DNA of 64,000 bases, taken from positions 11,390 to 75,389 of IMG/VR virus record IMGVR_UViG_3300014838_000020; one strand, written 5' to 3'. Position 1 is the first letter of the stretch. Each line of letters opens with the position of its first letter. A model generated the notes under the pieces. The model saw nothing but the letters and a program-made list of their open reading frames with translations, did not search any database and was not told the DNA's origin. Position numbers and translations under genes: made by a program. Shown piece by piece: positions 1 through 64,000 of the stretch. Source of the DNA: a virus.

Positions 1-141
1 GAAACAATGGAAGAATACCTTGAACTTGAAAAGATGTTCGATCAATTTGAAGATATCCAATTTGTTCCCGTTGATTCTGAACAACTACCAGAAGCTACAT
101 TCTTTAATGGCGTACCAATCGAAGAACTCGGTGACAATTAA
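1..141 (+). CDS. 3' end of an acidic protein upstream of the tape measure-like gene (possible tail assembly chaperone), truncated by window edge
   Basis: Frame 1 is open from base 1 (ETMEEYLELEKMFDQFEDIQ...ELGDN*) to TAA at 139-141, directly before the next ATG at 144; function from position only. Confidence 0.5.
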   Translation, partial: ETMEEYLELEKMFDQFEDIQFVPVDSEQLPEATFFNGVPIEELGDN

Positions 142-143
142 AA

Positions 144-2744
144 ATGACTGACAACATTACTGGTTTCGGTAGTGGTGCAGACGAGATCAGTCTTGGGTTA
201 AACCTTAATTCTAATGTTGGTAGTGTCAAAAATGATTTTGGTGCTGTTGATCAAATATTGCAACAAATGGTCAAAGATCAAGAAACCTTTAATGGCCTTC
301 AAAATGACTCTTTTGATAAGATAAAAGCAACTGCTCAAGAAATTAGAAATTCTGCTGAACAAGCTCAACAGTTGGTCAGTATTTTTAGAACTCTACGTGG
401 GGAACAAGAGGGGACTGTTCAAAGTGCCAAGCAATTGGTGACAATTTATCAACAAATGAACAACGAGCTTCAGAAGGCCCAACAGAACCAAGCTAGGCTA
501 GGAATCACCTCTCCAGGAGCCTCTGTACCGGGCTCTATACCCCCTACAGGCGGTCCTGGACCGATTCCGGGGGTACCTGCCACCCAGACTGGTTCTGGGG
601 GTTCTGGGGGCATTAAACCCCCTAATACAAGTGGTGGTGCTGGGTATGCTGACGAACCTGATGACTTCTTTGGCAGAGAAGAGATTAAATCAGGCGGTCG
701 GCGTTCTTCTGGTCGTAGACCTTCTGATATAGATATAGGAGGAGCGGACCCCTCAGAATATGACGACATAGACCTGACTCCAAGTGGTGTAGTCGGTGGT
801 GGTGGAGGAGGGATGGCACGCAGAGCAACTGCAAGTGGTGAACATTACAAGCAAATTTCTGACATGTCTTTGGCTCTGTTTCCACAGCAAGGATATTATC
901 GAAACCTTCGTAGGGCTAGGTGGCTAACTCGTAATGAGGGCAGTACCATTAATAAATTTACTAGTTCTAAAGCTGGCCAAAGAATGGGGATGGCCCTCAA
1001 TAGACTTGGTGGTGGCCAAAAGTTAAGAACTAACGAAGGCTACCAATTATTCCCATTTTCTCAAGATGAAAATGGAAACTACGTTGACGATAGTAGTAGT
1101 ACAGTTTATGGTCTAAAAAATTCCGAGGGACAATTTTTATCTCAAGGTGGTCCTGGTGTGGAACGACCAAAATGGGCATGGAGCGGTGAAGGAGAAATGC
1201 CTCCAATGCCTGGTCCAGAATCAACTCCTCAACCATTTGATCCTTGGCAACGTCCAAACTTGAATTCCACTGGTGAGGGTGCAGCAAAAATTGCTGGATC
1301 GATGTATGCAGCAAGGATGATTAAAGCTAAGGGTGGAGATCTTTTTAGAGAAGGACAACTCTATACTGGTATTACTGGTGGAACTGGTATTCGTGGTGCA
1401 TTGGGTTATGACGTTGGTGCTCAGGCAACTAGTTGGTTTGGACTTAATCCCTTAGAGTCATATGGACAAGCTAAGCAGATCACCATGCAAAATCTTTCAT
1501 TAGGTTATCGTGGTAATTTACTAAATCAGGCTAACTCATTTGGTAACCAGGCTCTGCAAAAGTATGGAGTAGACCCTCAAACATCTATGCAGATGTTTGG
1601 ACAGATGGTTATGCAAGCCGGTGCGTCATTAAATGAACTCAATGCATCTCTAGACACATTAGCACACACTGCGAGTACAACCGACACCAGTTTTTCACAA
1701 TTACAACAAAGTGTAATACAGTACTCGCAACTTGGTGCTAGTTTTGGTTTAACTGGTGGACAGAATGCAGCATTTGCTACAGCTGCAGCCCAATATGCTG
1801 CTGGACAACCTGGTTTAGCAGCAACTGGTGCCAACCCTGCAGATATTCTAGACAGTATGATCGGTCAAGCATTAGTTGCCCAACAGATGGGAACAAGTTT
1901 TCTTGGATTACCTGGTGCTTCTCAAAGTCAAGGAGCCATGGGTGTATTAAGCGGTGAAATAAAAGCAAATCAATCTTTAATTAGTAGAATTGGAATTACC
2001 AAAGATAATTATCAAAATAGTCAAGTTTTGGAAAATTCATTTCAAAAGTTTAAATTATTGATGTCATCTCTGGGATTAAAGAAGCAAGCAGACATGTCGT
2101 ATAGTACTTATGTTAAATATATACACGATTTGTATGATGGTAAACAAAAACGAGAACTCAACAAAACCTTAACATCTACCTTTGCTAGTGATATAGGTCA
2201 AAAACCAGGAGAAAGTGTAAAACAAGCTATTGCTGGTGCTGTCGCTGCTACTGATTGGTTGGATATAGATGGTAAAAAACTCACAATTTCTGCAATTTCT
2301 ACTGAAATGCAGAATCTTGAAACTAAGAATAAGTGGAAAAATATCGGTGTTGATGTTAACGGAAAATTCATGAGTTTAAGTGATATAGAGCAATTACCTA
2401 CTGGACGCCGTGAAGCTTTAGAAGCAAGGATTGCTACAGGCGATCAACCTCTTTCTCATATAAATCAGCATGGTAAAAAAATTAAAGGTACTTACGCTAG
2501 TGGTACTCTACTTGATCTTCAACATGAATCGGCAGAACAGTTTAATAAATTTGGTAGAACACCTAATAGGGCAGCAATGCAAAAAGCTGAGAGAGGTGCT
2601 ATGCAGATTGAACTTGGCCCGAAGGCTCAAAAACTATTTATGCTATTAGAAGACCCTAGTAATCTTAACCGGGATCTTAATAAATGGGCGAAAAAGCACG
2701 GATTATCTACCACTGAATGGGGCAACCAGAGAACTGGTAACTAA
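144..2744 (+). CDS. Tape measure-like tail protein
   Basis: 866 aa, Gly/Ala/Gln-rich with an N-terminal coiled coil and helical middle region; precedes baseplate genes. Confidence 0.6.
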   Translation: MTDNITGFGSGADEISLGLNLNSNVGSVKNDFGAVDQILQQMVKDQETFNGLQNDSFDKIKATAQEIRNSAEQAQQLVSIFRTLRGEQEGTVQSAKQLVTIYQQMNNELQKAQQNQARLGITSPGASVPGSIPPTGGPGPIPGVPATQTGSGGSGGIKPPNTSGGAGYADEPDDFFGREEIKSGGRRSSGRRPSDIDIGGADPSEYDDIDLTPSGVVGGGGGGMARRATASGEHYKQISDMSLALFPQQGYYRNLRRARWLTRNEGSTINKFTSSKAGQRMGMALNRLGGGQKLRTNEGYQLFPFSQDENGNYVDDSSSTVYGLKNSEGQFLSQGGPGVERPKWAWSGEGEMPPMPGPESTPQPFDPWQRPNLNSTGEGAAKIAGSMYAARMIKAKGGDLFREGQLYTGITGGTGIRGALGYDVGAQATSWFGLNPLESYGQAKQITMQNLSLGYRGNLLNQANSFGNQALQKYGVDPQTSMQMFGQMVMQAGASLNELNASLDTLAHTASTTDTSFSQLQQSVIQYSQLGASFGLTGGQNAAFATAAAQYAAGQPGLAATGANPADILDSMIGQALVAQQMGTSFLGLPGASQSQGAMGVLSGEIKANQSLISRIGITKDNYQNSQVLENSFQKFKLLMSSLGLKKQADMSYSTYVKYIHDLYDGKQKRELNKTLTSTFASDIGQKPGESVKQAIAGAVAATDWLDIDGKKLTISAISTEMQNLETKNKWKNIGVDVNGKFMSLSDIEQLPTGRREALEARIATGDQPLSHINQHGKKIKGTYASGTLLDLQHESAEQFNKFGRTPNRAAMQKAERGAMQIELGPKAQKLFMLLEDPSNLNRDLNKWAKKHGLSTTEWGNQRTGN

Positions 2745-3427
2745 TGACTACCACTGGTTCAATCAACAAAAACTATCGGCATAAAACTGCGTATTTGGCT
2801 AATAATCAAAAAACAATACTTTTAACTTTGCCATTTTCTCCTAATTCACTTGAATGGAGTTATACCTTAAATAAAGTGAGTTATGACACTTATGGGGGTC
2901 GTGTAACCCAACTTATCTCAGTAAAGATTGATCAAATGTCATTGCAGGCAGATGCTGGTAGTAGACAAAATCTAATGAATATATATACGATTATTAAACA
3001 ATTGCAGGAAGACCAAATTGTTAATCGACTACCTCTCGTTTTAACAGTTCCTGCTGATAGTACTGTAAAGCCAAGTACTCCTATTACTCTCTCTTTATGG
3101 TACAGTGACATGCAAATCGGATTTGATCCAACAACTGTTACTTACCCTTATATAATAAATTTTAACGTAGCCGATGAAAGTTATCCTAATACTTCTTATA
3201 GTAGTTTGAGTAAGATTATAACTAATGCTGAAATAAAAGGTTTGTTCGCTAAGTCTCCTGGTAATAATGAAATTGACTTTGGTACTACTTCTTCTTTAAC
3301 GTATGCAGGTCTACAAAATCTAACTAGTGCTCAGGCTGCTGCTAAGAAGACAGCCACCAAAGGGCTAACCTTCCCTAAAGAAGGCCAAATAATCCCCGAT
3401 CTTGGTTCAGGAAGTGTGGTACAATAA
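2744..3427 (+). CDS. Tail/baseplate structural protein (tube-initiator-like)
   Basis: TAATG overlap with upstream gene; 'LPFSPNSLEWSYTLNKVSYDTYGGRVTQL' resembles the tube-fold proteins that follow tape measure genes. Confidence 0.5.
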   Translation: MTTTGSINKNYRHKTAYLANNQKTILLTLPFSPNSLEWSYTLNKVSYDTYGGRVTQLISVKIDQMSLQADAGSRQNLMNIYTIIKQLQEDQIVNRLPLVLTVPADSTVKPSTPITLSLWYSDMQIGFDPTTVTYPYIINFNVADESYPNTSYSSLSKIITNAEIKGLFAKSPGNNEIDFGTTSSLTYAGLQNLTSAQAAAKKTATKGLTFPKEGQIIPDLGSGSVVQ

Positions 3428-3591
3428 TGGCTGTTAGCCCTAATGCATCATGTCCAGTTAGTGGACCAATTTATCAAGAAGATTTAGAAATAGCTAATTT
3501 AGGGTCTTTTTCATGGTCAAATTACAATGGTATTGTACATACCTCAACTACTTTAGACATTGAAGATGCTAATGAATGGATACCAGAGTAA
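3427..3591 (+). CDS. Small 54-aa structural-module protein (not in ORF track)
   Basis: MAVSPNASCPVSGPIYQEDL...DANEWIPE*; fills the gap exactly, with TAATG overlaps at both ends. Confidence 0.7.
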   Translation: MAVSPNASCPVSGPIYQEDLEIANLGSFSWSNYNGIVHTSTTLDIEDANEWIPE

Positions 3592-4364
3592 TGGCTATCT
3601 TTAGTGGGAATGGTGTAGGTACAGGTACTCTCAGGAGTAACCCTATCAAGGGTATTTTCAAACCTACAGCTAATGCTCATTTGGCATTAACTGATCGAAA
3701 TGGTAATTCACTGTTAGACACCGATATAGATATATTATCTTTTAGTACTGCTTCCTATACTCAGTATGACCAAGATCAGGTACAGCGTGGTTTAGCGTGG
3801 ATGCCAATTCGTCGTTCAGAAATGTTCATAGATTTCAGTATTATTTGGCCATTTATGAGTAAACAACGACCAGATGCATTTGAAGAAATGCAGTCTTTTC
3901 AAAATGCTATTAGAGTGCATCAACAAGAATCTGTTCTTACTAGAGGTTCTCCTTACCCGGCAGTTCTGCATTACTACAACAATAGTAATAACCAGTCCCC
4001 AACGATTACTAATAATCTTCCGCATCTTGGAAATAGTGCAAATTTAGTAACCGATGTAAAGAATTTAACGAATAATACAAATGCTAACCAATTGCAACCT
4101 TTGGTATATCAAGGATGGATTGATACCTCAAACAAAATATACCAGCGTTTTAAATCATATTTTGTGACATATTATCATATGAATATACTCAATAGTACAG
4201 ATGATATTAGCTATGCCAGTACTCTATCTGCATTAGGTCTGGGTGCTACTGCGTCCATAACACCTCCTGCTATTAGCAGCTCATCATTTAATCCAACAGC
4301 TATTAATTCAAACTATACAGTCGGTCCTGTAGATATTAATCAAATAACGGGAATCATTAATTAA
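3591..4364 (+). CDS. Tail/baseplate structural protein
   Basis: ORF 3576..4364; start reassigned to ATG 3591 from the TAATG overlap with the small ORF; position in tail operon. Confidence 0.55.
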   Translation: MAIFSGNGVGTGTLRSNPIKGIFKPTANAHLALTDRNGNSLLDTDIDILSFSTASYTQYDQDQVQRGLAWMPIRRSEMFIDFSIIWPFMSKQRPDAFEEMQSFQNAIRVHQQESVLTRGSPYPAVLHYYNNSNNQSPTITNNLPHLGNSANLVTDVKNLTNNTNANQLQPLVYQGWIDTSNKIYQRFKSYFVTYYHMNILNSTDDISYASTLSALGLGATASITPPAISSSSFNPTAINSNYTVGPVDINQITGIIN

Positions 4365-4366
4365 CC

Positions 4367-7135
4367 ATGGCTCTCGGTCAGAACGAACAGTTTTTCTATT
4401 CCCCAGACGTTAGAATATTCATTAATAGTCTAACACAGGGTGGTATTATAGAAGTAAGCGATGACTTTATGTCCCTTACTATAGAGCGTAATATCAATGC
4501 AGTTAGTACCGCTAGTATATATTTAGCTAACAATGGTTTTAAATACACTCCAGCATCAAAGAATTTTACAGCAGCTAAGGTGCAGTCACCAGTAATTAAT
4601 ACAATGGATGAAATAATAATTTTTCTCAAAAAAGAAAGTTATTATCAGTACTTTACTGGATTCGTGATATATGCACCAATAGTTACTTTGATCCCTGAGC
4701 CAATCGTAATTAATTGTAGTTGTACGCTATATAAAGCTCAAAATAGCTATTGGGATGCTGGGGCAATTGAGTATGAAGGTATCATTCCTGGAATTTTACA
4801 GAATGCACAAATATTCGGTGGTAGCGTACAAAATAATGATGGTGGAGTAGCAACTGGAATAATTAATCTGCTAACGAAAGTAGCTAATTGGACTGCAAAA
4901 GATATTCATATTGGTGGTATTCCATCCCAATGGGTTAGTTTTGCTACTGATATCTATAAGCAAACTCAGATTACATTAAAAGATGAGAATGCTACAAGTT
5001 TCAAAGATATTATAAATTATCTAGAAGTAACCGGTGGTGTTTCTAAGTCGGTGTCCTTGGCAACTACAAAAGGTAAAACTGGTATTGGTAATGGTACCGT
5101 TGCCTCTCTTGGGGTTAAGGGTGCTCCAGAAGGTACTGCTATTTTAGGAATTACTAGCGGTGAAACTATAACTGCCACATTTGATACCATATCTGATTTG
5201 TCTAATAACTCTGGTGCTGATGATATTGTAAAAAATCCTAGTGGCATATCGTATTGGGTAGCTGCACCGTTTACTTACTGGGCTAGTAATGTTGGAGATC
5301 CAACATCTGCTAAACAATGGCTACAAGGAGCCGCAAACCCTGATATATACCCTACTGCAGCACAAATTGGTAGAATACTTCTAATAAGTAATACTGTAAC
5401 CCACAAACACGTTCAAGTCCATGTTGTGTACGCAACACAACAAAAACTTCTTAATGGTGCTGACATCATTTTATCGGAAGCTGCTTTTACCTATCTAGGT
5501 GGAGATCTTTCTCCTGGTGCTCCTAAGACAATAGATAATATCTCTGTTGATGCTTGGGTAAATGCCACTGATGAAACATTAAAAGGTGGACCAGTTGTTC
5601 AAACTGTAGCACCTACAAAGTCAGAACAACCAACACCAGATGGTACTTATCCACAGTGGGAATACAATTTACTTAATCCTACATTGATAAATAGTAGTTT
5701 ATCATCATCAGCACAGTTACCATCAACTACTAGTACCAAAAAGGGTACTAAAGGACAAGAAGCAGCTGCTTGGGCTGCAACACAGATTGGTGGTACCTAC
5801 GTTTGGGGTGGAGGACATGATACAACTGGTGCATCACATGGAAAACCCGGAGATACACAAGATCCAGATTATGCAACTCAACTTGGTTTCGACTGTTCTG
5901 GACTCGTAGGTTGGGCTTGGAGTAAAGCCGGTGTTGATGGACTACTTGGAGATACTGGTGAACAACTTAATTCAAATGTAGGACAGAGAATAGCAGGTTA
6001 TGGTACTATTGATCCAAGTCTTCTAGAGCCTGGTGACCTAATCTTTTATGGTGGAACTGAAGTTCTCCCAGAACATGTTGTAATGTATTACAAGGATGGT
6101 TATGTTGTCGATGCAGAAGATAGTCAAGATGGTATAGTAAAACAACAGTTCTATAATAGTTCCCAATCATTTCCTATACAGGGAGTTAGAAGACCTTCAC
6201 CCAGTAAACAAATTGTTAATTACTCAATTAATATAGGTGGTGGAGGTACCGCTAGCACTGCAACACCAGCAGGTCTAAGTAAGGCTGGTGGCAATTTTAA
6301 CTATAACACTACTCAAGGGGTAGTTGGCTTTGATGTTAATTCAACAGTCCTAGCTGGTAGTCCACGAGCATTTGTAACTGATGTCCCAGTTCTTTCAACC
6401 ATTGGTACTTTATCTACTATGGGTTTAAGAGAATTCCAGAGTGGACCAGATGGTAGCTTTTTGGCTTGGTATCCTGATTATTTTGGACTATATGGAACTG
6501 CTCCAGTACTCAGTATTTATGATATTGAAATAATTGACTTCAGTATTTATCATGATGACACCCAGTTATATACACATATTGGTGTTAGTGGTGACCCAAC
6601 TGAAGTTGGTGATGTTTCTTTGGTTGACTGGCTGATGACTAATGGGATTATAACAATTGAGAATAATGCTGTTTTAGGATTATTATTTGGTACCGATCCT
6701 GCAACCATGCTTACCTCTATGAATAGCTTGTCATCACAAGGAATTAATATTAATACATTTGCCAAGGAATTCCTAAAGAGATATGGTATGAGACCATATG
6801 TTGATTCTGAACCAATGATCCGTTCAGAACTGATGGAATTCATGTATGCCTTACAGGAATTCTTATACTTGTGGTCACAGCAATACGCTACCAACGTTAC
6901 ATTCACTTTTATGCCTGAACTGTATCCTGGAATGATAGCTAACATCGTTGAGCATGGACTCCAAGTCTATGTCCAATCAGTAAGTCAAAGTTGCTCACGA
7001 GATGGAGGGTTTACAACTAGTGCAGTAGTAACATGTCCAACTAGAATTATTGGTAAAAAGAAAGTTAATGGAAAACTTGTAAACAATGTAGTTCCACTTG
7101 ACTTTGGATATCCTATTCAATTACAAAATGGTTAA
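4367..7135 (+). CDS. Baseplate hub protein with NlpC/P60 peptidoglycan endopeptidase domain
   Basis: YVWGGG, GFDCSGLVGWAW (catalytic Cys), LEPGDLIFY and HVVMY motifs; hub-like N- and C-terminal regions (PELYPGM...VQSVSQS). Confidence 0.85.
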   Translation: MALGQNEQFFYSPDVRIFINSLTQGGIIEVSDDFMSLTIERNINAVSTASIYLANNGFKYTPASKNFTAAKVQSPVINTMDEIIIFLKKESYYQYFTGFVIYAPIVTLIPEPIVINCSCTLYKAQNSYWDAGAIEYEGIIPGILQNAQIFGGSVQNNDGGVATGIINLLTKVANWTAKDIHIGGIPSQWVSFATDIYKQTQITLKDENATSFKDIINYLEVTGGVSKSVSLATTKGKTGIGNGTVASLGVKGAPEGTAILGITSGETITATFDTISDLSNNSGADDIVKNPSGISYWVAAPFTYWASNVGDPTSAKQWLQGAANPDIYPTAAQIGRILLISNTVTHKHVQVHVVYATQQKLLNGADIILSEAAFTYLGGDLSPGAPKTIDNISVDAWVNATDETLKGGPVVQTVAPTKSEQPTPDGTYPQWEYNLLNPTLINSSLSSSAQLPSTTSTKKGTKGQEAAAWAATQIGGTYVWGGGHDTTGASHGKPGDTQDPDYATQLGFDCSGLVGWAWSKAGVDGLLGDTGEQLNSNVGQRIAGYGTIDPSLLEPGDLIFYGGTEVLPEHVVMYYKDGYVVDAEDSQDGIVKQQFYNSSQSFPIQGVRRPSPSKQIVNYSINIGGGGTASTATPAGLSKAGGNFNYNTTQGVVGFDVNSTVLAGSPRAFVTDVPVLSTIGTLSTMGLREFQSGPDGSFLAWYPDYFGLYGTAPVLSIYDIEIIDFSIYHDDTQLYTHIGVSGDPTEVGDVSLVDWLMTNGIITIENNAVLGLLFGTDPATMLTSMNSLSSQGININTFAKEFLKRYGMRPYVDSEPMIRSELMEFMYALQEFLYLWSQQYATNVTFTFMPELYPGMIANIVEHGLQVYVQSVSQSCSRDGGFTTSAVVTCPTRIIGKKKVNGKLVNNVVPLDFGYPIQLQNG

Positions 7136-7136
7136 T

Positions 7137-7165
7137 TTGATTAATGTAATGAAATATGGTATAAT
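7137..7165 (+). promoter_or_regulatory. sigma70/SigA-type promoter, near-leaderless, for the 7175 gene
   Basis: TTGATT-17 nt-TATAAT with extended TGn; ATG about 10 nt downstream. Confidence 0.55.
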
Positions 7166-7174
7166 TGATAAATA

Positions 7175-7828
7175 ATGGTTTTAAGTCAAACCTCCCCTCT
7201 TGGCAAATTAGCTGGTGTAACTCGTAGAGTAACATTAATACATGAACCCACCTACTCTACTTCAACAGGTAGTTGGTTAGTTAATGGATTAGATGCTGAT
7301 AAACAACAGTGGCAGATCGATCTAACAGTTCTTCCTCCTGGCATTACAAAAGATATGATTAAGGCTGGCCAACAATGGTTCATAGAACGCTCGACTACCT
7401 ATAATCGTTTATTTAAATATGTTGGAGAATTCGTTGTAGAAAATCAACTCAGAATGAGTACTACACTGCCTCTAAGTTCATGGAAATTTCCTTTAAATAC
7501 ATGGAATAATATAACTTATAATACATATTTGGTAACTCAATCTGGATCAGCTGGTATTACTATTTATAGTGGTGGTACTTTTTATGTGCCATTCCCTGGA
7601 TTATACTCCGTAACTTCATATTTAACGAACTCTGCTGGAACTATTCTTAATCGCGTATATTCTTCTGCATTAGATAGTAATTATCCCACTTCTAATTATA
7701 CCAATACTGAGATTCTCTGCCTAACGAGTGGCAATTTAAGTTTTATAATACAGGGTAATCCTACCGCCAGTGGTCAAATTACTGGTTATGCCTCAATTAC
7801 CTATGCTGGACCGATTATATCCAACTGA
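7175..7828 (+). CDS. Baseplate spike/tail-tip associated protein
   Basis: Between hub and gp25-like wedge; beta-rich C-terminus (GGTFYVPFPGLYSVT, C1q-like). Confidence 0.45.
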   Translation: MVLSQTSPLGKLAGVTRRVTLIHEPTYSTSTGSWLVNGLDADKQQWQIDLTVLPPGITKDMIKAGQQWFIERSTTYNRLFKYVGEFVVENQLRMSTTLPLSSWKFPLNTWNNITYNTYLVTQSGSAGITIYSGGTFYVPFPGLYSVTSYLTNSAGTILNRVYSSALDSNYPTSNYTNTEILCLTSGNLSFIIQGNPTASGQITGYASITYAGPIISN

Positions 7829-7855
7829 AACTTGAATTAGGTACTGAGAGATAAG

Positions 7856-8314
7856 ATGAAGACATTAACTGTGCAGAATGGGGATCTGCAACTCGATAGT
7901 TCAGGTAGATTAACCTTTCAGACGGGTTCCAATAAGTTAGTCCAAGACCTAACTTTATGGCTAGAGGAACCAATCGGTACTGGTTTTACTACGCCTAACT
8001 TTGGTAGTATTCTCCCCAATCTAATTGGACAGGTTTTTACTCCTTATTTATCTGCTCAAATACAAGCTGAAACTTTAAGGATATTTACTCTCTATCAACA
8101 GAATCAAATTTCTGCTCTTAAGAATGCCCAAAATTTGTCACAATTAGGTAATTGGAATAAATCTGAAATTATTAACTCAGTCGATAATATAAGTGTATAC
8201 CCGGATTCTAACCTACCAACAATGATAGATGTAACTGTAGATATTACTACATTGTCCAATACCAGTTTGACCATCAATCTATTTGTCACTTCTAATGGTA
8301 TACAGGTAAGCTAA
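7856..8314 (+). CDS. Baseplate wedge protein (gp25/GPW-like)
   Basis: 'NGDLQLD...KLVQDLTLWLEEPIG...PNFGSIL' pattern; directly upstream of baseplate J. Confidence 0.75.
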   Translation: MKTLTVQNGDLQLDSSGRLTFQTGSNKLVQDLTLWLEEPIGTGFTTPNFGSILPNLIGQVFTPYLSAQIQAETLRIFTLYQQNQISALKNAQNLSQLGNWNKSEIINSVDNISVYPDSNLPTMIDVTVDITTLSNTSLTINLFVTSNGIQVS

Positions 8315-8316
8315 AA

Positions 8317-10893
8317 ATGGCACAGGCAGTTACTATTCTCCAGAGGCTTCTTACAAGCCTCACTGCACAGGATCCTACCTGGGATGTTTCGGTTGGATCG
8401 CCTGTATATAAAATCTTTGAATCATTCGCCAATGAGTTGGCTACAGCAATTAATACAAATACTCTTACTTCATATAGTTTTGACGTAAATAGTAAATCTG
8501 GAATTGCTCTGGATTCCTTCGTTAATATATTTGGAATTAATCGTAGACTTGGTACTAGAGCAGTAGGTTCGGTATCATTCAGTATTAGCTCACCAGCTGC
8601 TCAGATTCTTACAATTCCTATTGGTACTCAGATCTTTGTGCCTGGATCTCAGTCATTAACTGGAAATAACATCTTCTTTGCCACAGTAGCTACTGCATTT
8701 ATCGGAATTGGTCAAACTGAAGTTCAAGTTCCAATCCAAGCTGTTTTACCAGGTAGCTTTAGCAATGTTCAATCACAAACTATTACTTCTGTAACAACTG
8801 CCATACTAGGGAGTCCATCGGTTACAAATTTCAGCCCCACTCAAGGTGGTGCAGATACTGAAACTGATGTACAGTTGCAGACCAGATTTATACAAACTGC
8901 TTTTGCTAACATTTCTGGAATCGTCAACAAATATGTACAAATGGCTCTACAAGACCCTAATATTACACAGGTCAATGTCGTTGGTGCTCAACAAACTTAT
9001 ACCGAACAGGATCAGGTTTGGACAACAATAATTGGTAATAGCACTTTCATTCCAGCATTAAATTTCCAAGCACAATTAATGGCAGTTAGTGGATCAAATA
9101 ATGCAGTTCTAACTAATGGTAGTTTCCCGTCTAATGTATTTGGTGCGACCCAAATAACTCCATCGCCAATTGGATGGTCTGGAACAATTGTTAACAATGG
9201 TTCTAATTATGTGTTAAGCACTACTGTTTCTGGTAATACAGTGTTTAGTGTAGACTATTTGTTTCTTAATCCTCCAACATTTAATGGATCGAGCAACGTA
9301 TCTGCTGTTGCTGCCTGGGCAATTGATAGTCTAGCTACGTTAGGTGTTTCAACTACAGCTACTTACTCTGGAACTACCATTTCTGGTGGTGGTCACATCA
9401 CCTTTAATCAGCCAACAGGTTTTAATCTAATTGTTTTTAGTGGTGCTGTTAGTGGATGGAACTCTATAACCTCTCAGATACCTGACTCAAAATATACGTA
9501 TCCAGAAGGTGGGGAAAGTATAGGTCAGAATTTAGGCTCTATAAGTCAAATTCTACTAACTAATGGACAAGATTATAACTATCCTGCTTCTAGTGGAGTT
9601 CCTTTAATTGTCACTCTAAAACCGAATGTTTTAAATGCTCCTCTAACATATACTGGAGAACTTCTCCAGATGCAATCCGAGTATATACCTATTTCATCAA
9701 GAATAGTTAATCCTACAATTAATTCAAACTTTGTTGAAGTATTCATTAATGGCAATAATGCAACATCCACTACTTCACAAGTATTAGTTAGTCCAAATGT
9801 AGTCTTTACTAGCGGTATAACTAATGGATTATATAATGCAAATAACTTTAGTTATGCTAATGGACTTAATTGTATATCTGGTTCTACGAATAGTATTGGA
9901 GATTACTATATTGGATTTGCTAATAAACCAGCAATTAACTGGCCAGCTCAATTAATTTCTGGGAACCAACCTTCTTTTATAAGTTTTGTTAGCATTTCTG
10001 GGTTCGCTGGAGTGACTAATATACCAATTTGTACAGAATTTGTTAACCTAGATCCTCCAAATATAACAGGTATCTCGGGTGCAGTTGGAACAAATATGTT
10101 TACAACTAATTCCAATATTTCTGCGTTATACCTTGGTTTAGTGATATCTGGAACGGGTATAGCAACTACTACTACTTTAAGTGGAATCCCATTCAATACC
10201 TACATAACTAGTCTTGTACCTGGTCTTCCAAACACTATCTATTTGTCAGATTTATTAACATCCAACGTTACTTCTTGTACTGGTACTTTTGTAACAGCTG
10301 CATATCCAGTTTATGATGTTACTAACAATGCAGGCTCCGTATTAGATATGACCGGAATTGCAGTTGTTAGTCATGAACAAGTTGGATATGAATCACAGAG
10401 TTATTTCCCGTGGTCTATCAGTGGTATTAACACTGCTGTTGGAACGATTTTGTATAATTACAATTATGATGTTTCTCAAGTAAATGATATAATTCAGCAA
10501 TCTAGAGTTGTTGGGACTAATGTTTTAGTTCGACAAGCTCAGTATTTGAATCTTATTATTAATCTTTCGGTCATATATGTACAAAATGCCAATGTACCTG
10601 TTGTGAATTCTGCTATACAAAATGCTTTAGTACAGTTCTTACAGTCAGTTTCTTATGATCAAGTCATTAGCTTTTCTAGTTTAGCATCAGTGGTTTACGG
10701 AGTTGGTGGTGTGGCTTCTGCTAGAGTTTCTACAATATCAGATAATCTCAATCAATATGGTATTATAAGTGTTCCATTGGATGGAGATTTAACTAATGCT
10801 GTACAATACACATCAGATATTTTATTGGCTAATAACCAATTGGCTCAATTATTTAGTGTGAATATAACTACTTTTGGCCTCAACAATTTCTAA
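8317..10893 (+). CDS. Baseplate J-like protein with large internal insertion
   Basis: 'LDSFVNIFGINRRLGTRAVG' and 'GGADTETDVQLQTR' baseplate J motifs; C-terminal J domain. Confidence 0.85.
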   Translation: MAQAVTILQRLLTSLTAQDPTWDVSVGSPVYKIFESFANELATAINTNTLTSYSFDVNSKSGIALDSFVNIFGINRRLGTRAVGSVSFSISSPAAQILTIPIGTQIFVPGSQSLTGNNIFFATVATAFIGIGQTEVQVPIQAVLPGSFSNVQSQTITSVTTAILGSPSVTNFSPTQGGADTETDVQLQTRFIQTAFANISGIVNKYVQMALQDPNITQVNVVGAQQTYTEQDQVWTTIIGNSTFIPALNFQAQLMAVSGSNNAVLTNGSFPSNVFGATQITPSPIGWSGTIVNNGSNYVLSTTVSGNTVFSVDYLFLNPPTFNGSSNVSAVAAWAIDSLATLGVSTTATYSGTTISGGGHITFNQPTGFNLIVFSGAVSGWNSITSQIPDSKYTYPEGGESIGQNLGSISQILLTNGQDYNYPASSGVPLIVTLKPNVLNAPLTYTGELLQMQSEYIPISSRIVNPTINSNFVEVFINGNNATSTTSQVLVSPNVVFTSGITNGLYNANNFSYANGLNCISGSTNSIGDYYIGFANKPAINWPAQLISGNQPSFISFVSISGFAGVTNIPICTEFVNLDPPNITGISGAVGTNMFTTNSNISALYLGLVISGTGIATTTTLSGIPFNTYITSLVPGLPNTIYLSDLLTSNVTSCTGTFVTAAYPVYDVTNNAGSVLDMTGIAVVSHEQVGYESQSYFPWSISGINTAVGTILYNYNYDVSQVNDIIQQSRVVGTNVLVRQAQYLNLIINLSVIYVQNANVPVVNSAIQNALVQFLQSVSYDQVISFSSLASVVYGVGGVASARVSTISDNLNQYGIISVPLDGDLTNAVQYTSDILLANNQLAQLFSVNITTFGLNNF

Positions 10894-10910
10894 ATAAAAA
10901 TTAAATAACT

Positions 10911-11906
10911 ATGTCAGTCGTCTATCCTCTAACTCTCCCCCAAACATTACCGTGGAAGGTTCGAAACTTTCCTGATGACGTATACAATTTTAATCCAACT
11001 GATAATTTAACTCAATTAATGAGCATCGCTCTAGGTGCAGCAGGAACTGGGCAACTAGATCTAATCTACACAGCAGCCCGAATTAATCAAGAGAACCTAG
11101 AGTTCTCTGACCTAGACAATATTTTGGGACTTCTTTTAAACACTCGAAGATTAGTAACAGAGATGTATAATACTGTTAATAATCCATTCACTGACCAGCT
11201 AAGTATTGACAATTGGGAAGATGTCATATCAAAAGATTCAGCCTATAGAGAAAGATTAAATGGCGTTGGCAGTTCCTATCTACAAGGGGCTACTCCAACA
11301 GGTTTAAGAAATATTGCCAATTCTACAAACTCCCTTGAAAATAAGATCATCGAAGTTTGGAATGTAACTACTTCTGGTTTAACAGTTTCTGGTACTAACT
11401 ACAACACCAGAGGCTTTGGCGTTAACGAAACTCTTATTGTCCCGTTAGTACCTGATGATCTAACATTTGATAATGACCTAAAACGAGATACACTACAGAG
11501 TCTTTACAACTTAAAACCTGTTGGTAATATAGTTACAATTACCAGTGGTGTAAATCCATATAATGACTTAGATTACATAGTAACATCGGGGAATTCTGAA
11601 TTTTTCTATCTAGATCGTCAAGTACTTGCTAATGGGGTTAACACACCATCTTCTGTCTTTAATGCAGGCAATACTGCTGTAAGTAGCAGATATTTTTTGA
11701 AAAATAATGTAAACGTCGAAGTACCACAATTTGCTCATATAGTGACGGAAGAATCAATAACTGATGTAACTCTAAACATTTCAACCGTTGCTGTTATTCC
11801 TTTAAGTTCATTGTCAAGTACTGGAGAACTACCAGGGTATAGCACTACATTACCTATTGGTAATCCCAGTTTTTCTATAACAGCTACGGTATATGGCAAC
11901 GCGTAG
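10911..11906 (+). CDS. Baseplate wedge protein (gpI/P2-I-like)
   Basis: Follows baseplate J; 'DLDNILG...DSAYRERL...GATPTGL' pattern. Confidence 0.6.
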   Translation: MSVVYPLTLPQTLPWKVRNFPDDVYNFNPTDNLTQLMSIALGAAGTGQLDLIYTAARINQENLEFSDLDNILGLLLNTRRLVTEMYNTVNNPFTDQLSIDNWEDVISKDSAYRERLNGVGSSYLQGATPTGLRNIANSTNSLENKIIEVWNVTTSGLTVSGTNYNTRGFGVNETLIVPLVPDDLTFDNDLKRDTLQSLYNLKPVGNIVTITSGVNPYNDLDYIVTSGNSEFFYLDRQVLANGVNTPSSVFNAGNTAVSSRYFLKNNVNVEVPQFAHIVTEESITDVTLNISTVAVIPLSSLSSTGELPGYSTTLPIGNPSFSITATVYGNA

Positions 11907-12495
11907 CATGAGATACGGCTCTAGAGTACCTAAAATCTATGGTCTATATGATCCTAGAAAGCCTGATGACATTAAATATGTTGGTGTTACAATACAAAAT
12001 TTAACTGATCGGCTAAGTAACCATAGACGTAATATTTGGGAAACAAAAAACCCTACTAATAAAGAAAAATGGATTGATAGATTAAAAAGAGAAGGTGTGC
12101 AACCGGAAATTAAACTTCTCGAAGAGTGTGAAACAGTTGAGTTAATGTACGAGCAAGAAATTGTATGGATTCAAAATCTTCGTAAACAAGGTTATAAACT
12201 TGCTAATACGAGTAAGGGAGGAAGAGGGGGTTTTTCCTACCCTAAGAGTGATAAATGGAAACAGTTTATTAAAGAAGATAATATTAGACGTAATTTAGAT
12301 CCAGAGTACCATAAAAAATTATCACAAGCACAGGTAGAATCTTATAAAAATAATCCAGAGCAAAAAGAGAAACAAAGTAGTTCTCAAAAACTCCTGTGGC
12401 AAGATCCAGAATGGAGGAGTAAAACGATTGCAACGATGAAGAAAAACCGTTCGATCAACCCCACTCTTCATCGTAATAAAAACGGAAACCAATAG
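11893..12495 (+). CDS. Free-standing GIY-YIG homing endonuclease
   Basis: IYGLYDPR...KYVGVT, R-L-x-x-H, E-x-x-WI and LAN...GG motifs; basic C-terminal DNA-binding repeats. Confidence 0.85.
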   Translation: MATRSMRYGSRVPKIYGLYDPRKPDDIKYVGVTIQNLTDRLSNHRRNIWETKNPTNKEKWIDRLKREGVQPEIKLLEECETVELMYEQEIVWIQNLRKQGYKLANTSKGGRGGFSYPKSDKWKQFIKEDNIRRNLDPEYHKKLSQAQVESYKNNPEQKEKQSSSQKLLWQDPEWRSKTIATMKKNRSINPTLHRNKNGNQ

Positions 12496-14648
12496 TGGCA
12501 ATTACCCCTCCCCAACTCAACCCGCTTTTAACCTTTCCTGACAATTCACAGTTACCGGAAATGTCCGTAGATGGTATCATAATTGATCGTGTATATGGAG
12601 CAACTGGTGTATTAGACACTATCCAGAGTAAAACAACATCACAGTATCAGGACCCAAATAGCAATCAGATTAATCCACCTGCTCAAATTTCATTACCTAA
12701 TCAGGGCAACTCTACAGTTTGGTACAGTTCTTTAGTTGACGATGTTTATAATACTGGGTTTGCATTAGCCTTTCAATTTAGTAGAACTACGTATATAAAT
12801 TATGTAACTTTTGATTTACTGAATGTGCCTTGTTCTTGGACACTATTACAAGTTAGTGGTACTTATAGTCCAATAATTGGCGGGAATGTGTTAGCTCAAG
12901 GTATAGTAAATGGAACTAATAGTCAAGGCTGGATAAATTTTGAAGAGACATTACCAGAAACTTGCTATTTCGATAGCAGTATTAATTTGGTATTAGTTAT
13001 AACTAAGTTACCTACTGGTACTCAATATAATTTCGGTGTGCAAAATTTCTTAACTAAATTAGTAGTTCAGGAAATCTCTGATATCGAAATGAATATTGGT
13101 TCTTTTGCTTATGACCAATATATTAGCTCTCTAGCCCCTTCTGCATGGTGGAAATTGTCTGATGCAGTTGAAAACTCTCCAACTGCTATTGACTCATCGG
13201 GTAATGGGTATATAGGCACCGTCATGAGTGGCGTAACATTCGGTAAGACTGGACCCACTGGTACAGGTGCTGACACAGCGGCGTTATTCAACGGCATTTC
13301 GGGTCACATCTCTACATCATTCCAACCTTCAGGCACTGCATTTAGTCTGACGGTCGCTCTTAACATGAAAAAACCAAGTGGTTCAGAGTTGCTGGTGTCA
13401 TCATCAGATGAACGCTATACTGGCATTGAGATTCTCATTGACGCAAATGGTAATTATCATGTGAAAGTTGGCAATGGAACAACAATGGTGAACTTTATGG
13501 GTGCTACGGTTGTTGCTGACTCAACATGGCACTTCATAACATTTACATACAATGGTTCTATCGTTCGTTCTTATGTTGACTATAATAGTACAGTGGATGG
13601 ATCTGCAGTGTTAAGCGGTAGTATTCTGAGTAATCTTTTTAGTATTGTATTGGGCACATATGCACCAGCACCTGGAACTTTTAATTTTTCTGGTACAATG
13701 GCACAAGTTGCGATCTTTAACACTGTTCTTACTACTGCTCAACTCGCTGCATTGAAAAATGCAGTATCTGTAGTTGGACAATATACAATTCCTTCTATGA
13801 CCACTCAAAATAGTTTTGGGTTTATTGAAACCTTTACATCGGTAATATATAATTATGGTAATTTTCAAGTTCCAAATCAAGAAAGTATATACTGGAAGTG
13901 TAGTCCTCAACCAGTAAAGGATGCAGTAGTTTGGTTTACATTAGATCTTGGACAAACTCAAGTAATCAATAGAATGTATGTCGACCCTTTATATACTGGC
14001 TGTTCATTTAATTTATATTGGAGTATCGACAATATTAATTGGACTCCTGTTAACCAGGATCTAACATTGCACAAAGGTATGTATTGTTTGAACCCAATTT
14101 GCGCCAGGTATCTTAAATTAGAATTCTCCCAATTAGTCCCCGAAGTGTATGATCTCCCATTTGATGCTGTTAATAGAGTCGTACAGGTATTCCCAGATTA
14201 TGTTGATACATATTTCCTTGGATTAGAACAGGCTCTTCTAGATGCACCCGCACAAACTTATAATAACTTAGTTGGTAATAGCCCTAACATACTTTACAAT
14301 ACTTCTCCAAGCATCTCTAGTAACTATGGAGCCCTAGTTGGTCAATTAACTTCTGATCAATTTGGTGGTTCACCTACAAATCTTGGATTAGCTAATCTGG
14401 GGGATAATAGTTCAAGTTATAGTGTAGTAGATCCTACAGTTTCATATAAAAATCTGCAAGACGTTGCGAATGAAGGAAGTATTTTCTCTAATGTGGGTGA
14501 TACCCCATTCATGAATCGTAGATTCTATCAGTATGGACCTCATACATATAAAGAAGTCTTGATCAATCAAACTTGGCATGAAGCATATTTTGTTGGCATC
14601 AAATATCTAAGTTTTTATAACATAGAACAAATTGGATTCCCACAATAA
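12495..14648 (+). CDS. Tail/baseplate protein with LamG (concanavalin A-like) domain
   Basis: 'PSAWWKLSD...AIDSSGNG...WHFITFTYNG...FSGTMAQVAIFNTVLT' LamG signature; discoidin-like 'TLDLGQTQVINRMY' region; GTG start overlapping TAG. Confidence 0.75.
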   Translation: MAITPPQLNPLLTFPDNSQLPEMSVDGIIIDRVYGATGVLDTIQSKTTSQYQDPNSNQINPPAQISLPNQGNSTVWYSSLVDDVYNTGFALAFQFSRTTYINYVTFDLLNVPCSWTLLQVSGTYSPIIGGNVLAQGIVNGTNSQGWINFEETLPETCYFDSSINLVLVITKLPTGTQYNFGVQNFLTKLVVQEISDIEMNIGSFAYDQYISSLAPSAWWKLSDAVENSPTAIDSSGNGYIGTVMSGVTFGKTGPTGTGADTAALFNGISGHISTSFQPSGTAFSLTVALNMKKPSGSELLVSSSDERYTGIEILIDANGNYHVKVGNGTTMVNFMGATVVADSTWHFITFTYNGSIVRSYVDYNSTVDGSAVLSGSILSNLFSIVLGTYAPAPGTFNFSGTMAQVAIFNTVLTTAQLAALKNAVSVVGQYTIPSMTTQNSFGFIETFTSVIYNYGNFQVPNQESIYWKCSPQPVKDAVVWFTLDLGQTQVINRMYVDPLYTGCSFNLYWSIDNINWTPVNQDLTLHKGMYCLNPICARYLKLEFSQLVPEVYDLPFDAVNRVVQVFPDYVDTYFLGLEQALLDAPAQTYNNLVGNSPNILYNTSPSISSNYGALVGQLTSDQFGGSPTNLGLANLGDNSSSYSVVDPTVSYKNLQDVANEGSIFSNVGDTPFMNRRFYQYGPHTYKEVLINQTWHEAYFVGIKYLSFYNIEQIGFPQ

Positions 14649-16099
14649 TGGCAGTTTTTACTGACTACTTCTTCGCTGTTGGCCCAAATAATAACCAGGC
14701 AGTTTCTAATACATTAATTAATCCAGCGTCAACGGCCACTTTGGTATCAGGATACGGTGGATATACAGGGAACGCTGGGGATATACTACAAACAAATCAA
14801 TTGCGTACTATACAAAGTTTTCAAAGTTTTAATGTAGGTAGCATTGCTACTGATTGGCAGAGTTTTTTAAGTTCAACGGTCACTCTTTTGAGGAGCAACT
14901 CTCCTGCTCAATTGGGACTTACTATTTCTGGTGTTTTCTATACTTCAAACCAGACTAACCCTAATTATGGTATCTATACATTTAGTGGATCGAGCGGGAA
15001 TAGTTATGTTCAAACTACTTTAGGTGGTGGTAATAACTTGTTAACTTCTAGTGAGGCAAACTTCACTACGGGAGGATGGTCAGGCAGTAATGTAACTTCT
15101 GGCACTAGTGTTACAATATCTGGATTAACATCAGTCAATATTCCACTTCTTTCTGATGTATCTTATGGCGCATCATTCGGTGAGTTCCCATATGGTACAT
15201 CAGCACTTGGTGGTTTGGCCATAGAAGGATTAAACATAAATCAGTATGACTATTTAGTAACTGCTTCTGGCACTGGGACAGTCACTATGACTATTAATTA
15301 CTCTTCTACTAGTTATACACAGAAATTTACAATTTCTGGAATCGATAATCTTAATTTTTTAACAAATCAGCCAGATAACACTGATGTAATAAATATATCA
15401 TTAACAACCAGTGGGCAAATTACATATTCACAAGCTGGTTTGTTTAATGGATATACTACTTCGTGGGTATCGTCTTTGCTAACGGATAGTATGAGAATTT
15501 CTACTGTGGCTAGGCTTTTTCTTCCTAATACCAGCACTGGCACATATACACTTTCTCTGTATAGTAATGCTGGTGTTTTATTAGCTGATAAGTTTTTCTC
15601 TGGGTTGCTAACGCAAACATGGATCGACCTTACTGTTGATTATATATTACCTCCCCAAGTTACTAACCAATCGTTTTATGCTGTATTATCTCAAAGTTAC
15701 TCTACGGAAGTATACGAGCTCAGTATGTTTGGGATGTTCTATAATCCACTTTCTTATCAATTTAGTACTGATAACTCTACATGGTATCCGATTACCATCG
15801 GCATTAATGATGCATTTACTGCAATTACTATTGAACAACCAACTCAAAGTTTTTACTTAAAGGTTACTTTCTTACAGGATTACACAACAATCAATGCAAT
15901 ACAAATTGTACCTAAATTTACTCAAACTCCTTTTTATAATTCCACTAATATTAACTTTTTGAGTGACCCAAAAATTAATGAAATCGCTGATAGGATTCCG
16001 GTTCAACTACAACCATTGTTCCAACCTATATCATTGGACTTTCCATTCATCTACTCACAACAAGAGTTAATGAATATAACATCACCGTTTTTGCTGTAG
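14648..16099 (+). CDS. Tail/baseplate structural protein, Ser/Thr/Gly-rich
   Basis: TAATG overlap; beta-rich composition; last structural gene of the + strand block. Confidence 0.55.
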   Translation: MAVFTDYFFAVGPNNNQAVSNTLINPASTATLVSGYGGYTGNAGDILQTNQLRTIQSFQSFNVGSIATDWQSFLSSTVTLLRSNSPAQLGLTISGVFYTSNQTNPNYGIYTFSGSSGNSYVQTTLGGGNNLLTSSEANFTTGGWSGSNVTSGTSVTISGLTSVNIPLLSDVSYGASFGEFPYGTSALGGLAIEGLNINQYDYLVTASGTGTVTMTINYSSTSYTQKFTISGIDNLNFLTNQPDNTDVINISLTTSGQITYSQAGLFNGYTTSWVSSLLTDSMRISTVARLFLPNTSTGTYTLSLYSNAGVLLADKFFSGLLTQTWIDLTVDYILPPQVTNQSFYAVLSQSYSTEVYELSMFGMFYNPLSYQFSTDNSTWYPITIGINDAFTAITIEQPTQSFYLKVTFLQDYTTINAIQIVPKFTQTPFYNSTNINFLSDPKINEIADRIPVQLQPLFQPISLDFPFIYSQQELMNITSPFLL

Positions 16100-16104
16100 T
16101 TAGT

Positions 16105-16923
16105 ATGATTAAACTCTGTGAATGTGGTCTTTGCAATCTAGAGGTTAAACCCAACAATAGGTTCATTAAAGGACATAATCGTAAAAAGTATTTAGTAAGT
16201 AAAAATGAATCCCTTAGTCAGCGTAGGGAAAAATTAAAGAATCTTGGATCTTTAGAAATAAAAGAAGGGATTAAACTTTGTGCTTGTGGCTGTAATGAAA
16301 CAGTTAAACTAGGGAATAAATATATTAATCATCATTCTAATAGGGGAATAATACTATCTAAAAGAAGTAAGGTGATAACACCCAGAATTTGCGTTTGTGG
16401 TTGTAACGAAACATTTATTTCTAAAAGAAGAGAGACTCAATATAAACGAGGGCATTCTAACAGAGGTTTAAAACACACTCCAGAACAAATTGAAAAAACC
16501 CGACAATCTAATATAGGCCGTAAACATCCTCCACGCGCTGAAGAGTTTAAGGAAAGAATGTCAAAAACAACAAAACGAGCTTGGGCTGAAGACAGACTCA
16601 AAGTATCTGGTCTTAGATATTCTTCTTATGAAGTATCAGCTGCTCATTACCTTGAACCTCTTGGATTTATAGCTACTTATAAAGATCAAAGACGAGTTGT
16701 TTGTACAGATAGAACTAGAGTTCCTGATTTTATCAATTACGATACCATGCAAATAGTAGAATTATTTGGGGTTTGGTGGCATAGAGATCGTCCTTTGCCT
16801 AAAGGAAAATCTCATGAGACCCATGGATATATCATAAAGCGTTATAAAGAAGTGGGGTATGCTTGTCGAGTAATATGGATTGAAGAAGAATTCGATGATT
16901 TTATTAAAGAGCTAAATAAGTAA
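16105..16923 (+). CDS. Free-standing homing endonuclease (CxCGC repeats, NUMOD3, Vsr-like/EDxHD nuclease domain)
   Basis: Three CxCG(x)C...GH repeats, KHTPEQIEK NUMOD3 motif, PDF...IVELFGVWWH nuclease motif; paralog of 55736..56572. Confidence 0.75.
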   Translation: MIKLCECGLCNLEVKPNNRFIKGHNRKKYLVSKNESLSQRREKLKNLGSLEIKEGIKLCACGCNETVKLGNKYINHHSNRGIILSKRSKVITPRICVCGCNETFISKRRETQYKRGHSNRGLKHTPEQIEKTRQSNIGRKHPPRAEEFKERMSKTTKRAWAEDRLKVSGLRYSSYEVSAAHYLEPLGFIATYKDQRRVVCTDRTRVPDFINYDTMQIVELFGVWWHRDRPLPKGKSHETHGYIIKRYKEVGYACRVIWIEEEFDDFIKELNK

Positions 16924-16933
16924 ATATATCATC

Positions 16934-17581
16934 TTAGAGATCTAATACAAATTGCGAATTTCCATAATTTGCCTGGTATTTAGTAATATCTAAGTTTCTA
17001 AAGTAGCGTTCATTTCTGTTGACGCCATCTTCCTTGTAAATGCTGGGAGGTCTTTCATTTAAATTTACTTCAAAGAGTTCTGGATGGTAAAGAGCATATC
17101 CTTTTTGTAGGGTATTTTCTGCTTTTGTTGCTATTCTCTTAGCACTGTCTAAGTCTTCATAGTCTGTATTTTTCAACTCTAAAATTTCTTCTTTCTTTGA
17201 CAGCAAGTAACTATATTTGTAGGCACAAATATTCATTGTTCCTGGATCAGAATTAAGCATACACACCACATCTGGTTCTCCTGCTGGAATATCATTTACC
17301 AGTTTACCAAAGTTAGGACCTGCTTTACATGTATCATGTAGTAAGAACCAGTAGTCAGATTCTATTTCATTTTCCACGATATCTATTAAAGCAGTATAGT
17401 CAAAAGAGTTATGTGCTACTCGTGTATGAGTAATTCCTTTGCGAATTTCCCACCATCTTTCGGCGTACCCTCCCTCAAAGATAAAGATATCTTTAGTTTC
17501 TACACTTTGAAGTAGAGAGGGAATAATAACAGGTAAAGTATAAGAACTGAACTTACGTACAGAACTTATTGCTATCTTCAT
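16934..17581 (-). CDS. Putative GT-A fold glycosyltransferase
   Basis: N-terminal beta-alpha 'KIAISS...LPVIIPSL' and 'YWFLLHDTC' DxD-like motif; last gene of the sugar operon. Confidence 0.55.
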   Translation of the reverse strand: MKIAISSVRKFSSYTLPVIIPSLLQSVETKDIFIFEGGYAERWWEIRKGITHTRVAHNSFDYTALIDIVENEIESDYWFLLHDTCKAGPNFGKLVNDIPAGEPDVVCMLNSDPGTMNICAYKYSYLLSKKEEILELKNTDYEDLDSAKRIATKAENTLQKGYALYHPELFEVNLNERPPSIYKEDGVNRNERYFRNLDITKYQANYGNSQFVLDL

Positions 17582-18432
17582 TTTACTAAACTTGTTAGAA
17601 TTTCTTTATAAGAGTCTAAAATATCTGTTGTTTGTAAATAGTCTCTCTGTGTATGGAAAGCATAATGAACGATTAACACATCCCCATAAATAATATTGGG
17701 ACGATTTAAACGTCGTGGAATATCGGAAGAAACTGCAATCTCTTCATTCCAATCTAGTTCAACACCTGCAAGATCTCGTCCAAACCAACAAAGAGAATTG
17801 ATGGATATTCTTTCATACTCAGCAAGTACCCATTCAGGGAAACGATAATCGTCTAATGTATTATTAGATAGTTTATCTAGGAAGTTCTTGTGCTTTTTAA
17901 CAGCCACTTCTCCATTTTCAACTCCATTAATATTTACACAGTCATATGCAATATTTTCTGCAATATTAAGTGCGCGAATTCTTTGGTGGATATGATCACA
18001 GATACTATTATTAATAATATTTGGTAGAACAAATAAATATTCAAGATTTTTAATTCGAAAATTCACCATTTTTTCGATAAAGCCTTCTTCGATATAGATG
18101 ACATCATCATCTAGTCGAACATAAATTGTACTATGGTCTTTGAATCCTTCCCAAAACTTATTCAGTAACAGAGGATTATGTGACTTGCCTTCGAATTCAC
18201 GTTCCGGAAGAGGGAGATGAATTAATCGTTCATCTAGAGTAATTTTATCATACTTTTCCGCTTGTTCATAAAGCCATTTAAGATTTTCTTCATCAGTAGT
18301 ATTGATACAAAATCTAATTTCATCAACATAATCATATTCCCTTAAGATTTGAGGGAGCAGTAATTCCATATACTCTTTTCGACCAGCACCAATAGTGACT
18401 ACAATCTTATATTCCTGTTGCACAGTTATCAT
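17578..18432 (-). CDS. Putative GT-A fold glycosyltransferase
   Basis: 'AGRKEYMELL', 'IYVRLDDDVIYI' DxD motif, 'IVHYAFHTQR' C-terminal His motif. Confidence 0.7.
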   Translation of the reverse strand: MITVQQEYKIVVTIGAGRKEYMELLLPQILREYDYVDEIRFCINTTDEENLKWLYEQAEKYDKITLDERLIHLPLPEREFEGKSHNPLLLNKFWEGFKDHSTIYVRLDDDVIYIEEGFIEKMVNFRIKNLEYLFVLPNIINNSICDHIHQRIRALNIAENIAYDCVNINGVENGEVAVKKHKNFLDKLSNNTLDDYRFPEWVLAEYERISINSLCWFGRDLAGVELDWNEEIAVSSDIPRRLNRPNIIYGDVLIVHYAFHTQRDYLQTTDILDSYKEILTSLVK

Positions 18433-19391
18433 GAAAACAAATCAACCCAAATTAATGCAGCCTCTTTGAACTTCTTAGTGTAACCTTCCGGTTCGCCTTC
18501 GATGACATCAGGTAACTTAGTAATCAATTCTCTATATGTTTCTACTGGAGTTATTTCAGTTAGTTGTATCTTCTGGACTTCTTTCCAGAAATTTTCATTC
18601 ATTTGAAGTCCTGGAGCCTGCTTCTTTAGATTGGTATACACATTAGATTGCTTGCGATGTTCAACTGAAGGATAACCTGAACGAACTGCATAGCCTAGAT
18701 GATCACAAACTTTTTTCGAAAGTACTCCAGCCCAAATGTCATCATATTGATCAAATCCCCAGTCAGGTCCAAAGATCCCAAAGTACATAATTGGAGTAAG
18801 TTCTGCCAACCATGCCAAGTTCATTCCACACATTGGGTAAAAGTTATCTTTGGGTATAGTTTGGGTTTCGTAGAATTGAGTTGGTGAAAACCTCAGACCA
18901 GGATTATGTAGACTAGTAGCGGCATCTAAATCGGGGACGTTACTCCACAGTCCATGACTAATTCCTACTGGAGATTGTTCACGAATGTCATACGGAAATC
19001 CGCGAGTGAACTCAAATTGATTATTCGAAGGGTACCATCCAAGAGTAGTCTTACTCTCTAGATTTTCAATGTGACCTCGTAAAAAATTGGAACCATCAGG
19101 ATAGCAATCATTATCAAGAGTGTAGATGTGTGTAGCTTGTATTTGCCATGCTTTATAATATCCATAAGACCTACAGGCAGAAGACTGAGTAGGAATAATC
19201 CATTCATTCTTGCCTAAGTCCTTCTTGATATCCTTGTGATCATAAATGTATCCATCGAATCCCTTAGGCATTGTCGGTTTATCACCTATATCTTGAATGA
19301 TAATTAATTCAGTAGCCTTTAATTCATCCCACTCTTCTAAAAACTTAAGATGGGGTAAATGATTTGGTATTACAACGATTGGATTAACCAC
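18429..19391 (-). CDS. Reversibly glycosylated polypeptide (RGP)/UDP-arabinopyranose mutase homolog, CAZy GT75
   Basis: Collinear matches to plant RGP/UAM motifs: SACRSYGY, TLDNDC, RGFPYDIRE (autoglycosylated Arg region), SHGLWSNVPDLDA, PMCGMNLAW, YDDIWAG, KVCDHLG, SNVYTNLKK. Confidence 0.9.
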   Translation of the reverse strand: MVNPIVVIPNHLPHLKFLEEWDELKATELIIIQDIGDKPTMPKGFDGYIYDHKDIKKDLGKNEWIIPTQSSACRSYGYYKAWQIQATHIYTLDNDCYPDGSNFLRGHIENLESKTTLGWYPSNNQFEFTRGFPYDIREQSPVGISHGLWSNVPDLDAATSLHNPGLRFSPTQFYETQTIPKDNFYPMCGMNLAWLAELTPIMYFGIFGPDWGFDQYDDIWAGVLSKKVCDHLGYAVRSGYPSVEHRKQSNVYTNLKKQAPGLQMNENFWKEVQKIQLTEITPVETYRELITKLPDVIEGEPEGYTKKFKEAALIWVDLFS

Positions 19392-20227
19392 TCTTTTGTC
19401 CTCTCTAGTCCTTCTTGCCAGTTTATCTTAGGTTGCCAACCATTCACTTTACCTACTGCAATATTATCGTTAGCAAAATGTTGAACATCACCAGGAAGCT
19501 TTTTACCTTCAATGATTCTATCATAATCTAGTGTTTCTAGTAATGTATTAAGAGATAAGATATTCTCTGGGCCACCACCAAAGTCATAATCACTATTCTT
19601 ATATAACTCGAAATTTTGAACTTGATCCATTAATAAATCAATATGGTCATCTATGTAAAGAACATCTCTAGTCTGTGTTCCATCTCCAAAAAGAGTAATA
19701 GTCTTATTTTGCACAGAAGCTTTAATAAACCAAGTGAACCATCCCCCATCTTCTGAACCTTCTTGGTTGTGTCCATAAACACTAGAGGGGCGATTAATGA
19801 TATACTCTAGTCCGTAAAGTTCGTGATACATCTTAATGTATTGCTCGCCAACTAGTTTAGACAATCCATAAGGAGGAATGATTCCATCCTCTCCAGGATA
19901 AACTTTCATGGAAGAATTAAAAATTACAGGGATATTGTATTGCCTCGCAACTTCACAAACATTAAAGGTTCCTATTGCATTATCAATAAAATCTAATTGG
20001 GGATCTCGAAGTGAAATTTGAGTGGAACAATTAGCTCCGAGATGAACAATCATACAAGGGTGATGTTTTTCTACCGCACTCCTCAGTAAGTAATAATCAG
20101 AAGTGGAAGCACCATGCTTCTTATCCATGCCTACAACATTAGGTAGTTTGTTAAGAAGATGGCCACCAATAAATCCTGCACTGCCTGTAACCAGGATTTT
20201 CTTGTTATATAATTTGTCCAAAGTCAT
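19370..20227 (-). CDS. NAD-dependent nucleotide-sugar epimerase (extended SDR, CDP-tyvelose 2-epimerase-like)
   Basis: TGSAGFIG NAD-binding motif, YGLSK catalytic YxxxK, 'EDGGWFTWF' and 'GDGTQTRDVLYIDD' similar to the RfbE subgroup. Confidence 0.85.
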   Translation of the reverse strand: MTLDKLYNKKILVTGSAGFIGGHLLNKLPNVVGMDKKHGASTSDYYLLRSAVEKHHPCMIVHLGANCSTQISLRDPQLDFIDNAIGTFNVCEVARQYNIPVIFNSSMKVYPGEDGIIPPYGLSKLVGEQYIKMYHELYGLEYIINRPSSVYGHNQEGSEDGGWFTWFIKASVQNKTITLFGDGTQTRDVLYIDDHIDLLMDQVQNFELYKNSDYDFGGGPENILSLNTLLETLDYDRIIEGKKLPGDVQHFANDNIAVGKVNGWQPKINWQEGLERTKEWLIQSL

Positions 20228-20235
20228 AATACTAT

Positions 20236-20264
20236 ATTATACTACATGTAATATACATTGTCAA
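20236..20264 (-). promoter_or_regulatory. Consensus promoter for the sugar operon (leaderless)
   Basis: Perfect TTGACA-17 nt-TATAAT on - strand, 8 nt before the ATG at 20227, no Shine-Dalgarno. Confidence 0.85.
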
Positions 20265-20345
20265 ATAGCTTATCTAGTTAATAGTATGATGGCTTGTCAA
20301 AAATGTAGAATATAATGATGAATATTAAAAGAATTACTAAAGTCA

Positions 20346-21089
20346 CTAGTCGCAGCAACTGTAATTTAAGGTCAGTTTGCCATCAACTTCTGTATATTTA
20401 TTAAAAATTTTTAATTGTCTTTCTAATTCCTTAATTTCTGATTCTCTTACTATAATTATTTGGTATTTCTTATATTGATTTAAATATTGAACTTTATAAA
20501 TATTTCCATTACATTTACTATCATCATCACCTTTTACTTCTAAAAATACATTAAATTCTGGTAAATAAAAATCAGGTGTATATGTAGTATTTAATTCAGA
20601 TATTTTAATGCTATTAGGTTCATATTGGTATAGAATCTGATAGCAGTCACAAAGTTGTGCACATCTAGCTTCAATTTTGCTTCTTGTTTGAATATTTTTA
20701 TAAACGGTAGGTATTCCATAGAGTCTACTAACCTTATCCACTGGTCTATTACTAAAAACTCCGTTAGCCCATTCTTCTTTCTTTTTAAGACTTTGTCGTG
20801 AGATATATTCAGGGGTTCTAGATTTTCCAATATTAGCATTCAGTAATATTTTTTTATGCCAATTCGGTAGGATATCTCCTCTATGGTTATGACCATGTAT
20901 ATATTTTGTGGTAGTATATTGTGAAAATACACTTTCACCGCAACCACAAGCACACAGACCACGATATGGTCGTGTTATAATGCGCCCAGATCCACCTGGA
21001 CATTGGTTATGGCCCATTATGTAAACAGTTCTTAAATTTTTAACCGTTAGTTCTTGGCCACATCCACATTTGCATAATCTTGTATTCAT
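20346..21089 (-). CDS. Free-standing PD-(D/E)xK endonuclease with CxCGC repeats
   Basis: Two CxCGCG...GHN repeats; 'RSKIEA...YEP...YTPDFYLPEFNVFLEVKG' nuclease motif. Confidence 0.8.
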   Translation of the reverse strand: MNTRLCKCGCGQELTVKNLRTVYIMGHNQCPGGSGRIITRPYRGLCACGCGESVFSQYTTTKYIHGHNHRGDILPNWHKKILLNANIGKSRTPEYISRQSLKKKEEWANGVFSNRPVDKVSRLYGIPTVYKNIQTRSKIEARCAQLCDCYQILYQYEPNSIKISELNTTYTPDFYLPEFNVFLEVKGDDDSKCNGNIYKVQYLNQYKKYQIIIVRESEIKELERQLKIFNKYTEVDGKLTLNYSCCD

Positions 21090-21229
21090 TACATATCACA
21101 ACAGCTATCACGGTACCCGCAGGTAGGACATTTGTAATGAGCGTGCTCTTGTAGCATCTTTCTGTCGCAGTAAGGACATACTAAATTTGGGGCTAAAGGG
21201 TTATGAGTCTTTTTAGATTCCTCGTCCAC
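21089..21229 (-). CDS. Small 46-aa zinc-ribbon protein (not in ORF track)
   Basis: GTG start; MDEESKKTHNPLAPNLVCPYCDRKMLQEHAHYKCPTCGYRDSCCDM*; two CxxC pairs; TAATG overlap with the endonuclease start. Confidence 0.7.
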   Translation of the reverse strand: MDEESKKTHNPLAPNLVCPYCDRKMLQEHAHYKCPTCGYRDSCCDM

Positions 21230-23978
21230 GTCTGCCTCTAGCTGGATCGTGACCTTGATTATTGTAACTTCTCCAAGTGCTAGAGAATGACTTTAGTTTC
21301 TCCCTACCTGACATTTGGCCAACACCCGCTAGTTCACTCGGAGTGTGACTATGGTATCCACCCATAGCTGCTACTCCAAGAGTGGTCTTTCCTAGTCTGT
21401 CTCGTAGTTCTAGCTTATGGAAATTATTCTCTAGAAGATTATCGACACAGTGCATTATGCAGTCAGCAAGATCTTCTGTACGGACTGGACCGAAACTCAT
21501 CTTCTGAACTTTTCCATTCTTAAGTTGTAAAAATTTTAGTTCTTGCTCTAGAAGGCATGTTTGTTCATCCCCAAATTGATCTTTAAAAGAATGCACCCAA
21601 TTCATACCAATCGCAGATTTAAACCGCTCACATCTCTGCATATTACTTTGTAGCGAAGCCTTCTCTTCCAGAATCATAGCCCTGTGTGCTGGACGCATTG
21701 CCCTAATTCGTTTCTTTAGACTATCGACCGTAACGAAACTACCGTATTGGTCAAAGGTAAATTTACGTATTGACCTAAATCTATCGAGAACATCAATCAG
21801 ATCATCTTCAATCATGGCATAGTCGATTTGGTGTTCTGGAAAATCTTCGGGTTTATAACAATTAATATGGTCAATGATAACATGTGTCCAGGTTTCATTA
21901 TTCTCTGGATCATAAATTTCTTCAGCATGAGCTACCATTACAGCAAAGTTATTGTTGTTCTTGCTGGGGTCAGCATGGCCATAATATATATAACCAAGTT
22001 TGCCTTGGTCCTGTGGAGTTAGAACACGCTCTATACCAGTGCTATCTTTAAATGAACTAAATATTCTTTCAACAATTCTTGGGTTCAAGAATGCATCAGT
22101 TACTTTAGCCCATTGACTTAAGTTCTCAACCCTGAATGTTTCTGGATCTCGCTGTTCCAGTGCTTTCATTTTAGCATCATATAACTGCGGAACCTGTCTT
22201 CTAGTGAAAGGCATTCCTTCACATGCCTCTACATTATCCCAGTCTTCATAAGGGTCCCAACTAGCTAGTTGAATTGTTAACATCGTGGGAAATTCTGGAT
22301 TACCTGCTTTATCAATTTTAATACTATTTTTGTATAGTTCGTGAGCTTTGCCTACTTCGGTGTTATGACTGAACATACCATCGGCGAGTAATGTTTTCGT
22401 AGATGTACCAAGTGCTACAACATCACGATTCCCGGAATCCACAATTGATTCAACAGTAACATACTTAGAAGTTTTATCATAAATTCTTGTACCGTATAAT
22501 CGGCTAGTAAATTTAGCTAATAAACGTCGTGGGCGAATTGATCCAAGTAATTTCATTTTTTCTGATGGACCACCATTAATGGTAATATCAATGCAGTCTC
22601 TACCTTTTTCTTTAATATGAGTACAAAGATCATATCCACGCTCAAGTAGTATTTTAATTAGATTATCTAGTACTGGACCGGGGTTCTGGGCAATACCCAG
22701 TTGTCCTTGCTTAGAATAGGAACCTTCGCCATCATACATACCTGATAAATAGCCTGCATCATATGATTTATCGGTTTCCCAGGTGTCAATGTAACGAATC
22801 CTATCACCTTGCTTGAGGTTTTTGGTCTTAACCCATTTTAGTTCAGGGGAACCAGAGGTTCTTGTTAACCAAAGATGATCCCCAGTGCAAACTACCTCTG
22901 GACCATTTGTTTTTAACTTAAGCGTTGGTGCATTGATGATTGATGTTTCTGTAACGACTGCTTGACGCCAACTTCTGCCGTTGCCCTTACCACCTGGAGC
23001 ATACTCATCGAATCCTACTAATTTATCTCCAACTTTAAGAGACCCTACTGGTGCCCATGTGAGATCTTCTAAAAGAACTGGTGTTTCTGGCACAAGGCAA
23101 TATGGTGATGTAGGAATAAAAATTAAGGCATCTTCACCAAACTGCATTAGTGCTGGGTTGATAGCAGCATATACAGCATGTGATGTTCTTGGTCCATCAG
23201 TTCCATCAACCATGTGGGCAAACTCATCGTATACAACACTGAATACAGTCTTACCACGAGAGGCAGGAGCATTGGAACTAGCTACGTTTCCTCTAATAGA
23301 AGCAATTAGTCTTTGATTTTCTATACCTCTAGCATTTAGAGAAGCAATTTGACGTTTATCGGCTGGTGTTGTTAAAGCAAAAGAATAATCTCTAAGGTCA
23401 GCAATGTATGGCGCAAAGCATTTAGAGTTACTTATGAGGTTAATAAGGTCAGCAAACTGTAGCTCTTTAGCCTGTTTTTCTGCGGTTGCAATACAGGTTA
23501 TTACGATACTTTTACCTCTAGCGACACCATAATATTCCTGTGGATCATCAAGAAGAATTAGTTTCCACAATTGATAAGCTAGAAGAATTGCCCCTAGGTG
23601 GTTCTTTCCACCTCGTCGTCCAATAATTGCAATGATTTCTCCAAAATGGTCATAACCATTGGCTTTTAGCCACTCAACTCTCTTCCAAATATCTGGGTTA
23701 ATCCCTTTAACTATTTCATCAGAGGGATTGAACATTTCAGCCCATTCATTGATGACCCTGAGATCATACTCAGTCATGTTCTCTGTTTCAAGACACATCA
23801 ATCTTAGTAAAGTTTTTTGTCTAGGGTATAACCTATCAGCTCCCAAGAAAGAAGGATGTTCAGCAAATTCTACAATAGAGGGTAAACGAACGTCCTCAGA
23901 GAGAGCGCCCTTCATCATCTCTAAAGGGTTTGTAATATTAGCTAGAGATTTTTTGTTTCTCTGATCAAATGATGCCAT
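21213..23978 (-). CDS. terL: Terminase large subunit (intein-containing)
   Basis: Walker A GRRGGKN, Walker B VVYDEFAH, coupling motif PTSP, RNase H-like nuclease HADPS...FDQY...DLADC. Confidence 0.9.
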   Translation of the reverse strand: MASFDQRNKKSLANITNPLEMMKGALSEDVRLPSIVEFAEHPSFLGADRLYPRQKTLLRLMCLETENMTEYDLRVINEWAEMFNPSDEIVKGINPDIWKRVEWLKANGYDHFGEIIAIIGRRGGKNHLGAILLAYQLWKLILLDDPQEYYGVARGKSIVITCIATAEKQAKELQFADLINLISNSKCFAPYIADLRDYSFALTTPADKRQIASLNARGIENQRLIASIRGNVASSNAPASRGKTVFSVVYDEFAHMVDGTDGPRTSHAVYAAINPALMQFGEDALIFIPTSPYCLVPETPVLLEDLTWAPVGSLKVGDKLVGFDEYAPGGKGNGRSWRQAVVTETSIINAPTLKLKTNGPEVVCTGDHLWLTRTSGSPELKWVKTKNLKQGDRIRYIDTWETDKSYDAGYLSGMYDGEGSYSKQGQLGIAQNPGPVLDNLIKILLERGYDLCTHIKEKGRDCIDITINGGPSEKMKLLGSIRPRRLLAKFTSRLYGTRIYDKTSKYVTVESIVDSGNRDVVALGTSTKTLLADGMFSHNTEVGKAHELYKNSIKIDKAGNPEFPTMLTIQLASWDPYEDWDNVEACEGMPFTRRQVPQLYDAKMKALEQRDPETFRVENLSQWAKVTDAFLNPRIVERIFSSFKDSTGIERVLTPQDQGKLGYIYYGHADPSKNNNNFAVMVAHAEEIYDPENNETWTHVIIDHINCYKPEDFPEHQIDYAMIEDDLIDVLDRFRSIRKFTFDQYGSFVTVDSLKKRIRAMRPAHRAMILEEKASLQSNMQRCERFKSAIGMNWVHSFKDQFGDEQTCLLEQELKFLQLKNGKVQKMSFGPVRTEDLADCIMHCVDNLLENNFHKLELRDRLGKTTLGVAAMGGYHSHTPSELAGVGQMSGREKLKSFSSTWRSYNNQGHDPARGRRGRGI
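22362..23099 (-). mobile_element. Intein (246 aa) in terminase with LAGLIDADG motif
   Basis: Begins CLVPETPV after TSPY; block B TGDHLWLT; YLSGMYDGEGS LAGLIDADG motif; ends FSHN with +1 Thr. Confidence 0.92.
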
Positions 23979-23987
23979 AGTATATAA

Positions 23988-24188
23988 CTAGAGATTTCTA
24001 CCCTGTTTATGCAGTGCTAATACTCTTTTCAAATTTTCTGTAGTTTCTATATCTTCAAAAGGAATAGAACCAGTAACTGGTTTCTTCTTTAGTTCCTTTA
24101 AAGTCTCTGTTAAATATCTGCAATGTCCGCACGCCACCCCAGTACAGGGTCCTATTACCCTAGGTTTAGAACTAGCTTCAAATTCCAT
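23988..24188 (-). CDS. Small hypothetical protein (CxxxxCxxC)
   Basis: ORF tiles with TAATG overlap. Confidence 0.5.
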   Translation of the reverse strand: MEFEASSKPRVIGPCTGVACGHCRYLTETLKELKKKPVTGSIPFEDIETTENLKRVLALHKQGRNL

Positions 24189-24511
24189 TAAGGCTTTGCT
24201 CCAGGTGTGAGAATTCTAATCGTCATAATACGGTCTGCTACGGGTGGATTGCTAAAGTAAACATGAGTAACTATATCTACAAAACTACCATTAACCAATG
24301 TATCTAATTGCAATATAGCGCCATAAATTTGAAAGTAGACTCCGTAATCTCCAACTTTTAGAGAATTATCAACTAACGTCTGGAGAGGGAGTGGGTCAGT
24401 CCAAGGTGTAGGATCATTTTTACCTGGTGTAATATTAGTCGGTAACTGTTCACAGTCCTGACTTTGATAGGTATAACCAGTTAGATCGAGGTCGTTAAAT
24501 AATGCAATCAT
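24188..24511 (-). CDS. Hypothetical protein
   Basis: ORF tiles with overlapping neighbours. Confidence 0.55.
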   Translation of the reverse strand: MIALFNDLDLTGYTYQSQDCEQLPTNITPGKNDPTPWTDPLPLQTLVDNSLKVGDYGVYFQIYGAILQLDTLVNGSFVDIVTHVYFSNPPVADRIMTIRILTPGAKP

Positions 24512-24864
24512 GTTCCAACTTTTTCACCACGTAAAGCCCATAGTTTCCACTCACCCAGGTTAGGAAATGGTGGTTCAGGCCTATCATCCCAAATAAACTC
24601 ACCATATTCTCCTACTGGATAATGATCTTTACAATGGAAACAGTAAGTTGCTCCATAGAAGTGAATGTCCCTCGCGTAAGTTTCAGCAATATCTTGACCC
24701 ATTTTAGTTACTTTCCAACACCTAGTGTGAAAATAACTACGTCTAATGGGACGGACAAAACCCTTTGCTCTTTCTTCTTCACTTAAAATTAGATAACATG
24801 CCTGTTGACCGTCATCTTTGATGACATCTAAACAGGGATCATTTCTATCAGTAGTTAGTCCCAT
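24508..24864 (-). CDS. Conserved phage hypothetical Zn-binding protein
   Basis: 'YLILSEEERAKGFVRPIR...AETYAR...YGATYCFHC..H' is a motif I recognise from phage proteins of unknown function. Confidence 0.65.
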   Translation of the reverse strand: MGLTTDRNDPCLDVIKDDGQQACYLILSEEERAKGFVRPIRRSYFHTRCWKVTKMGQDIAETYARDIHFYGATYCFHCKDHYPVGEYGEFIWDDRPEPPFPNLGEWKLWALRGEKVGT

Positions 24865-25718
24865 TAGCCGTGAAGGTGACTTTCCATAGCGCGGAAGGCT
24901 GACTCTGCTTCGGATTTACTAGCATGAGTACTAAGCGTTTTGCCAGTTTTTTTAGACCATATCTCCCATTTTCCAGTTTTTGCATTATGACGAATGTACT
25001 TAAACTTAGCAACTTTTGGATCTAATGCAGAACCAATTCGATACTTACTAGCTAATACTGCTAATGATGCTGCCTCTCCAAGTTCAGAAGCTAAACCAGC
25101 ACCACCTTCTAGTTCACCAGCAGCAGCTGGAGCCTTTGATGGACTAGGACCAGGGCCACCTGGTTCTTCATCTGGTGAATTATTACGATTTGATTGGGAA
25201 CCATTATTACTGGATTCACCAGTTGTTGGAGTGGGATCTACATCACCATATAAAGTACTAACGGCAGTCTTATAGGAATGCTTATGACCTAGTGCACTTG
25301 GGAAATTAGAATGTTCTTGGTTATGTAATTTAACATTTTCTTCATGATCACGTATTAAATCATTATCCATTGCATGCTCTGTCATTAGATGATCGGCAAG
25401 TTTAAATGGACTATCTGTACTAGCAGCTTTACTAACTGCTGGGGTACTAGAACGTTCTTGTTGGGGTACTTTAGGAGCAATCAATTGGCCTTGTCCACTA
25501 ACTCCACTACCATTCATATCGCTCTCTCCATTTGAAGAATCATAATCAATAGTAGGGGCCTGACTAGATTGTGGAGGTAAACTAGATGTGGGGGATTGTC
25601 CTTGCTGCGATACATCAGTTGGAGGTAACTGAGTTACACCTAGTCTTTCATTCCACAAGTATTCATCAATAGTATTGAGAGGGGTTACCTCTGATTGGCG
25701 AGCAACTTTGCGAGTCAT
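24864..25718 (-). CDS. Low-complexity hypothetical protein, possibly virion-internal
   Basis: Ser/Pro/Gln-rich disordered body with a small basic C-terminal domain (GKWEIWSKKTGKTLSTHASKSEA). Confidence 0.55.
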   Translation of the reverse strand: MTRKVARQSEVTPLNTIDEYLWNERLGVTQLPPTDVSQQGQSPTSSLPPQSSQAPTIDYDSSNGESDMNGSGVSGQGQLIAPKVPQQERSSTPAVSKAASTDSPFKLADHLMTEHAMDNDLIRDHEENVKLHNQEHSNFPSALGHKHSYKTAVSTLYGDVDPTPTTGESSNNGSQSNRNNSPDEEPGGPGPSPSKAPAAAGELEGGAGLASELGEAASLAVLASKYRIGSALDPKVAKFKYIRHNAKTGKWEIWSKKTGKTLSTHASKSEAESAFRAMESHLHG

Positions 25719-25719
25719 T

Positions 25720-25887
25720 TTAATCCGTTCCGTATTGTATGGGTAGTTCTAGCAAAGCTGATTCAACTTCGCCACCTGTGATATATCGGTAAATTTCTCC
25801 ACGTTTATGTCGATTTTCGAATGCTTCGTTATTTACTTTTCTCACAACTTCTATTGCTGATGCTAATGAAATCAATTGTTCTGTCAT
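25720..25887 (-). CDS. Small hypothetical protein (55 aa, not in ORF track)
   Basis: MTEQLISLASAIEVV...QYGTD* fills the gap between neighbours. Confidence 0.5.
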   Translation of the reverse strand: MTEQLISLASAIEVVRKVNNEAFENRHKRGEIYRYITGGEVESALLELPIQYGTD

Positions 25888-25891
25888 TTCA

Positions 25892-26389
25892 TTACGCTTT
25901 CAGTTTGGGAGGTGGAACATACTTACCGGCTTTTTTGAGGAGATCTTTTTGTTCCTCATAAATTTCATCAGCTATACCAGCACCAACCGCAAATCGAGCT
26001 AATTCAGGGTCCCATTCATTTAGTCTACGGACTACTGTAATTTCAGGAGGATTGGGCCTTTTACTCAGACCAGACTTAATCCAGTCTACCTGTACAACAA
26101 AACCCAATTCACGGAATTTCTCTTCAGATTCTTTCTTCATTTCACTAAGGTTATGGAATGTAGCTTGTCTTGATCCATATTTAGTTTGTAGGTGTTCCAA
26201 TAGTTTTTTAATTGCGACGAGCTCGTATTCGTTAACTTCAACAGCCTCATTATCCTCATTCATCACCCTAGAGCGTTCAGCATTAAAGGCTTTGAGTTGA
26301 GCTTCCTGTGCAGGAGTTAACTTTGGAAGCTTAGAAGGGTCCATCCCTTCTTGCATAGTTGTAGGATCTTTTGGGTTAATCAGTGGCAT
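25892..26389 (-). CDS. Hypothetical protein
   Basis: 165-aa ORF in the - strand gene run. Confidence 0.6.
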   Translation of the reverse strand: MPLINPKDPTTMQEGMDPSKLPKLTPAQEAQLKAFNAERSRVMNEDNEAVEVNEYELVAIKKLLEHLQTKYGSRQATFHNLSEMKKESEEKFRELGFVVQVDWIKSGLSKRPNPPEITVVRRLNEWDPELARFAVGAGIADEIYEEQKDLLKKAGKYVPPPKLKA

Positions 26390-26408
26390 TATCGCTTATA
26401 ATCTTTCT

Positions 26409-27044
26409 TTATTTATCGCTATCTTGTAATACATCTGCACAGTCACTGCAAACATTACCCCAATGAGGGTGCTTATTCTTAGCATTTACTTTCTTTATGT
26501 TTCCACCACACCGGTTGCACTCTTCAGGTACTGGGTGAGGGTCACCTCTTCCTTTTTGGTATGTAGGAGTATTACTAGATTGAGAGTCAAAATAAGTAAA
26601 TTTACCTGCAGGATTTCCATAAGAAGAGAAAATTTTATGAGAGTTTTTTTCAAGTTTTGAATGCTTATAAGCTTCACAAGTTGTAGAGTCTTTACACTTT
26701 CTAAACCAAGGTAGTTTGTCCAATGGCTCGTACCTACCGGTAATAAACTCTTCATATTCGTTGGGATTCATGTTACTAACGACTTCACTGCGTGTAGAAT
26801 TGAGAGTCTTCTTGGGCATATCTTGACCTAAATCAAGGTCTCTTTTGTGCATTTCTCTACCACAATTTTTACAAATGCCACTCTTGCATTCCTTACAATA
26901 ATGGTCAGGATCATCAGTGACAAAGCTAACTACCTCTGTATCTCGTCCAGCACCATGAGGTTGTCTAAAAGTAGAACCAGTATCCAGGTTTAGGACATCG
27001 CCAACTAGACCTTTAAATGACTTGGTGGTGGGGATATCGACCAT
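26409..27044 (-). CDS. Hypothetical Cys-rich protein (several CxxC pairs)
   Basis: CKEC, CKNC, CNRC, CSDC. Confidence 0.55.
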   Translation of the reverse strand: MVDIPTTKSFKGLVGDVLNLDTGSTFRQPHGAGRDTEVVSFVTDDPDHYCKECKSGICKNCGREMHKRDLDLGQDMPKKTLNSTRSEVVSNMNPNEYEEFITGRYEPLDKLPWFRKCKDSTTCEAYKHSKLEKNSHKIFSSYGNPAGKFTYFDSQSSNTPTYQKGRGDPHPVPEECNRCGGNIKKVNAKNKHPHWGNVCSDCADVLQDSDK

Positions 27045-27086
27045 ATTTGCGTACTTTTCTAGGGATTTACAATTACTAGTGCGAAT

Positions 27087-27767
27087 TTAATCTCGAACTA
27101 AGGAATAATTCTTTGAAATAGCAGGGTCAATAGCAATCATTACTTCTAGCTTTTCCCTAAAAATTGCTATGATTTCGTCTTCGTCATAGCCTCTAAGAGG
27201 TACTTCTTCCCTAGCAATGCCACGATATATTGTAATTGACGAAGGGCTCTGGGCTTCAATCCTTATAATATCCAGATCCGGTTGATCATCGTCATTCATT
27301 TTAATACTAATTCCCAACCCTGAAAATGTAGTTAGATACAAGGTTTTCGTGTATTCTAAGGTATCAAAAAGTTCGTGGACAGTCTCAATGATCTTTCTCC
27401 AACTTACTAAATCTGCCGACATAGAATTTACCGTTAAGATTTGACCTGTCTTTTTATCTACAACCAAATTAAGAGTAGATGAAAAATTCTTTAATATTTC
27501 ATTAACTACTACTACAAGCGTAGGATTACTTAGTGTTGTAATTAAGGTAGCGTTTAAAGATAATTTTTGTAAAAAATATATCATACTTATTTTAGAATCA
27601 AAGTAATATTTTGCATTTTCTAATTTTAGAAAAGAATCTTCACCTAAAAACCCGAATCTCAGTTTTTCATCCTTAACAGGAATAATATACTCTTCGGTTG
27701 TAAAACTATCTAGAACATTCTCAGTCGTGCACTCATACGCATAAGCATTTATATTTAACTTAACCAT
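27087..27767 (-). CDS. Hypothetical protein
   Basis: 226-aa ORF. Confidence 0.55.
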   Translation of the reverse strand: MVKLNINAYAYECTTENVLDSFTTEEYIIPVKDEKLRFGFLGEDSFLKLENAKYYFDSKISMIYFLQKLSLNATLITTLSNPTLVVVVNEILKNFSSTLNLVVDKKTGQILTVNSMSADLVSWRKIIETVHELFDTLEYTKTLYLTTFSGLGISIKMNDDDQPDLDIIRIEAQSPSSITIYRGIAREEVPLRGYDEDEIIAIFREKLEVMIAIDPAISKNYSLVRD

Positions 27768-27975
27768 TGTACTCTTCCTTCTCGTCGGTAATATTTAGGA
27801 TATTGCATAGCTCTTGGCGGAATACTTCAAAGGCTTCATCGAGAAGAAACATTGCACTAACTGGAGCGTTTATTATGTCATAATCCGAAATAAAAAATGT
27901 ACAGCTATATCCTCTATTTAGTAGATCTGGTTCAATCGTTATGGTGCTATTGCCTATACTTAGTTGTTTGTCCAT
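27760..27975 (-). CDS. Hypothetical protein
   Basis: Tiles with overlapping neighbours. Confidence 0.5.
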   Translation of the reverse strand: MDKQLSIGNSTITIEPDLLNRGYSCTFFISDYDIINAPVSAMFLLDEAFEVFRQELCNILNITDEKEEYNG

Positions 27976-28685
27976 TTTTCCTCTTCTTCATCATATTCTG
28001 ATCCATCACTCAATTCTATCACACTTTCGTTATCTCGTTGGTACTCTGCGATCTTATCATATAGTTTTCTTTGTAATTCCTGAGGGATGATCTCTCTAAT
28101 TGCCTGAATAATAAGATTAAGTTCATGGAAAACACTGTCCTGCGAAACGTCCTTCTTTTCTTGTTCCTCTAATTTTGTTAGCATCTCTTGAGCATAAATA
28201 ATCTGAGCCATGTTAGGAGCTATATCATTATTAACAATAGCAGCAAAACCTTTGTCACGTATTACCTGGAAGAACGCTTCGGCTGTCATGAAGTCTTCAC
28301 CCTTTAGTAGGGTTTTGCCTTTCTTGATCGCCTTTTGCTCAATAATCTCTCTTACACGATTCTTATCTTGCGGAAGATGACTTCTGGCATGGTCACGAAT
28401 ATCATCTACATTTATGAATTGTTCTTCTGTTCTGCCTAATTCAAGTTCAAGTAATCTAACATTCTTTTGTATTTCAACATACGTTTTTGGTGTTAATATT
28501 AGAGTATCTATTAATGATCGAAATGATTCTATAGAATTACAGATTTTACATGCTTTACTAGGTTTATAGGAATATTTGATACCATCAATAGTTTCAGTTA
28601 ATAGTTCTTCAGTAGAAACATTATATAACTTAGTTAGTTTATTATTCTCTTCTTTAAAAGCTGGTAAGTTATCTTTTTCTTCCAT
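27960..28685 (-). CDS. Hypothetical protein (CxxC + H-x-x-x-H, helical C-terminus; terminase small subunit candidate)
   Basis: 'ACKICNS...IRDHARSHLP' followed by long helices; function inferred only. Confidence 0.4.
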   Translation of the reverse strand: MEEKDNLPAFKEENNKLTKLYNVSTEELLTETIDGIKYSYKPSKACKICNSIESFRSLIDTLILTPKTYVEIQKNVRLLELELGRTEEQFINVDDIRDHARSHLPQDKNRVREIIEQKAIKKGKTLLKGEDFMTAEAFFQVIRDKGFAAIVNNDIAPNMAQIIYAQEMLTKLEEQEKKDVSQDSVFHELNLIIQAIREIIPQELQRKLYDKIAEYQRDNESVIELSDGSEYDEEEEKWTNN

Positions 28686-29038
28686 TATTCAGTCCTCTTA
28701 TGGGGCTTCTTATCTAATTCATAGTTATAGTGACGCCAATATTCACCATGACGTATATCATCATCCCATCCACCATTTTTAGATTGAATTTCACGACGAT
28801 ATCTGCGTTCTAATTGCGTTGGTGATAAGAAATCCTTCAACTCAGAATGTTTAGTGATTCCTTTTCTAGAGTTTATGAGGATTCGATCACCTATAAATTC
28901 TAATTTGGAATTAAAAGAAAAAATGTTCCATTTATCTGGTAGATCTTCCTTAGTTATCTCTAAGGAATCTAGAAGTTCCTGTATTTTAGGATGTTCTGGT
29001 TTCTCTACTGGTTTTCTAACTGGATTGTCTTCAGCCAT
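28685..29038 (-). CDS. Hypothetical protein
   Basis: Tiles with TAATG overlaps. Confidence 0.55.
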   Translation of the reverse strand: MAEDNPVRKPVEKPEHPKIQELLDSLEITKEDLPDKWNIFSFNSKLEFIGDRILINSRKGITKHSELKDFLSPTQLERRYRREIQSKNGGWDDDIRHGEYWRHYNYELDKKPHKRTE

Positions 29039-29511
29039 TATAGATATTCCTCCCCGGTAGTATCAAACCCTAAAAGCTCATTGTAGTAATCTGCCAAAAT
29101 CTTTAGTCCTTGGCGCTTTAGGAACCCAACCTGAGAAGAATACTTATTAAAACCCATGAGTTGAGCAGCTTCAATTTCTCTTCGATTCTCTAAACATATA
29201 AGAGTTATTGCTTCTTTTTGTGCATCAGATAAAAGTTGAAAACTAACTTTAAGATCAAAATCTAATAGATTAATAGTTATTTTATTAGGAAGTGCTAATT
29301 CAGGATTACCTTTTACCTCATAAACCCTCTGCCACTCCTTGAAGTTTCTTAAGATTTTTTCCATAAGGAACCAACTAATATAGCCAATAGGAAATCCCTG
29401 TCTCCTAGTTTTTCTTGGCGTAGGAACGCTGGTGCTTTCTGGATTGGTAATGTTATTTGGCTCGACGGTATGATCTAGAAGTAATGAGTTTCTCTGATTC
29501 TTTAATTCCAT
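29038..29511 (-). CDS. Sigma-70 region 4-like HTH protein (true start may be downstream, about 29364)
   Basis: 'LLSDAQKEAITLICLENRREIEAAQLMG...VGFLKRQGLKIL' region-4 HTH pattern. Confidence 0.6.
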   Translation of the reverse strand: MELKNQRNSLLLDHTVEPNNITNPESTSVPTPRKTRRQGFPIGYISWFLMEKILRNFKEWQRVYEVKGNPELALPNKITINLLDFDLKVSFQLLSDAQKEAITLICLENRREIEAAQLMGFNKYSSQVGFLKRQGLKILADYYNELLGFDTTGEEYL

Positions 29512-30010
29512 CTAATTTAGAGCTAATCATCTTCCAAGCACTGAAAGAAACAAAGTATTCTAACCTCTGTTGACTAGTAGCAATCTTTGCTTTGGCTGTT
29601 CGGTCACCAGCAGTTCCAGATATTGCAGAGCGATATGATTCATAGAAGACCTTTTCATAGTTATAGTAACTAAATTGAGCCCGAAGATACCGCTTGGTAA
29701 CTTCTGCGTCTAATGACATAATAACACTTCTAAGATTCAAGGATAGGCGATCAGCTTCTTGATCTGTTAACTCCTCTGAGTTGAACCTTGCTATAATGTT
29801 TTCAGCTGGCTGTAGATACTCATGCGAGAAGTTCTCGACAATTTCCTCAATTGATTTTAGGATTTCTAGCTCTTCTGGATGGGATTCCCAGGTAAATTCT
29901 CTCTTTACCCAATCCTGTAACTCATTTTTACGGACTTCATCAACGGATTGGGGTTTCCCCATCCCTTCCAGTCCTTTAATGAACTCTAACTTTGTATCCC
30001 TTATGACCAT
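29453..30010 (-). CDS. Helical hypothetical protein (UvsY-like mediator candidate)
   Basis: Long helices with 'GTAGDRTAKAK' turn; located in recombination block. Confidence 0.35.
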   Translation of the reverse strand: MVIRDTKLEFIKGLEGMGKPQSVDEVRKNELQDWVKREFTWESHPEELEILKSIEEIVENFSHEYLQPAENIIARFNSEELTDQEADRLSLNLRSVIMSLDAEVTKRYLRAQFSYYNYEKVFYESYRSAISGTAGDRTAKAKIATSQQRLEYFVSFSAWKMISSKLDGIKESEKLITSRSYRRAK

Positions 30011-30019
30011 ATTGTTATT

Positions 30020-30229
30020 TTACTTCTTACCTTTACCAGTTAGTTTATCTCTGTCAGCTTGACGACGCTCCCGTTGTGCTTCGTAGCGAGCATCTTCTGC
30101 ATCATTATCATATTGAATTAATTCTCTACATTCTTGTACAAATTTAGAATAATCAACTGGATCTAAAAGGATACTATTGTCTTCCGTTTCAAATAGATAA
30201 TCCTGATATTTATAAGTCATTTTTGACAT
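30020..30229 (-). CDS. Hypothetical protein
   Basis: AAGGAG RBS and a promoter upstream. Confidence 0.6.
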   Translation of the reverse strand: MSKMTYKYQDYLFETEDNSILLDPVDYSKFVQECRELIQYDNDAEDARYEAQRERRQADRDKLTGKGKK

Positions 30230-30258
30230 ATTATTTGCTCCTTTTATATAGTATTACT

Positions 30259-30287
30259 ATTGTAACATTTATTACACTAATTGTCAA
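30259..30287 (-). promoter_or_regulatory. sigma70/SigA-type promoter
   Basis: TTGACA-17 nt-TACAAT in intergenic gap. Confidence 0.75.
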
Positions 30288-30291
30288 GTTA

Positions 30292-30813
30292 TTAGGGGGT
30301 TTTCCAGTTGTTTACCTCATGGGCAACTATACCTATGGCTGCTGCGTCAAATGGATCTGGAGGTAAACCAACAAATTGTTCTAATTTTGGGTGTCTAATT
30401 AGAAGTTCTTCCTTAATCTCTTTTTTGCTAACACTCTTAGTTCTACCGAGTAGTTGGGAATGCCAATAGTTAGGCGTTAAACTATTATAGAGTAGTCCCT
30501 TTTGGAAAGTAATAACCTTAAGAGTAATACATACTGCCTGTACTAACTCTCTTTGATTCATTCCCCCAAAACCAGGAGGTGTTTCCCATACTATATGAGT
30601 TACTTTATTCTTAGTAATAATGTCTTCAAACTGTGGTAATATCTCTTGAATTAAAGTATCCATATCTCCATTGAAAGAACCTTTATTTTCTTTAGTCCTA
30701 GAAGGAATTCCTTTTACAGTAAATAACTTTTTGGGCTCTCCATTGATGACAATAGCACCACCAATATTGACTGATCCAGGATCTAAAGCAAATATTACTT
30801 GACGTTTATTCAT
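30292..30813 (-). CDS. ruvC: RuvC-like Holliday junction resolvase
   Basis: IFALDPGSVNIG, IVWE, SKKEIK and DPFDAAAIG catalytic motifs. Confidence 0.85.
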   Translation of the reverse strand: MNKRQVIFALDPGSVNIGGAIVINGEPKKLFTVKGIPSRTKENKGSFNGDMDTLIQEILPQFEDIITKNKVTHIVWETPPGFGGMNQRELVQAVCITLKVITFQKGLLYNSLTPNYWHSQLLGRTKSVSKKEIKEELLIRHPKLEQFVGLPPDPFDAAAIGIVAHEVNNWKTP

Positions 30814-31067
30814 TGAGAGGCCAGCCTTTCAGATTTTGCTTTAGCCCATGTATACCGAGTTGCCCATGCTTCGCAATCCCAAGGTTCATGACCTCCGTGA
30901 CAATCGTGAGGACACCATGCAATGCCATCTTCTTCAATATCTGGTTCAGGACACGGAGTTTGACATATACAGTGACAGCAGCATCCACATTTGTAGCCAC
31001 ATGATGGGCAATAAGGAGAGCCATAATATTTTGGCATTGGTACTGGAACGTCTGGTTCTTTACTCAT
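30810..31067 (-). CDS. Small Cys/His-rich protein
   Basis: YCPSCGYKCGCCCHCIC...CPHDCHGGH; tiles between neighbours. Confidence 0.5.
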   Translation of the reverse strand: MSKEPDVPVPMPKYYGSPYCPSCGYKCGCCCHCICQTPCPEPDIEEDGIAWCPHDCHGGHEPWDCEAWATRYTWAKAKSERLASQ

Positions 31068-31809
31068 TATAAAACTTACAAATATGTCTAGCCGGACAAG
31101 TCATATATCTCTTCTCACTTCTGTCACCACAGCATCTCTTTAATTCTTTAGTATCGCCAGTACTAATAGCTACCTTCACTCTATCCCACCTGTCATATAG
31201 ATCATTAAGTGCTTTATCATCTTTTTCTACGACAATCTCATAAAGATTATGAGGATAGGCTTTTTCAATGTATAAAAGAATCATCTTCTCTGGTGCGCCT
31301 GGGCATAGATCCTGATATAATCTTAGTTGCATCGAATAATTATATCTTTCCTCAGGTTTTCTACTAGTTGATTTGATATCGACTAAGTATTCTTCCCCAT
31401 TTGGAAGACGCAATTTTAGAATATCAACTGTTCCAGAGATCATTCGTTTTTTGTCAATGAATTTTACTTCTACATCATCCATTTTGCAAAATCCAAGTTG
31501 GACTAATACACTTTCTATTACAGCATGAAGTGCAGAACCAATTTGCATCGTTAGCTTTGACGTTGGAGATAATCTTTCATTCTCTAAAAGATCATGAAAC
31601 TTCGGATGGAACTTATAGTAAAGCTGGTATTCTCCTAGTTCAGTATCACTAGATGGGTGAAACATTCCGTCGAATATTCGCTCTTTGTTAATGACACGAA
31701 TAGAGTATTCTTCCAAAAAAGAGTTATCTTTAATTAATGCCTCTTCCAGGAAAGGAATTATAACTTCCTTCTTAGCAAAGGAGGCTAGTGATCTGTCTAA
31801 GAAACTCAT
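31060..31809 (-). CDS. Cas4-like PD-(D/E)xK exonuclease
   Basis: FHPSS, GSALH, ISGTVD...VDIKS, QLRLY and C-terminal Cys cluster (CC...CPARHIC). Confidence 0.8.
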   Translation of the reverse strand: MSFLDRSLASFAKKEVIIPFLEEALIKDNSFLEEYSIRVINKERIFDGMFHPSSDTELGEYQLYYKFHPKFHDLLENERLSPTSKLTMQIGSALHAVIESVLVQLGFCKMDDVEVKFIDKKRMISGTVDILKLRLPNGEEYLVDIKSTSRKPEERYNYSMQLRLYQDLCPGAPEKMILLYIEKAYPHNLYEIVVEKDDKALNDLYDRWDRVKVAISTGDTKELKRCCGDRSEKRYMTCPARHICKFYNE

Positions 31810-31952
31810 TAGAAACCCTCAAATCCATGTGTCCACCTATAACTCTTGATTTTTGTTTTTCCACATCGTATACAGCGTTTTGTGATAGTAAACTTCTGGT
31901 TTACTGTCGGAGATGCTTCAACAAAACGCATTTTATGAAAACAGATACTCAT
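31809..31952 (-). CDS. Small 47-aa protein (not in ORF track)
   Basis: MSICFHKMRF...RCIRCGKTK...GF* with TAATG overlaps at both ends. Confidence 0.6.
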   Translation of the reverse strand: MSICFHKMRFVEASPTVNQKFTITKRCIRCGKTKIKSYRWTHGFEGF

Positions 31953-32422
31953 TATTTTGCCCTCTCGATTAAGTTAAGTAAGTCACTATTTCTAATTACT
32001 ACTAAATCTTCTTCAATATCTAAATCACGAGGGTCTAGATTAACATAGCCTCCCCATTTTGTTTTGAACTCTGTTGGTCCATAAAACCTGATTGCCAGGG
32101 CCGGAATCATTTTGTGACTCCGAACCCCAGCAATCTGTTCAACCTCTCTCCATAACTTTTTTGTTATAGAGAAAGATTCTCTTTGAGTTGATTTACATTC
32201 AAACAAAAATAGTTGTTCTTCATGAGAAGATATAGGTTGTAAATCTCCTTTTTCATCCCTAGCTCCAGAAGCACTAGTCTTGCGGAGATTAGGGAAATAA
32301 TTTGCTATATCGTTCTCATGACGATCAGACATCATTTGCTTTTTAGTTCTGCTCATCATTCTCATTAAAGTTGACATTGGATAGTGGACTAGACAATCTA
32401 GTAAATTGGCCTTCATCTTCAC
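31952..32422 (-). CDS. Hjc-like PD-(D/E)xK nuclease/resolvase (start probably about 32359)
   Basis: 'RHENDIA...SASGA..EKGD...FECKST...SFSI' archaeal-type resolvase motif. Confidence 0.7.
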   Translation of the reverse strand: MKMKANLLDCLVHYPMSTLMRMMSRTKKQMMSDRHENDIANYFPNLRKTSASGARDEKGDLQPISSHEEQLFLFECKSTQRESFSITKKLWREVEQIAGVRSHKMIPALAIRFYGPTEFKTKWGGYVNLDPRDLDIEEDLVVIRNSDLLNLIERAK

Positions 32423-32528
32423 TGAATGACTTCATCAAATCATCCACTAGTTCCTGAGGGAAAATAATATCCTTAGTTGCATTCTTCATTTTTGTTTATC
32501 CTTTATATATATTGTTTGTTGTTACTAT

Positions 32529-33653
32529 TTAAAGATCGGGGTCATTAATATCTGGCCCATCGAAAAGCTTCTTACCAAATTCACTGTCTAATTCTTCTTC
32601 TATGTCCCTATCTCTCTTCCTTCCTTGCTTGATAGCAGACCTTACATCTGCCAGTAACTCTTCCTTACGATTAGATTCTACCACAACCTTCAGTAGTTTG
32701 TCAGCACCTTGCTCCTTAAATTCTTTCCAAGAGAACCATGATCCGGCCTTCTTTACGACACCCAGTAAAATACTTATCCTATAGAGGTCGCCATCGAAGT
32801 CTATACCAACATGGTCAAGGTACTGGCTTGTCTGGTTATAAAAATCTGTCCATCCTTGAATTAGGGGTGGACCATAAGAATTCTTGAGTGTCTTAATCAT
32901 AATGGGAAATCCTACCTGCAAATCTTCACCATTCACCTTGTCAAAATATTTCTCTGTGCCTGGTCGAAGATACAAGACCACACTCATTTGATGCTTTACA
33001 GCGTGTCCTCCCGGTCTAACTAGTTGGTGGTAACCAGTTATGTCATCCCTCAACTGATTAATCATAAATATGGTCACATCAAATAGATCAGCCAATGGAC
33101 CATTGGTTTGAACACATCGTTTCATTACCGAGGCATTCCCACCAATTTTATCTTTTTTATCGGTTAGCTCTTGTTGAGAGTGAATAGTACCAGCAGCTCC
33201 AATGGAATCCCACGCAATAGCACAGAACATATCGGACTTAATCATTCTAGTCATAATGTCCGTACCTGATTCAGCATCAGCTGGTTGGATAACTATCAGA
33301 TTTTGGTCAACAACAAACCCTAGTTTTTCAGCCCATTCCTTGTTGAAACGATGTTCGATATCAATGTAGCCTACTAACCTCTCTCCCTTGTAATAATCAT
33401 AGCAGTCTTTAAGAGCAAGAACCGCCATAGTACTTTTACCACTATGTTCTTTACCAAAAATTTCGATTAGTTTACCCTCCGGCCAACCACCAATACCAAG
33501 AATATAGTCAAGGGTAGGAGAAAAGGTAGGAATAGCCTTTACATAATCGTAATCATCTCCCAATGATGCGACTGGCTTATGGGAACCTCTAGGAGTGAAA
33601 TCCTTATTAATTTCATCAATTAATTTAGTTAGTAGTTGTTTTTGATTTGCCAT
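32529..33653 (-). CDS. recA: RecA/UvsX recombinase
   Basis: GGWPEGKLIEIFGKEHSGKST, YIDIEH, WDSI, INQLRD and PGGHAVKH motifs; start placed at MANQK. Confidence 0.93.
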   Translation of the reverse strand: MANQKQLLTKLIDEINKDFTPRGSHKPVASLGDDYDYVKAIPTFSPTLDYILGIGGWPEGKLIEIFGKEHSGKSTMAVLALKDCYDYYKGERLVGYIDIEHRFNKEWAEKLGFVVDQNLIVIQPADAESGTDIMTRMIKSDMFCAIAWDSIGAAGTIHSQQELTDKKDKIGGNASVMKRCVQTNGPLADLFDVTIFMINQLRDDITGYHQLVRPGGHAVKHQMSVVLYLRPGTEKYFDKVNGEDLQVGFPIMIKTLKNSYGPPLIQGWTDFYNQTSQYLDHVGIDFDGDLYRISILLGVVKKAGSWFSWKEFKEQGADKLLKVVVESNRKEELLADVRSAIKQGRKRDRDIEEELDSEFGKKLFDGPDINDPDL

Positions 33654-33762
33654 TTTGTTTCTTTGTCTCTCCTTTAGAGATATGCTCTTGTCTATCTTTA
33701 ATAAATGCACTGGGACTGCCAAAGGTTCTTTGACAAATCGCGCAAAAGTGACTGTTCTTCAT
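33625..33762 (-). CDS. Small 45-aa protein with CxxC (zinc-finger-like; not in ORF track)
   Basis: MKNSHFCAICQRTFGSPSAF...; preceded by AGGAG/AAGGA RBS and a TTGCCA-18-TATACT promoter. Confidence 0.5.
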   Translation of the reverse strand: MKNSHFCAICQRTFGSPSAFIKDRQEHISKGETKKQNGKSKTTTN

Positions 33763-33808
33763 TTTTCCTTACTCCTAGTATACTATAGTTATACGGTACT
33801 TGGCAACC

Positions 33809-36800
33809 TTATCCATTATTTTTCAACAGATCGAGTCTCCAAATATTTTGGAGAGATAAGCCACTACTTAATTTTTCCACTTTGATAAGAACCGGAGTTC
33901 CTTGTTCTAATTTATCTTCAACCATTTTGAAGACAGATGGGAATACTACAATTTGTAGTGTGTTTACACTACTGATTTCTCCATCTTCATCTGTCTCTTC
34001 AATAAACAGACTGTCATCCTCCGGTAGATCCAACACAATCTGTGCCATCTTTTGACCAGGGTTTTTGCCCTTCTTGGTAACTAATGGTTTTATACTAGAT
34101 AATAGACCACCAACAATGACTTTCTCTCCGGTTATCATATAATCTTCACCAGCAAAGGTTGTCTCTTTTCTAATAAGATCTGTGTAACCCTGTAATGGAT
34201 TAATACTTACTAGAGAACCCAAGTTTGCTAATTCATTAGATGCTCTATTATCAAGATTTAGTTCTACTTTTAGACACTTAATTTTTGAAAGTGATCCATG
34301 ACATAGTTCACATTCAATTTTATGAGGCCTTTCATAATCAGATGCTGCTACAAGACCTTCCTTAGCTATAATGAAATCGAGTAGAGAATTAGCTGTGGTC
34401 CCACTTAACGAATCGAATGTACCAACAGATATCATTGAATACACTGCTCGTTTATTAATTCTAGTTTTAGATTTTTCTATTTTATCTACAAAATCACCCA
34501 TAGAACTAAATGGCTGTAACTGTTCTATTTTTTCTGAAGTAACTCCAGAAATAAACTTAATTGATTCTAAACCATATCGAATTGAATTACTCTTAGTAAG
34601 AGTAAACTTTCCTCCAGACTCATTAATATCTGGACCCAATACTGAGATACCCAATCTCCTAGCTTCTTTTGTATATAGTGGAGCCATTTTTGGATTTGTC
34701 CTAAAAAGTGCTGTCATATACTCATGAGGATAGTGCGTCTTTAGATAGGCACTCCAATACGTAATCATTGAATAACCAAGGGCATGACTCAGGTTAAAAG
34801 CATATTGTCCAAACTTTTCCATCTCATCAAATATACTATTCGCTAGATCGGCGTTTGTTCCGTTCGCTACAGATTTAGTTACGAAATTCGTTCGTTCGTC
34901 TTTCATCTTATCTGCTTGAGACTTACCAATGATCTTACGTAGTTTATCTGCTTCCTGTAGGGAGTAGCCAGCAATTTCTACCGCTATCTTCATGGCCTGT
35001 TCCTGATATACCAGAGTACCTAAAGTGTCACCAAGTATTGCTTTTAATTTTGGATGTTTATAAGTTACAGGAACTTTTTTATCACGCTTCTGAAGATATA
35101 ACTCAAGATAATTCAATCCGGTTTTCTCATCAATAGTTCTAGAAATACCTGGACGACATACGGAAAGCAGAGCAGCCAGTTCATCAATACTTTGTGGCTT
35201 AAATCTCTTAGAAAGACGAGATAAGTTTGAGGTTTCCAATTGGAACACCCCTAGATTATTACCACTAGAGATATCATCCCAAACTTGTTGATCCTCATAA
35301 TACTTTTCCCAATTATTTGACCAATCATAGAAATGATCTAAAACATCACCATGACGTTCTTTGATAAGTCTCATTGTTTCAGTAAGAGTAGAGAGAGTTC
35401 TGATACCCAATAGGTCAATCTTTACAAATCCAAGATCTTCCACACCATGCATATCAAACTGGGTACTGATTTCTTCTTCACCCTTTTCTGCCTTAAACCT
35501 CAATGGCAGTTTACCAATTAAACTATCCTTGCTGACAACCATACCTCCAGCATGAACACCATGATGTCTCAGATGTCCCACTGTTTTAGGCAACAGCTCA
35601 AATAGTTTTGGATATTTAACAGTCCAAGGACCAAATTCCATAGAGTAATGATCTAGTACTTGTTGCCATTCTAGATCTTTTAATAGTACCCCATCAATGT
35701 TATTTTCATTTATGACTTTTGACATCTTATTAGCATCAGCAATCGGGATATCTAATCCTCTACAAAGATCTTTAATAGCCTGCTTATGAGCCATAGTATT
35801 AAAACTTCCAATACTCGCTACAGAATTTTTACCGTATTTCGTTTCAAGATATTCTTTAACGAGATACCTTTGATCTTTAGGGACATCAATGTCGATATCT
35901 GGTAATGATACTCTTCCCACATCGAGGAACCTTTCAAAGTACAGACCATGCTTGATTGCATCTACTTCTACAATTCCTAATGCTTTAGCAACGATTGATC
36001 CAGCAACACTTCCTCGTGCAGGCCCAATTAGAATGTCATTATTTTTTGACCATTCAATAATATCTTGAACAATTAGAAAATAGCCTTGAAAACCATGATC
36101 AATAATTACACCGGTCTCATACAGAATTCTGTTCCAATATAGTTCAACTTCATCTGATGGAATATAAGGTTTAATCTTAAGGTTGAAACCTACCTCTATA
36201 TTTCTTCGAAGAACTTCAGCGTCCATTTCTTTGTCATTATAGAATAATGGCATACCATGTTGACGAGGGATATTAGCATTACACTTTTCAGCTATTAATC
36301 CAGTATTCTTAATGGCCTCATCTACAACATCATCTGGTAGATAATTAAGGCGTTGACGACTTTCTTGTTCAGAAAGCATTCCGAGTTGATTTTCTCCATA
36401 TTGAAACCTAGTACTGTCATTCATGGTTTTACCCATCTGCACAGCCGTCAGGCATTCGTGTAAATACCAGTCATCTGGATTTGTATAGTGAGAATCATTA
36501 ACGACTATTAATGGAATCGATAATCTCTTAGCTAATGCAACAGATTCTTTATTCCATCTTTCTTGAGTTTCATCCTGGTATGTATGCAGTTCTAGATAGA
36601 ATCGATCACCAAAGATAGCCTGTAACCTCGATGCATTTAATAATGCCTCTTGTGGATTAGTTAGAATATCCTTACCGATCCAACCTCCCATACACCCGCC
36701 ATCGACTATTAGTCCTTCATTATATTTTTCGAGAAGTTCCCAGTCAATTCTAGGATCATAATATTTACCTTCTAAATAAGCCAAACTACTTAGAGCCCAT

Positions 36801-37102
36801 AGATTTTCTAGACCTTTATCGTTCATGGCTACAATAACCATGTGACCAGTTGATTGTCCACGCTTTTTAGTTTTATCTCTATCAAAACGGTCTTCACACA
36901 TATATGCTTCAATACCATAGATTGGTTTGATGTCATATTGCTTTGCGTATTTTTCGAGTTCTAGATGACCACCAACTTCACCGTGGTCAGTTAAAGCTAC
37001 TGCTGAATAGTTTAATTCTTTTGCTCTCTTGACGATATCTTCAACATAAGAAATGCCATCCAAGGGGCTGTATTCACTATGATTGTGCAGCGATGCCCAC
37101 AT
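33809..37102 (-). CDS. dnaE: DNA polymerase III alpha subunit
   Basis: PHP domain LHNHSEYSPLDG/LTDHG, RGSVAGS, PDIDID, KIDLLG, YAFNLSHA, C-terminal OB fold. Confidence 0.97.
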   Translation of the reverse strand: MWASLHNHSEYSPLDGISYVEDIVKRAKELNYSAVALTDHGEVGGHLELEKYAKQYDIKPIYGIEAYMCEDRFDRDKTKKRGQSTGHMVIVAMNDKGLENLWALSSLAYLEGKYYDPRIDWELLEKYNEGLIVDGGCMGGWIGKDILTNPQEALLNASRLQAIFGDRFYLELHTYQDETQERWNKESVALAKRLSIPLIVVNDSHYTNPDDWYLHECLTAVQMGKTMNDSTRFQYGENQLGMLSEQESRQRLNYLPDDVVDEAIKNTGLIAEKCNANIPRQHGMPLFYNDKEMDAEVLRRNIEVGFNLKIKPYIPSDEVELYWNRILYETGVIIDHGFQGYFLIVQDIIEWSKNNDILIGPARGSVAGSIVAKALGIVEVDAIKHGLYFERFLDVGRVSLPDIDIDVPKDQRYLVKEYLETKYGKNSVASIGSFNTMAHKQAIKDLCRGLDIPIADANKMSKVINENNIDGVLLKDLEWQQVLDHYSMEFGPWTVKYPKLFELLPKTVGHLRHHGVHAGGMVVSKDSLIGKLPLRFKAEKGEEEISTQFDMHGVEDLGFVKIDLLGIRTLSTLTETMRLIKERHGDVLDHFYDWSNNWEKYYEDQQVWDDISSGNNLGVFQLETSNLSRLSKRFKPQSIDELAALLSVCRPGISRTIDEKTGLNYLELYLQKRDKKVPVTYKHPKLKAILGDTLGTLVYQEQAMKIAVEIAGYSLQEADKLRKIIGKSQADKMKDERTNFVTKSVANGTNADLANSIFDEMEKFGQYAFNLSHALGYSMITYWSAYLKTHYPHEYMTALFRTNPKMAPLYTKEARRLGISVLGPDINESGGKFTLTKSNSIRYGLESIKFISGVTSEKIEQLQPFSSMGDFVDKIEKSKTRINKRAVYSMISVGTFDSLSGTTANSLLDFIIAKEGLVAASDYERPHKIECELCHGSLSKIKCLKVELNLDNRASNELANLGSLVSINPLQGYTDLIRKETTFAGEDYMITGEKVIVGGLLSSIKPLVTKKGKNPGQKMAQIVLDLPEDDSLFIEETDEDGEISSVNTLQIVVFPSVFKMVEDKLEQGTPVLIKVEKLSSGLSLQNIWRLDLLKNNG

Positions 37103-37243
37103 CTTCTACTCCTTTACCTTTATTAAACAAATCCTTCTCCAACATTATCGATTTCATAATGCTTATCTTCCCATTTGCGAAGATCTTCTCGAAGTTCTCC
37201 CCATCTAGTATCTGTCATAATTCTCCTTATTGAGATATGAGAA

Positions 37244-37267
37244 CCCCAGGGATTTTACCCCCTGGGG
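37244..37267 (-). terminator. GC-rich hairpin downstream of ssb (possible terminator or attenuator)
   Basis: CCCCAGGG-N8-CCCTGGGG in an otherwise AT-rich intergenic region; only a weak U-tract. Confidence 0.5.
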
Positions 37268-37289
37268 AACTCTCTCTTTGTATTTGTAT

Positions 37290-38183
37290 TTAAACGTTTA
37301 ATTCAGACTTAAGTTTTTCTCCATAAGTATCTTCACCAATAGTTACATCATCCTCATACTCATCGTCATCTTCCCATGAGTTGGAAACAGAACTCGTAGA
37401 AGAAGTATTTGAAGTAGTATTTGAAGGCTTTTGTCCATCCTTTACAGGCTCAATCCCATGAAGGTAGCGGTCATAATATTCCTGACTGCCCATTCTCCTA
37501 AGAAGACCCTCAATGTCTGGAAGGTACTGATTGTACTTACCAAGATCATCAATGGCTTTTCCATAAGCTGGAATAACTGAGTAAGTAGTTTGAGTACCCT
37601 TACCCATACGAATAATTTCAAAATCACGGTCAGGCAAACTAAGTCCCTGATCATCCATTCTACTGGAATGGGTAGCAATTTGTCCCCAGAAGCGAATACC
37701 CTGGTTAATAATTGCTACGTATGGAGCCTTAGCATCTTTGCCGTCTAGTTCATACTCGACAATAGCATCTCGATGTTCTGGATATCTATTCTCATCAGAA
37801 CCAGCCATGACTCGAACATTACGTCCTGTCTCTTCATCCTTAGTGAACTTTGGTTCTCGCAGAACTACAACACCATAACCAACTTCTCGGCGCATAGTCT
37901 CTGGAGTTTGCTTTGAACCAAAAGGACGAGCACACAGTTCGCACTCTTGACCGAAGTTTTCTCGACAGACATAGCTTCGCTTTTTGCCATCGTGAGATTG
38001 GACAAATTCGTGGATATCTACAAAGATGATATCGTCTGCTGGAGTAAGGAACCTTACCACCTTTGCTTCGATATCTCCCCATGAGAGAAACTTGGTGGTT
38101 AATCCTTTTGAATAATCTCTATTCTGGTTGTTCAACTTTGCCATAGCATCGTTTACTACACCCATGCCTCTTTTAAGTGACAT
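37290..38183 (-). CDS. Single-stranded DNA-binding protein (gp32-like)
   Basis: 'VVRFL...HEF...C...CELC' zinc site, 'DRDFEIIRMGKGTQTTY', acidic C-terminal tail; start placed at MSLKRG. Confidence 0.75.
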   Translation of the reverse strand: MSLKRGMGVVNDAMAKLNNQNRDYSKGLTTKFLSWGDIEAKVVRFLTPADDIIFVDIHEFVQSHDGKKRSYVCRENFGQECELCARPFGSKQTPETMRREVGYGVVVLREPKFTKDEETGRNVRVMAGSDENRYPEHRDAIVEYELDGKDAKAPYVAIINQGIRFWGQIATHSSRMDDQGLSLPDRDFEIIRMGKGTQTTYSVIPAYGKAIDDLGKYNQYLPDIEGLLRRMGSQEYYDRYLHGIEPVKDGQKPSNTTSNTSSTSSVSNSWEDDDEYEDDVTIGEDTYGEKLKSELNV

Positions 38184-38277
38184 TTTTGTTACCTTTCTTT
38201 TAACTATCATATTTGATAGTATCTTTATCTCCATTTGGAGAATTGTGTGATGAGCGGTTTGCTCACCATCTAGTTCA

Positions 38278-38306
38278 ATAGTACCGTAGTATTACTAGTT
38301 TGTCAA
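38278..38306 (-). promoter_or_regulatory. Promoter for ssb
   Basis: TTGACA-17 nt-TACTAT. Confidence 0.7.
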
Positions 38307-38323
38307 GTACCTTATTAGAAAAT

Positions 38324-38572
38324 CTAAACATCTGTATACATTGGATCGAGCATTGTAACTCGTTGTCCGGCATCGGTTTCCCAAATCATCGTATAGTTTT
38401 TACCATCACCTAAAGGTCGGGTAACAGAAGTTACTGTCCATATTTTGCGACACTTCTTGCATTCCCAAGTACTCCCTATATCAACTATTCTAGTTCTGCG
38501 AGAAACACCGGGAATTTTACAGTGATGAGGTTTCCTTTTTTTTGGCTTCAGACATCTTCTTTTTAGTCTCAT
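38324..38572 (-). CDS. Small basic hypothetical protein
   Basis: WECKKCRKIW motif. Confidence 0.5.
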   Translation of the reverse strand: MRLKRRCLKPKKRKPHHCKIPGVSRRTRIVDIGSTWECKKCRKIWTVTSVTRPLGDGKNYTMIWETDAGQRVTMLDPMYTDV

Positions 38573-38595
38573 CGGAATGTTTTCTAACCACCTAT

Positions 38596-39600
38596 TTACC
38601 TCTTTTTATAGTAGCCAAAACTATACTCTAAATATCCCAATGATTCCGGAATAAAATCTAATGAAGCTGGGTCTTCTCCGTCAGGGGTAGTTATAGCTCT
38701 TACCCTCGTATAATCCTTTAATCCGTCTAAAATGACATTACAACCATTTTGTCCTGCACTATCTCCATCGAAAAATACGCTAACATTATCAAATCTTCTT
38801 AAAAGGATTAATTGTTCTTTTGAGACAGATGCACCGAACGAGGCTACTACATCGTTGATACCTCTGGACTTTAACACTAGAACACTCATTGGGCTTTCGA
38901 CAACATAACAGTGATTATTATCAACAATATTATTAAGATTATACAACGAATACTTACGAGGGAAACCCCTCGTATTTCTATATTTTGCCACATTTTGGGT
39001 ATCATCTAATCTCCTTGATACCCATCCTACTAGATCATTATCAATAAAATGGGGTAGTACATTACGTTGTACTTTTATGATTTCTTTAGATTTATCTCGT
39101 TCATATCCTGGATCTAATATACCAGTTTTCATTTCTTTTTGAACCTCATATGAAACTCCACGCTCTAATAAATACTCAGATGGTTGAATCCATTCATCTA
39201 AGATTCTCTCTGAATATCGTGGAATTAATAGTTCTTTTGGTAAACCTTTATCTTTTAATAATTTATCTAATTTAACTATAAATTGTTCAACCGGAATTGG
39301 TTGTAATGCTTCCGAATAGTTTTTAATCTTGTTAATAGCATCATTTTTAGAAAGATCTAGAACATTTTGAACAAGCCATATAATTGTTCCACCACCGCAG
39401 GTAAAACAATTGAATAAAAGTGTATCTTTATTCAGACTTGCAGAAGGATTTTGATCACCATGAGCATGAAGCCCAAAATTTAGTGTACAAGAGTGTAAAA
39501 TCTCATTATTATTAATCTGTAGATTTTTGGCACCCAATAGATCTTCTAATAGATTTTCAACATCTAAACCTGGGAATACATCATTTAAATAATTATTCAT
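38596..39600 (-). CDS. dnaG: DNA primase (zinc finger + TOPRIM)
   Basis: C...H..D..PS...FNCFTCGG zinc domain; VVESPMS and FFDGDSAG TOPRIM motifs. Confidence 0.9.
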   Translation of the reverse strand: MNNYLNDVFPGLDVENLLEDLLGAKNLQINNNEILHSCTLNFGLHAHGDQNPSASLNKDTLLFNCFTCGGGTIIWLVQNVLDLSKNDAINKIKNYSEALQPIPVEQFIVKLDKLLKDKGLPKELLIPRYSERILDEWIQPSEYLLERGVSYEVQKEMKTGILDPGYERDKSKEIIKVQRNVLPHFIDNDLVGWVSRRLDDTQNVAKYRNTRGFPRKYSLYNLNNIVDNNHCYVVESPMSVLVLKSRGINDVVASFGASVSKEQLILLRRFDNVSVFFDGDSAGQNGCNVILDGLKDYTRVRAITTPDGEDPASLDFIPESLGYLEYSFGYYKKR

Positions 39601-39605
39601 ATTTA

Positions 39606-40916
39606 TTAATCTCCCACCGTATCTCCAACTGTATCTGCATCCAGATCTAATTCTTTAATTACTTCAATAGATGATTTGTCGTCCATGACATACTCCATTA
39701 GATAAGATTTTAAACTACTTCGTCTAGATTTTAGAATTTCAAATACTTTAACTTCTTGTTTCATCATTTCTTGAGTGGCAGAAATACCTATAGCCATACT
39801 AACATTTTGTTCAATCTGTGAAGACAAAGCAATATGCTGCAGTCCACCACGTTGATTCTTCTTATTTTGTGAATCTCTGTTGAATTGAACGAGCCAAATA
39901 CTTGCTAGATTCATTTCCTTATTAATTCTAGTGATATCAACGATGAGTTCACCCATCTGTGCTGTCTGGGCATTATTGTTGCCTCTATAACTACCCTCTG
40001 GGGTTAACCAACTTAACTGGTCACCTATTACTAATTCTGCACCCCAAAGTTTTGCTCTACTATATAGATCTTGTACGGTTCGTTCAGATGCATGAGAAGG
40101 AGTATCGATAAGTAGGTTATCACCAAATGATTCAATCTCTGTCCGAGCACTTTTAAGTTGCTCTAACTCTAGAGAGTTTAGCTCTCCTCTTTCATATTTG
40201 GAAAAACTAACACCACTTACTAGACAGTCCAACCGCTTTAGTTCCAGCTCTTTATCGAGCTCAAGATTCAACAGATAAACTTTTGTACCACGGCGAGCAG
40301 CTTCTAGAGCTAACTTTGCACCAGTTAAGGATTTACCAATTCCAGTGTAACCAACAATTACTGCTAGTTCCCCTGGATGAATACCATATAGTTGGTCATT
40401 AATTAGATCCCAACCGAAATAAATGCCCTTACGTTTTTTTGATTTTTCTAAATCAATTGTAGAATCAATATACTCATCTACTCTATGTTGGAATCTATCT
40501 TTATATACTTCAATACGTTCTCTAGTTGAAGTATCTTCTTGAACTTTAGATAATCTTGATATAGCAATATTAATTGCTTTTTCTGGATCATCATCTAAAG
40601 CATCAGCTGATTCCAAAAGAATTTTTTGTACGTTGGCTCTACGATATTTCTCTAACAGATCATTAGTAATAATATGAACCAGATATTCTTCATCAGGCCA
40701 TCCAGTAGTATTAAAATAACTTTCAAACTTTATTTTCAAAAGATTTTCAGTTGGTGCTGTTTTAAATTCTGATTTAATTAAGTAATCTAAAGCAAATTTG
40801 TATATTTCTCTAATAGAATTATCGAAAAAATGCTCAGATCTTACACCTTTATCCCACAGATACTGTAGGTCGTTAATATTGACAAAATTCCTAATTGCTG
40901 TATATTCTAAATCCAT
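39606..40916 (-). CDS. dnaB: Replicative helicase
   Basis: GELAVIVGYTGIGKS Walker A, NLEL, GDQL, QFNR, IEQ and KSRR motifs. Confidence 0.9.
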   Translation of the reverse strand: MDLEYTAIRNFVNINDLQYLWDKGVRSEHFFDNSIREIYKFALDYLIKSEFKTAPTENLLKIKFESYFNTTGWPDEEYLVHIITNDLLEKYRRANVQKILLESADALDDDPEKAINIAISRLSKVQEDTSTRERIEVYKDRFQHRVDEYIDSTIDLEKSKKRKGIYFGWDLINDQLYGIHPGELAVIVGYTGIGKSLTGAKLALEAARRGTKVYLLNLELDKELELKRLDCLVSGVSFSKYERGELNSLELEQLKSARTEIESFGDNLLIDTPSHASERTVQDLYSRAKLWGAELVIGDQLSWLTPEGSYRGNNNAQTAQMGELIVDITRINKEMNLASIWLVQFNRDSQNKKNQRGGLQHIALSSQIEQNVSMAIGISATQEMMKQEVKVFEILKSRRSSLKSYLMEYVMDDKSSIEVIKELDLDADTVGDTVGD

Positions 40917-40939
40917 TAAGTTTAAACTCCGTTTAACTG

Positions 40940-41140
40940 TTATAGATCATTGTGATCGACGACGGGAATTGCTTCTAGTATCATAATACAATCATTAATC
41001 GTATCTTTGTGTTCACCATCGAGAACTTCTAGAACTACCTTACCAAACGGTGAATCATCAAATTTCGAAGAAGGCATTTCCATCTTCTTAAATAGTTTTA
41101 GCGCTGCTATTGCAACACTTTTCTCAATTAACTCACTCAT
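40940..41140 (-). CDS. Hypothetical protein
   Basis: 66-aa ORF with RBS. Confidence 0.5.
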   Translation of the reverse strand: MSELIEKSVAIAALKLFKKMEMPSSKFDDSPFGKVVLEVLDGEHKDTINDCIMILEAIPVVDHNDL

Positions 41141-41160
41141 GACTTCCTTCTTTCGTTTGT

Positions 41161-41955
41161 TTAATATATTTTTCTAATTTTTTGTTCTTTAATTTCAGCT
41201 AGAACTCTTGTTCTCGCCTGCTCTCGGTAGTCAACACCGATGGTCTCTTTCAGAATCATTCGTTCTTTCAATAGAGAGAATATAGCAGATCCGTAGCCTT
41301 CATTCAACTCATCTTTGGTAAGATTTGTTGTCATAAACGTTGATCGACTGTCCAAAGCTCTTTGACGAAGAACATGGTCAAAAGTTGCCTCGGAAAGATT
41401 TGATTTGGCTATAAATTCTTTCCCAACATCATCAAGAATGAATACATCTGCTTTAATGACGTTATCTTCAAATCTATCTCGATCGGTATTGTTACCCCAA
41501 CCTCTAGTGAACTCATCAATCATCTGAGTGAATGTAGCAAAGTATACAGAGTAACCTAATTTAACTAACTCTTTTGCCGTTAGAGCAGCCAATAGAGTCT
41601 TACCAGTTCCCCATGAACCATAATACAAAATACCAATACCATTTTTTACCATAGCCTTATGTTGATTCAAATAAGTCTCTGCTACTGCTAACGCTTTTGG
41701 GTCACCATGATAGTCAGACCAGTCGAGTCTTTGATAGGTTTGACCTATACCAGCGTTTAGATAGTGTTTATAAAGTTGAAGTTGTTGTTTGCATTCTCCA
41801 CAGCAGTTATCAGACTTTGGACCATCGCACGTAGGACAACCACGTTTAGCGAATTTAGATAAATTAGGATTCCTGTGTGATAGAAATTCTATTACATTAT
41901 CTGATAAGAACTCGTAAGTTAAATCCTTATAATCATTTTCCCATGAGATTAACAA
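41161..41955 (-). CDS. DnaC/IstB-like helicase loader
   Basis: GSWGTGKT Walker A, FILDDVGKE Walker B, TTNL; N-terminal Cys cluster. Confidence 0.88.
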   Translation of the reverse strand: MLISWENDYKDLTYEFLSDNVIEFLSHRNPNLSKFAKRGCPTCDGPKSDNCCGECKQQLQLYKHYLNAGIGQTYQRLDWSDYHGDPKALAVAETYLNQHKAMVKNGIGILYYGSWGTGKTLLAALTAKELVKLGYSVYFATFTQMIDEFTRGWGNNTDRDRFEDNVIKADVFILDDVGKEFIAKSNLSEATFDHVLRQRALDSRSTFMTTNLTKDELNEGYGSAIFSLLKERMILKETIGVDYREQARTRVLAEIKEQKIRKIY

Positions 41956-42367
41956 AATCTTCTCCGTCTAAAGTTCCAGTAGCCGTTGATGGCTTATTCT
42001 TTTTATTGCGTTCTTCCCACAGTGCATTAAATAAAATGTCCTGTATCCACTTAGCTCCCTTTGAAAATCCAGTAGCTGTAATAATATTACCATTAATATT
42101 ACCCTTGAACTTATCAAACAGGACATCAATTATTTCAGGTGCATCTACTCCATATCGAGCCATAAAACCTTTGATACAAGAAGTCTCTTTATCCCACTCG
42201 ATAATGTAAGGGATATTATGTGTTTCTTCAAATCTCTTTGCAAAATATACTAAGAGATCTCTAGGTTTTGTTAAATCTAATTTACGTTCAGTAGAGGTTT
42301 CAACAATGGTAGGTTCGGCTTTTTCATTGTCACTATTATCGTTCTGTATCTCCCATGATTCTGGCAT
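41933..42367 (-). CDS. Hypothetical protein (replication initiator candidate; start probably MPESW)
   Basis: Directly upstream of and overlapping the DnaC-like gene. Confidence 0.4.
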   Translation of the reverse strand: MPESWEIQNDNSDNEKAEPTIVETSTERKLDLTKPRDLLVYFAKRFEETHNIPYIIEWDKETSCIKGFMARYGVDAPEIIDVLFDKFKGNINGNIITATGFSKGAKWIQDILFNALWEERNKKNKPSTATGTLDGEDFVNLMGK

Positions 42368-42758
42368 TCTTATTTTCCCTATCTTCTTTAAGTGACTTAT
42401 TGAAAGCGTAAGAAACATTAGCAAAGTTTTTAACTTTGTTTTCTATTTCCTCTGCCTCATCCTTGTTCAAATCCTTGATTGATGTACCTGTTGGTGAAAT
42501 TAATGTAATGCTCTCTTTAGAGATTAGATGAAAAGAATAATCATGTTCTACATCCCCATCATTTTCAGCTCCCCATACCTGTACCCAATATTCATCCAAT
42601 CCAGCTAAAAAACCTGAGATAGCATAACCATCTGCAATGATCTGAATTTTTTGTCGCTTCATAGCCCAAAGAGAAAGATTTCTTTCGAACATATCTTCCG
42701 ATTCTTGAGCTAATCTTTGATGAATTCCCATTGTTGCTGTTGTTACTGTTTCTGACAT
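42336..42758 (-). CDS. Hypothetical protein (possible Sm/Hfq-like beta fold)
   Basis: 'IQIIADGYAISGFLAGLDEYWVQV...LISKESITLI' recalls Sm1/Sm2 motifs. Confidence 0.4.
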   Translation of the reverse strand: MSETVTTATMGIHQRLAQESEDMFERNLSLWAMKRQKIQIIADGYAISGFLAGLDEYWVQVWGAENDGDVEHDYSFHLISKESITLISPTGTSIKDLNKDEAEEIENKVKNFANVSYAFNKSLKEDRENKNARIMGDTER

Positions 42759-42780
42759 ATTTTCCTTTACTTGTTAAAAA

Positions 42781-42939
42781 CTAATCTTGACATTCAAGAT
42801 CAATGTAATTTGTTAGAAAGAAATTAACTACTTCCATTGGATCTTTATCGGCCCAACTTTCTAGTTCACTTATATAGCCACATGCCATATGGAATAGCTT
42901 CTTGTAATCGTATGTAGCTTCTGCTACGTCAGCACTCAT
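42781..42939 (-). CDS. Small hypothetical protein (52 aa, not in ORF track)
   Basis: MSADVAEATYDY...LECQD* with GAGGAG RBS. Confidence 0.5.
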   Translation of the reverse strand: MSADVAEATYDYKKLFHMACGYISELESWADKDPMEVVNFFLTNYIDLECQD

Positions 42940-42971
42940 TTAATACTTCTCCTCGTACTACTAATCTCTTA

Positions 42972-43388
42972 TTATTTAGTATACACTACTTCATCATCGG
43001 AGTCAAGTACCCCGGCCTCTCGAAAATCTATTTTTGCTTGGATTAAATGGCCTTTCATGTTCTTAGTTCCATACCCTCCAGGGAATAGTATAGCGTAATC
43101 AATTCCTGATTTGATCATTTCTTCATTACGTACATTGCCCCCAGCCTTACCGTACTTAGACCAGTTAGCCGGATGCGGTTCTACTGTAAAGTTATTATAT
43201 GTAGCCCACATTGCAGCTATTCGATCAACCCCACCGGCATCTCCATGAACAACAGTTATTCCTGCATCCGTTTCTTCCCAAGTTTCTTGTTCTTCACTCC
43301 ACTCGTTAACGAACCATTCAGTTAATGTCTGTTCAATAAATCTATAAGCGTAAAAATCTCTTCCACCGGCAACTAATAATCTAAACAT
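42972..43388 (-). CDS. YspA/DUF2493 SLOG-family protein
   Basis: RLLVAGGRDF, VVHGDAGGVD, PANWSKYGKAGGNVRNEEM, FPGGYGT. Confidence 0.85.
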   Translation of the reverse strand: MFRLLVAGGRDFYAYRFIEQTLTEWFVNEWSEEQETWEETDAGITVVHGDAGGVDRIAAMWATYNNFTVEPHPANWSKYGKAGGNVRNEEMIKSGIDYAILFPGGYGTKNMKGHLIQAKIDFREAGVLDSDDEVVYTK

Positions 43389-43397
43389 TTTACTCCT

Positions 43398-44429
43398 TTA
43401 CATATCATTAAAGATATCAAAATCCGATTGCTCATCTACAGAGTCCCAAAAATCTAGGGAATGCATTGAACCAATATTGCAAATTCTACTGGGCATGTTA
43501 AATTCTACCATAGAAACTACCTCTTGATCACATGGATCTACAGCAATTGTCGAAGTGTCATTTCTTAACATGCTGATTAGTTCGTTAGCATCATTTATAG
43601 ACTTTGCTATATATATTCTTATATCTCCGTAAAGATTATTGATTTGAAAAGAGTTAACACCTTTTATAACATGAAGATAACGAGATATTTTTTCTTTAGT
43701 AATAAATCGTATTAGATTTGCTTGCTGTACAAAATTTAGTTTTGATCGAAATTCTTCTATTTGTTCTCCATAGACTGAACTGTATATATCACTAATTTTA
43801 GTTAGAATTTCTTGATTTGGTTCCCCAATAAATATATAGAATTTAGGAGATAATGAACCAAGCCCATAAAAATTGAAGAAATCAAAACAAATGTTATCAA
43901 TTAATGTATCTGTTATAGAGTTACTATTGACTACTCCAAAGGATAGTTTATCTTCATGAGTGTGAATTCTACGATGCTTAGTTGCTAATGTCTTATAATA
44001 TTCTATAGTTTCATAATTACCAAAAACTATAATATCTGTTGCATTATCAATTGTATTTCTCCAACTAGAAGATAACTCTACTTCTTGATCAGTGCCTATG
44101 TGTACACTAGTTTTAATTTCATAAGTATTATGATTTTTAATAATATTTTCTATAATTAAAGCTTCATCCAATGATGATGGCTTTATGTCTATAGTATCTG
44201 CACCACTAAGTTGCAGTGCCAAAAATACACTTTTAGAAATTGTTAGTGGTGTACCATCTGATCCTATTAGTACTATTTTTCGTTTGGTTTTATTATTATG
44301 CTGATTAAAGTAAGGTGGTATAAAACTATTACTAATTAATCGTTCATAATCACTTTCTAAAAATTCACCAAATTGACTTAAAATTGATGAAAGATTATTA
44401 TCATTATTAATATAATAATTATTATTCAT
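43398..44429 (-). CDS. LuxC-like acyl-CoA/acyl-protein reductase homolog, catalytic Cys apparently replaced
   Basis: 'DIIVFGNYETI', 'KLSFGVV', 'GLGSLSPK' (family GCxSP), 'SRICNIGSMH...WDSVD'. Confidence 0.65.
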   Translation of the reverse strand: MNNNYYINNDNNLSSILSQFGEFLESDYERLISNSFIPPYFNQHNNKTKRKIVLIGSDGTPLTISKSVFLALQLSGADTIDIKPSSLDEALIIENIIKNHNTYEIKTSVHIGTDQEVELSSSWRNTIDNATDIIVFGNYETIEYYKTLATKHRRIHTHEDKLSFGVVNSNSITDTLIDNICFDFFNFYGLGSLSPKFYIFIGEPNQEILTKISDIYSSVYGEQIEEFRSKLNFVQQANLIRFITKEKISRYLHVIKGVNSFQINNLYGDIRIYIAKSINDANELISMLRNDTSTIAVDPCDQEVVSMVEFNMPSRICNIGSMHSLDFWDSVDEQSDFDIFNDM

Positions 44430-44436
44430 ATTAATC

Positions 44437-45465
44437 TTACTTTGGCTTAATACCAGTTTTGATTATTTCATCAGATCGTCTGGTTATTTGTACTGTGCTA
44501 TTACTATACTGAATGCCTAAATCATCACTAATTATGAATGGACAACTCCATACATTAGCTATATCAATAAAAGCTAAATTACCTTCAACTCCAGGTTCAC
44601 ATTCTTCTCCTGTAGTGGGATCTAGTACTCGTACAGAAATAGTAGGTGGCACATAATATGTGAGATTATCTCCCCATCTAAATAATTGACTTGATAGTTC
44701 AGTATTATAGTATATCTGAATTACATCATTTGTAGGAGTATTGAAGTATTTTTTTAGCCAATCATTTAATTCAAAAAGAGTTAAATCCATCTTTGATAAC
44801 TCATAGTAATCCCCAAATTGAAGAATCATTGATGTACCAGAAGTTATATCTATAATAGGATTAGAAGTTAAAGTATCTAGTGTTAACTTAAATTGATAAA
44901 ATTGATTTGGTGTACCTACAATCATTAGTGGTTCATCTGATATTAAACTCTTAGAAGATGTAAATGCTTCTACCGCCTTAGGATCAGTTGGATTTACAGT
45001 CTCATAGATTCCACGAGAACCATATATTAAGAATAAATATTCCCAGATATATGATAAGAGAGAATTAGGTTTTTTATCATCGAGAAAAACAATTCTATTA
45101 GAATTACTAATACTTATTACACTAAAATTAAAATTACTAGTTATTGATGCTCTAAGAAATTCAGTATCTCTTAACACATGATGCTTTGGTTTATTACTCT
45201 GTGAAATGAATTCAATTTCATTAGTAGGATCAAACCCATTAAAGTTATTTAACTGCAATTTTCTCTTAGAAAACTCATAAGAAGGTACTAATGGTATTTT
45301 ACGCCAATCATCTAATTTACCAATAGAATATTTTTTATAGTTCTTATTATGTAAACGATGTAAATCATAGAGATCTAAGGCTATATCACCAAAATTAAAT
45401 TTGTCTGGATTTTTGATATACTCTTTTGTATTATTTAGTATACTATTTATTTTATCGATTTTCAT
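44437..45465 (-). CDS. LuxE-like acyl-protein synthetase homolog, degenerate active site
   Basis: 'IALDLY...N..Y...WRKIPLVP...F', 'YYNTELSSQ' (family YGMTELxSQ), 'PP..VRVLDP...GVEGNLAFIDIANVWSCPFIISDDLG'. Confidence 0.75.
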   Translation of the reverse strand: MKIDKINSILNNTKEYIKNPDKFNFGDIALDLYDLHRLHNKNYKKYSIGKLDDWRKIPLVPSYEFSKRKLQLNNFNGFDPTNEIEFISQSNKPKHHVLRDTEFLRASITSNFNFSVISISNSNRIVFLDDKKPNSLLSYIWEYLFLIYGSRGIYETVNPTDPKAVEAFTSSKSLISDEPLMIVGTPNQFYQFKLTLDTLTSNPIIDITSGTSMILQFGDYYELSKMDLTLFELNDWLKKYFNTPTNDVIQIYYNTELSSQLFRWGDNLTYYVPPTISVRVLDPTTGEECEPGVEGNLAFIDIANVWSCPFIISDDLGIQYSNSTVQITRRSDEIIKTGIKPK

Positions 45466-46415
45466 TGAAGTCTCTTACCAATATTAAATTTGTACCATAA
45501 CAGCAAATTTTGCCAATCCTGTAATATTGTATGAAACTCTAATTGATTTAATAACTCTTTGAACTGGGGAGCCTTAAAGTCATCAGGCATAGTAGGATCA
45601 AACTTTAGATCTTCCATACTAACCGATGGGAACTCCTCTTGGTTATCTAGTTTGATTAGTTTATAAGCTAGCTCAACACTATTCTTTTGAGTTTTTATAT
45701 ACTCATCATTAGCTAATACATTATCAAGTGAACCATAGGTTTCCATTAAACCAGCAGCTTTAACTGGTCCAATATTTTTAGCACCAGCAATTCCGTCTGA
45801 TTTATCGCCCATTAAACTCCATAATTCTGGTAATTGTTCTGGAGTTAAATTATATTTACTAATAACAGCATCATAATCAATTATCTCTTCTTTAATATTT
45901 TTACTAAGACCCAAAGAAGGTTTCAAAACTGTAACATTGGGTCGTATAAGTTGTAACATATCATGATCCAAAGAAACTATTATTACTTCATCGAACTCAT
46001 CTGCAAAATCAATTGAGATTTTTGCAATTATATCATCTGCTTCTACACCACTGAACATCCTTTGGCATATATTTGCAGCATCCATCAAAGAATATACCAT
46101 ATCTCTTTGAGGAGAAAACTCATCTGGATAATCTGGATCGTTCTTTAAATTATCTTTTAATTTTTGTTGTCGTCTACGTTCACGATTAGCTTTATATTCT
46201 GGATATAAATCCCTTCGTTTTTGAGATCTACCTTTATCAAAGGCTACAATCATATGAGTTGGTTCTAAGCGTTTAGTTAAATAACTTATAGTATTTAGAA
46301 AACCATAAACACCCCAAGTTGGTTCGTTTTTGGAGTTACGAAGATCATGTACACGTAATGACGTGTAGGCTCTCAGCAACAATGAAGTGCCATCTAGAAT
46401 TAATAGCTTTTTAAT
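45462..46415 (-). CDS. 5'-3' exonuclease/flap endonuclease (PolA N-terminal/T4 RNase H-like); probable ATT start
   Basis: KLLILDG (upstream of the called start), AFDKG, YKANR, EADDII, DHDMLQL, GDKSDGIAGAKNIGP. Confidence 0.9.
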   Translation of the reverse strand: MKKLLILDGTSLLLRAYTSLRVHDLRNSKNEPTWGVYGFLNTISYLTKRLEPTHMIVAFDKGRSQKRRDLYPEYKANRERRRQQKLKDNLKNDPDYPDEFSPQRDMVYSLMDAANICQRMFSGVEADDIIAKISIDFADEFDEVIIVSLDHDMLQLIRPNVTVLKPSLGLSKNIKEEIIDYDAVISKYNLTPEQLPELWSLMGDKSDGIAGAKNIGPVKAAGLMETYGSLDNVLANDEYIKTQKNSVELAYKLIKLDNQEEFPSVSMEDLKFDPTMPDDFKAPQFKELLNQLEFHTILQDWQNLLLWYKFNIGKRLQ

Positions 46416-46426
46416 AGTTAATATAT

Positions 46427-46455
46427 AGTATATAACATTTATGTTACTTTGTCAA
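46427..46455 (-). promoter_or_regulatory. Promoter for the exonuclease-LuxE-LuxC-SLOG operon
   Basis: TTGACA-17 nt-TATACT. Confidence 0.8.
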
Positions 46456-46467
46456 ATTAGCTAATAT

Positions 46468-46704
46468 TTACTGTTCTGCAGGTAACATTCCTTTGGCCCT
46501 TTTGCCTGGTACTGGTGTCGCATGGCATTTATGTTCAACAGCAGATACGGGGATGGGAGATATGTAAACGAACTCACACTCTGCACATTTCCACTTTTTT
46601 GCGGTTTTTGAGACAACCTTCTTTTTTTCGGCATTATCCTTCACCTCTGGTAAGGGTTCCAATTTACTTTCTGTTTCTTCAATTACTGGTTTATCTGCGT
46701 TCAT
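46468..46704 (-). CDS. Hypothetical protein
   Basis: Tiled ORF, WKCAEC. Confidence 0.5.
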   Translation of the reverse strand: MNADKPVIEETESKLEPLPEVKDNAEKKKVVSKTAKKWKCAECEFVYISPIPVSAVEHKCHATPVPGKRAKGMLPAEQ

Positions 46705-47078
46705 TATTTATTCCTTTTCCCACTTTTAACATCCTCTTTATAGCGCCTTACTGCGGATTTTTGCATTAATTTCCTATACTTTAGATCATCTGAATGAAGT
46801 CCGTGTCCAGAAACCCAACCGCATACTTGACATCCATTGCCCTTCTCACCCTGATGTTTATGGGGAATATGCTGCGTTCCAGTTTTCATCCATTTATCAC
46901 GTCCCTGACTGCCGTGACGTTGATAGTTCTTATCGTGTTCAGTGCAATAATCAGTCAAACAAGGGAATCCACAGAAATCGTAGTGGTCGTCCCCATAACC
47001 CGAAGTAAGAACAAATGACAGTTCATTATTTGCGTTAAGAGTTTTATCGCAGGCATCACATTTTTTTTGTTCACTCAT
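46704..47078 (-). CDS. Hypothetical Zn-binding protein
   Basis: CDAC...FCGFPC and CQVC motifs; tiled. Confidence 0.55.
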   Translation of the reverse strand: MSEQKKCDACDKTLNANNELSFVLTSGYGDDHYDFCGFPCLTDYCTEHDKNYQRHGSQGRDKWMKTGTQHIPHKHQGEKGNGCQVCGWVSGHGLHSDDLKYRKLMQKSAVRRYKEDVKSGKRNK

Positions 47079-47266
47079 TATTCTGCCTCATCTTCTGGAG
47101 TGGCTACCGTTGTAAAACTATTATCACAATAGAGATTTTCATCTCTACCTTGCCAGCCCCAATGTATCCATTTCCCATATGACTTCATAATAGGAACATG
47201 ACAGATTTGACATTCTTTAACTTCCAAGTTACTCACTCTCATTACTCTTCTCCTCGGTGGTCCCAA
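47078..47266 (-). CDS. Small hypothetical protein
   Basis: CQICHVPI...WIH...C...ATP pattern. Confidence 0.5.
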   Translation of the reverse strand: MGPPRRRVMRVSNLEVKECQICHVPIMKSYGKWIHWGWQGRDENLYCDNSFTTVATPEDEAE

Positions 47267-47907
47267 TGGGGTCTGTATTTGCTAAATGGATCACTCTTCT
47301 TAACCTTCTTCTTAGTTGACTTTCTAGGCTTCACTAATGGTACTTCATGAGCCCACGGCTTCTTGCTATTGTCTATCCTAGCAGCTTTCTCTTTCTTATT
47401 CAAGACATACCACGTCTTTTTATGGACTAGGGTAGAAAATGAATCAAACCTTAGAGTCAGTATAGCATGCTGAGAGTTGTCGATGATATTTTTTCTGTGA
47501 AGACTTGCAGCCATTTCTCGAAAATCAGCAATGCAGTACATTCTAGCGAATGATTTGCCTACTCTTAGTGGTTCAATAGAACTACCATCACTGTAGTTAA
47601 AATTCTTACGGTAATGGTGAGCCATAAATGCAGCATAAGATAAATCAAAGAACTGTGCAGCCATATATGCACTAAACCTAGGTAGATTCTCTAAGTCATC
47701 TTGACTATAGGGAGTTTTTTCTATTTCATCTAAGAATAGGACCCAATTATTGGGATACTTATTACAGTTAGGATTTAATGGATTAGTATTAGGATCATCA
47801 GAGTAGAGGCCATCATATTTAGGGGCAGCAAGAAATCCTCCACCAGTAGTTGGTGGAGTATCCGTATCTTGATTACCATATATCTGACGATATTTTCTAC
47901 TATTCAA
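47242..47907 (-). CDS. Hypothetical protein with HTH-like region
   Basis: 'FSAYMAAQFFDLS...RMYCIADFREMA' resembles MerR-like HTH; start uncertain. Confidence 0.45.
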   Translation of the reverse strand: MNSRKYRQIYGNQDTDTPPTTGGGFLAAPKYDGLYSDDPNTNPLNPNCNKYPNNWVLFLDEIEKTPYSQDDLENLPRFSAYMAAQFFDLSYAAFMAHHYRKNFNYSDGSSIEPLRVGKSFARMYCIADFREMAASLHRKNIIDNSQHAILTLRFDSFSTLVHKKTWYVLNKKEKAARIDNSKKPWAHEVPLVKPRKSTKKKVKKSDPFSKYRPHWDHRGEE

Positions 47908-47909
47908 AA

Positions 47910-48155
47910 CTAGTGTTTTTCTTCCAGTTTCAAAACTGCATTCAGTGTTTCAGCAAGTATCTTAGTATCTTCCTGAGTGCGACCATCAACTGATGAAATA
48001 CACCAAGTACGGTCGTATTCATTATCGAAAAGATACAGCCGATGCTTATCTGCCATCCAGTGAAGGTCTTGCGGAACGTCAGCCCATGCGTATTCAGCAG
48101 TATCGCTTCCTCCCCAATAACTCTTTTCAATTTTCCATTTCAACGGTTCTATCAT
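47910..48155 (-). CDS. Hypothetical protein
   Basis: Tiled ORF. Confidence 0.5.
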   Translation of the reverse strand: MIEPLKWKIEKSYWGGSDTAEYAWADVPQDLHWMADKHRLYLFDNEYDRTWCISSVDGRTQEDTKILAETLNAVLKLEEKH

Positions 48156-48851
48156 TTAATTCTCCAAATCTCTAATATATATAGCACTTGTTCTCTTAGA
48201 TTCAACAGAACTTAGGAATACATCTTCACTAAGAATATTTCCCTTTACCATCTCTGCTTCGAGAAACTTCTCATTTACTTCATAGGTAGTAGTAATAACT
48301 TCATCCATTTTACCATCAGGAGTTGTTGTTTCAACCGTAGTAGTAATAACATTAGTTACACTACTAAATTGATCGCCAGTTAATCTCTTCTTAAGACGAT
48401 CTATATCGATGGTGAGTTTTCCACCCCTAATTTCTTTAGAAATCTTAAGTTTATGCTTCTGACTAACTAGTTCGCCGGAAGTTCTATCTGGTTCGATTTG
48501 ATCTAGAGAGATTATATCTTTGGCAAATGTTTTAAGAGTCTCTTCTCGTGATGATAAAATATCATTTACCTTACGAACTGCCAGTAACTCTTCAACTAGA
48601 GTGTCTATTTCAAATTGAGATAAATGTCTAATGTGTGTATCAGTAAATCCTAGTTGATCATCCAAATTATCGATTGCTTCTTGAACTTCAACCATAGTAT
48701 CTATATCTAGATTCACAAACTGTCTCTTAACAGAAGCTCTAGTTGGTAAAACTTCGATTTTTCCATCCCAATTTTCAATAGCTGATTCATAATCTTTTTG
48801 TAACTGTTCAATCGCTGCAGCATCAAATACTTGATCGTTATTTTTACTCAT
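48156..48851 (-). CDS. Hypothetical acidic protein
   Basis: 231 aa, AAGGAG RBS. Confidence 0.6.
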   Translation of the reverse strand: MSKNNDQVFDAAAIEQLQKDYESAIENWDGKIEVLPTRASVKRQFVNLDIDTMVEVQEAIDNLDDQLGFTDTHIRHLSQFEIDTLVEELLAVRKVNDILSSREETLKTFAKDIISLDQIEPDRTSGELVSQKHKLKISKEIRGGKLTIDIDRLKKRLTGDQFSSVTNVITTTVETTTPDGKMDEVITTTYEVNEKFLEAEMVKGNILSEDVFLSSVESKRTSAIYIRDLEN

Positions 48852-49034
48852 TTGTATCTCCTTTATCTATCTGTATATTTTGTAAAATACAGTATACATC
48901 CACATATCCACGTTATTCCTAGTGCAATATATTCTGCGACTAAATTAGGCTTTTTACTGTTTATTCCTTCAAGCAGGAACCCGAGACCACCACAGCTTAT
49001 TAACCAAATAAAGTATCTTTGATAATGACTCATA

Positions 49035-49244
49035 TTAATTTATCTTCTTTCCAACTGGAGCCAAAGTTTTTGGCTCTCCTTCTAGATCTGTGTAATAGGT
49101 AGCTTTTGAAATAGTATCACCTTTATATAATACCATAGCCCATGAAGGACGTAATTCAGTAACAACACCAAATTCTACTTCATCTAATTCTTTATTAGGA
49201 AAGTATGTAACCCTTTGTCCAACTTTACAGTTATCTTTATTCAT
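49035..49244 (-). CDS. Small hypothetical protein (SH3-like; start MNKDN)
   Basis: VGQRVTY...GVVTE pattern; AGGAG RBS. Confidence 0.45.
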   Translation of the reverse strand: MNKDNCKVGQRVTYFPNKELDEVEFGVVTELRPSWAMVLYKGDTISKATYYTDLEGEPKTLAPVGKKIN

Positions 49245-49459
49245 TCTCCTAAATACTTCCTTTCGTTCTTTTTTGGCATTAGAAATGCTCGACAAGTACA
49301 ATATCCCCAAAGATCGGCTCGTTTAAATATTTTATTACTAAAGTTATAATAACCACACTTACCATGGGGATTATATGAAGGATGCTTATACTTAGCATGT
49401 CCACAATAATCACAGAGTATTAACTGTCGTTTACGATACCACTGTCTAGGAGTTCTCAT
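49241..49459 (-). CDS. Small Cys/His-rich protein
   Basis: CDYCGH...H...C...CTCRAF. Confidence 0.5.
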   Translation of the reverse strand: MRTPRQWYRKRQLILCDYCGHAKYKHPSYNPHGKCGYYNFSNKIFKRADLWGYCTCRAFLMPKKNERKYLGE

Positions 49460-49626
49460 TATTTTCCTTTTTAATTACTTCTAATGTATTTATAAGTTTA
49501 TCTATCATAAAATTTTCAAGTACAATTTCATTACCAGGATCTCCCCAACAAGAAGAACATCGTGAATGAACCGGATCATCTGGTCGAATTATAACGCCAT
49601 CTTTAAGGCGAGCATATTCATAAATA

Positions 49627-50064
49627 TTATTCATTTTCTTTTCCTTCATTAATTAGTTTACCATCTAAATGTCTAATTTCATGTAAAGCTACTCTTGCTT
49701 CAAAATCATGGAATATTTCATGATGTTCATTGCCTTCAATATCCTGATAGGATATAACTACTTCTTCAATAGAAGGGCGTATGTAGCCTTTCTTACCGTA
49801 TTCGATAGAAAGACAGCCTTCTAATGCGTAGGTAATACTTCCTCGTTGATCAATAATAGTAGGATTAACTAAGAAATTATCTCCTACTAGACAGGCTCTA
49901 ACGTTTTGGCCTAATTGATTAGCAGCAATACCTACTGCATTATATTCTTGCATCACTTCTGTTAGTGTTTGATGAACATGTGGTAAACCACCGAATTCGT
50001 CTATGTGTAATTCTGGTACTGGAACATTAAGAGATGGATCTGGATATTGAACTATATCAGTCAT
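49627..50064 (-). CDS. def: Peptide deformylase
   Basis: GIAANQLG, EGCLS and HEIRHLDG motifs. Confidence 0.93.
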   Translation of the reverse strand: MTDIVQYPDPSLNVPVPELHIDEFGGLPHVHQTLTEVMQEYNAVGIAANQLGQNVRACLVGDNFLVNPTIIDQRGSITYALEGCLSIEYGKKGYIRPSIEEVVISYQDIEGNEHHEIFHDFEARVALHEIRHLDGKLINEGKENE

Positions 50065-51164
50065 GGATATCTCAATTCAGGTTTTAATAAAGTCCAAGCT
50101 TTATTATCTATTGGTTTATTATCTAATAGAAAAAATACTAAAGCAGATGAAATTTCAGGATGACTCATAATATCAAGCGCAGCATCTTTTCGAGACTTAC
50201 CTTCTTGTTTAGCAGCTAGATTTTTTGCAGCATCACAAATTTTTTGGTGTTTTTGTGTTAGTCCATTAACTATCTCTTTTATAAAATCATGTAGTTCATC
50301 AGGTAGATCTTGAATCAATTCATCTAATGACATACCGGCAGATAATGCCTCCCAAATAGTTACTGTAGATAATCCTGTTGCCAGTTTATGTAACCTCACA
50401 TATTCAGAGAATTTAGCTTTAACTCTAGTAGAGGGTTCAGTTAATACTTCAGGAATAAACCTAACTACATATCCTTCAAATTCAACTTCTCCATCTTTAC
50501 TGATTACTTCATTCAATTTTTCAAGATCATTGAGCCCTTCAAACTTTAAAGCTTTACGACCATTATATTGCACTTCAACATCTGCACCTGTTGCAATATC
50601 AATTGCTCCAAGATAAATAAGTTCTTCTTTGTCATATGGAATTACTATTCTATTCCATGGAGCAACATATTCAAATAAAACTGTTATTTCACCTATATTT
50701 TCTAAATCAATAAGATCCATATAGTTATTATTTAATAACCATAGTTTTGCCATCTTTGCTTGCTCAGATTCAAATGAACCTCTTGTTGCAAATTGCACTC
50801 CCTCATTATCAAAGTACATAATTACTAATGAGCCATCTACTTTTTCGGTTATTTCTACATCTAATCCAATAGGTAGTGGCCCCATAGTTGAACCTTCTTG
50901 ATGTTCAGACATATTAGCAAATTTAGGAAATGGACGAGCTATAATATATGGATCATTATCAGGACTTTCTGAAATAATTAGTCCACGAGAGGCTTTAATT
51001 TCTTTATTCCACACTTTAGAATACTGAGCTCTATCAGTATAATTAAGTAAGTGAAAATTATTATTAGAATTAACCTTAACTGCAATCAAACCTTCTTTAA
51101 TAGCTTTAAGAATAGTTGCTTTATTAAACTGTGAATATAAACGTGTTGGTATTCTTTTATTCAT
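50061..51164 (-). CDS. RNA ligase (T4 Rnl1-like)
   Basis: LNYT, RGLI, ARPFPKFAN, motif I EKVDGSL, ATRGSF, FEY, EGYVV, KAK. Confidence 0.88.
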   Translation of the reverse strand: MNKRIPTRLYSQFNKATILKAIKEGLIAVKVNSNNNFHLLNYTDRAQYSKVWNKEIKASRGLIISESPDNDPYIIARPFPKFANMSEHQEGSTMGPLPIGLDVEITEKVDGSLVIMYFDNEGVQFATRGSFESEQAKMAKLWLLNNNYMDLIDLENIGEITVLFEYVAPWNRIVIPYDKEELIYLGAIDIATGADVEVQYNGRKALKFEGLNDLEKLNEVISKDGEVEFEGYVVRFIPEVLTEPSTRVKAKFSEYVRLHKLATGLSTVTIWEALSAGMSLDELIQDLPDELHDFIKEIVNGLTQKHQKICDAAKNLAAKQEGKSRKDAALDIMSHPEISSALVFFLLDNKPIDNKAWTLLKPELRYP

Positions 51165-51215
51165 TATTTTATCTCCTCTATATATTTTATCTCCTCTATA
51201 TATTTTATCTCCTCT
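51165..51215 (-). repeat. 18-nt tandem repeat (about 2.8 copies) containing AGAGGAG
   Basis: tattttatctcctctata repeated; encodes EEIKYI repeats in the upstream ORF. Confidence 0.85.
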
Positions 51216-51327
51216 CTATCAAGTGCTTTCAATAACTTTTCGCTCCATTTAGTTAATTCTTTTTTAAATTTACGAGAATGCCTATCACAAAGACAGTATT
51301 CTCTATTTAAAGTATGCAATTTCATTA

Positions 51328-52651
51328 TTACTCCTTCCCTGTTATAAAACGCCATATTTCTAAAGCGTTCTCATCGGGTTCTTTTCCATTATTATGTTGT
51401 TTAAACCATTCAGGATAATCATTAGTAAAGAGTTCTTGTTCTTCATCAAGTTCTTTCTGGGATATCCAGTGTCCACTTTTACACGTTGAACAATCATAGT
51501 TTTTAACATGATGTACTGAACAAATCGAAATCCAAACTTTATCTTCAGTCATTATTCTACTTCTTTACTCGGCAACTGATAGGATTTATCACCAACTACT
51601 TCGTAGGGGTTCTTACACATACTACAAATATAACTGGTAACTTTTCGTCCAAATTCATTTAGAGTTCGTATGATTTCAGGCTTCTCCATACTTTCACACC
51701 ATGGACATCCGACTCTTACACTCATATCACTTCCTTTATATATGGGGATCAAGAGGACCATCCCAGTCCACTCTATAGTTAAATCCGTAGTCTTCATCTG
51801 GTCCTAGACGTTCTGACATAACAATACGAGCAAGTGTTTCTGGCGACAGATGGCCATTCTCGTCAAGTTCATATTCCCATGTTGAAACAATATCTTCATT
51901 ATTTGGACGCAAAGCATCATCGGGTACATCTACTATTACTTTATAAGTAAATCTTTGCATTTAATTTCCTCTCGAACTATTATTAAAACGATTATTTGCT
52001 TTTTTCTTCTGTATAATTATTTCATTCATAACTAAAAATAATGCAAATCCACATACTGCTATTACTAATTCACTACCAATGTGGAATAGAAAGTAGTATA
52101 ATACTCCAAAAAACATTATTGATACTCCACAATTTCTCCAAAACTGCATTGTACGTAATTTCATTCTTTCTCCTTTAGTTGTCGTTCTAACTCTTCAATT
52201 CTATCTGCTGCTTCATGAGCATCTTTATAACTACCAACTGCTAATGCCATATAACCATCACTAGCTAGGAATGGACCACAATCCCGTAGTCGTTCAACTA
52301 ATGGTCTTGCTAATCGTTCTTTTTCTTCTTGTTGTTGCCTTTGTAACCACTTTTCGTTGTCTGCATCGCGTTTAGCTTGTCGTTCTTCGAGTGTACTCAT
52401 AGTTTACTCATTACATTATTAGTAATTTCACTTAATTCATCCATTATTACTTCATATGCTTCATCTTCAATATCTAATTTATGTTTAAGTATAGTTCCTG
52501 TCATTTGTCCTAATGCAAGAACTAAATGTTCAATCTTATTTTGCATTTCTGCACTAACACTAGGTTCTATGTTTATTGGTTTACTGTACTGGTGTCCATA
52601 TTTTTTTGCAAGAGCTTGCTTATGTGTATCATTATAAGCCATTATTCCCAC
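51328..52651 (-). CDS. Run of small hypothetical genes (51328-51552, 51552-51797, 51736-51960, 51961-52164 membrane protein, 52161-52400, 52397-52651)
   Basis: Tightly tiled short ORFs with overlapping start/stop codons; 51961-52164 has two hydrophobic segments. Confidence 0.5.
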
Positions 52652-53052
52652 TCCTCTTTAGGTAAACCTTCTTCGTCAGTATTATTCAATGCTTGAGGTC
52701 CTTGGTGATAAATAGTTTTAGCCCGCTCTAAATCTTCTAATTCAGGCTTCTCTCCAATTTCTAGTGGCTTACAAGCACAAGAATCAGCAGTATCACAACT
52801 ACATACAGATTTTTCATTACCTTCTGGTTCATCCTCAGAATTAACCAAGAACTCTTCAACAACTGCTTTAAAATTAGGTCCAATTACCTCTACGTAAAGC
52901 TCTCCAAATTTTTGATTCAAACTTTTTAGATCTTCTGTCGAATCGGTATAAAATTCTGCCCCGATAGACGGTTTGAAATAGTTGAATGAACCATTCGGAT
53001 TCTGGACGGCTAATGTAGCATCCAGATTTACTGTTAACTTATATACTGTCAT
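52642..53052 (-). CDS. Hypothetical protein (start probably MTVYK)
   Basis: AAGGAG RBS before MTVYK; acidic C-terminus. Confidence 0.5.
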   Translation of the reverse strand: MTVYKLTVNLDATLAVQNPNGSFNYFKPSIGAEFYTDSTEDLKSLNQKFGELYVEVIGPNFKAVVEEFLVNSEDEPEGNEKSVCSCDTADSCACKPLEIGEKPELEDLERAKTIYHQGPQALNNTDEEGLPKEEWE

Positions 53053-53062
53053 TTTATCTCCT

Positions 53063-54217
53063 TTAAAGATAAGTTCCAGGAATTTCAAATTCCTTCTTTT
53101 CTGCAACGATTTGTTTACTACTCTTTTCTTCATACAACTCAGCTAAGGTTGCTTCATTAAAATTACTTCCAAGCCATTGTGTTGCCTCTTCTTGAGAAAG
53201 CTTGGGAACATGAATTTTAGCCAAAGTTCTTCCAGGTCTAACTAGTGCTGGGTGCAACTTGTCTAATTTAACATTTGTTGTAATTAGGATCAATATCTTC
53301 AGTCCTTGACCAAGTAGACCATCTCCTATATTCAAGAGTCTCGAAACTGAAGGACTTACTGAACCTTTATCATCAGAGGCAATTAAATCTTCAGTATCTT
53401 CAAAAATTAATAGTCTAAACTTAGATGTTGGTGTTTTATCATCAGGTTTCGTAGAATTCAGACCCATAGCATTGAGTATGTCTTCAAAATCTTCATCATC
53501 ATCAGAATCATTCCCAAGAACAACTTGAGTTAGATAATTAGAACTATTTAAGATAACTTCTGGATCAATAATGTATTCAACATCGCACCAATCCTTCCAT
53601 TCTCTTATAAGAGCCCTAATCAGAGTCGTTTTACCAGTACCAGCAGGTCCATGAAGCAAAATTATTTTACCACCCTCACTTAAGGAAGATGAATCTAATT
53701 TCATTAAATCTTGAAGTGCATCATGAGATGATTCAGCATAGTTCTTCGTTATGTCTTCCCAAGTTGGAAGTTCCAGAAATTTGGAATCATACTTTGGACC
53801 ATAACTAGCTAAACTCCAAAACTTAACCTTAACAGAATTTGCTGTTGCCGGTTCTATAGGCTTAGATATTTCTTCGAACTCTTCAAATACTGATTTTACA
53901 CTCTCTCCGTTATCATCTTCATTATTGATAAAGGTAACGCTGATTGTATTACCTTTAAATGTACGTATATACATATATACATTTTTGTACAGCCATAACT
54001 CTGCTTCTTTAGATCTAGGACTTCCAGGGGATTTAGTTGAAGCTAATAATTTACCACCTTCTTTTAAGACATTTTTATTGAAGGTAACATCCTTTTTATA
54101 GTGATAAATCTGATGAACAGGAGCTTTCCTAGACACCTCAAATAAGAGTGCGCTAAGTGCAGCATCTTCTGCTTCAAATTCTGGGAGCGAATCATCAACT
54201 GAATAAGTACGTGACAT
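53063..54217 (-). CDS. AAA+ ATPase
   Basis: LLHGPAGTGKT, LIFEDTE, DGLLGQG, TTN, LHPALVRPGR; start placed at MSRTY just after a TATAAT. Confidence 0.85.
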   Translation of the reverse strand: MSRTYSVDDSLPEFEAEDAALSALLFEVSRKAPVHQIYHYKKDVTFNKNVLKEGGKLLASTKSPGSPRSKEAELWLYKNVYMYIRTFKGNTISVTFINNEDDNGESVKSVFEEFEEISKPIEPATANSVKVKFWSLASYGPKYDSKFLELPTWEDITKNYAESSHDALQDLMKLDSSSLSEGGKIILLHGPAGTGKTTLIRALIREWKDWCDVEYIIDPEVILNSSNYLTQVVLGNDSDDDEDFEDILNAMGLNSTKPDDKTPTSKFRLLIFEDTEDLIASDDKGSVSPSVSRLLNIGDGLLGQGLKILILITTNVKLDKLHPALVRPGRTLAKIHVPKLSQEEATQWLGSNFNEATLAELYEEKSSKQIVAEKKEFEIPGTYL

Positions 54218-54260
54218 GATACTATTATACTGCCTTTCTACTAATTGGGTACTACTTGAA

Positions 54261-54336
54261 GGTATCAACCGGTGAGGTTCTAACTCACAAACATGCGGGG
54301 ACTACCCGCCTTGCTATCCCTTTGCATACGGTTGAC
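54261..54336 (-). ncRNA. tRNA-like RNA (degenerate cloverleaf; AGT at the anticodon position)
   Basis: Acceptor stem GTCAACCG/CGGTTGAT, D stem TGC/GCA, anticodon stem GCGG/CCGC, T arm GTGAG-TTAGAAC-CTCAC, 3' ACC; extended -10 TGATATAAT 6 nt upstream. Confidence 0.6.
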
Positions 54337-54352
54337 AGAACTATTATATCAC

Positions 54353-54583
54353 CTATAAAGGTGGATTACCAACATCAACGCCGATACCATTAGCTTGAAG
54401 AACCATTATAGCCTCTTGAACCAATGGGTTGTTGCTCATTCCAGTATAGCCAGATGCTAATCTTATAACTGACTTACACCACATACTATTAGCAGAAAAA
54501 TTCTTAAAGGCAGCAATGTTACTGTCGATAACATCTATTTGAGCAGCCGATAGGATTATATAGATTGCTTGATCTAGAGTCAT
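54353..54583 (-). CDS. Hypothetical protein
   Basis: Tiled ORF. Confidence 0.5.
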   Translation of the reverse strand: MTLDQAIYIILSAAQIDVIDSNIAAFKNFSANSMWCKSVIRLASGYTGMSNNPLVQEAIMVLQANGIGVDVGNPPL

Positions 54584-54586
54584 CTT

Positions 54587-54988
54587 TTATTGCTCGTATT
54601 GAACTTTCTCTTTACAATAACCTGGACCATGTAGTTGACCTTGATACGTATAATTACCACAATATTCACAAATCATATTGTGAACGTTTTGTCTCTCCAT
54701 GATTGGATTAACAGAGTCACCAGTCATCTCAGTTATTGGTTCTGGTAATTGACCAAATTGCTCTTCAATCCACTCTGATTCCGGAGCGTCAACTTCAATG
54801 TCTGTGTATTCAGATGGTTCATCATTGTCGCGTCGTTCGATAGCCCCTCGTTCAATAGCCAACCTATCTCGGCGTTGCTCCCTCGTTTCGGGCTTATCAT
54901 CAACTATCTCAGTCTTACGTTCTTTATTATACTTCTTTAGATTATTTAAAGTTTCTTCTTGTTTACTTTTAATTTCTTCTTCAGTCAT
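54587..54988 (-). CDS. Hypothetical acidic protein with C-terminal CxxC
   Basis: Tiled ORF. Confidence 0.55.
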   Translation of the reverse strand: MTEEEIKSKQEETLNNLKKYNKERKTEIVDDKPETREQRRDRLAIERGAIERRDNDEPSEYTDIEVDAPESEWIEEQFGQLPEPITEMTGDSVNPIMERQNVHNMICEYCGNYTYQGQLHGPGYCKEKVQYEQ

Positions 54989-54990
54989 TA

Positions 54991-55743
54991 TTATACCTTC
55001 TTAATATATTTAGATAACTTATCGGTATTGTTGCGAATATATTCTGGAAAACTGTCATCAATAGCAACAGTCCTTAATACAAAGCCTCGTTCAAAAACAT
55101 CTTTATTTTCATTCATCTTACGATGGATATCTTTAATAATAAACTCGTTATTATACTCTTGGTGAGCATAAGATTGGATCTTTCTTTCGACCATTTCTTT
55201 GCCACCTAAGAATGACCAATGCCATCCTGCATTAGGCAGAACGTTAGTCATGTATCGCTGACGCAATGTTTCTCCATCAATCCTTTTATAGTTTTCTAGT
55301 GAACATGCTCTAGTGCCAGCCCAAGGTTCTGAGGTATTAACTACATTAAGAAAATACTGAAACATAGTCTGCTCAAACGAGTAAATTTCATCACTATCGA
55401 AATTATCCTTTAGCCAAGCTAGAGCCTTTGGGTCTGGTACTTCATCCAAATCACTAGTTAGTATAATCCAATCGTCATCGACGCCATACTGGTCTAAGTC
55501 AAGAATATAGCCACGCTGATATCTGTCTCGGCCCCATGTATCTAGATGTTCTGGAAATTCAATAACTTCCGTCACAGTGTTGTCTTGATCCGCTACAAAG
55601 AGTTCACGAGGTAACCCACTGAATGTGGTATTAGCTTGCTTTACGATAAATAGATCCACAACGTCTTTAAGGATTTCTCGACGAATATCTAATAAAAACT
55701 TTTCTCCATTATACAAAATAATGTCACAGATTCGCCTAGCCAT
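54991..55743 (-). CDS. Glycosyltransferase family 17 (MGAT3-like)
   Basis: D..LYN.E..LLDIR, TTFSGLPR, RDRYQR, SDLDEVP, AGWHWSFLGG, KIQSYAHQEYN. Confidence 0.85.
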   Translation of the reverse strand: MARRICDIILYNGEKFLLDIRREILKDVVDLFIVKQANTTFSGLPRELFVADQDNTVTEVIEFPEHLDTWGRDRYQRGYILDLDQYGVDDDWIILTSDLDEVPDPKALAWLKDNFDSDEIYSFEQTMFQYFLNVVNTSEPWAGTRACSLENYKRIDGETLRQRYMTNVLPNAGWHWSFLGGKEMVERKIQSYAHQEYNNEFIIKDIHRKMNENKDVFERGFVLRTVAIDDSFPEYIRNNTDKLSKYIKKV

Positions 55744-56572
55744 GATTATTAACTTTCTCTAAAATTTCATTATAGTAGTTGTCGAATTCTTCTTCAATCC
55801 AAACTATTCGGCAATTCCATCCTGCTTCAGCATACCAGGCAATAACCTCTTCTTCGGTTTCATGTCTTTGCCCTTCAGGAAGGATTTGACGACGATGAAA
55901 ATAAGTTCCCCAAAGCTCTACAATTTCTTTAGTATCTTTATTATAAAAGTCTGGAACTTTTCTTCTTTTGTCTTTACCATTTACCCAATAATTTTCTTCA
56001 AGAGTATTTTGAAATCCTAATTTTTCCATCGAAGGAGCTATTTTATACTCATAAGAGCTAGATGTTGTTTTTACGTTATTAAAAACTCCTTCTTGCCATT
56101 CTTGCTTCTTCTTTTCACCAAGTCTTTTTCTACGCTCAGGAGTCCAAGATTTCTTTATACTAGCACGATGTTCGTCGCTAAATTTTTTGCCTTTATGAGC
56201 TTCAGATATTCTTTTTTTTACTTCGTTAGAATGAGGAGGTTGTTTTTTACCTTTAATCTTCTTTGAGATCGCATCTTTTACTTCTTGAGTACGAGGTATG
56301 CCTTTATTCCAAGGAATTCTCCCTAACAGTTTCTTATGTGCTTCCTCAGAAAGGGGTTTACCCTTCTTTGCTTCTGAAATCTTTCTTTTAGTTTCCTCTG
56401 TATGTGGGATTCCTTTAGGCCGTTTAGGTTGATAGTGCCAATAAATGTATTTATTACCAGGCTTAGCATAATCTCCACAACCGCATTCGCATAATTGTTG
56501 TTCATCTTCCATACTATCTAGATCGACATTTAACTGATTGTAGAGTACAATGTCGACTACCTTTTTAGTCAT
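55736..56572 (-). CDS. Free-standing homing endonuclease (CxCGC, multiple NUMOD3, Vsr-like/EDxHD domain)
   Basis: HTEETKRKISEAKKG-type NUMOD3 repeats, PWNKG, PDF...IVELWGTYFH; paralog of 16105..16923; start placed at MTKKVV. Confidence 0.8.
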   Translation of the reverse strand: MTKKVVDIVLYNQLNVDLDSMEDEQQLCECGCGDYAKPGNKYIYWHYQPKRPKGIPHTEETKRKISEAKKGKPLSEEAHKKLLGRIPWNKGIPRTQEVKDAISKKIKGKKQPPHSNEVKKRISEAHKGKKFSDEHRASIKKSWTPERRKRLGEKKKQEWQEGVFNNVKTTSSSYEYKIAPSMEKLGFQNTLEENYWVNGKDKRRKVPDFYNKDTKEIVELWGTYFHRRQILPEGQRHETEEEVIAWYAEAGWNCRIVWIEEEFDNYYNEILEKVNNHG

Positions 56573-56574
56573 TA

Positions 56575-57987
56575 TTACTTCTTCCATTGAATAAAGTTAG
56601 GCTGAACATTATTAGCATTGGCTAGATTTTCGGCAACCTTAGTTCGATTATAAGCCTTCTTAAATACTTCGTTCCACTGAGGCATAATTGACTGCCATGT
56701 TAAGTTAGAAGCCCACTTGTATGCTTCATCTGCTCTCAATAGAGCTTCATCATAATCATCCATAATATCCATAATTATATCTGCTGTTTTCTCAACATTA
56801 ACCAGTGGCCTCATTCGATTGAGGTCATTCGGTCCTTGTACTACCCAATGGCTAGGGGTGTCACCAGAGGGGGCTAAATAGCCCCTGGTGCCATTATCTA
56901 AGATTTCAATGAGGGAAGTGTTGGCTGGAGCCACAACTGGTAGATGGCAGCACATAGCCTCAGTTACAGTTAGTCCCCAACCTTCTCCCCATGCAGTTGT
57001 TAAATATAAATCAACTGCATTGTAAATTTCATTTAATATATTAATTGGAAATCCAGTACCGGGATTAAAGCTACCTGGTTGTGGAATAAGAAAGTCTTGA
57101 CCTGGAATTAGTTTAAGGTTCTTGGCTTGTTCTAGAAGGTCTCCACCAAAATCTTGATGAGCCATATGCAAGTACATTAAAGGATTATAACCTTTATCTT
57201 TTAGATTTCTTAATAGCATCAAAGATCTTGCAGGATCTTTTCTCGGTTGATTTCTATTAATATTAGCAATAATAAATCTATCAGCCAAAGGACCAAAAAA
57301 TTTCTTGCGTAACTCCTTGCGTTGTTCTGGATTTTGAATCCAGAAAAAATCTTTTGGATTAGTTCCATGATAGATAACTTCTACCTTGGATGCAATCTCA
57401 GGCGACCAATTTTCCACTTCTTTCTTTGCATAGTTAGTATACGCAACTGGAAAATCAGCCATCGAGACTGATGCTCTTACCCATTCTTCGGGTGGAGATG
57501 AATCAAAAGGAAAATAATAAACTGTAGTAAATGGTTTATTAATTTTCCTCTGGACTTCAAGAATTTGTTCTACAATTGGTAAAATTACGAAAGTATCTTG
57601 ATAAATAAAAACAATATCATAAGGTCTAGTCTGTAATAACTTTAAGAAAGTTTTAATACCATGAAAATCTGGAGGGCCACCATCCATTGTTGCAGTGTTG
57701 ATTGCAGGCCAAACTTTTCCTGGCCATTCTTTAGGATCTAATGGTTCACTAGTCCAGTTAATACCTACGATTTCTATTTCGTATTCACCAGTAGCATCAA
57801 GGTTTTGTACAATGTTCTTGCCAACTGTAGCAAACCCTGTTGCAGCGCCGTAGTCACCCCAAACTAGTATTCGTTTTTTTTGAGTAGATTGAATAGTAGC
57901 TTTAACTGAGTTCAGTTGTTGAACAATGTTATTTTTTGGCTTTGGTTTAGTATTAACCTTAATAGCTGGTTTAGCGGGAGTTGTCAT
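56575..57987 (-). CDS. GT-B glycosyltransferase (GT4-like)
   Basis: TGFATV, IYHG, NRNQPRKD, EGWGLTVTEAM (E-x7-E). Confidence 0.88.
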   Translation of the reverse strand: MTTPAKPAIKVNTKPKPKNNIVQQLNSVKATIQSTQKKRILVWGDYGAATGFATVGKNIVQNLDATGEYEIEIVGINWTSEPLDPKEWPGKVWPAINTATMDGGPPDFHGIKTFLKLLQTRPYDIVFIYQDTFVILPIVEQILEVQRKINKPFTTVYYFPFDSSPPEEWVRASVSMADFPVAYTNYAKKEVENWSPEIASKVEVIYHGTNPKDFFWIQNPEQRKELRKKFFGPLADRFIIANINRNQPRKDPARSLMLLRNLKDKGYNPLMYLHMAHQDFGGDLLEQAKNLKLIPGQDFLIPQPGSFNPGTGFPINILNEIYNAVDLYLTTAWGEGWGLTVTEAMCCHLPVVAPANTSLIEILDNGTRGYLAPSGDTPSHWVVQGPNDLNRMRPLVNVEKTADIIMDIMDDYDEALLRADEAYKWASNLTWQSIMPQWNEVFKKAYNRTKVAENLANANNVQPNFIQWKK

Positions 57988-58031
57988 TAAAAATTTCTAC
58001 CTTAGAATTATAAACACTTATAGTATATATT

Positions 58032-58055
58032 AGCATTAATTCCTAATGTTGTCAA
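58032..58055 (-). promoter_or_regulatory. Probable promoter for the GT4-endonuclease-GT17 unit
   Basis: TTGACA at about 58050-58055 with TAATAT 17 nt downstream (a TATACT follows). Confidence 0.5.
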
Positions 58056-58619
58056 CTAGGCTTTTCTGACTTTTGGATCTTTAGTACTAACGTAATAAAT
58101 ATCTCCACCTACCCCTACTCCGGTAGTACTAGCTCTACGAACAGCTTCTATTACATCTTTTTTAGTCCAAGTGCCGCTATCCCCCAAAAATCCATAAACT
58201 TGAGCTTGACCAGCACCTATAGCTATTCTTCCATTAACTGCAGGCAAAATACTAAAATCAGTAGAGATCTGTATTAGATTTTCTTCCCAAGCCATAACTG
58301 TTAATATATCTAAGATATGAGAACCTTTCTTATCATTAAGAACTCCTAAGTCTTCAATTCCACTTTTAATGCTAGGAACTACTTCAGTAACAGCAAATTT
58401 CATAACATCATATTCATCAGGTCTCCATTTAGGCCATTCTACGTGATATTGAAGGGTTTGAAGTTCTCTAACTCCACCCGCTCCACCAAAGATATAGTTC
58501 TTATTAGTCCATAGTTTATATGGAAAACCATCTTCTTCTATTTCACCTTGAGTTACTCGGCTATCAGCAGCGATAACTATTCCATCTGCTTTAGTAAGAG
58601 CCGACACAATTACAGTCAT
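58056..58619 (-). CDS. HslV/proteasome beta-like Ntn peptidase
   Basis: N-terminal M-T, IVIAADSRVT, AIGAG, GVGG. Confidence 0.75.
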   Translation of the reverse strand: MTVIVSALTKADGIVIAADSRVTQGEIEEDGFPYKLWTNKNYIFGGAGGVRELQTLQYHVEWPKWRPDEYDVMKFAVTEVVPSIKSGIEDLGVLNDKKGSHILDILTVMAWEENLIQISTDFSILPAVNGRIAIGAGQAQVYGFLGDSGTWTKKDVIEAVRRASTTGVGVGGDIYYVSTKDPKVRKA

Positions 58620-58625
58620 GGTAAG

Positions 58626-59366
58626 TTAGCCATTATAATTGGGAATCCAATCTTTCGGAGATCTATTGGGGTCTCCATAAGGAGTTTGAAATCGCTCACC
58701 ATCTGGCTCAAGACTTCTATTACAAGATCCCCACTTTTTAGTATAATACTGTTGAGACCTCATAGAATTTAGAGGTCTAGTTAATTTTTTAGTAGAAGTA
58801 GAACCTCTATGAATGTAGGGAACATTGAATTTTAAAACATCGTATCCCATCAGGGAAATTACCCTATGAAAACAGTTGTCTTCAAACCATGCAGGGTCGT
58901 AATTTTCATCAAATGTTCCAACTAACTCTACCGTTCTGGGAGTTATCATGAAACAACTAAATAATTCTTGTTCTCGAAATTTAAATTCTGTTGATTTTTT
59001 AGACCAAATAATTTCCAGTGGATCGTCAAAGGTTTCAGCCACGTCCAGTGGAGCAAATAAAACTGGTTCTTTAGCAGAACCATCTAACTTATAATTCGCT
59101 AGTGCCGATGACGTCTGCTTGACCATCTCATCTATTGTGAAAGGAGCAAACAGAACATCATCGTTACTAACGATTATATATTCACAACCATCTGCTATAG
59201 CTTCTCGAATACCATTATTCCAAGCTTTGGACAATGGTACTTGGTGTCTATTTTGTAGTTGAGGATAAATCTTCAATTCATTTTTATAAGTTTTTGCTGA
59301 AGCAACTAACTCAGTAAATTCCTCGAAATTGTTTAATACGGCACACACCAACGCTACTTTAGCCAT
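58626..59366 (-). CDS. Glycosyltransferase family 2
   Basis: SKAWNNGI, IVSNDDVLF, FSCFMI, VGTFDENY..AWFEDN, H.GSTS. Confidence 0.88.
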   Translation of the reverse strand: MAKVALVCAVLNNFEEFTELVASAKTYKNELKIYPQLQNRHQVPLSKAWNNGIREAIADGCEYIIVSNDDVLFAPFTIDEMVKQTSSALANYKLDGSAKEPVLFAPLDVAETFDDPLEIIWSKKSTEFKFREQELFSCFMITPRTVELVGTFDENYDPAWFEDNCFHRVISLMGYDVLKFNVPYIHRGSTSTKKLTRPLNSMRSQQYYTKKWGSCNRSLEPDGERFQTPYGDPNRSPKDWIPNYNG

Positions 59367-59369
59367 TTT

Positions 59370-59427
59370 TACCTTCCATATTATAGTATACCGTTAATTT
59401 AACCAGTATACTATAATATGGAAGGTA
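59370..59427. repeat. Perfect 22-bp inverted repeat overlapping a promoter and the GT2 RBS
   Basis: taccttccatattatagtatac-N14-gtatactataatatggaaggta. Confidence 0.9.
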
Positions 59428-59433
59428 TTGCAA
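59405..59433 (-). promoter_or_regulatory. Promoter for GT2/HslV-like genes
   Basis: TTGCAA-17 nt-TATACT; predicted start falls in the loop of the inverted repeat. Confidence 0.7.
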
Positions 59434-59452
59434 CTCTTACTACAAAATTTCT

Positions 59453-60868
59453 TTAAACGGTTTTAAAATCTTTTACATGATACAAGTGATCTTCATCTCT
59501 TGCATGATATTTACAGTCTCCATTATATGTTCTGTCATCAATTGCCATAAAATACCAATCTTTACCTGGTCTTTTGAATCCATTATGGAATTCACCATCT
59601 GTTATAACCAAAACGTAAGGATTAGTATGTGTTTCGTTTTGAATCTGTTCAACATACCTGGAAACAGCATCAATATCTGTACCACCATTCGCTAATGGGC
59701 CTCCTGGCTCATAGGGAATCAAATATGTACCCCAAGTGCAAGGATATGCCTTAATTAGCTTTTCTGGGATATCTTCTAACAATCCCTGAAGCATTTTGAC
59801 AAGAGTTCTTGGAATTGAACCAGATAGATCCAATGCTATTACGAACACTGGAATACTATCTCCCTTATCACTAGCTTTTGGATCTTTAGTTTTTACCTTA
59901 GGAACAATGGCTCTTGGATAGACAGAAACTAATCTACGGTTTTGTGAAGTCCAATCGTATTTAACTTTTGTCTTTTTGCCAGCTTCTAGAACTTTTGGAT
60001 TAATCTTAGCTAAAAGCTGATTCCAATTCATTCTAGCAGGAGATGGAGCTCTTTTTTCGCCAATAAGACCACCAGTTGGAGAATATCCTCCACTTTTAGT
60101 ATTATTGACTTCATCCATGAACTCATCAGAAGTCATGTTCTTTTCTTTAGCAGTTTTTTGAACTAAATCTTTCAAATAATCTTCAAGATCAAAAACATCT
60201 TCATCATCGATTTGAATTCCGCCACAGCCACCTTTCGGTTGCTGCTCATCTTCATCTTCCGATTCATCTCCTTCTCCACCACTTCCTTCACCATCTTCAT
60301 CATCAGGTTCACCTTCTCCACTACCATCTGATTTACCTTTTCCGCCTTGTCCCTTTTGTCCTTTCTGACCTTTGGAACCATTTGGATCTCCTTCACCTTC
60401 TCCTTCTTGTGGAGGCATCTGGTCTACTATTAAATCATAGACCTGCTTTGTACTCATTGAAGTACAATCTTTATGCAGGAGTTGTTGACCTGTAATTGCA
60501 TCATCTGGTAATGGTAATTGATAGATTGTTTCGATGATATCATTATTGATACATTCTTGAGCCATATGTAGAATTTTCTTGTCAGGAAAAACATGTTCTA
60601 TTCGCTCAAGAACATGATCAAAGATTAAATGTTCTGTCTCATGAAGGATAACAGATGCAATCATTTCTTCATCTGCATTTTCAACAAAATCTTCATTAAC
60701 AGTAAACATAATTCTTTTTTCTCTTTTATCCCATTTTAAAGATGCTGTTGAGACAGAGTTGTCTACTACAGGCATTCCTAATCCGCGAGCAATCGCTCCT
60801 AAATTAGGATCAAGATATAGTAACTCCAACAAACCATCTTTAAAGGATTTCTCGAAACTATTTAACAT
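59453..60868 (-). CDS. VWA domain protein with HExxH metallopeptidase-like N-terminus
   Basis: ILHETEH, acidic G/E linker, DLSGS MIDAS, GGTD, ITDGE. Confidence 0.85.
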   Translation of the reverse strand: MLNSFEKSFKDGLLELLYLDPNLGAIARGLGMPVVDNSVSTASLKWDKREKRIMFTVNEDFVENADEEMIASVILHETEHLIFDHVLERIEHVFPDKKILHMAQECINNDIIETIYQLPLPDDAITGQQLLHKDCTSMSTKQVYDLIVDQMPPQEGEGEGDPNGSKGQKGQKGQGGKGKSDGSGEGEPDDEDGEGSGGEGDESEDEDEQQPKGGCGGIQIDDEDVFDLEDYLKDLVQKTAKEKNMTSDEFMDEVNNTKSGGYSPTGGLIGEKRAPSPARMNWNQLLAKINPKVLEAGKKTKVKYDWTSQNRRLVSVYPRAIVPKVKTKDPKASDKGDSIPVFVIALDLSGSIPRTLVKMLQGLLEDIPEKLIKAYPCTWGTYLIPYEPGGPLANGGTDIDAVSRYVEQIQNETHTNPYVLVITDGEFHNGFKRPGKDWYFMAIDDRTYNGDCKYHARDEDHLYHVKDFKTV

Positions 60869-60881
60869 TTCTTCCTTTTAA

Positions 60882-62180
60882 CTAGGGGTTGTTTATTGAG
60901 TTAATAATACTCTGAAAAGCATTAGCAACATTAGCAACATTAGCATTAGTATCTACTTTCATTGCTTCTGCTTGCTGGTCAGCAGAGTCAACAGCAGGAG
61001 TTGTATCCATTAGTTCAACTGCAACTTCGGGATTGTTCTGCAGATATACACGAAGAGCTTCATTGTAATTCTGTGTTTTCGTGTACTGCCAATTCTGTAG
61101 CAAAGTCCTTGCTTGGTTAGTATCAAGGTCTCTAACAATTGGACCATACTCTTCCACAATTCTACCTGTATTAATACCAGCATTTAAAGCTGCTGCAGTT
61201 GATGTCCTCAACTTATACATCAACTTTTCTTCCATAGAAGAACCAGTAATAGGTTGACCATTACCGTCTACTGGATTACCAATAGCATCTATTGTTTGAT
61301 TCTTTTTCTGCTCAGCAACAAGTACCTTTAGATTTCCATAAGCCTTGATTAGAGGATCTTGATTCTGCTTCTTACGAAGATCAGAAGGACCCAACTTAAT
61401 CAATTCCTTAGCATTAGCTACAGCTTCATCGGGATTGATATTAATTTTCTTAATACCAACAACTGCTTCCTCGATACGCTGAGCCCAATGTTTATGAGCA
61501 ACAATGATATCATCTGGAAGAGATGCTGCAATAATTTCAGCGGTTTGAAAATGCATAAATGCATCAAGCACCTTCTCTAGTCTTCTAGGAGAAAAGTAGC
61601 CCAATGTATTCTTCTTACTTTTTCTATCATCCCTATAAGAAACTTGATATTCCTTAAAAAGATCGATAGCCGTTCTAGCTACTGCAGGACCATACTTAGC
61701 TTTGAAAAAAGCATAGTCAGCAACAACTTCAGAAGTCAAGAAGAAGTCAAACCTATCTCGAACAGCGATATCTAATTCTTCAGTATTATAACCCTTATCT
61801 ACTGGGTTAATTGCAGCTACCACACATTTCAAATTCTTTAGTGGCTCACCATTAATACTTCTGAACTGGATAATTTCCATGACTGCATTAATAGTCTTGG
61901 GATCAGCACGGTTTAACTCATCGAAGAAAATGACTTGTGCTGCGTCAATCTCTCTTGGTCGATAGTACTCAACCAACTTATTGATTGTATCTGGAACTGG
62001 AATACCAACAAGGTCTGCAAACGGGTCTAGTGTGGAAGAACTATAGTACTTCATAGAAAGTCCCAACTCATTAGCAGCAGACCTTAACATTTCTGTTTTT
62101 CCGGTTCCAGCTTCACCAGCAATAAGAATATTCTTACTGGCGTCCATATATTGTTTTAACTGTTGAACAGTAATTGCCAT
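60882..62180 (-). CDS. MoxR-like AAA+ ATPase
   Basis: GEAGTGKT, DLVGIP, FFDELNRA, AAINP, AVRDRF, SPRRLE; adjacent to VWA gene. Confidence 0.85.
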   Translation of the reverse strand: MAITVQQLKQYMDASKNILIAGEAGTGKTEMLRSAANELGLSMKYYSSSTLDPFADLVGIPVPDTINKLVEYYRPREIDAAQVIFFDELNRADPKTINAVMEIIQFRSINGEPLKNLKCVVAAINPVDKGYNTEELDIAVRDRFDFFLTSEVVADYAFFKAKYGPAVARTAIDLFKEYQVSYRDDRKSKKNTLGYFSPRRLEKVLDAFMHFQTAEIIAASLPDDIIVAHKHWAQRIEEAVVGIKKININPDEAVANAKELIKLGPSDLRKKQNQDPLIKAYGNLKVLVAEQKKNQTIDAIGNPVDGNGQPITGSSMEEKLMYKLRTSTAAALNAGINTGRIVEEYGPIVRDLDTNQARTLLQNWQYTKTQNYNEALRVYLQNNPEVAVELMDTTPAVDSADQQAEAMKVDTNANVANVANAFQSIINSINNP

Positions 62181-62195
62181 ATTATTTATTTTCCT

Positions 62196-62483
62196 TTATT
62201 TTGTTGAGATTCTACTCTGTCTTATTACTTCTCTTTGTTTTTCAGAAACGCCACCCCAGTTACCATAATTTTCGGGATATGCCAAAGCAAATTCCAAACA
62301 TTCTTCTTGTACTGGGCATCTATTGCACATTTCTTTTACTTCTTCTGTAACAGCTTTACCAGTTGGCGGATAGAAATCATCACATGTATAAGGAATATGT
62401 TCTTTAGTTTCTGGAACGAATTTCTTTTCCTTTTTACAAAGACTATCTTTCTGCCAAGCATACTTAAGACTATTTGCTTTCAT
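62196..62483 (-). CDS. whiB: WhiB-family transcription factor
   Basis: WQ...C, C-x2-C-x5-C (CNRCPVQEEC), GNWGG turn, SEKQR. Confidence 0.88.
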   Translation of the reverse strand: MKANSLKYAWQKDSLCKKEKKFVPETKEHIPYTCDDFYPPTGKAVTEEVKEMCNRCPVQEECLEFALAYPENYGNWGGVSEKQREVIRQSRISTK

Positions 62484-62689
62484 TAATCAACTTTCTTTAA
62501 AAAGTTAATAATATAATCTGCAAATACTGTTGCTTCAATAACATCTTTTTCACCCTTATCGCCATCTAAATTAATGATGATACCAACAAGGGTACTGTGT
62601 ACTTCTCCACTACTTAGATAATCTACTATCTTTTTGTGTAACCTATCAAAATTATTTATTTCTGAGGGGTCACTTTTTGTTTTCTCCAT
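62483..62689 (-). CDS. Hypothetical protein
   Basis: Tiled ORF. Confidence 0.5.
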   Translation of the reverse strand: MEKTKSDPSEINNFDRLHKKIVDYLSSGEVHSTLVGIIINLDGDKGEKDVIEATVFADYIINFLKKVD

Positions 62690-62888
62690 TTTTTCCTTTC
62701 TTTGGTTGTGACGTTAGATGATAACCACGACAAACTCTACAAAAATAATAGCGTATTTCTTTACGCTTTTTTGTTTTGTCTGACATGCAATCAGCTAAAG
62801 CAATTTGGGCTGATAGTTCATACTTATAACTCTTTTTGTGTTGTTGATTACAGACTTCCATGTTAATACCTCTTCTTGGGTCTGCCAT
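62670..62888 (-). CDS. Small Zn-binding phage protein
   Basis: C...K..Y...A...RYYFCRVCRGYHLTS motif. Confidence 0.6.
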   Translation of the reverse strand: MADPRRGINMEVCNQQHKKSYKYELSAQIALADCMSDKTKKRKEIRYYFCRVCRGYHLTSQPKKGKNGENKK

Positions 62889-62979
62889 AAACTAATACAA
62901 AAATAATAAAACATATGAACATTATAAACCAAAACGCCATGACTACTCCTTTCTAAGTAATATTAAGGTTGATTTATAA

Positions 62980-63348
62980 TTAAATTTTGTTTTCTTTAAT
63001 TCGATATTCAATTTCTACTAAAACAGCTTTTATAACACGAAAATTTGAAAAGAATAATTCTTGACTAAATTCTCTTCTATGTTGTAAAAAATTTTCTATA
63101 TATTCAGAAGTGCTTAATGATCTTTCACTTGCTAGATGAAAAATTTCTAGTAATTCATCTAGAGAAACATTTGGCAAATCATCAATTAAGTCTACTTCAG
63201 ATTCTAGCATTTCTAGTTTAGCTTTTTCTAATTTTTTTTCTAGTTCATTTTCTAACATTTTTTCCTTTCCTTTAATTAAAGAAGAATACACCGGGACAAC
63301 GATCTGCATCGCCATACCACTGTACTCCAAATCGTTTATTACGTTCAT
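62980..63348 (-). CDS. Hypothetical protein (start probably about 63258)
   Basis: AAAGGA RBS before MLENEL. Confidence 0.45.
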   Translation of the reverse strand: MNVINDLEYSGMAMQIVVPVYSSLIKGKEKMLENELEKKLEKAKLEMLESEVDLIDDLPNVSLDELLEIFHLASERSLSTSEYIENFLQHRREFSQELFFSNFRVIKAVLVEIEYRIKENKI

Positions 63349-63733
63349 AATACCAAACTGCTACTTCACTCTGTTGATTTCCTGAAGCTAAATTTGCGCT
63401 CCATAATAAATTAACAGGAAAGTGCAGTGCTACTGCTGCAGAATGCCAAGTACTAGGGGTAAGTTGATACCAACCTTCACCAGTATTTGCATCTCCGTCA
63501 ATACGGTGATTCCTTGATTCATACCGTCTAATGCATTGAAACGTTCTCTGTACACTAGCCGGTAACATTCTCGTAGGATCTGATTTATCAGGATAACTAA
63601 TACCTGGACCATACGTTTTATATACTTCAGGAGTTATTAATACTCTCCCAAAAGGTTTTACTGCAAAAGCGGGTGAAGCAGAAAAAATAATACTTAATAC
63701 CAATAAAATTGAAATAGTTACTTTCTTTAGCAC
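63272..63733 (-). CDS. Secreted Rpf-like/lysozyme-fold transglycosylase
   Basis: Signal peptide (ending AFA), CIRRYES catalytic Glu, GWYQLTPSTW, QQ...A, W...C. Confidence 0.75.
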   Translation of the reverse strand: MLKKVTISILLVLSIIFSASPAFAVKPFGRVLITPEVYKTYGPGISYPDKSDPTRMLPASVQRTFQCIRRYESRNHRIDGDANTGEGWYQLTPSTWHSAAVALHFPVNLLWSANLASGNQQSEVAVWYYERNKRFGVQWYGDADRCPGVFFFN

Positions 63734-63820
63734 ATTGCTCCAATGTTCAGAAATTAAGGACTAAAAGTTACAATGTTTTTCAATTGAACTCCTTTCTTTC
63801 TCTATCTATTGCGATTTTAT

Positions 63821-63991
63821 CTAACGTCGGCCTCTACGAAGATCATCTCTAATACCATCAGCATAATTAGAACATCTAGTTTCTAGTGCCTCTGCTAATG
63901 ATAAAGCATCATCTAAGCTTAAAGGTTGAGCAGCATCTTCAAAATCTCTGAATACGTCTTCAGCCATCCTATCAATGTCATTCTCGTCCAT
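63821..63991 (-). CDS. Small acidic hypothetical protein (56 aa)
   Basis: MDENDIDRMAEDVF...RRGRR* with GGAG RBS. Confidence 0.5.
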   Translation of the reverse strand: MDENDIDRMAEDVFRDFEDAAQPLSLDDALSLAEALETRCSNYADGIRDDLRRGRR

Positions 63992-64000
63992 TATTTCTCC

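What the first reader, a model, noticed from the sequence alone, without database searches (positions are those of the whole stretch)
16934..20264. Phage operon for furanose-sugar glycosylation built around a plant-type RGP/UDP-arabinopyranose mutase (GT75)
Seen: one perfect leaderless promoter drives four overlapping genes, namely an SDR epimerase, a GT75 mutase and two GT-A proteins. The 320-aa protein matches plant RGP/UAM along its whole length, including the DxD-like DNDC and the RGFPYDIRE segment carrying the self-glycosylated Arg. Established: plant UAMs interconvert UDP-L-Arap and UDP-L-Araf without flavin, unlike bacterial Glf/UGM, and actinobacteria make Araf from decaprenylphosphoryl-arabinose rather than a nucleotide sugar. 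Inference: the phage makes its own NDP-furanose donor (epimerase, then mutase) and uses the two GTs to attach it to virion proteins, DNA or the host surface. I do not know of a described phage pathway of this kind. The operon abuts the tail module.
Basis: partly seen in the sequence, partly recalled or inferred. Interest (0 to 1): 0.92.

Follow-up and report, generated by a model that had tools for sequence, protein, structure and literature searches.

The report
Phage sugar-ring mutase glycosylation operon
An uncultured peat-soil phage, probably of actinobacteria, carries a tightly packed four-gene operon (a sugar-nucleotide redox enzyme, a GT75 enzyme that should turn a six-membered nucleotide-sugar ring into a five-membered one, and two sugar transferases) that most likely decorates the phage's own particle; the sugar and the target are untested.

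Summary
Four overlapping minus-strand genes follow the only perfect TTGACA-17-TATAAT site in the window, 8 nt before the first ATG. They encode an extended SDR, a full-length GT75/RGP protein (Pfam 3e-50) and two proteins that AlphaFold2 and fold search place in the GT-A fold.

The GT75 protein is not plant-type. It belongs to a monophyletic clade of at least 121 sequences (support 0.999), found only on viral-like contigs of 34-68% GC, several of which encode WhiB. The clade keeps the catalytic Arg, the Asp bases and the Mn-binding His. It replaces the substrate-binding Arg of MtdL and active plant enzymes with Gln, gains an Arg next to the His, and has D-N/T-D in place of DDD.

An SDR gene lies directly upstream in 13 of 13 informative loci, but it comes in three types: TyvE-related here, RmlB-type 4,6-dehydratase, and RmlD-like. 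UDP-L-arabinofuranose is therefore only one candidate, and a 6-deoxyhexose or galactose furanose is equally plausible.

In terminal-repeat-bounded relatives the cassette sits between the capsid and connector genes, and no thymidylate-synthase-family gene is present. This favours virion glycosylation over DNA modification.

This scan has already noted phage GT75 genes in at least 40 other genomes.

The parts
20236..20264 (-). Consensus sigma-70-type promoter (TTGACA, 17 nt, TATAAT). The -10 hexamer ends 8 nt before the SDR start codon, so the mRNA is predicted to be leaderless or nearly so.
   Evidence: It is the only 12/12 match in the window. No transcript start was measured.
19370..20227 (-). 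Extended SDR NDP-sugar epimerase/reductase (285 aa). It has GxxGxxG, and Ser/Tyr120/Lys124. It lacks the TDE dehydratase signature. It is related to TyvE (SDR1E) but has Met at TyvE Asn125 and Gly at Gln205.
   Evidence: Pfam Epimerase 1.7e-35. phrog_540 nucleotide-sugar epimerase 8.6e-52. PDB 9rl0 TaTyvE 2.4e-38 and Thermotoga GalE 5.4e-29. Residue comparison with PMC13098431. Alignment A4.
18429..19391 (-). GT75/RGP-family protein (320 aa), predicted Mn-dependent NDP-pyranose/furanose mutase of an actinophage-specific subfamily. Retained residues: D93, D95, R74, R130, D154, D218, H245. Clade-specific residues: N94, Q215, R246, Q248.
   Evidence: PF03214 3e-50. PDB 8cid 3.2e-20 and MtdL 7yua 1.4e-12. 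Residue mapping against PMC9937993. Column statistics. Clade support 0.999.
17578..18432 (-). Soluble GT-A fold glycosyltransferase (284 aa) with invariant DDD108-110, E230/E231 and H256. It belongs to an uncharacterised family with no Pfam model.
   Evidence: phrog_4447 5.9e-7. Alignment A2. AF2 pLDDT 95.5. Foldseek and VIA-align Z 14.5 to ColGalT1, with LH3, RmlT, SpsA and ppGalNAc-T within 1 Z unit. ESM Atlas nearest clusters are mainly viral GTs.
16934..17581 (-). Small GT-A fold protein (215 aa) with invariant H82-D83-T84 where GT-A enzymes have DXD. Predicted second glycosyltransferase.
   Evidence: No Pfam, PHROG or NCBIfam hit. Alignment A3. AF2 pLDDT 90.7. VIA-align Z 11.3 to TarP, B4GALNT1 and RmlT. 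ESM Atlas: viral clusters, TM about 0.8.
20346..21089 (-). Endonuclease (homing or Holliday-junction-resolvase-like) directly upstream of the operon's promoter. It is context and may be a mobility element.
   Evidence: PHROG endonuclease/resolvase families at about 1e-11. HNH endonucleases also flank the cassette in L008.
54991..57987 (-). Second glycosyltransferase locus of the same phage: a GT17-like protein, a NUMOD3 homing endonuclease and a GT4. It may act on the same glycan.
   Evidence: Pfam Glyco_transf_17 2e-18, NUMOD3 4e-10, Glycos_transf_1 3.8e-10.

Best explanation
The four genes form one translationally coupled operon with its own consensus promoter. The phage is an uncultured peat/permafrost myovirus that encodes WhiB and has a terminase and replication module like those of Bxz1/cluster C mycobacteriophages.

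Proposed mechanism, each step inferred unless marked otherwise:
(1) The phage encodes no sugar-1-phosphate nucleotidyltransferase, so it draws on a host NDP-sugar pool.
(2) The SDR (Ser/Tyr/Lys triad, no dehydratase TDE motif) epimerises or reduces that NDP-sugar into a configuration whose C4-OH can attack C1.
(3) The GT75 enzyme uses Mn2+ (D95, H245), the nucleophilic Arg130 and the base Asp218 to open the pyranose and close it again as a furanose. This is the mechanism proposed for MtdL.
(4) The two soluble GT-A transferases pass this sugar, and perhaps a second one, to an acceptor in the cytoplasm. The most likely acceptor is a virion protein made late in infection, giving a glycan-coated particle as in glycosylated mycobacteriophages.

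The donor is probably a galacto-configured hexose, 6-deoxyhexose or pentose. A dTDP-linked 6-deoxyhexose is a serious candidate. The family assignments, motifs, folds and synteny are shown here; the activities, the sugar and the acceptor are not.
For: Family and residues:
- PF03214 at 3e-50, full length.
- The clade keeps the equivalents of MtdL D109, D111, R90, R159, D195, D260 and H287 in 121 of 121 sequences. All of these are needed for mutase activity or Mn binding in MtdL (PMC9937993).
- Homologues at about 60% identity persist across contigs of 34-68% GC.

Coupling to an SDR:
- An SDR gene abuts the GT75 gene in 13 of 13 loci where the upstream side is present.
- The SDR-GT75-GT284-GT215 order recurs in L003, SDR-GT75-GT215 in L002, and SDR-GT75 in L012.
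- Matching contig lengths suggest that several other metagenomic contigs also hold the GT75 gene with one or both GT genes.

GT folds.

Donor supply: no NTP_transferase or RmlC gene in G000 or in G002-G005.

Virion target:
- In the phages bounded by terminal repeats (G003-G005, about 48-50 kb, WhiB-positive) the cassette lies between portal-protease-major capsid and the head-tail adaptor and tail terminator. It is accompanied there by a GT4, a LicD-like gene and TylF-type sugar O-methyltransferases.
- Here it lies between the baseplate/tail-fibre genes and the terminase.
- The same phage has a second locus with GT17-like and GT4 genes.

Against DNA as target:
- No thymidylate-synthase-family gene in G000 or in the repeat-bounded relatives.
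- No T4 BGT or AGT gene.
- The replication module holds no base-modification genes.

dTDP hint: the middle DxD residue, which binds the ribose 2'-OH in MtdL, is Asn or Thr in the clade and Asp in 127 of 134 other GT75 sequences. It co-varies with the SDR type, and the partner SDRs include RmlB-type (STDEVYG) and RmlD-like enzymes.
Against: - The position of MtdL Arg257 is Gln in 119 of 121 clade members and Arg in 131 of 134 other GT75 sequences. Arg257 binds the beta-phosphate and the sugar, R257K inactivates MtdL, and it is one of two active-site residues (with the Mn-binding His287) not conserved in the inactive plant AtRGP5. The clade-specific Arg246 may compensate, but that was not tested structurally.
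- The SDR lacks TyvE's essential Asn125, and its regiochemistry is unknown.
- An RmlB-type partner yields a 4-keto sugar, which cannot ring-contract without a reductase, and none was identified in those phages.
- No glycan, glycoprotein or enzyme activity has been measured for any member, and no cultured phage in GenBank carries the gene.
- Only 48% of this genome is held, so genes for a modified DNA base could lie in the missing half.
- The virion-target argument rests on gene position and on analogy.
Confidence: 0.5

Rival explanations
1. The operon makes a furanose donor for hypermodification of the phage's own DNA, with the sugar attached to a hydroxylated or hydroxymethylated pyrimidine, as an anti-restriction device.
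For: Phage DNA that carries furanoses is real: D-Araf chains on 5-hydroxycytosine in RB69 and DLP3, and a phage flavin UDP-Galp mutase next to DNA glycosylation genes in Pootjesviridae (PMC13326640). Earlier unchecked notes of this scan place other phage GT75 genes beside T4-like hmC and BGT genes. Half of this genome is not held.
Against: The 75-kb contig has no thymidylate-synthase-family (PF00303) or ThyX gene, and the three repeat-bounded relatives have no PF00303 gene. There is no BGT or AGT. The replication module (RecA, DnaE, primase, DnaB, loader, 5'-3' exonuclease) has no base-modification genes. The two transferases are GT-A fold, unlike the GT-B fold of T4 BGT and AGT. The cassette lies with structural and packaging genes, not with nucleotide metabolism.
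Confidence: 0.1
2. The operon remodels the host cell envelope during infection (cell-wall glycan, teichoic-acid-like polymer or lipid-linked precursor), for example to block superinfection or aid release. This is an 'auxiliary metabolic gene' reading.
For: Soil virus surveys label viral GT75 as a cell-wall biosynthesis AMG (PMC11032446, PMC12016548). The fold neighbours of both GTs include the wall-teichoic-acid glycosyltransferases TarP, TarS and RmlT. Furanoses (Galf, Araf) are typical of actinobacterial walls (established knowledge).
Against: Both GTs look soluble, and the operon holds no membrane GT, flippase or polyprenyl-phosphate transferase. The clade motifs were found in only 2 of 32 million genome contigs, both short MAG contigs, so there is no sign of prophage or seroconversion biology. 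In relatives the cassette is embedded between capsid and connector genes. The AMG papers give a label only.
Confidence: 0.18
3. The phage GT75 protein is not a mutase. With the substrate-binding Arg replaced, it may only glycosylate its own Arg130 or another protein's Arg (the RGP or primer activity), or it may bind a different ligand.
For: Gln replaces the MtdL Arg257 equivalent throughout the clade. R257K abolishes substrate binding in MtdL, and Arg257 (with the Mn-binding His287) is not conserved in the inactive plant AtRGP5, which showed no detectable UDP binding (PMC9937993). GT75 enzymes are Arg glycosyltransferases by mechanism.
Against: Unlike AtRGP5, the clade keeps the Mn-binding His245 (121 of 121) together with R130, D154, D218, D93 and D95. 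It gains an invariant Arg246 in the adjacent phosphate-binding loop, which looks like a relocated Arg rather than a lost one. The constant coupling to an NDP-sugar SDR fits a donor-making role.
Confidence: 0.12
4. One reading: UDP-xylose is 4-epimerised to UDP-L-arabinopyranose, and the mutase then makes UDP-L-arabinofuranose.
For: Plant GT75 enzymes do this. At several positions the phage protein resembles plant enzymes rather than MtdL: Pro9, Ser71, and Gly189 followed by a hydrophobic residue and Asn.
Against: The SDR's best relatives are TyvE-family enzymes, not UDP-xylose or UDP-glucose 4-epimerases. No UDP-glucose dehydrogenase or UDP-xylose synthase was found among the genes annotated here. 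Sister phages pair the same GT75 clade with RmlB-type or RmlD-like enzymes of 6-deoxyhexose pathways. The clade has Ser or Thr where UDP-using plant enzymes have Asp (MtdL Ser86 position).
Confidence: 0.1

Closest known systems
MtdL (A201A pathway, Marinactinospora thermotolerans) and Hyg20 (hygromycin A): bacterial GT75 GDP-L-galactose/GDP-L-fucose pyranose-furanose mutases (PMC9937993)
   Same: Same Pfam/CAZy family. Same DxD first and third Asp, nucleophilic Arg, two Asp bases and Mn-binding His. As with MtdL, which acts on the GDP-L-galactose made by an epimerase, the gene is paired with an SDR-type NDP-sugar enzyme.
   Different: Similarity is low (phmmer 1.4e-12, residues 65-298 only). 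Arg257 is Gln, Asp110 is Asn, Asp87 is Ser and Gln229 is Met. There is an extra Arg after the Mn-binding His. The gene is viral, not part of an antibiotic gene cluster. The nucleotide and the sugar are unknown.
Plant UDP-L-arabinopyranose mutases / reversibly glycosylated polypeptides (class 1 active; class 2, e.g. PDB 8cid)
   Same: Full-length match to the RGP profile. Plant-like Pro9, Ser71 and the H-x-K-x-S-N loop. It is the best solved-structure hit (3.2e-20).
   Different: It does not fall near plants: at least 150 metagenomic clusters score 6e-40 or better. It lacks the Arg that active plant enzymes share with MtdL. It has Ser at the position of the Asp linked to UDP selectivity. It is prokaryotic-viral and lies in an operon.
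Virion glycosylation of mycobacteriophages (Che8, Corndog, Myrna; Freeman et al. 2023, cited in PMC12582341; details from my own knowledge because the paper is not held)
   Same: An actinophage with several phage-encoded GTs, and in relatives sugar O-methyltransferases, placed in or beside the structural genes. The terminase is 38% identical to those of cluster C mycobacteriophages.
   Different: No GT75 gene occurs in any GenBank actinophage. This phage adds its own donor-remodelling enzymes (SDR plus mutase). No glycan has been observed.
E. coli O52 Fcf1/Fcf2 route to dTDP-D-fucofuranose, and flavin UDP-galactopyranose mutase (Glf), including the phage-encoded UGM of Pootjesviridae (PMC13326640)
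   Same: Same logic: an SDR step followed by ring contraction of an NDP-sugar to give a furanosyl donor. The RmlD-like and RmlB-type partners in sister phages fit a dTDP-6-deoxyhexose route.
   Different: Those mutases are flavoenzymes unrelated to GT75. The phage UGM is linked to DNA glycosylation genes, which are absent here.
CDP-tyvelose 2-epimerase family (SDR1E; TaTyvE, PDB 9rl0, PMC13098431)
   Same: It is the best solved relative of the SDR (2.4e-38). The two share the C-terminal substrate-domain motifs, including the G-W loop.
   Different: Asn125 of the TNK segment is Met (N125A kills TaTyvE), Gln205 is Gly and the VAM segment is CST. The N-terminal domain is about 50 residues shorter overall. 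So the SDR is not shown to be a 2-epimerase.

Membership tests
GT75 / Pfam RGP (PF03214) | Profile match above the curated cut-off over the whole domain | tested here: met
   171.8 bits against a cut-off of 23.8, E 3e-50, profile positions 8-334 of 342. Repeated on the contig.
GT75 / Pfam RGP (PF03214) | DxD motif whose third Asp binds Mn2+ and whose first Asp binds the sugar (MtdL D109, D111) | tested here: met
   D93 and D95 are invariant in 121 of 121 clade members. The middle residue is Asn or Thr, against Asp in 127 of 134 other GT75 sequences.
GT75 / Pfam RGP (PF03214) | Conserved self-glycosylated, nucleophilic Arg (MtdL R159, rice UAM R158) | tested here: met
   R130 in TRGFPY aligns to it and is invariant.
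GT75 / Pfam RGP (PF03214) | General-base Asp260, Asp195 and Mn-binding His287 | tested here: met
   D218, D154 and H245 are invariant.
GT75 / Pfam RGP (PF03214) | Arg that binds the beta-phosphate and the sugar (MtdL R257; conserved in active plant UAMs) | tested here: not met
   Q215 in 119 of 121 clade members, against Arg in 131 of 134 other GT75 sequences. The clade has an extra R246 (120 of 121) in the neighbouring loop. Whether R246 compensates was not tested.
GT75 / Pfam RGP (PF03214) | NDP-pyranose/furanose mutase activity with a divalent cation | not testable with these tools
   Needs an enzyme assay.
Plant UAM/RGP clade | Groups with plant sequences rather than with prokaryotic or viral ones | tested here: inconclusive
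   No labelled plant sequences could be brought into a tree. Indirect evidence: at least 150 metagenomic clusters score 6e-40 or better, a solved plant RGP scores 3.2e-20, and the clade is monophyletic with metagenomic sisters.
CDP-tyvelose 2-epimerase family (SDR1E) | TNK segment with the essential Asn125, and the Gly197-Trp207 loop with Gln205 | tested here: not met
   The aligned residues are S-M-K, and Gly stands at the Gln205 position (against PMC13098431). Overall this is still the best PDB hit (2.4e-38).
Extended SDR NDP-sugar epimerase/reductase (not a dehydratase) | GxxGxxG, the Ser/Thr-Tyr-Lys triad, and absence of the TDE motif of 4,6-dehydratases | tested here: met
   GSAGFIGG, and Y120/K124 invariant in A4. 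The window protein has NSSMKVY where the sister phages' RmlB-type SDRs have STDEVYG.
GT-A fold glycosyltransferases | Rossmann-like GT-A fold with a DXD motif after strand beta-4 | tested here: met
   284-aa protein: Z 14.5, rmsd 4.0, 228 residues aligned, DDD108-110 invariant. 215-aa protein: Z 11.3, rmsd 3.3, 163 residues aligned, but with H-D-T in place of DXD.
Phage DNA glycosylation systems (T4 hmC-glucose; RB69/DLP3 5hoC-arabinose) | A thymidylate-synthase-family pyrimidine hydroxymethylase or hydroxylase together with a DNA glycosyltransferase | tested here: not met
   PF00303, PF02511, PF09198 and PF11440 are absent from the 75-kb contig, and PF00303 is absent from three repeat-bounded relatives. 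The PF09198 search had no positive control. Caveat: 52% of this genome is not held.
Actinophage virion glycosylation | Glycan detected on capsid or tail proteins and dependent on phage GTs | not testable with these tools
   Only gene position supports it.

The most novel reading that the evidence does not exclude
This actinophage-specific GT75 subfamily, with its relocated substrate-binding Arg and its D-N/T-D motif, would be a flavin-independent mutase for a nucleotide-sugar class not yet known for GT75. One example is a dTDP-linked 6-deoxyhexose giving a fucofuranose-type donor. Environmental actinophages across the whole GC range would then use it to coat their capsids and tails with a furanose glycan that is O-methylated in some lineages.
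Probability: 0.3. Interest if true: 0.78.

Novelty: new variant of a known kind. Interest (0 to 1): 0.62.

Why it matters
Only plant GT75 mutases and two bacterial ones from antibiotic pathways have been characterised. The clade described here has at least 121 sequences at 55% identity or more and was found only on viral-like contigs. It has a remodelled substrate site and is always coupled to an NDP-sugar SDR. If it is active, it would widen the known substrate range of metal-dependent ring contraction. It would also give an enzymatic route to scarce NDP-furanoses, and it would show that uncultured soil and peat actinophages make their own unusual sugar donors for particle decoration. Such decoration bears on phage stability, adsorption and immune recognition. 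The enzymology is directly testable with recombinant proteins even though no host is in culture.

Tried and rejected
The gene neighbourhoods of most of the 386 homologues could therefore not be read. Synteny rests on 12 IMG/VR loci, 2 MAG contigs and matching contig lengths.
- Megablast of the region against GenBank phages found nothing. tblastn of the GT75 protein found one unannotated 595-kb uncultured phage at 36% identity.
- A labelled tree with plant, algal, archaeal and characterised bacterial GT75 sequences could not be built.
- The genome-contig scan with the clade motifs gave only two short MAG contigs, labelled Peribacteria and Chloroflexota. These are probably mis-binned phage DNA, so they give no host clue.
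- Freeman et al. 2023 is not held, so the comparison with known glycosylated phages rests on memory.
- Peat metatranscriptome contigs at 99% identity or more cover parts of all four genes in four runs. Contigs from RNA libraries cannot exclude carried-over DNA and show no transcript ends, so this is not counted as proof of expression.
- ESM Atlas searches only showed that both GTs fall in mainly viral GT clusters.
- The top fold hits of the 284-aa GT include protein O-glycosyltransferases (ColGalT1, LH3, ppGalNAc-T). They are tied within 1 Z unit with teichoic-acid and polysaccharide GTs, so no acceptor can be read from them.
- No third structure job was available to model the GT75 protein and check whether Arg246 reaches the phosphate site.
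- The count of perfect promoters (1 found, 0.14 expected, 12 of 100 shuffles with at least one) is not significant on its own.

Full report
**What is there**

The window is bases 11390-75389 of a 75,389-bp IMG/VR viral contig that CheckV rates 48% complete. It has about 36% GC throughout, including the region of interest.

Four minus-strand ORFs fill 16934-20227. They encode proteins of 285, 320, 284 and 215 aa and overlap by 22, 4 and 4 nt, so they are probably translationally coupled.

Directly upstream lies TTGACA-17-TATAAT at 20264-20236. It is the only 12/12 consensus match in the window. Its -10 hexamer ends 8 nt before the ATG, and those 8 nt hold no purine-rich ribosome-binding site. 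A leaderless or nearly leaderless mRNA is a reasonable reading, but it is not shown.

**The phage**

- The plus-strand genes that end at 16923 encode tape measure, baseplate and minor-tail proteins, including lectin-domain proteins.
- Upstream on the minus strand are an endonuclease and a 921-aa terminase. The terminase is 38% identical to those of cluster C (Bxz1-like, about 155 kb) mycobacteriophages.
- The contig also encodes a WhiB protein and a RecA/DnaE/primase/DnaB/loader/5'-3' exonuclease module.
- WhiB marks Actinomycetota and their phages, so the host is probably an actinobacterium. This is an inference.
- Nearly identical DNA occurs in peat and permafrost metagenomes from 16 studies.

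**The four proteins**

*SDR (285 aa).* It matches Pfam Epimerase at 1.7e-35 and phrog_540 (nucleotide-sugar epimerase) at 8.6e-52.
- Its best solved relative is the CDP-tyvelose 2-epimerase of Thermodesulfatator (9rl0, 2.4e-38), followed by UDP-glucose 4-epimerases.
- It has GxxGxxG and the Tyr120/Lys124 pair. It has NSSMKVY where 4,6-dehydratases have STDEVYG, so it is an epimerase or reductase and not a dehydratase.
- It has Met at TyvE's essential Asn125 and Gly at Gln205 (PMC13098431). It cannot be called a 2-epimerase, and its regiochemistry is open.

*GT75 protein (320 aa).* It matches Pfam RGP at 3e-50 over nearly the whole profile.

*The two downstream proteins.* Neither has a Pfam or NCBIfam hit.
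- With alignments of 45 and 39 homologues, AlphaFold2 gave confident models (pLDDT 95.5 and 90.7).
- Foldseek and VIA-align place both among GT-A glycosyltransferases. The 284-aa protein reaches Z 14.5 over 228 aligned residues. The 215-aa protein reaches Z 11.3 over 163.
- The 284-aa protein has an invariant DDD and a C-terminal His.
- The 215-aa protein has an invariant His-Asp-Thr at the DXD position.

**What kind of GT75 this is**

The word-index search (search for homologous proteins, 5.8 billion clustered proteins) gave 386 homologues; the 120 best listed are 54-88% identical. The exhaustive search of 50%-identity clusters found 1,338 related clusters, 290 of them at 1e-30 or better.

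A FastTree of 255 sequences makes the close homologues one clade with support 0.999. The clade has these properties:
- Scanning one genome from each of 185,579 prokaryotic species for two clade motifs gave only two hits. Both lie on short MAG contigs of 39.9 and 9.0 kb.
- IMG/VR gave 12 viral loci.
- The loci span 34-68% GC.
- Three of them lie on genomes of about 48-50 kb bounded by direct terminal repeats, and these genomes encode WhiB.
- Among GenBank phages, only one uncultured 595-kb phage has a homologue, at 36% identity.

So this is a virus-borne clade, largely of actinophages, and it is absent from cultured phages. It is not specifically plant-like. The best solved plant protein scores 3.2e-20 and MtdL scores 1.4e-12, while at least 150 metagenomic clusters score 6e-40 or better.

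**Active site**

I mapped the residues that Du et al. (PMC9937993) showed to matter in MtdL, using the HMMER alignment and a 255-sequence alignment.

Residues retained in all 121 clade members:
- D93 and D95 (MtdL D109 and D111, the latter binding Mn)
- R74 (R90)
- R130 (R159, the nucleophilic, self-glycosylated Arg)
- D154 (D195)
- D218 (D260, the proposed general base)
- H245 (H287, binding Mn)

Residues changed throughout the clade:
- The Arg257 position is Gln in 119 of 121 members, against Arg in 131 of 134 other GT75 sequences.
- The residue after the Mn-binding His is Arg in 120 of 121 members and is variable elsewhere.
- The middle DxD residue is Asn or Thr, against Asp in 127 of 134.
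- Ala is replaced by Gln248.
- There is a two-residue insertion after Pro9.

In MtdL, Arg257 binds the beta-phosphate and the sugar, and R257K abolishes binding. Asp110 binds the ribose 2'-OH.

I read the loss at 215 together with the gain at 246 as a relocated phosphate-binding Arg. I read the loss of the ribose-binding carboxylate as compatible with a 2'-deoxynucleotide (dTDP) donor.

**Synteny and the likely sugar**

In all 13 loci where the upstream side is present, an SDR gene abuts the GT75 gene. The SDR is of three kinds:
- the TyvE-related kind, here and in the low-GC loci L002, L003 and L012;
- an RmlB-type NDP-hexose 4,6-dehydratase with STDEVYG, in eight loci of about 66% GC;
- a short RmlD-like reductase, in L010 and L015.

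The middle DxD residue follows the partner: Thr with RmlB-type, Asn with the other two. This rests on few, related loci.

None of the five phage records searched encodes a sugar-1-phosphate nucleotidyltransferase or an RmlC, so the starting NDP-sugar must come from the host.

All GT75 substrates known so far are galacto-configured: L-Ara, D-Gal, L-Fuc and L-Gal (PMC9937993). Together these facts make an NDP-furanose donor likely. They leave Galf, a 6-deoxyhexofuranose or Araf all possible.

**The likely target**

L003 repeats the full order SDR-GT75-GT284-GT215, and L002 has SDR-GT75-GT215.

In the repeat-bounded high-GC phages the gene order is as follows:
1. portal, protease, major capsid protein
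2. GT4, an unknown gene, a LicD-like gene, an HNH endonuclease
3. RmlB-type SDR, GT75
4. a TylF-type O-methyltransferase and a second methyltransferase
5. further on, the head-tail adaptor and tail terminator

A sugar-remodelling and methylating island inside the structural operon is how glycosylated mycobacteriophages such as Corndog are organised. That comparison is from my own knowledge, because Freeman et al. 2023 is only cited in PMC12582341 and is not held.

In this window the operon lies between the tail genes and the terminase. A second locus carries GT17-like and GT4 genes.

Against DNA as the target:
- No thymidylate-synthase-family gene in the contig or in the three repeat-bounded relatives.
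- No T4-type DNA glucosyltransferase.
- No modification genes in the replication module.

The caveat is that half of this genome is missing, and that phage DNA carrying furanoses does exist (PMC13326640).

Against host-envelope remodelling: the GTs look soluble, the operon has no membrane or flippase component, and there is no sign of prophages.

**Literature and earlier notes**

No paper in the library links UDP-arabinopyranose mutase or RGP to phages, apart from incidental hits. Two soil virus studies list GT75 as a viral AMG by CAZy label only.

Earlier notes of this scan report phage GT75 genes in at least 40 other genomes. Some lie beside capsid genes and some beside hmC and BGT-like genes. 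Those notes are unchecked, but they show that this finding is not unique within the scan.

**Verdict**

The best reading is a phage operon that remodels a host NDP-sugar (SDR, then GT75 ring contraction) and transfers it with two GT-A enzymes, most likely to virion proteins. My confidence is about 0.8 that these are NDP-sugar remodelling and glycosyl-transfer enzymes, about 0.6 for a furanose donor and about 0.5 for the virion as target.

It is a new variant of known kinds: GT75 mutases and actinophage glycosylation. Its active site is distinctive and specific to the clade. Interest 0.62.

Noticed in passing
window 54991-57987 (-): A second glycosyltransferase locus: a GT17-like protein (PF04724, 2e-18), then a NUMOD3 homing-endonuclease-like ORF, then a GT4 (Glycos_transf_1, 3.8e-10; also GT4-conflict, 1.9e-7). 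With the operon studied here, the phage has at least four GTs.
   Followed up: partly
window 20346-21089 (-); L008 6495-6983 and 11067-11510: Homing or HNH-type endonuclease genes sit directly beside the SDR-GT75 cassette, both in this phage and in the unrelated high-GC phages. They may help the cassette move between phage genomes.
   Followed up: no
GT75 residue 94 (window about 19110-19112) and loci L002-L016: The middle residue of the DxD motif tracks the type of SDR encoded upstream. It is Thr with RmlB-type dehydratases and Asn with the TyvE-related or RmlD-like SDRs. The sample is 14 loci that are not phylogenetically independent.
   Followed up: partly
window 21213-23978 (-): The terminase large subunit is 921 aa. 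It has a weak Intein_splicing hit (E 0.0067, residues 350-539), but cluster C mycobacteriophage terminases align over residues 6-855 in one piece, so the extra length may be a family trait and not an intein.
   Followed up: no
window 43398-45465 (-): A LuxE-like acyl-protein synthetase homologue (PF04443, 4.2e-10) lies next to a 343-aa ORF with no Pfam hit, between the 5'-3' exonuclease and the replication genes. This is unusual for a phage.
   Followed up: no
window 59453-62483 (-): A MoxR-like AAA ATPase (AAA_3/AAA_5), a DUF2201 putative metallopeptidase and a WhiB gene lie in a row. Elsewhere in the window are an RNA ligase (50061-51164) and a STAND/NACHT-like ATPase (53063-54268).
   Followed up: no
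window 16000-24000: The same sequence (97-100% of sampled words) recurs in peat and permafrost metagenomes from several studies between 2018 and 2025. Short contigs at 99% identity or more also occur in four peat metatranscriptome runs. The phage seems to be a persistent member of peat communities.
   Followed up: partly
L008 5896-6420 and 8882-10182: The high-GC relatives add a LicD-family gene and two methyltransferases, one of them TylF-type (sugar O-methylation), to the SDR-GT75 core. This suggests a methylated glycan, possibly linked through phosphate, in those phages.
   Followed up: partly

Follow-up and report, generated by a model that had tools for sequence, protein, structure and literature searches.

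Degenerate, selectively maintained LuxE- and LuxC-like genes in the replication operon of an uncultured peat soil phage

The window analyzed here is a stretch of 64,000 nucleotides from the genome of a peat soil phage. On its minus strand, 2 intact reading frames lie next to each other in the replication operon, the first encoding a LuxE-like protein of 342 aa (44437..45465) and the second a LuxC-like protein of 343 aa (43398..44429). Both genes are AT-rich, with a GC content of 0.28 each compared to 0.36 for the whole window. They are flanked on the same strand by the gene for a FEN-like 5'-3' exonuclease upstream (45462..46382; PF02739, E = 1.8e-35; PF01367, E = 3.5e-15) and by the gene for a SLOG (YAcAr) protein downstream (42972..43388; PF10686, E = 1.4e-12; phrog_289). 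The position and integrity of the pair, its base composition and, by Pfam matches, the identity of both neighbors agree with an earlier note on this DNA.

The 4 genes are closely packed: the exonuclease stop codon and the LuxE-like start codon overlap in ATGA, and the following gaps are 7 nt (LuxE-like to LuxC-like) and 9 nt (LuxC-like to SLOG). Upstream of the exonuclease gene, a promoter-like site (TTGACA-17-TATACT; 46427..46455, minus strand) matches 11 of 12 consensus positions, and no terminator-like site was found on the minus strand between this site and the SLOG gene. The earlier note had placed the genes under one promoter. While the strength of the promoter-like site, the uninterrupted strand and the overlapping or abutting genes speak for this, the promoter itself is a consensus match, and a single transcription unit from the exonuclease to the SLOG gene is thus plausible but not proven. 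Furthermore, RNA libraries contain contigs that match the locus exactly and extend across the exonuclease/LuxE-like and the LuxC-like/SLOG junctions; they provide weak evidence for transcription and could also represent DNA carry-over, and their cover is partial, the uncovered parts of the locus being uninformative in either direction. Shorter RNA-library pieces of 31 to 33 nt at 44394-44427 had 3 mismatches and continued into unrelated sequence; they were assigned to other organisms and discarded.

The homology of the first protein to LuxE, which had been proposed from its sequence, holds by Pfam, by profile and by fold. It matches PF04443 (E = 4.2e-10; 39.5 bits with a cut-off of 24.9), its family profile aligns end to end with the solved LuxE structure 7xc6_E (E = 2.7e-24), and its AF2 model (pLDDT 83) has the large-domain fold of PaaK/ANL enzymes, superimposing on PaaK1 with Z 22.3 and an rmsd of 3.8 over 291 aligned residues. 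The motif strings quoted in the earlier note are exact as well: a P-loop remnant, FISQSNKPKHH (45178..45210, minus strand), carries a 3-residue deletion and stands at the SSGTT loop, where intact relatives have FHSSGTTQGDKSKH; IYYNTE is found at YxMxE; and a truncated C-terminal tail, TRRSDEIIKTGIKPK (44440..44484, minus strand), replaces GR...KGCS. This tail ends in KTGIKPK and has an Ile at the position of the acyl-acceptor Cys, which is Cys364 in LuxE (7XC6; PMC12041015). One further change was absent from the note's list, namely the loss of the GGxK motif of LuxE, where ETGGWKGR is replaced by QFGDYYELSK (44791..44820, minus strand), a new motif that is conserved within the window clade. 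The P-loop [ST]SGT[TS], GGxK and the C-terminal Cys are absent in 22 of 22 close LuxE-like relatives, whereas the motifs are kept in all 6 distant relatives and in almost all of some 145 additional representatives. Three central positions of the P-loop remnant vary within the window clade. The motif ANVWSCPF (44536..44559, minus strand), which includes Cys308, is invariant in degenerate and intact phage LuxE-like proteins alike and represents a signature of the family. Because the P-loop, GGxK and the terminal Cys are gone, the LuxE-like protein of the window is predicted to be unable to adenylate a substrate or to carry an acyl thioester.

For the second protein, the match to PF05893 falls below the cut-off (E = 0.09; 12.1 bits compared to 21), whereas homologs at 35% identity match this family. 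Sequence and profile searches against the PDB gave marginal ALDH matches and spurious McrB matches, and a fold search was required to place the protein. Its AF2 model (pLDDT 89) has an ALDH/LuxC fold, and the structural match to LuxC that the earlier note had proposed to look for was found: 7xc6_A ranks first (Foldseek E = 1.7e-9), with a VIA Z of 26.2 and an rmsd of 3.2 over 330 residues, compared to Z 23.7 for the next ALDH. In this alignment, model residues 2-343 correspond to residues 70-454 of 7xc6_A, which bears out the reported N-terminal shortening, as the first approximately 70 LuxC residues are missing; the same shortening is common to catalytically intact phage relatives. At the catalytic Cys position, aligned to the ALDH motif GQT[C]VAP, the window protein indeed has GSLSP for GCxSP, with Ser192 (codon at 43854..43856, minus strand) in YGLGSLSPKF, where intact relatives read YGEGCLSPKF. 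In LuxC, this Cys (Cys296 of 7XC6) is the sole essential active-site residue (PMC12041015). Because it is replaced by Ser, the LuxC-like protein would be unable to accept a thioester. Its invariant motifs are TDIIVFG (in the Rossmann region, and of possible relevance to NADPH binding), SFG, DFFxFYG, PKFY and RxCxxGxM, the last of which includes Cys317; judged by ALDH motif positions, these motifs probably line the ALDH cleft. The 2 proteins are therefore, as had been suggested, true homologs of LuxE and LuxC that lack the residues for adenylation and thioester relay.

The origin of the pair, a point absent from the earlier note, is revealed by sister phages in IMG/VR, whose LuxE- and LuxC-like proteins are approximately 35% identical to those of the window and keep all motifs. 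In these phages, the intact pair is part of a 7-deazaguanine island with the gene order DpdA-like, exonuclease, LuxE, LuxC, class-III aminotransferase, QueD, QueE and FolE, and the window pair descends from this module. All 12 loci with an intact LuxE keep the LuxC Cys and a DpdA-like gene, and 11 of them also contain the aminotransferase, QueD, QueE and FolE; the contig of the twelfth (L052) stops just past the LuxC-like gene. The DpdA-like assignment stems from an Atlas lead and from tblastn, in which the protein matched (E = 2e-6, 36% of the protein covered) a Flavobacterium phage gene annotated as DNA guanine transglycosylase. Searches with QueC, QueF and TGT/DpdA Pfam models gave no match in 5 sister-phage records, which are 51% to 84% complete. 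The intact pair most likely activates a carboxylate, probably 7-carboxy-7-deazaguanine, and reduces it to an aldehyde, which would then be transaminated by the class-III aminotransferase.

Every locus in which LuxE is degenerate or absent also lacks the island. The island has been lost at least 3 times: in the window clade, in the lineage of a complete genome (G006; 124,688 bp, 100% complete) and in a clade of 22 loci that have a LuxC-like gene without LuxE. In trees, at least 2 independent degenerations of LuxE and 3 losses of the island are seen, and the LuxC-like gene was retained each time. G006 encodes the exonuclease, FolE, a degenerate LuxE and a LuxC in which Thr occupies the Cys position. 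In the LuxC-only clade, which like the recurrent island loss had gone unmentioned in the earlier note, the canonical Cys position is occupied by C, S, T or R; since LuxE is absent from all 22 loci, the LuxE-like protein is not generally required for the role of the LuxC-like protein. The exonuclease gene is the upstream neighbor of the LuxE/LuxC-like genes in every lineage. The functional tie to the SLOG protein that the earlier note had considered is not supported, as the SLOG gene is absent in a relative (L013), in most other lineages and in nearly all LuxC-only loci. The more specific roles suggested in that note, as decoys or dominant-negative partners of a host complex, likewise gained no support.

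Neither FolE, QueD, the aminotransferase nor DpdA was found in the window phage's own 75-kb record, nor the combination of FolE/QueD/QueE with a DNA transglycosylase, this record being approximately 48% complete. As the island genes could lie in the other half, the pair might serve them from a distance, either non-catalytically or in altered form, and the presence of FolE together with the degenerate pair in G006 would fit this idea. However, in 5 of 5 window-clade loci the syntenic slots on either side of the pair hold other genes, and the complete genome of G006 is entirely devoid of QueD, QueE, the aminotransferase and a DpdA-like gene, so that we regard it as improbable that the pair works with island genes elsewhere in the window phage.

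Both genes of the pair are under purifying selection. The dN/dS values, which are NG86 estimates (YN00 often failed through saturation) and rough because dS is near saturation (0.44-1.2), are 0.13-0.26 for the LuxE-like and 0.16-0.25 for the LuxC-like gene, compared to 0.08-0.23 for the primase and 0.15-0.32 for the Hfq-like neighbor. Relative to the exonuclease gene, dN is approximately 0.8-1.5 in the degenerate and the intact clade alike. Furthermore, the sites that are invariant in intact LuxE-like proteins have mostly been moved rather than released: 29 changed to a new residue that is conserved within the clade, compared to 10 that turned variable. Conservation at the former motif sites equals the average of the protein, and the former ATP pocket is now occupied by new conserved residues. 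Sequence comparison thus indicates that the pair has been remodeled and is not decaying, in agreement with the earlier note, which had named dN/dS as a check. With its catalytic residues missing and purifying selection acting on it, the pair fits the operational definition of pseudoenzymes, its inactivity being predicted from the motifs.

A different reading of the same history is that the 2 genes have no function and are remnants of the lost island, merely not disrupted so far. An AT drift confined to the window clade (GC 0.26-0.30 compared to 0.33-0.36 for the locus), the long stem branches (1.21 for the LuxE-like and 1.76 for the LuxC-like protein) and the outright deletion of LuxE in one clade would be expected of such relics. 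However, full-length reading frames are found in at least 22 protein clusters at 65% to 85% identity, the clade has short terminal branches, and the genes persist in a complete genome and in 3 independent lineages; together with the dN/dS of 0.13-0.26, this largely refutes the relic reading, to which we assign a very low probability. The base composition, with GC and GC3 below those of the flanking genes, could also point to a foreign, AT-rich cassette that entered the genome recently and has no relation to its neighbors. This is disfavored even more strongly, as every related phage has the pair in the same slot, between the exonuclease and the Hfq-like gene, trees place the window clade within the phage family, and searches of bacteria and isolate phages gave no close source.

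We favor, with a probability of roughly 0.55, that the pair is catalytically dead, has been remodeled and owes its retention in the replication operon to a non-catalytic function. The starting point would have been a phage LuxE-LuxC carboxylate-reduction module beside the aminotransferase, QueD, QueE, FolE and a DpdA-like transglycosylase, and the window lineage would then have dropped the remaining island genes. The LuxC-like protein, with its invariant and putatively cleft-lining residues, may represent the retained core, acting as a non-catalytic ligand-binding or scaffold subunit that is produced together with the 5'-3' exonuclease, and the LuxE-like protein may serve as its remodeled docking partner.

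The strongest competitor, which we nevertheless consider unlikely, is that the pair, or the LuxC-like protein alone, is still enzymatic, with a changed chemistry that is either independent of ATP or does not use a thioester. Candidates are Cys308 of ANVWSCPF, Cys317 of RxCxxGxM and a non-covalent, NAD(P)H-dependent reduction. Either invariant Cys could act as an alternative nucleophile, which counts against a dead pair. The invariant polar residues within the LuxC-like motifs, the shift of the LuxE-like ATP pocket to new conserved residues without drift, and a purifying selection that is as strong as in intact relatives are all compatible with such a chemistry. However, ANL enzymes can no longer adenylate once the P-loop is lost, and the 2 independently degenerated LuxE lineages share no common set of new motifs. 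Moreover, the LuxC-only clade keeps the protein while its Cys position varies, which shows that this position is dispensable and points to no replacement.

The non-catalytic reading can be set against several known systems. The LuxC-LuxE fatty acid reductase of luminous bacteria (7XC6, PF04443/PF05893) has both folds and adjacent genes in common with the window pair, whereas the latter lacks the P-loop, GGxK, the acyl-acceptor Cys, the LuxC active-site Cys and approximately 70 N-terminal residues. It is located in a phage replication operon, LuxD and luciferase are absent, and the likely substrate of its intact phage relatives is a deazapurine carboxylate rather than a fatty acid. Within the ANL superfamily, the LuxE-like model is structurally closest to PaaK-type enzymes, ClxA and EhpF (Z 20-22), but the phage protein comprises the large N-terminal domain only and its ATP-binding loop is destroyed. 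The vertebrate protein ALDH16A1 is a conserved member of the ALDH superfamily without catalytic residues and has been proposed to act in regulation or through protein-protein contacts (PMC12041015). The LuxC-like protein is likewise a conserved ALDH-superfamily member that has lost its catalytic residue; unlike ALDH16A1, it is of LuxC type, viral, paired with a degenerate ANL-fold partner, and arose repeatedly after pathway loss.

Phage clusters for 7-deazaguanine DNA modification contain FolE, QueD, QueE, QueC, QueF and DpdA (Hutinet 2019, PMC6884629; Cui 2023, PMC10516641). The sister phages resemble them in that FolE, QueD, QueE and a DpdA-like gene surround the intact pair, but in the 5 records searched they have LuxE, LuxC and the class-III aminotransferase in place of QueC and QueF, a trio that is not mentioned in PMC10516641. 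The window itself contains no gene of such a cluster. In the literature searched, we found no mention of a 7-deazaguanine branch that is independent of QueC and QueF. The broader proposal, that non-catalytic proteins serving DNA replication or processing next to the 5'-3' exonuclease arose by repeated conversion and that the ancestral module was an undescribed route from 7-carboxy-7-deazaguanine via an aldehyde to a preQ1-type DNA base, is put forward as tentative. The preQ1-type base in this proposal would be aminomethyl-7-deazaguanine, made by an ancestral module without QueC or QueF.

The family of the pair was found only in uncultured phages from peat, permafrost and freshwater. No isolate phage was matched in DNA and protein searches with the window pair and with a distant LuxC-like protein, and PHROGs and PADLOC yielded no family for either protein of the pair. 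A LuxE from Alistipes, seen in a contig scan, lies beside LicD and GT2 genes in a surface-glycan context and was uninformative.

Pseudoenzymes are well documented in eukaryotic signaling but, to our knowledge, rarely in phages. Here, sister phages with an intact pair and the full pathway, lineages with a degenerate pair, and a clade with the LuxC-like protein only form a natural series, which gives the order of events, speaks for a second function that persisted beyond the original one, and allows active proteins to be compared directly with their dead counterparts. The sister phages additionally point to a candidate branch of phage 7-deazaguanine DNA modification that would work without QueC and QueF and bears on restriction evasion. 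For the window phage itself, because selection preserved both genes after the loss of a DNA-base-modification pathway, the pair probably has a new job.

The LuxE-like and LuxC-like genes (44437-45465, 342 aa, and 43398-44429, 343 aa; both minus strand) are intact and lie, as described in the earlier note, between a 5'-3' exonuclease gene upstream (45462-46382, minus) and a SLOG/YAcAr gene downstream (42972-43388, minus). The exonuclease stop and the LuxE-like start overlap as ATGA, and gaps of 7 nt (LuxE-like/LuxC-like) and 9 nt (LuxC-like/SLOG, with AGGAG) separate the remaining genes. Ahead of the exonuclease gene lies a promoter-like site with a strong consensus match (TTGACA-17-TATACT, 46455-46427, minus), and from there to the SLOG gene no terminator-like sites were found. 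Metatranscriptome contigs from four peat libraries exactly match parts of the exonuclease gene and the exonuclease/LuxE-like and LuxC-like/SLOG junctions, which, because DNA carry-over is possible, weakly supports co-transcription of the unit.

Several further observations concern this region. The exonuclease ORF was called from a TTG at 46382, and Pfam similarity sets in at position 11 of the profile; further upstream (46382-46420, minus), its frame reads IKKLLILDGTSL, which includes the conserved N-terminal LLxDG. No ATG, GTG or TTG start codon lies ahead of this segment in the exonuclease frame, and the true start may be non-canonical. Within the final part of the SLOG gene lies another promoter-like site (TTGACT-17-TATACT, 43006-42978, minus), upstream of a 52-aa ORF (42781-42939, minus) that is kept in all loci of the window clade (the window phage and its close relatives with a dead LuxE). 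All related phages also have, downstream of the pair, a gene for an Hfq-like phage protein (in the window 42336-42758, minus; PF23874, E 5e-9), set between LuxC-like/SLOG and a DnaC-like loader. Furthermore, the translation of an ORF at 49627-50064 (minus) contains EGCLS ... HEIRHLDG motifs and looks like a peptide deformylase.

Homology to LuxE and LuxC was borne out for both proteins. The LuxE-like protein matches Pfam LuxE over the cut-off (E 4.2e-10), its family profile aligns end to end with the LuxE chain of the LuxC-LuxE fatty acid reductase complex (7xc6_E, E 2.7e-24), and its AF2 model (pLDDT 83) resembles the large domain of PaaK, ClxA and EhpF (Z 20-22). The LuxC-like protein matches Pfam LuxC marginally (E 0.09), its relatives at 35% identity match PF05893, and the best match to its model (pLDDT 89) is LuxC of 7XC6 (Foldseek E 1.7e-9, VIA Z 26.2), with generic ALDHs ranking lower. 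Since model residues 2-343 align with LuxC residues 70-454 (VIA), about 70 N-terminal residues are missing; this shortening, which had been noticed before, is shared with catalytically intact phage relatives.

The reported loss of catalytic residues was confirmed and extends to the whole window clade (22 LuxE-like clusters at 65-85% identity; distant members 27-40%). In every window-clade LuxE-like protein, F-I-S-x-x-x-K-x-K-H-H, with a 3-residue deletion, replaces the ATP loop FxSSGTTxxxxSxH, QFGDYxELS replaces ETGGWKGR, and ...KTG[IV]xPK replaces GR...KGCS, while every distant member in the alignment keeps all three canonical forms. Among 152 LuxE-like sequences (148 representatives from a 1.84-billion-protein search and four references), all but seven keep the SGT-type loop, GGxK and GC, the exceptions being two window-clade sequences and five further degenerate clusters. 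According to a review of the ALDH superfamily, the acyl group passes from Cys364 of LuxE to Cys296 of LuxC, and LuxC has no other essential active-site residue (PMC12041015). The position aligned to the ALDH catalytic Cys (GQT-C-VAP) is Ser192 in the window protein and Ser or Thr across the window clade. With three LuxE signatures and the LuxC Cys gone, we infer that canonical LuxE/LuxC chemistry is excluded for the window pair.

Plain decay is disfavoured, in agreement with the earlier note. Across five window-clade loci, dN/dS (NG86; rough, because dS is near saturation) was 0.13-0.26 for LuxE-like and 0.16-0.25 for LuxC-like, compared with 0.06-0.16 for the exonuclease, 0.08-0.23 for primase, 0.15-0.32 for the Hfq-like gene, 0.20-0.39 for SLOG and about 0.05 for DnaB. 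The ratio of pair dN to exonuclease dN is ~0.8-1.5 in the dead clade and intact relatives alike. Moreover, within the window clade the former LuxE motif sites match the protein average in conservation, and 29 sites invariant in intact relatives carry a new residue conserved across the clade (e.g., T92K, S94K, E216Q, G219D, K222E, G329R) while ten others became variable, a pattern that points to remodelling rather than drift. In the pair trees, stem branches are long (1.21 and 1.76 substitutions per site) and terminal branches short, which is consistent with rapid change that later gave way to constraint.

Base composition might instead suggest foreign acquisition of the pair: both ORFs have a GC of 0.28 (GC3 0.15-0.16) versus 0.36 for the window, and throughout the window clade (window and L012-L014 homologues) the GC of the dead pair is 5-8 points lower than that of the surrounding locus. 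This reading is disfavoured. The intact pair of sister phages has the GC of its locus, and the window-clade backbone (DUF7229 protein ... exonuclease, LuxE, LuxC ... Hfq-like, DnaC-like, DnaB, primase) is that of the sister phages.

In IMG/VR loci with intact LuxE, the order is DpdA-like, exonuclease, LuxE, LuxC, class-III aminotransferase, QueD, QueE, FolE and dCTP-deaminase-like, and upstream lie amidoligases, methyltransferase, PanD and UvdE. PanD, 2-3 amidoligases and a methyltransferase accompany this island in L007 (2609-15338), L011 (6167-13703), L002, L003 and L005. Pfam gave no match for the DpdA-like protein (287 aa); it matches a Flavobacterium phage gene annotated as DNA guanine transglycosylase (E 2e-6), and an Atlas lead connects it to a DpdA cluster. 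QueC, QueF and Pfam TGT/DpdA were not found in five intact-pair records (51-84% complete). In a survey of 39 loci, the LuxC Cys and DpdA-like gene occur in 12/12 loci with intact LuxE and the rest of the island in 11, the contig of the twelfth (L052) ending just past LuxC-like. Such perfect co-occurrence, maintained over losses that were independent, links the intact pair in function to the aminotransferase and CDG-forming enzymes. Together with the aminotransferase, the intact pair would convert carboxylate via thioester and aldehyde to amine, a QueC/QueF-independent path to a preQ1-type base of which we found no mention in the phage 7-deazaguanine literature searched. The island is a candidate for a new pathway that makes an aminomethyl (preQ1-type) base from 7-carboxy-7-deazaguanine and may amidate it further.

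Both island blocks are missing from window-clade loci, and the island from all surveyed loci with dead or absent LuxE. Identical proteins occur on a 154,579-bp contig. Island genes might lie elsewhere in the window phage genome, as its 75-kb IMG/VR record is rated 48% complete. This is disfavoured: in a second dead-LuxE lineage (L020; L056-L062), a 100%-complete, terminally repeated genome of 124,688 bp (G006) keeps the exonuclease, dead LuxE, LuxC (Thr) and, beside the pair, FolE alone, with no aminotransferase, QueD, QueE, DpdA-like or amidoligase gene anywhere. DNA of the window turns up repeatedly in metagenomes of peat and permafrost from many studies, and by DnaB helicase (39606-40916, minus) the closest isolates, ~155-kb phages of Mycobacterium, Gordonia and Rhodococcus, share only 31% identity. 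In a further, monophyletic group of 22 loci (within L021-L032, L035-L039 and L045-L050; LuxC-like at 7001-8065), LuxC-like directly follows the exonuclease gene, LuxE and island are absent, and the Cys position is C, S, T or R. Because dead LuxE groups adjoin different intact relatives and the intact state is basal (and paraphyletic) in the LuxC-like tree, the island was lost at least three times, LuxC-like being kept each time and LuxE-like twice.

LuxC-like is the constant element of the pair. It always directly follows the exonuclease gene, to which it is probably translationally coupled, except where LuxE-like intervenes, and its conserved motif residues remain invariant. The SLOG protein, previously considered as a partner, is not a constant neighbour, being missing from L013 and nearly all LuxC-only loci. 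Of the earlier proposal of repurposed pseudo-enzymes, the loss of catalytic residues and maintained selection stand, and the new role itself we infer. An enzyme surviving with a different chemistry, the main alternative, would likewise be held by selection and keep invariant residues, but appears unlikely. Because canonical chemistry is excluded, selection holds both proteins and LuxC-like is constant with invariant motif residues, we favour, at a probability of roughly 0.55, a non-catalytic role in which LuxC-like would serve the replication operon as a ligand-binding or scaffold protein, with LuxE-like as its remodelled partner.
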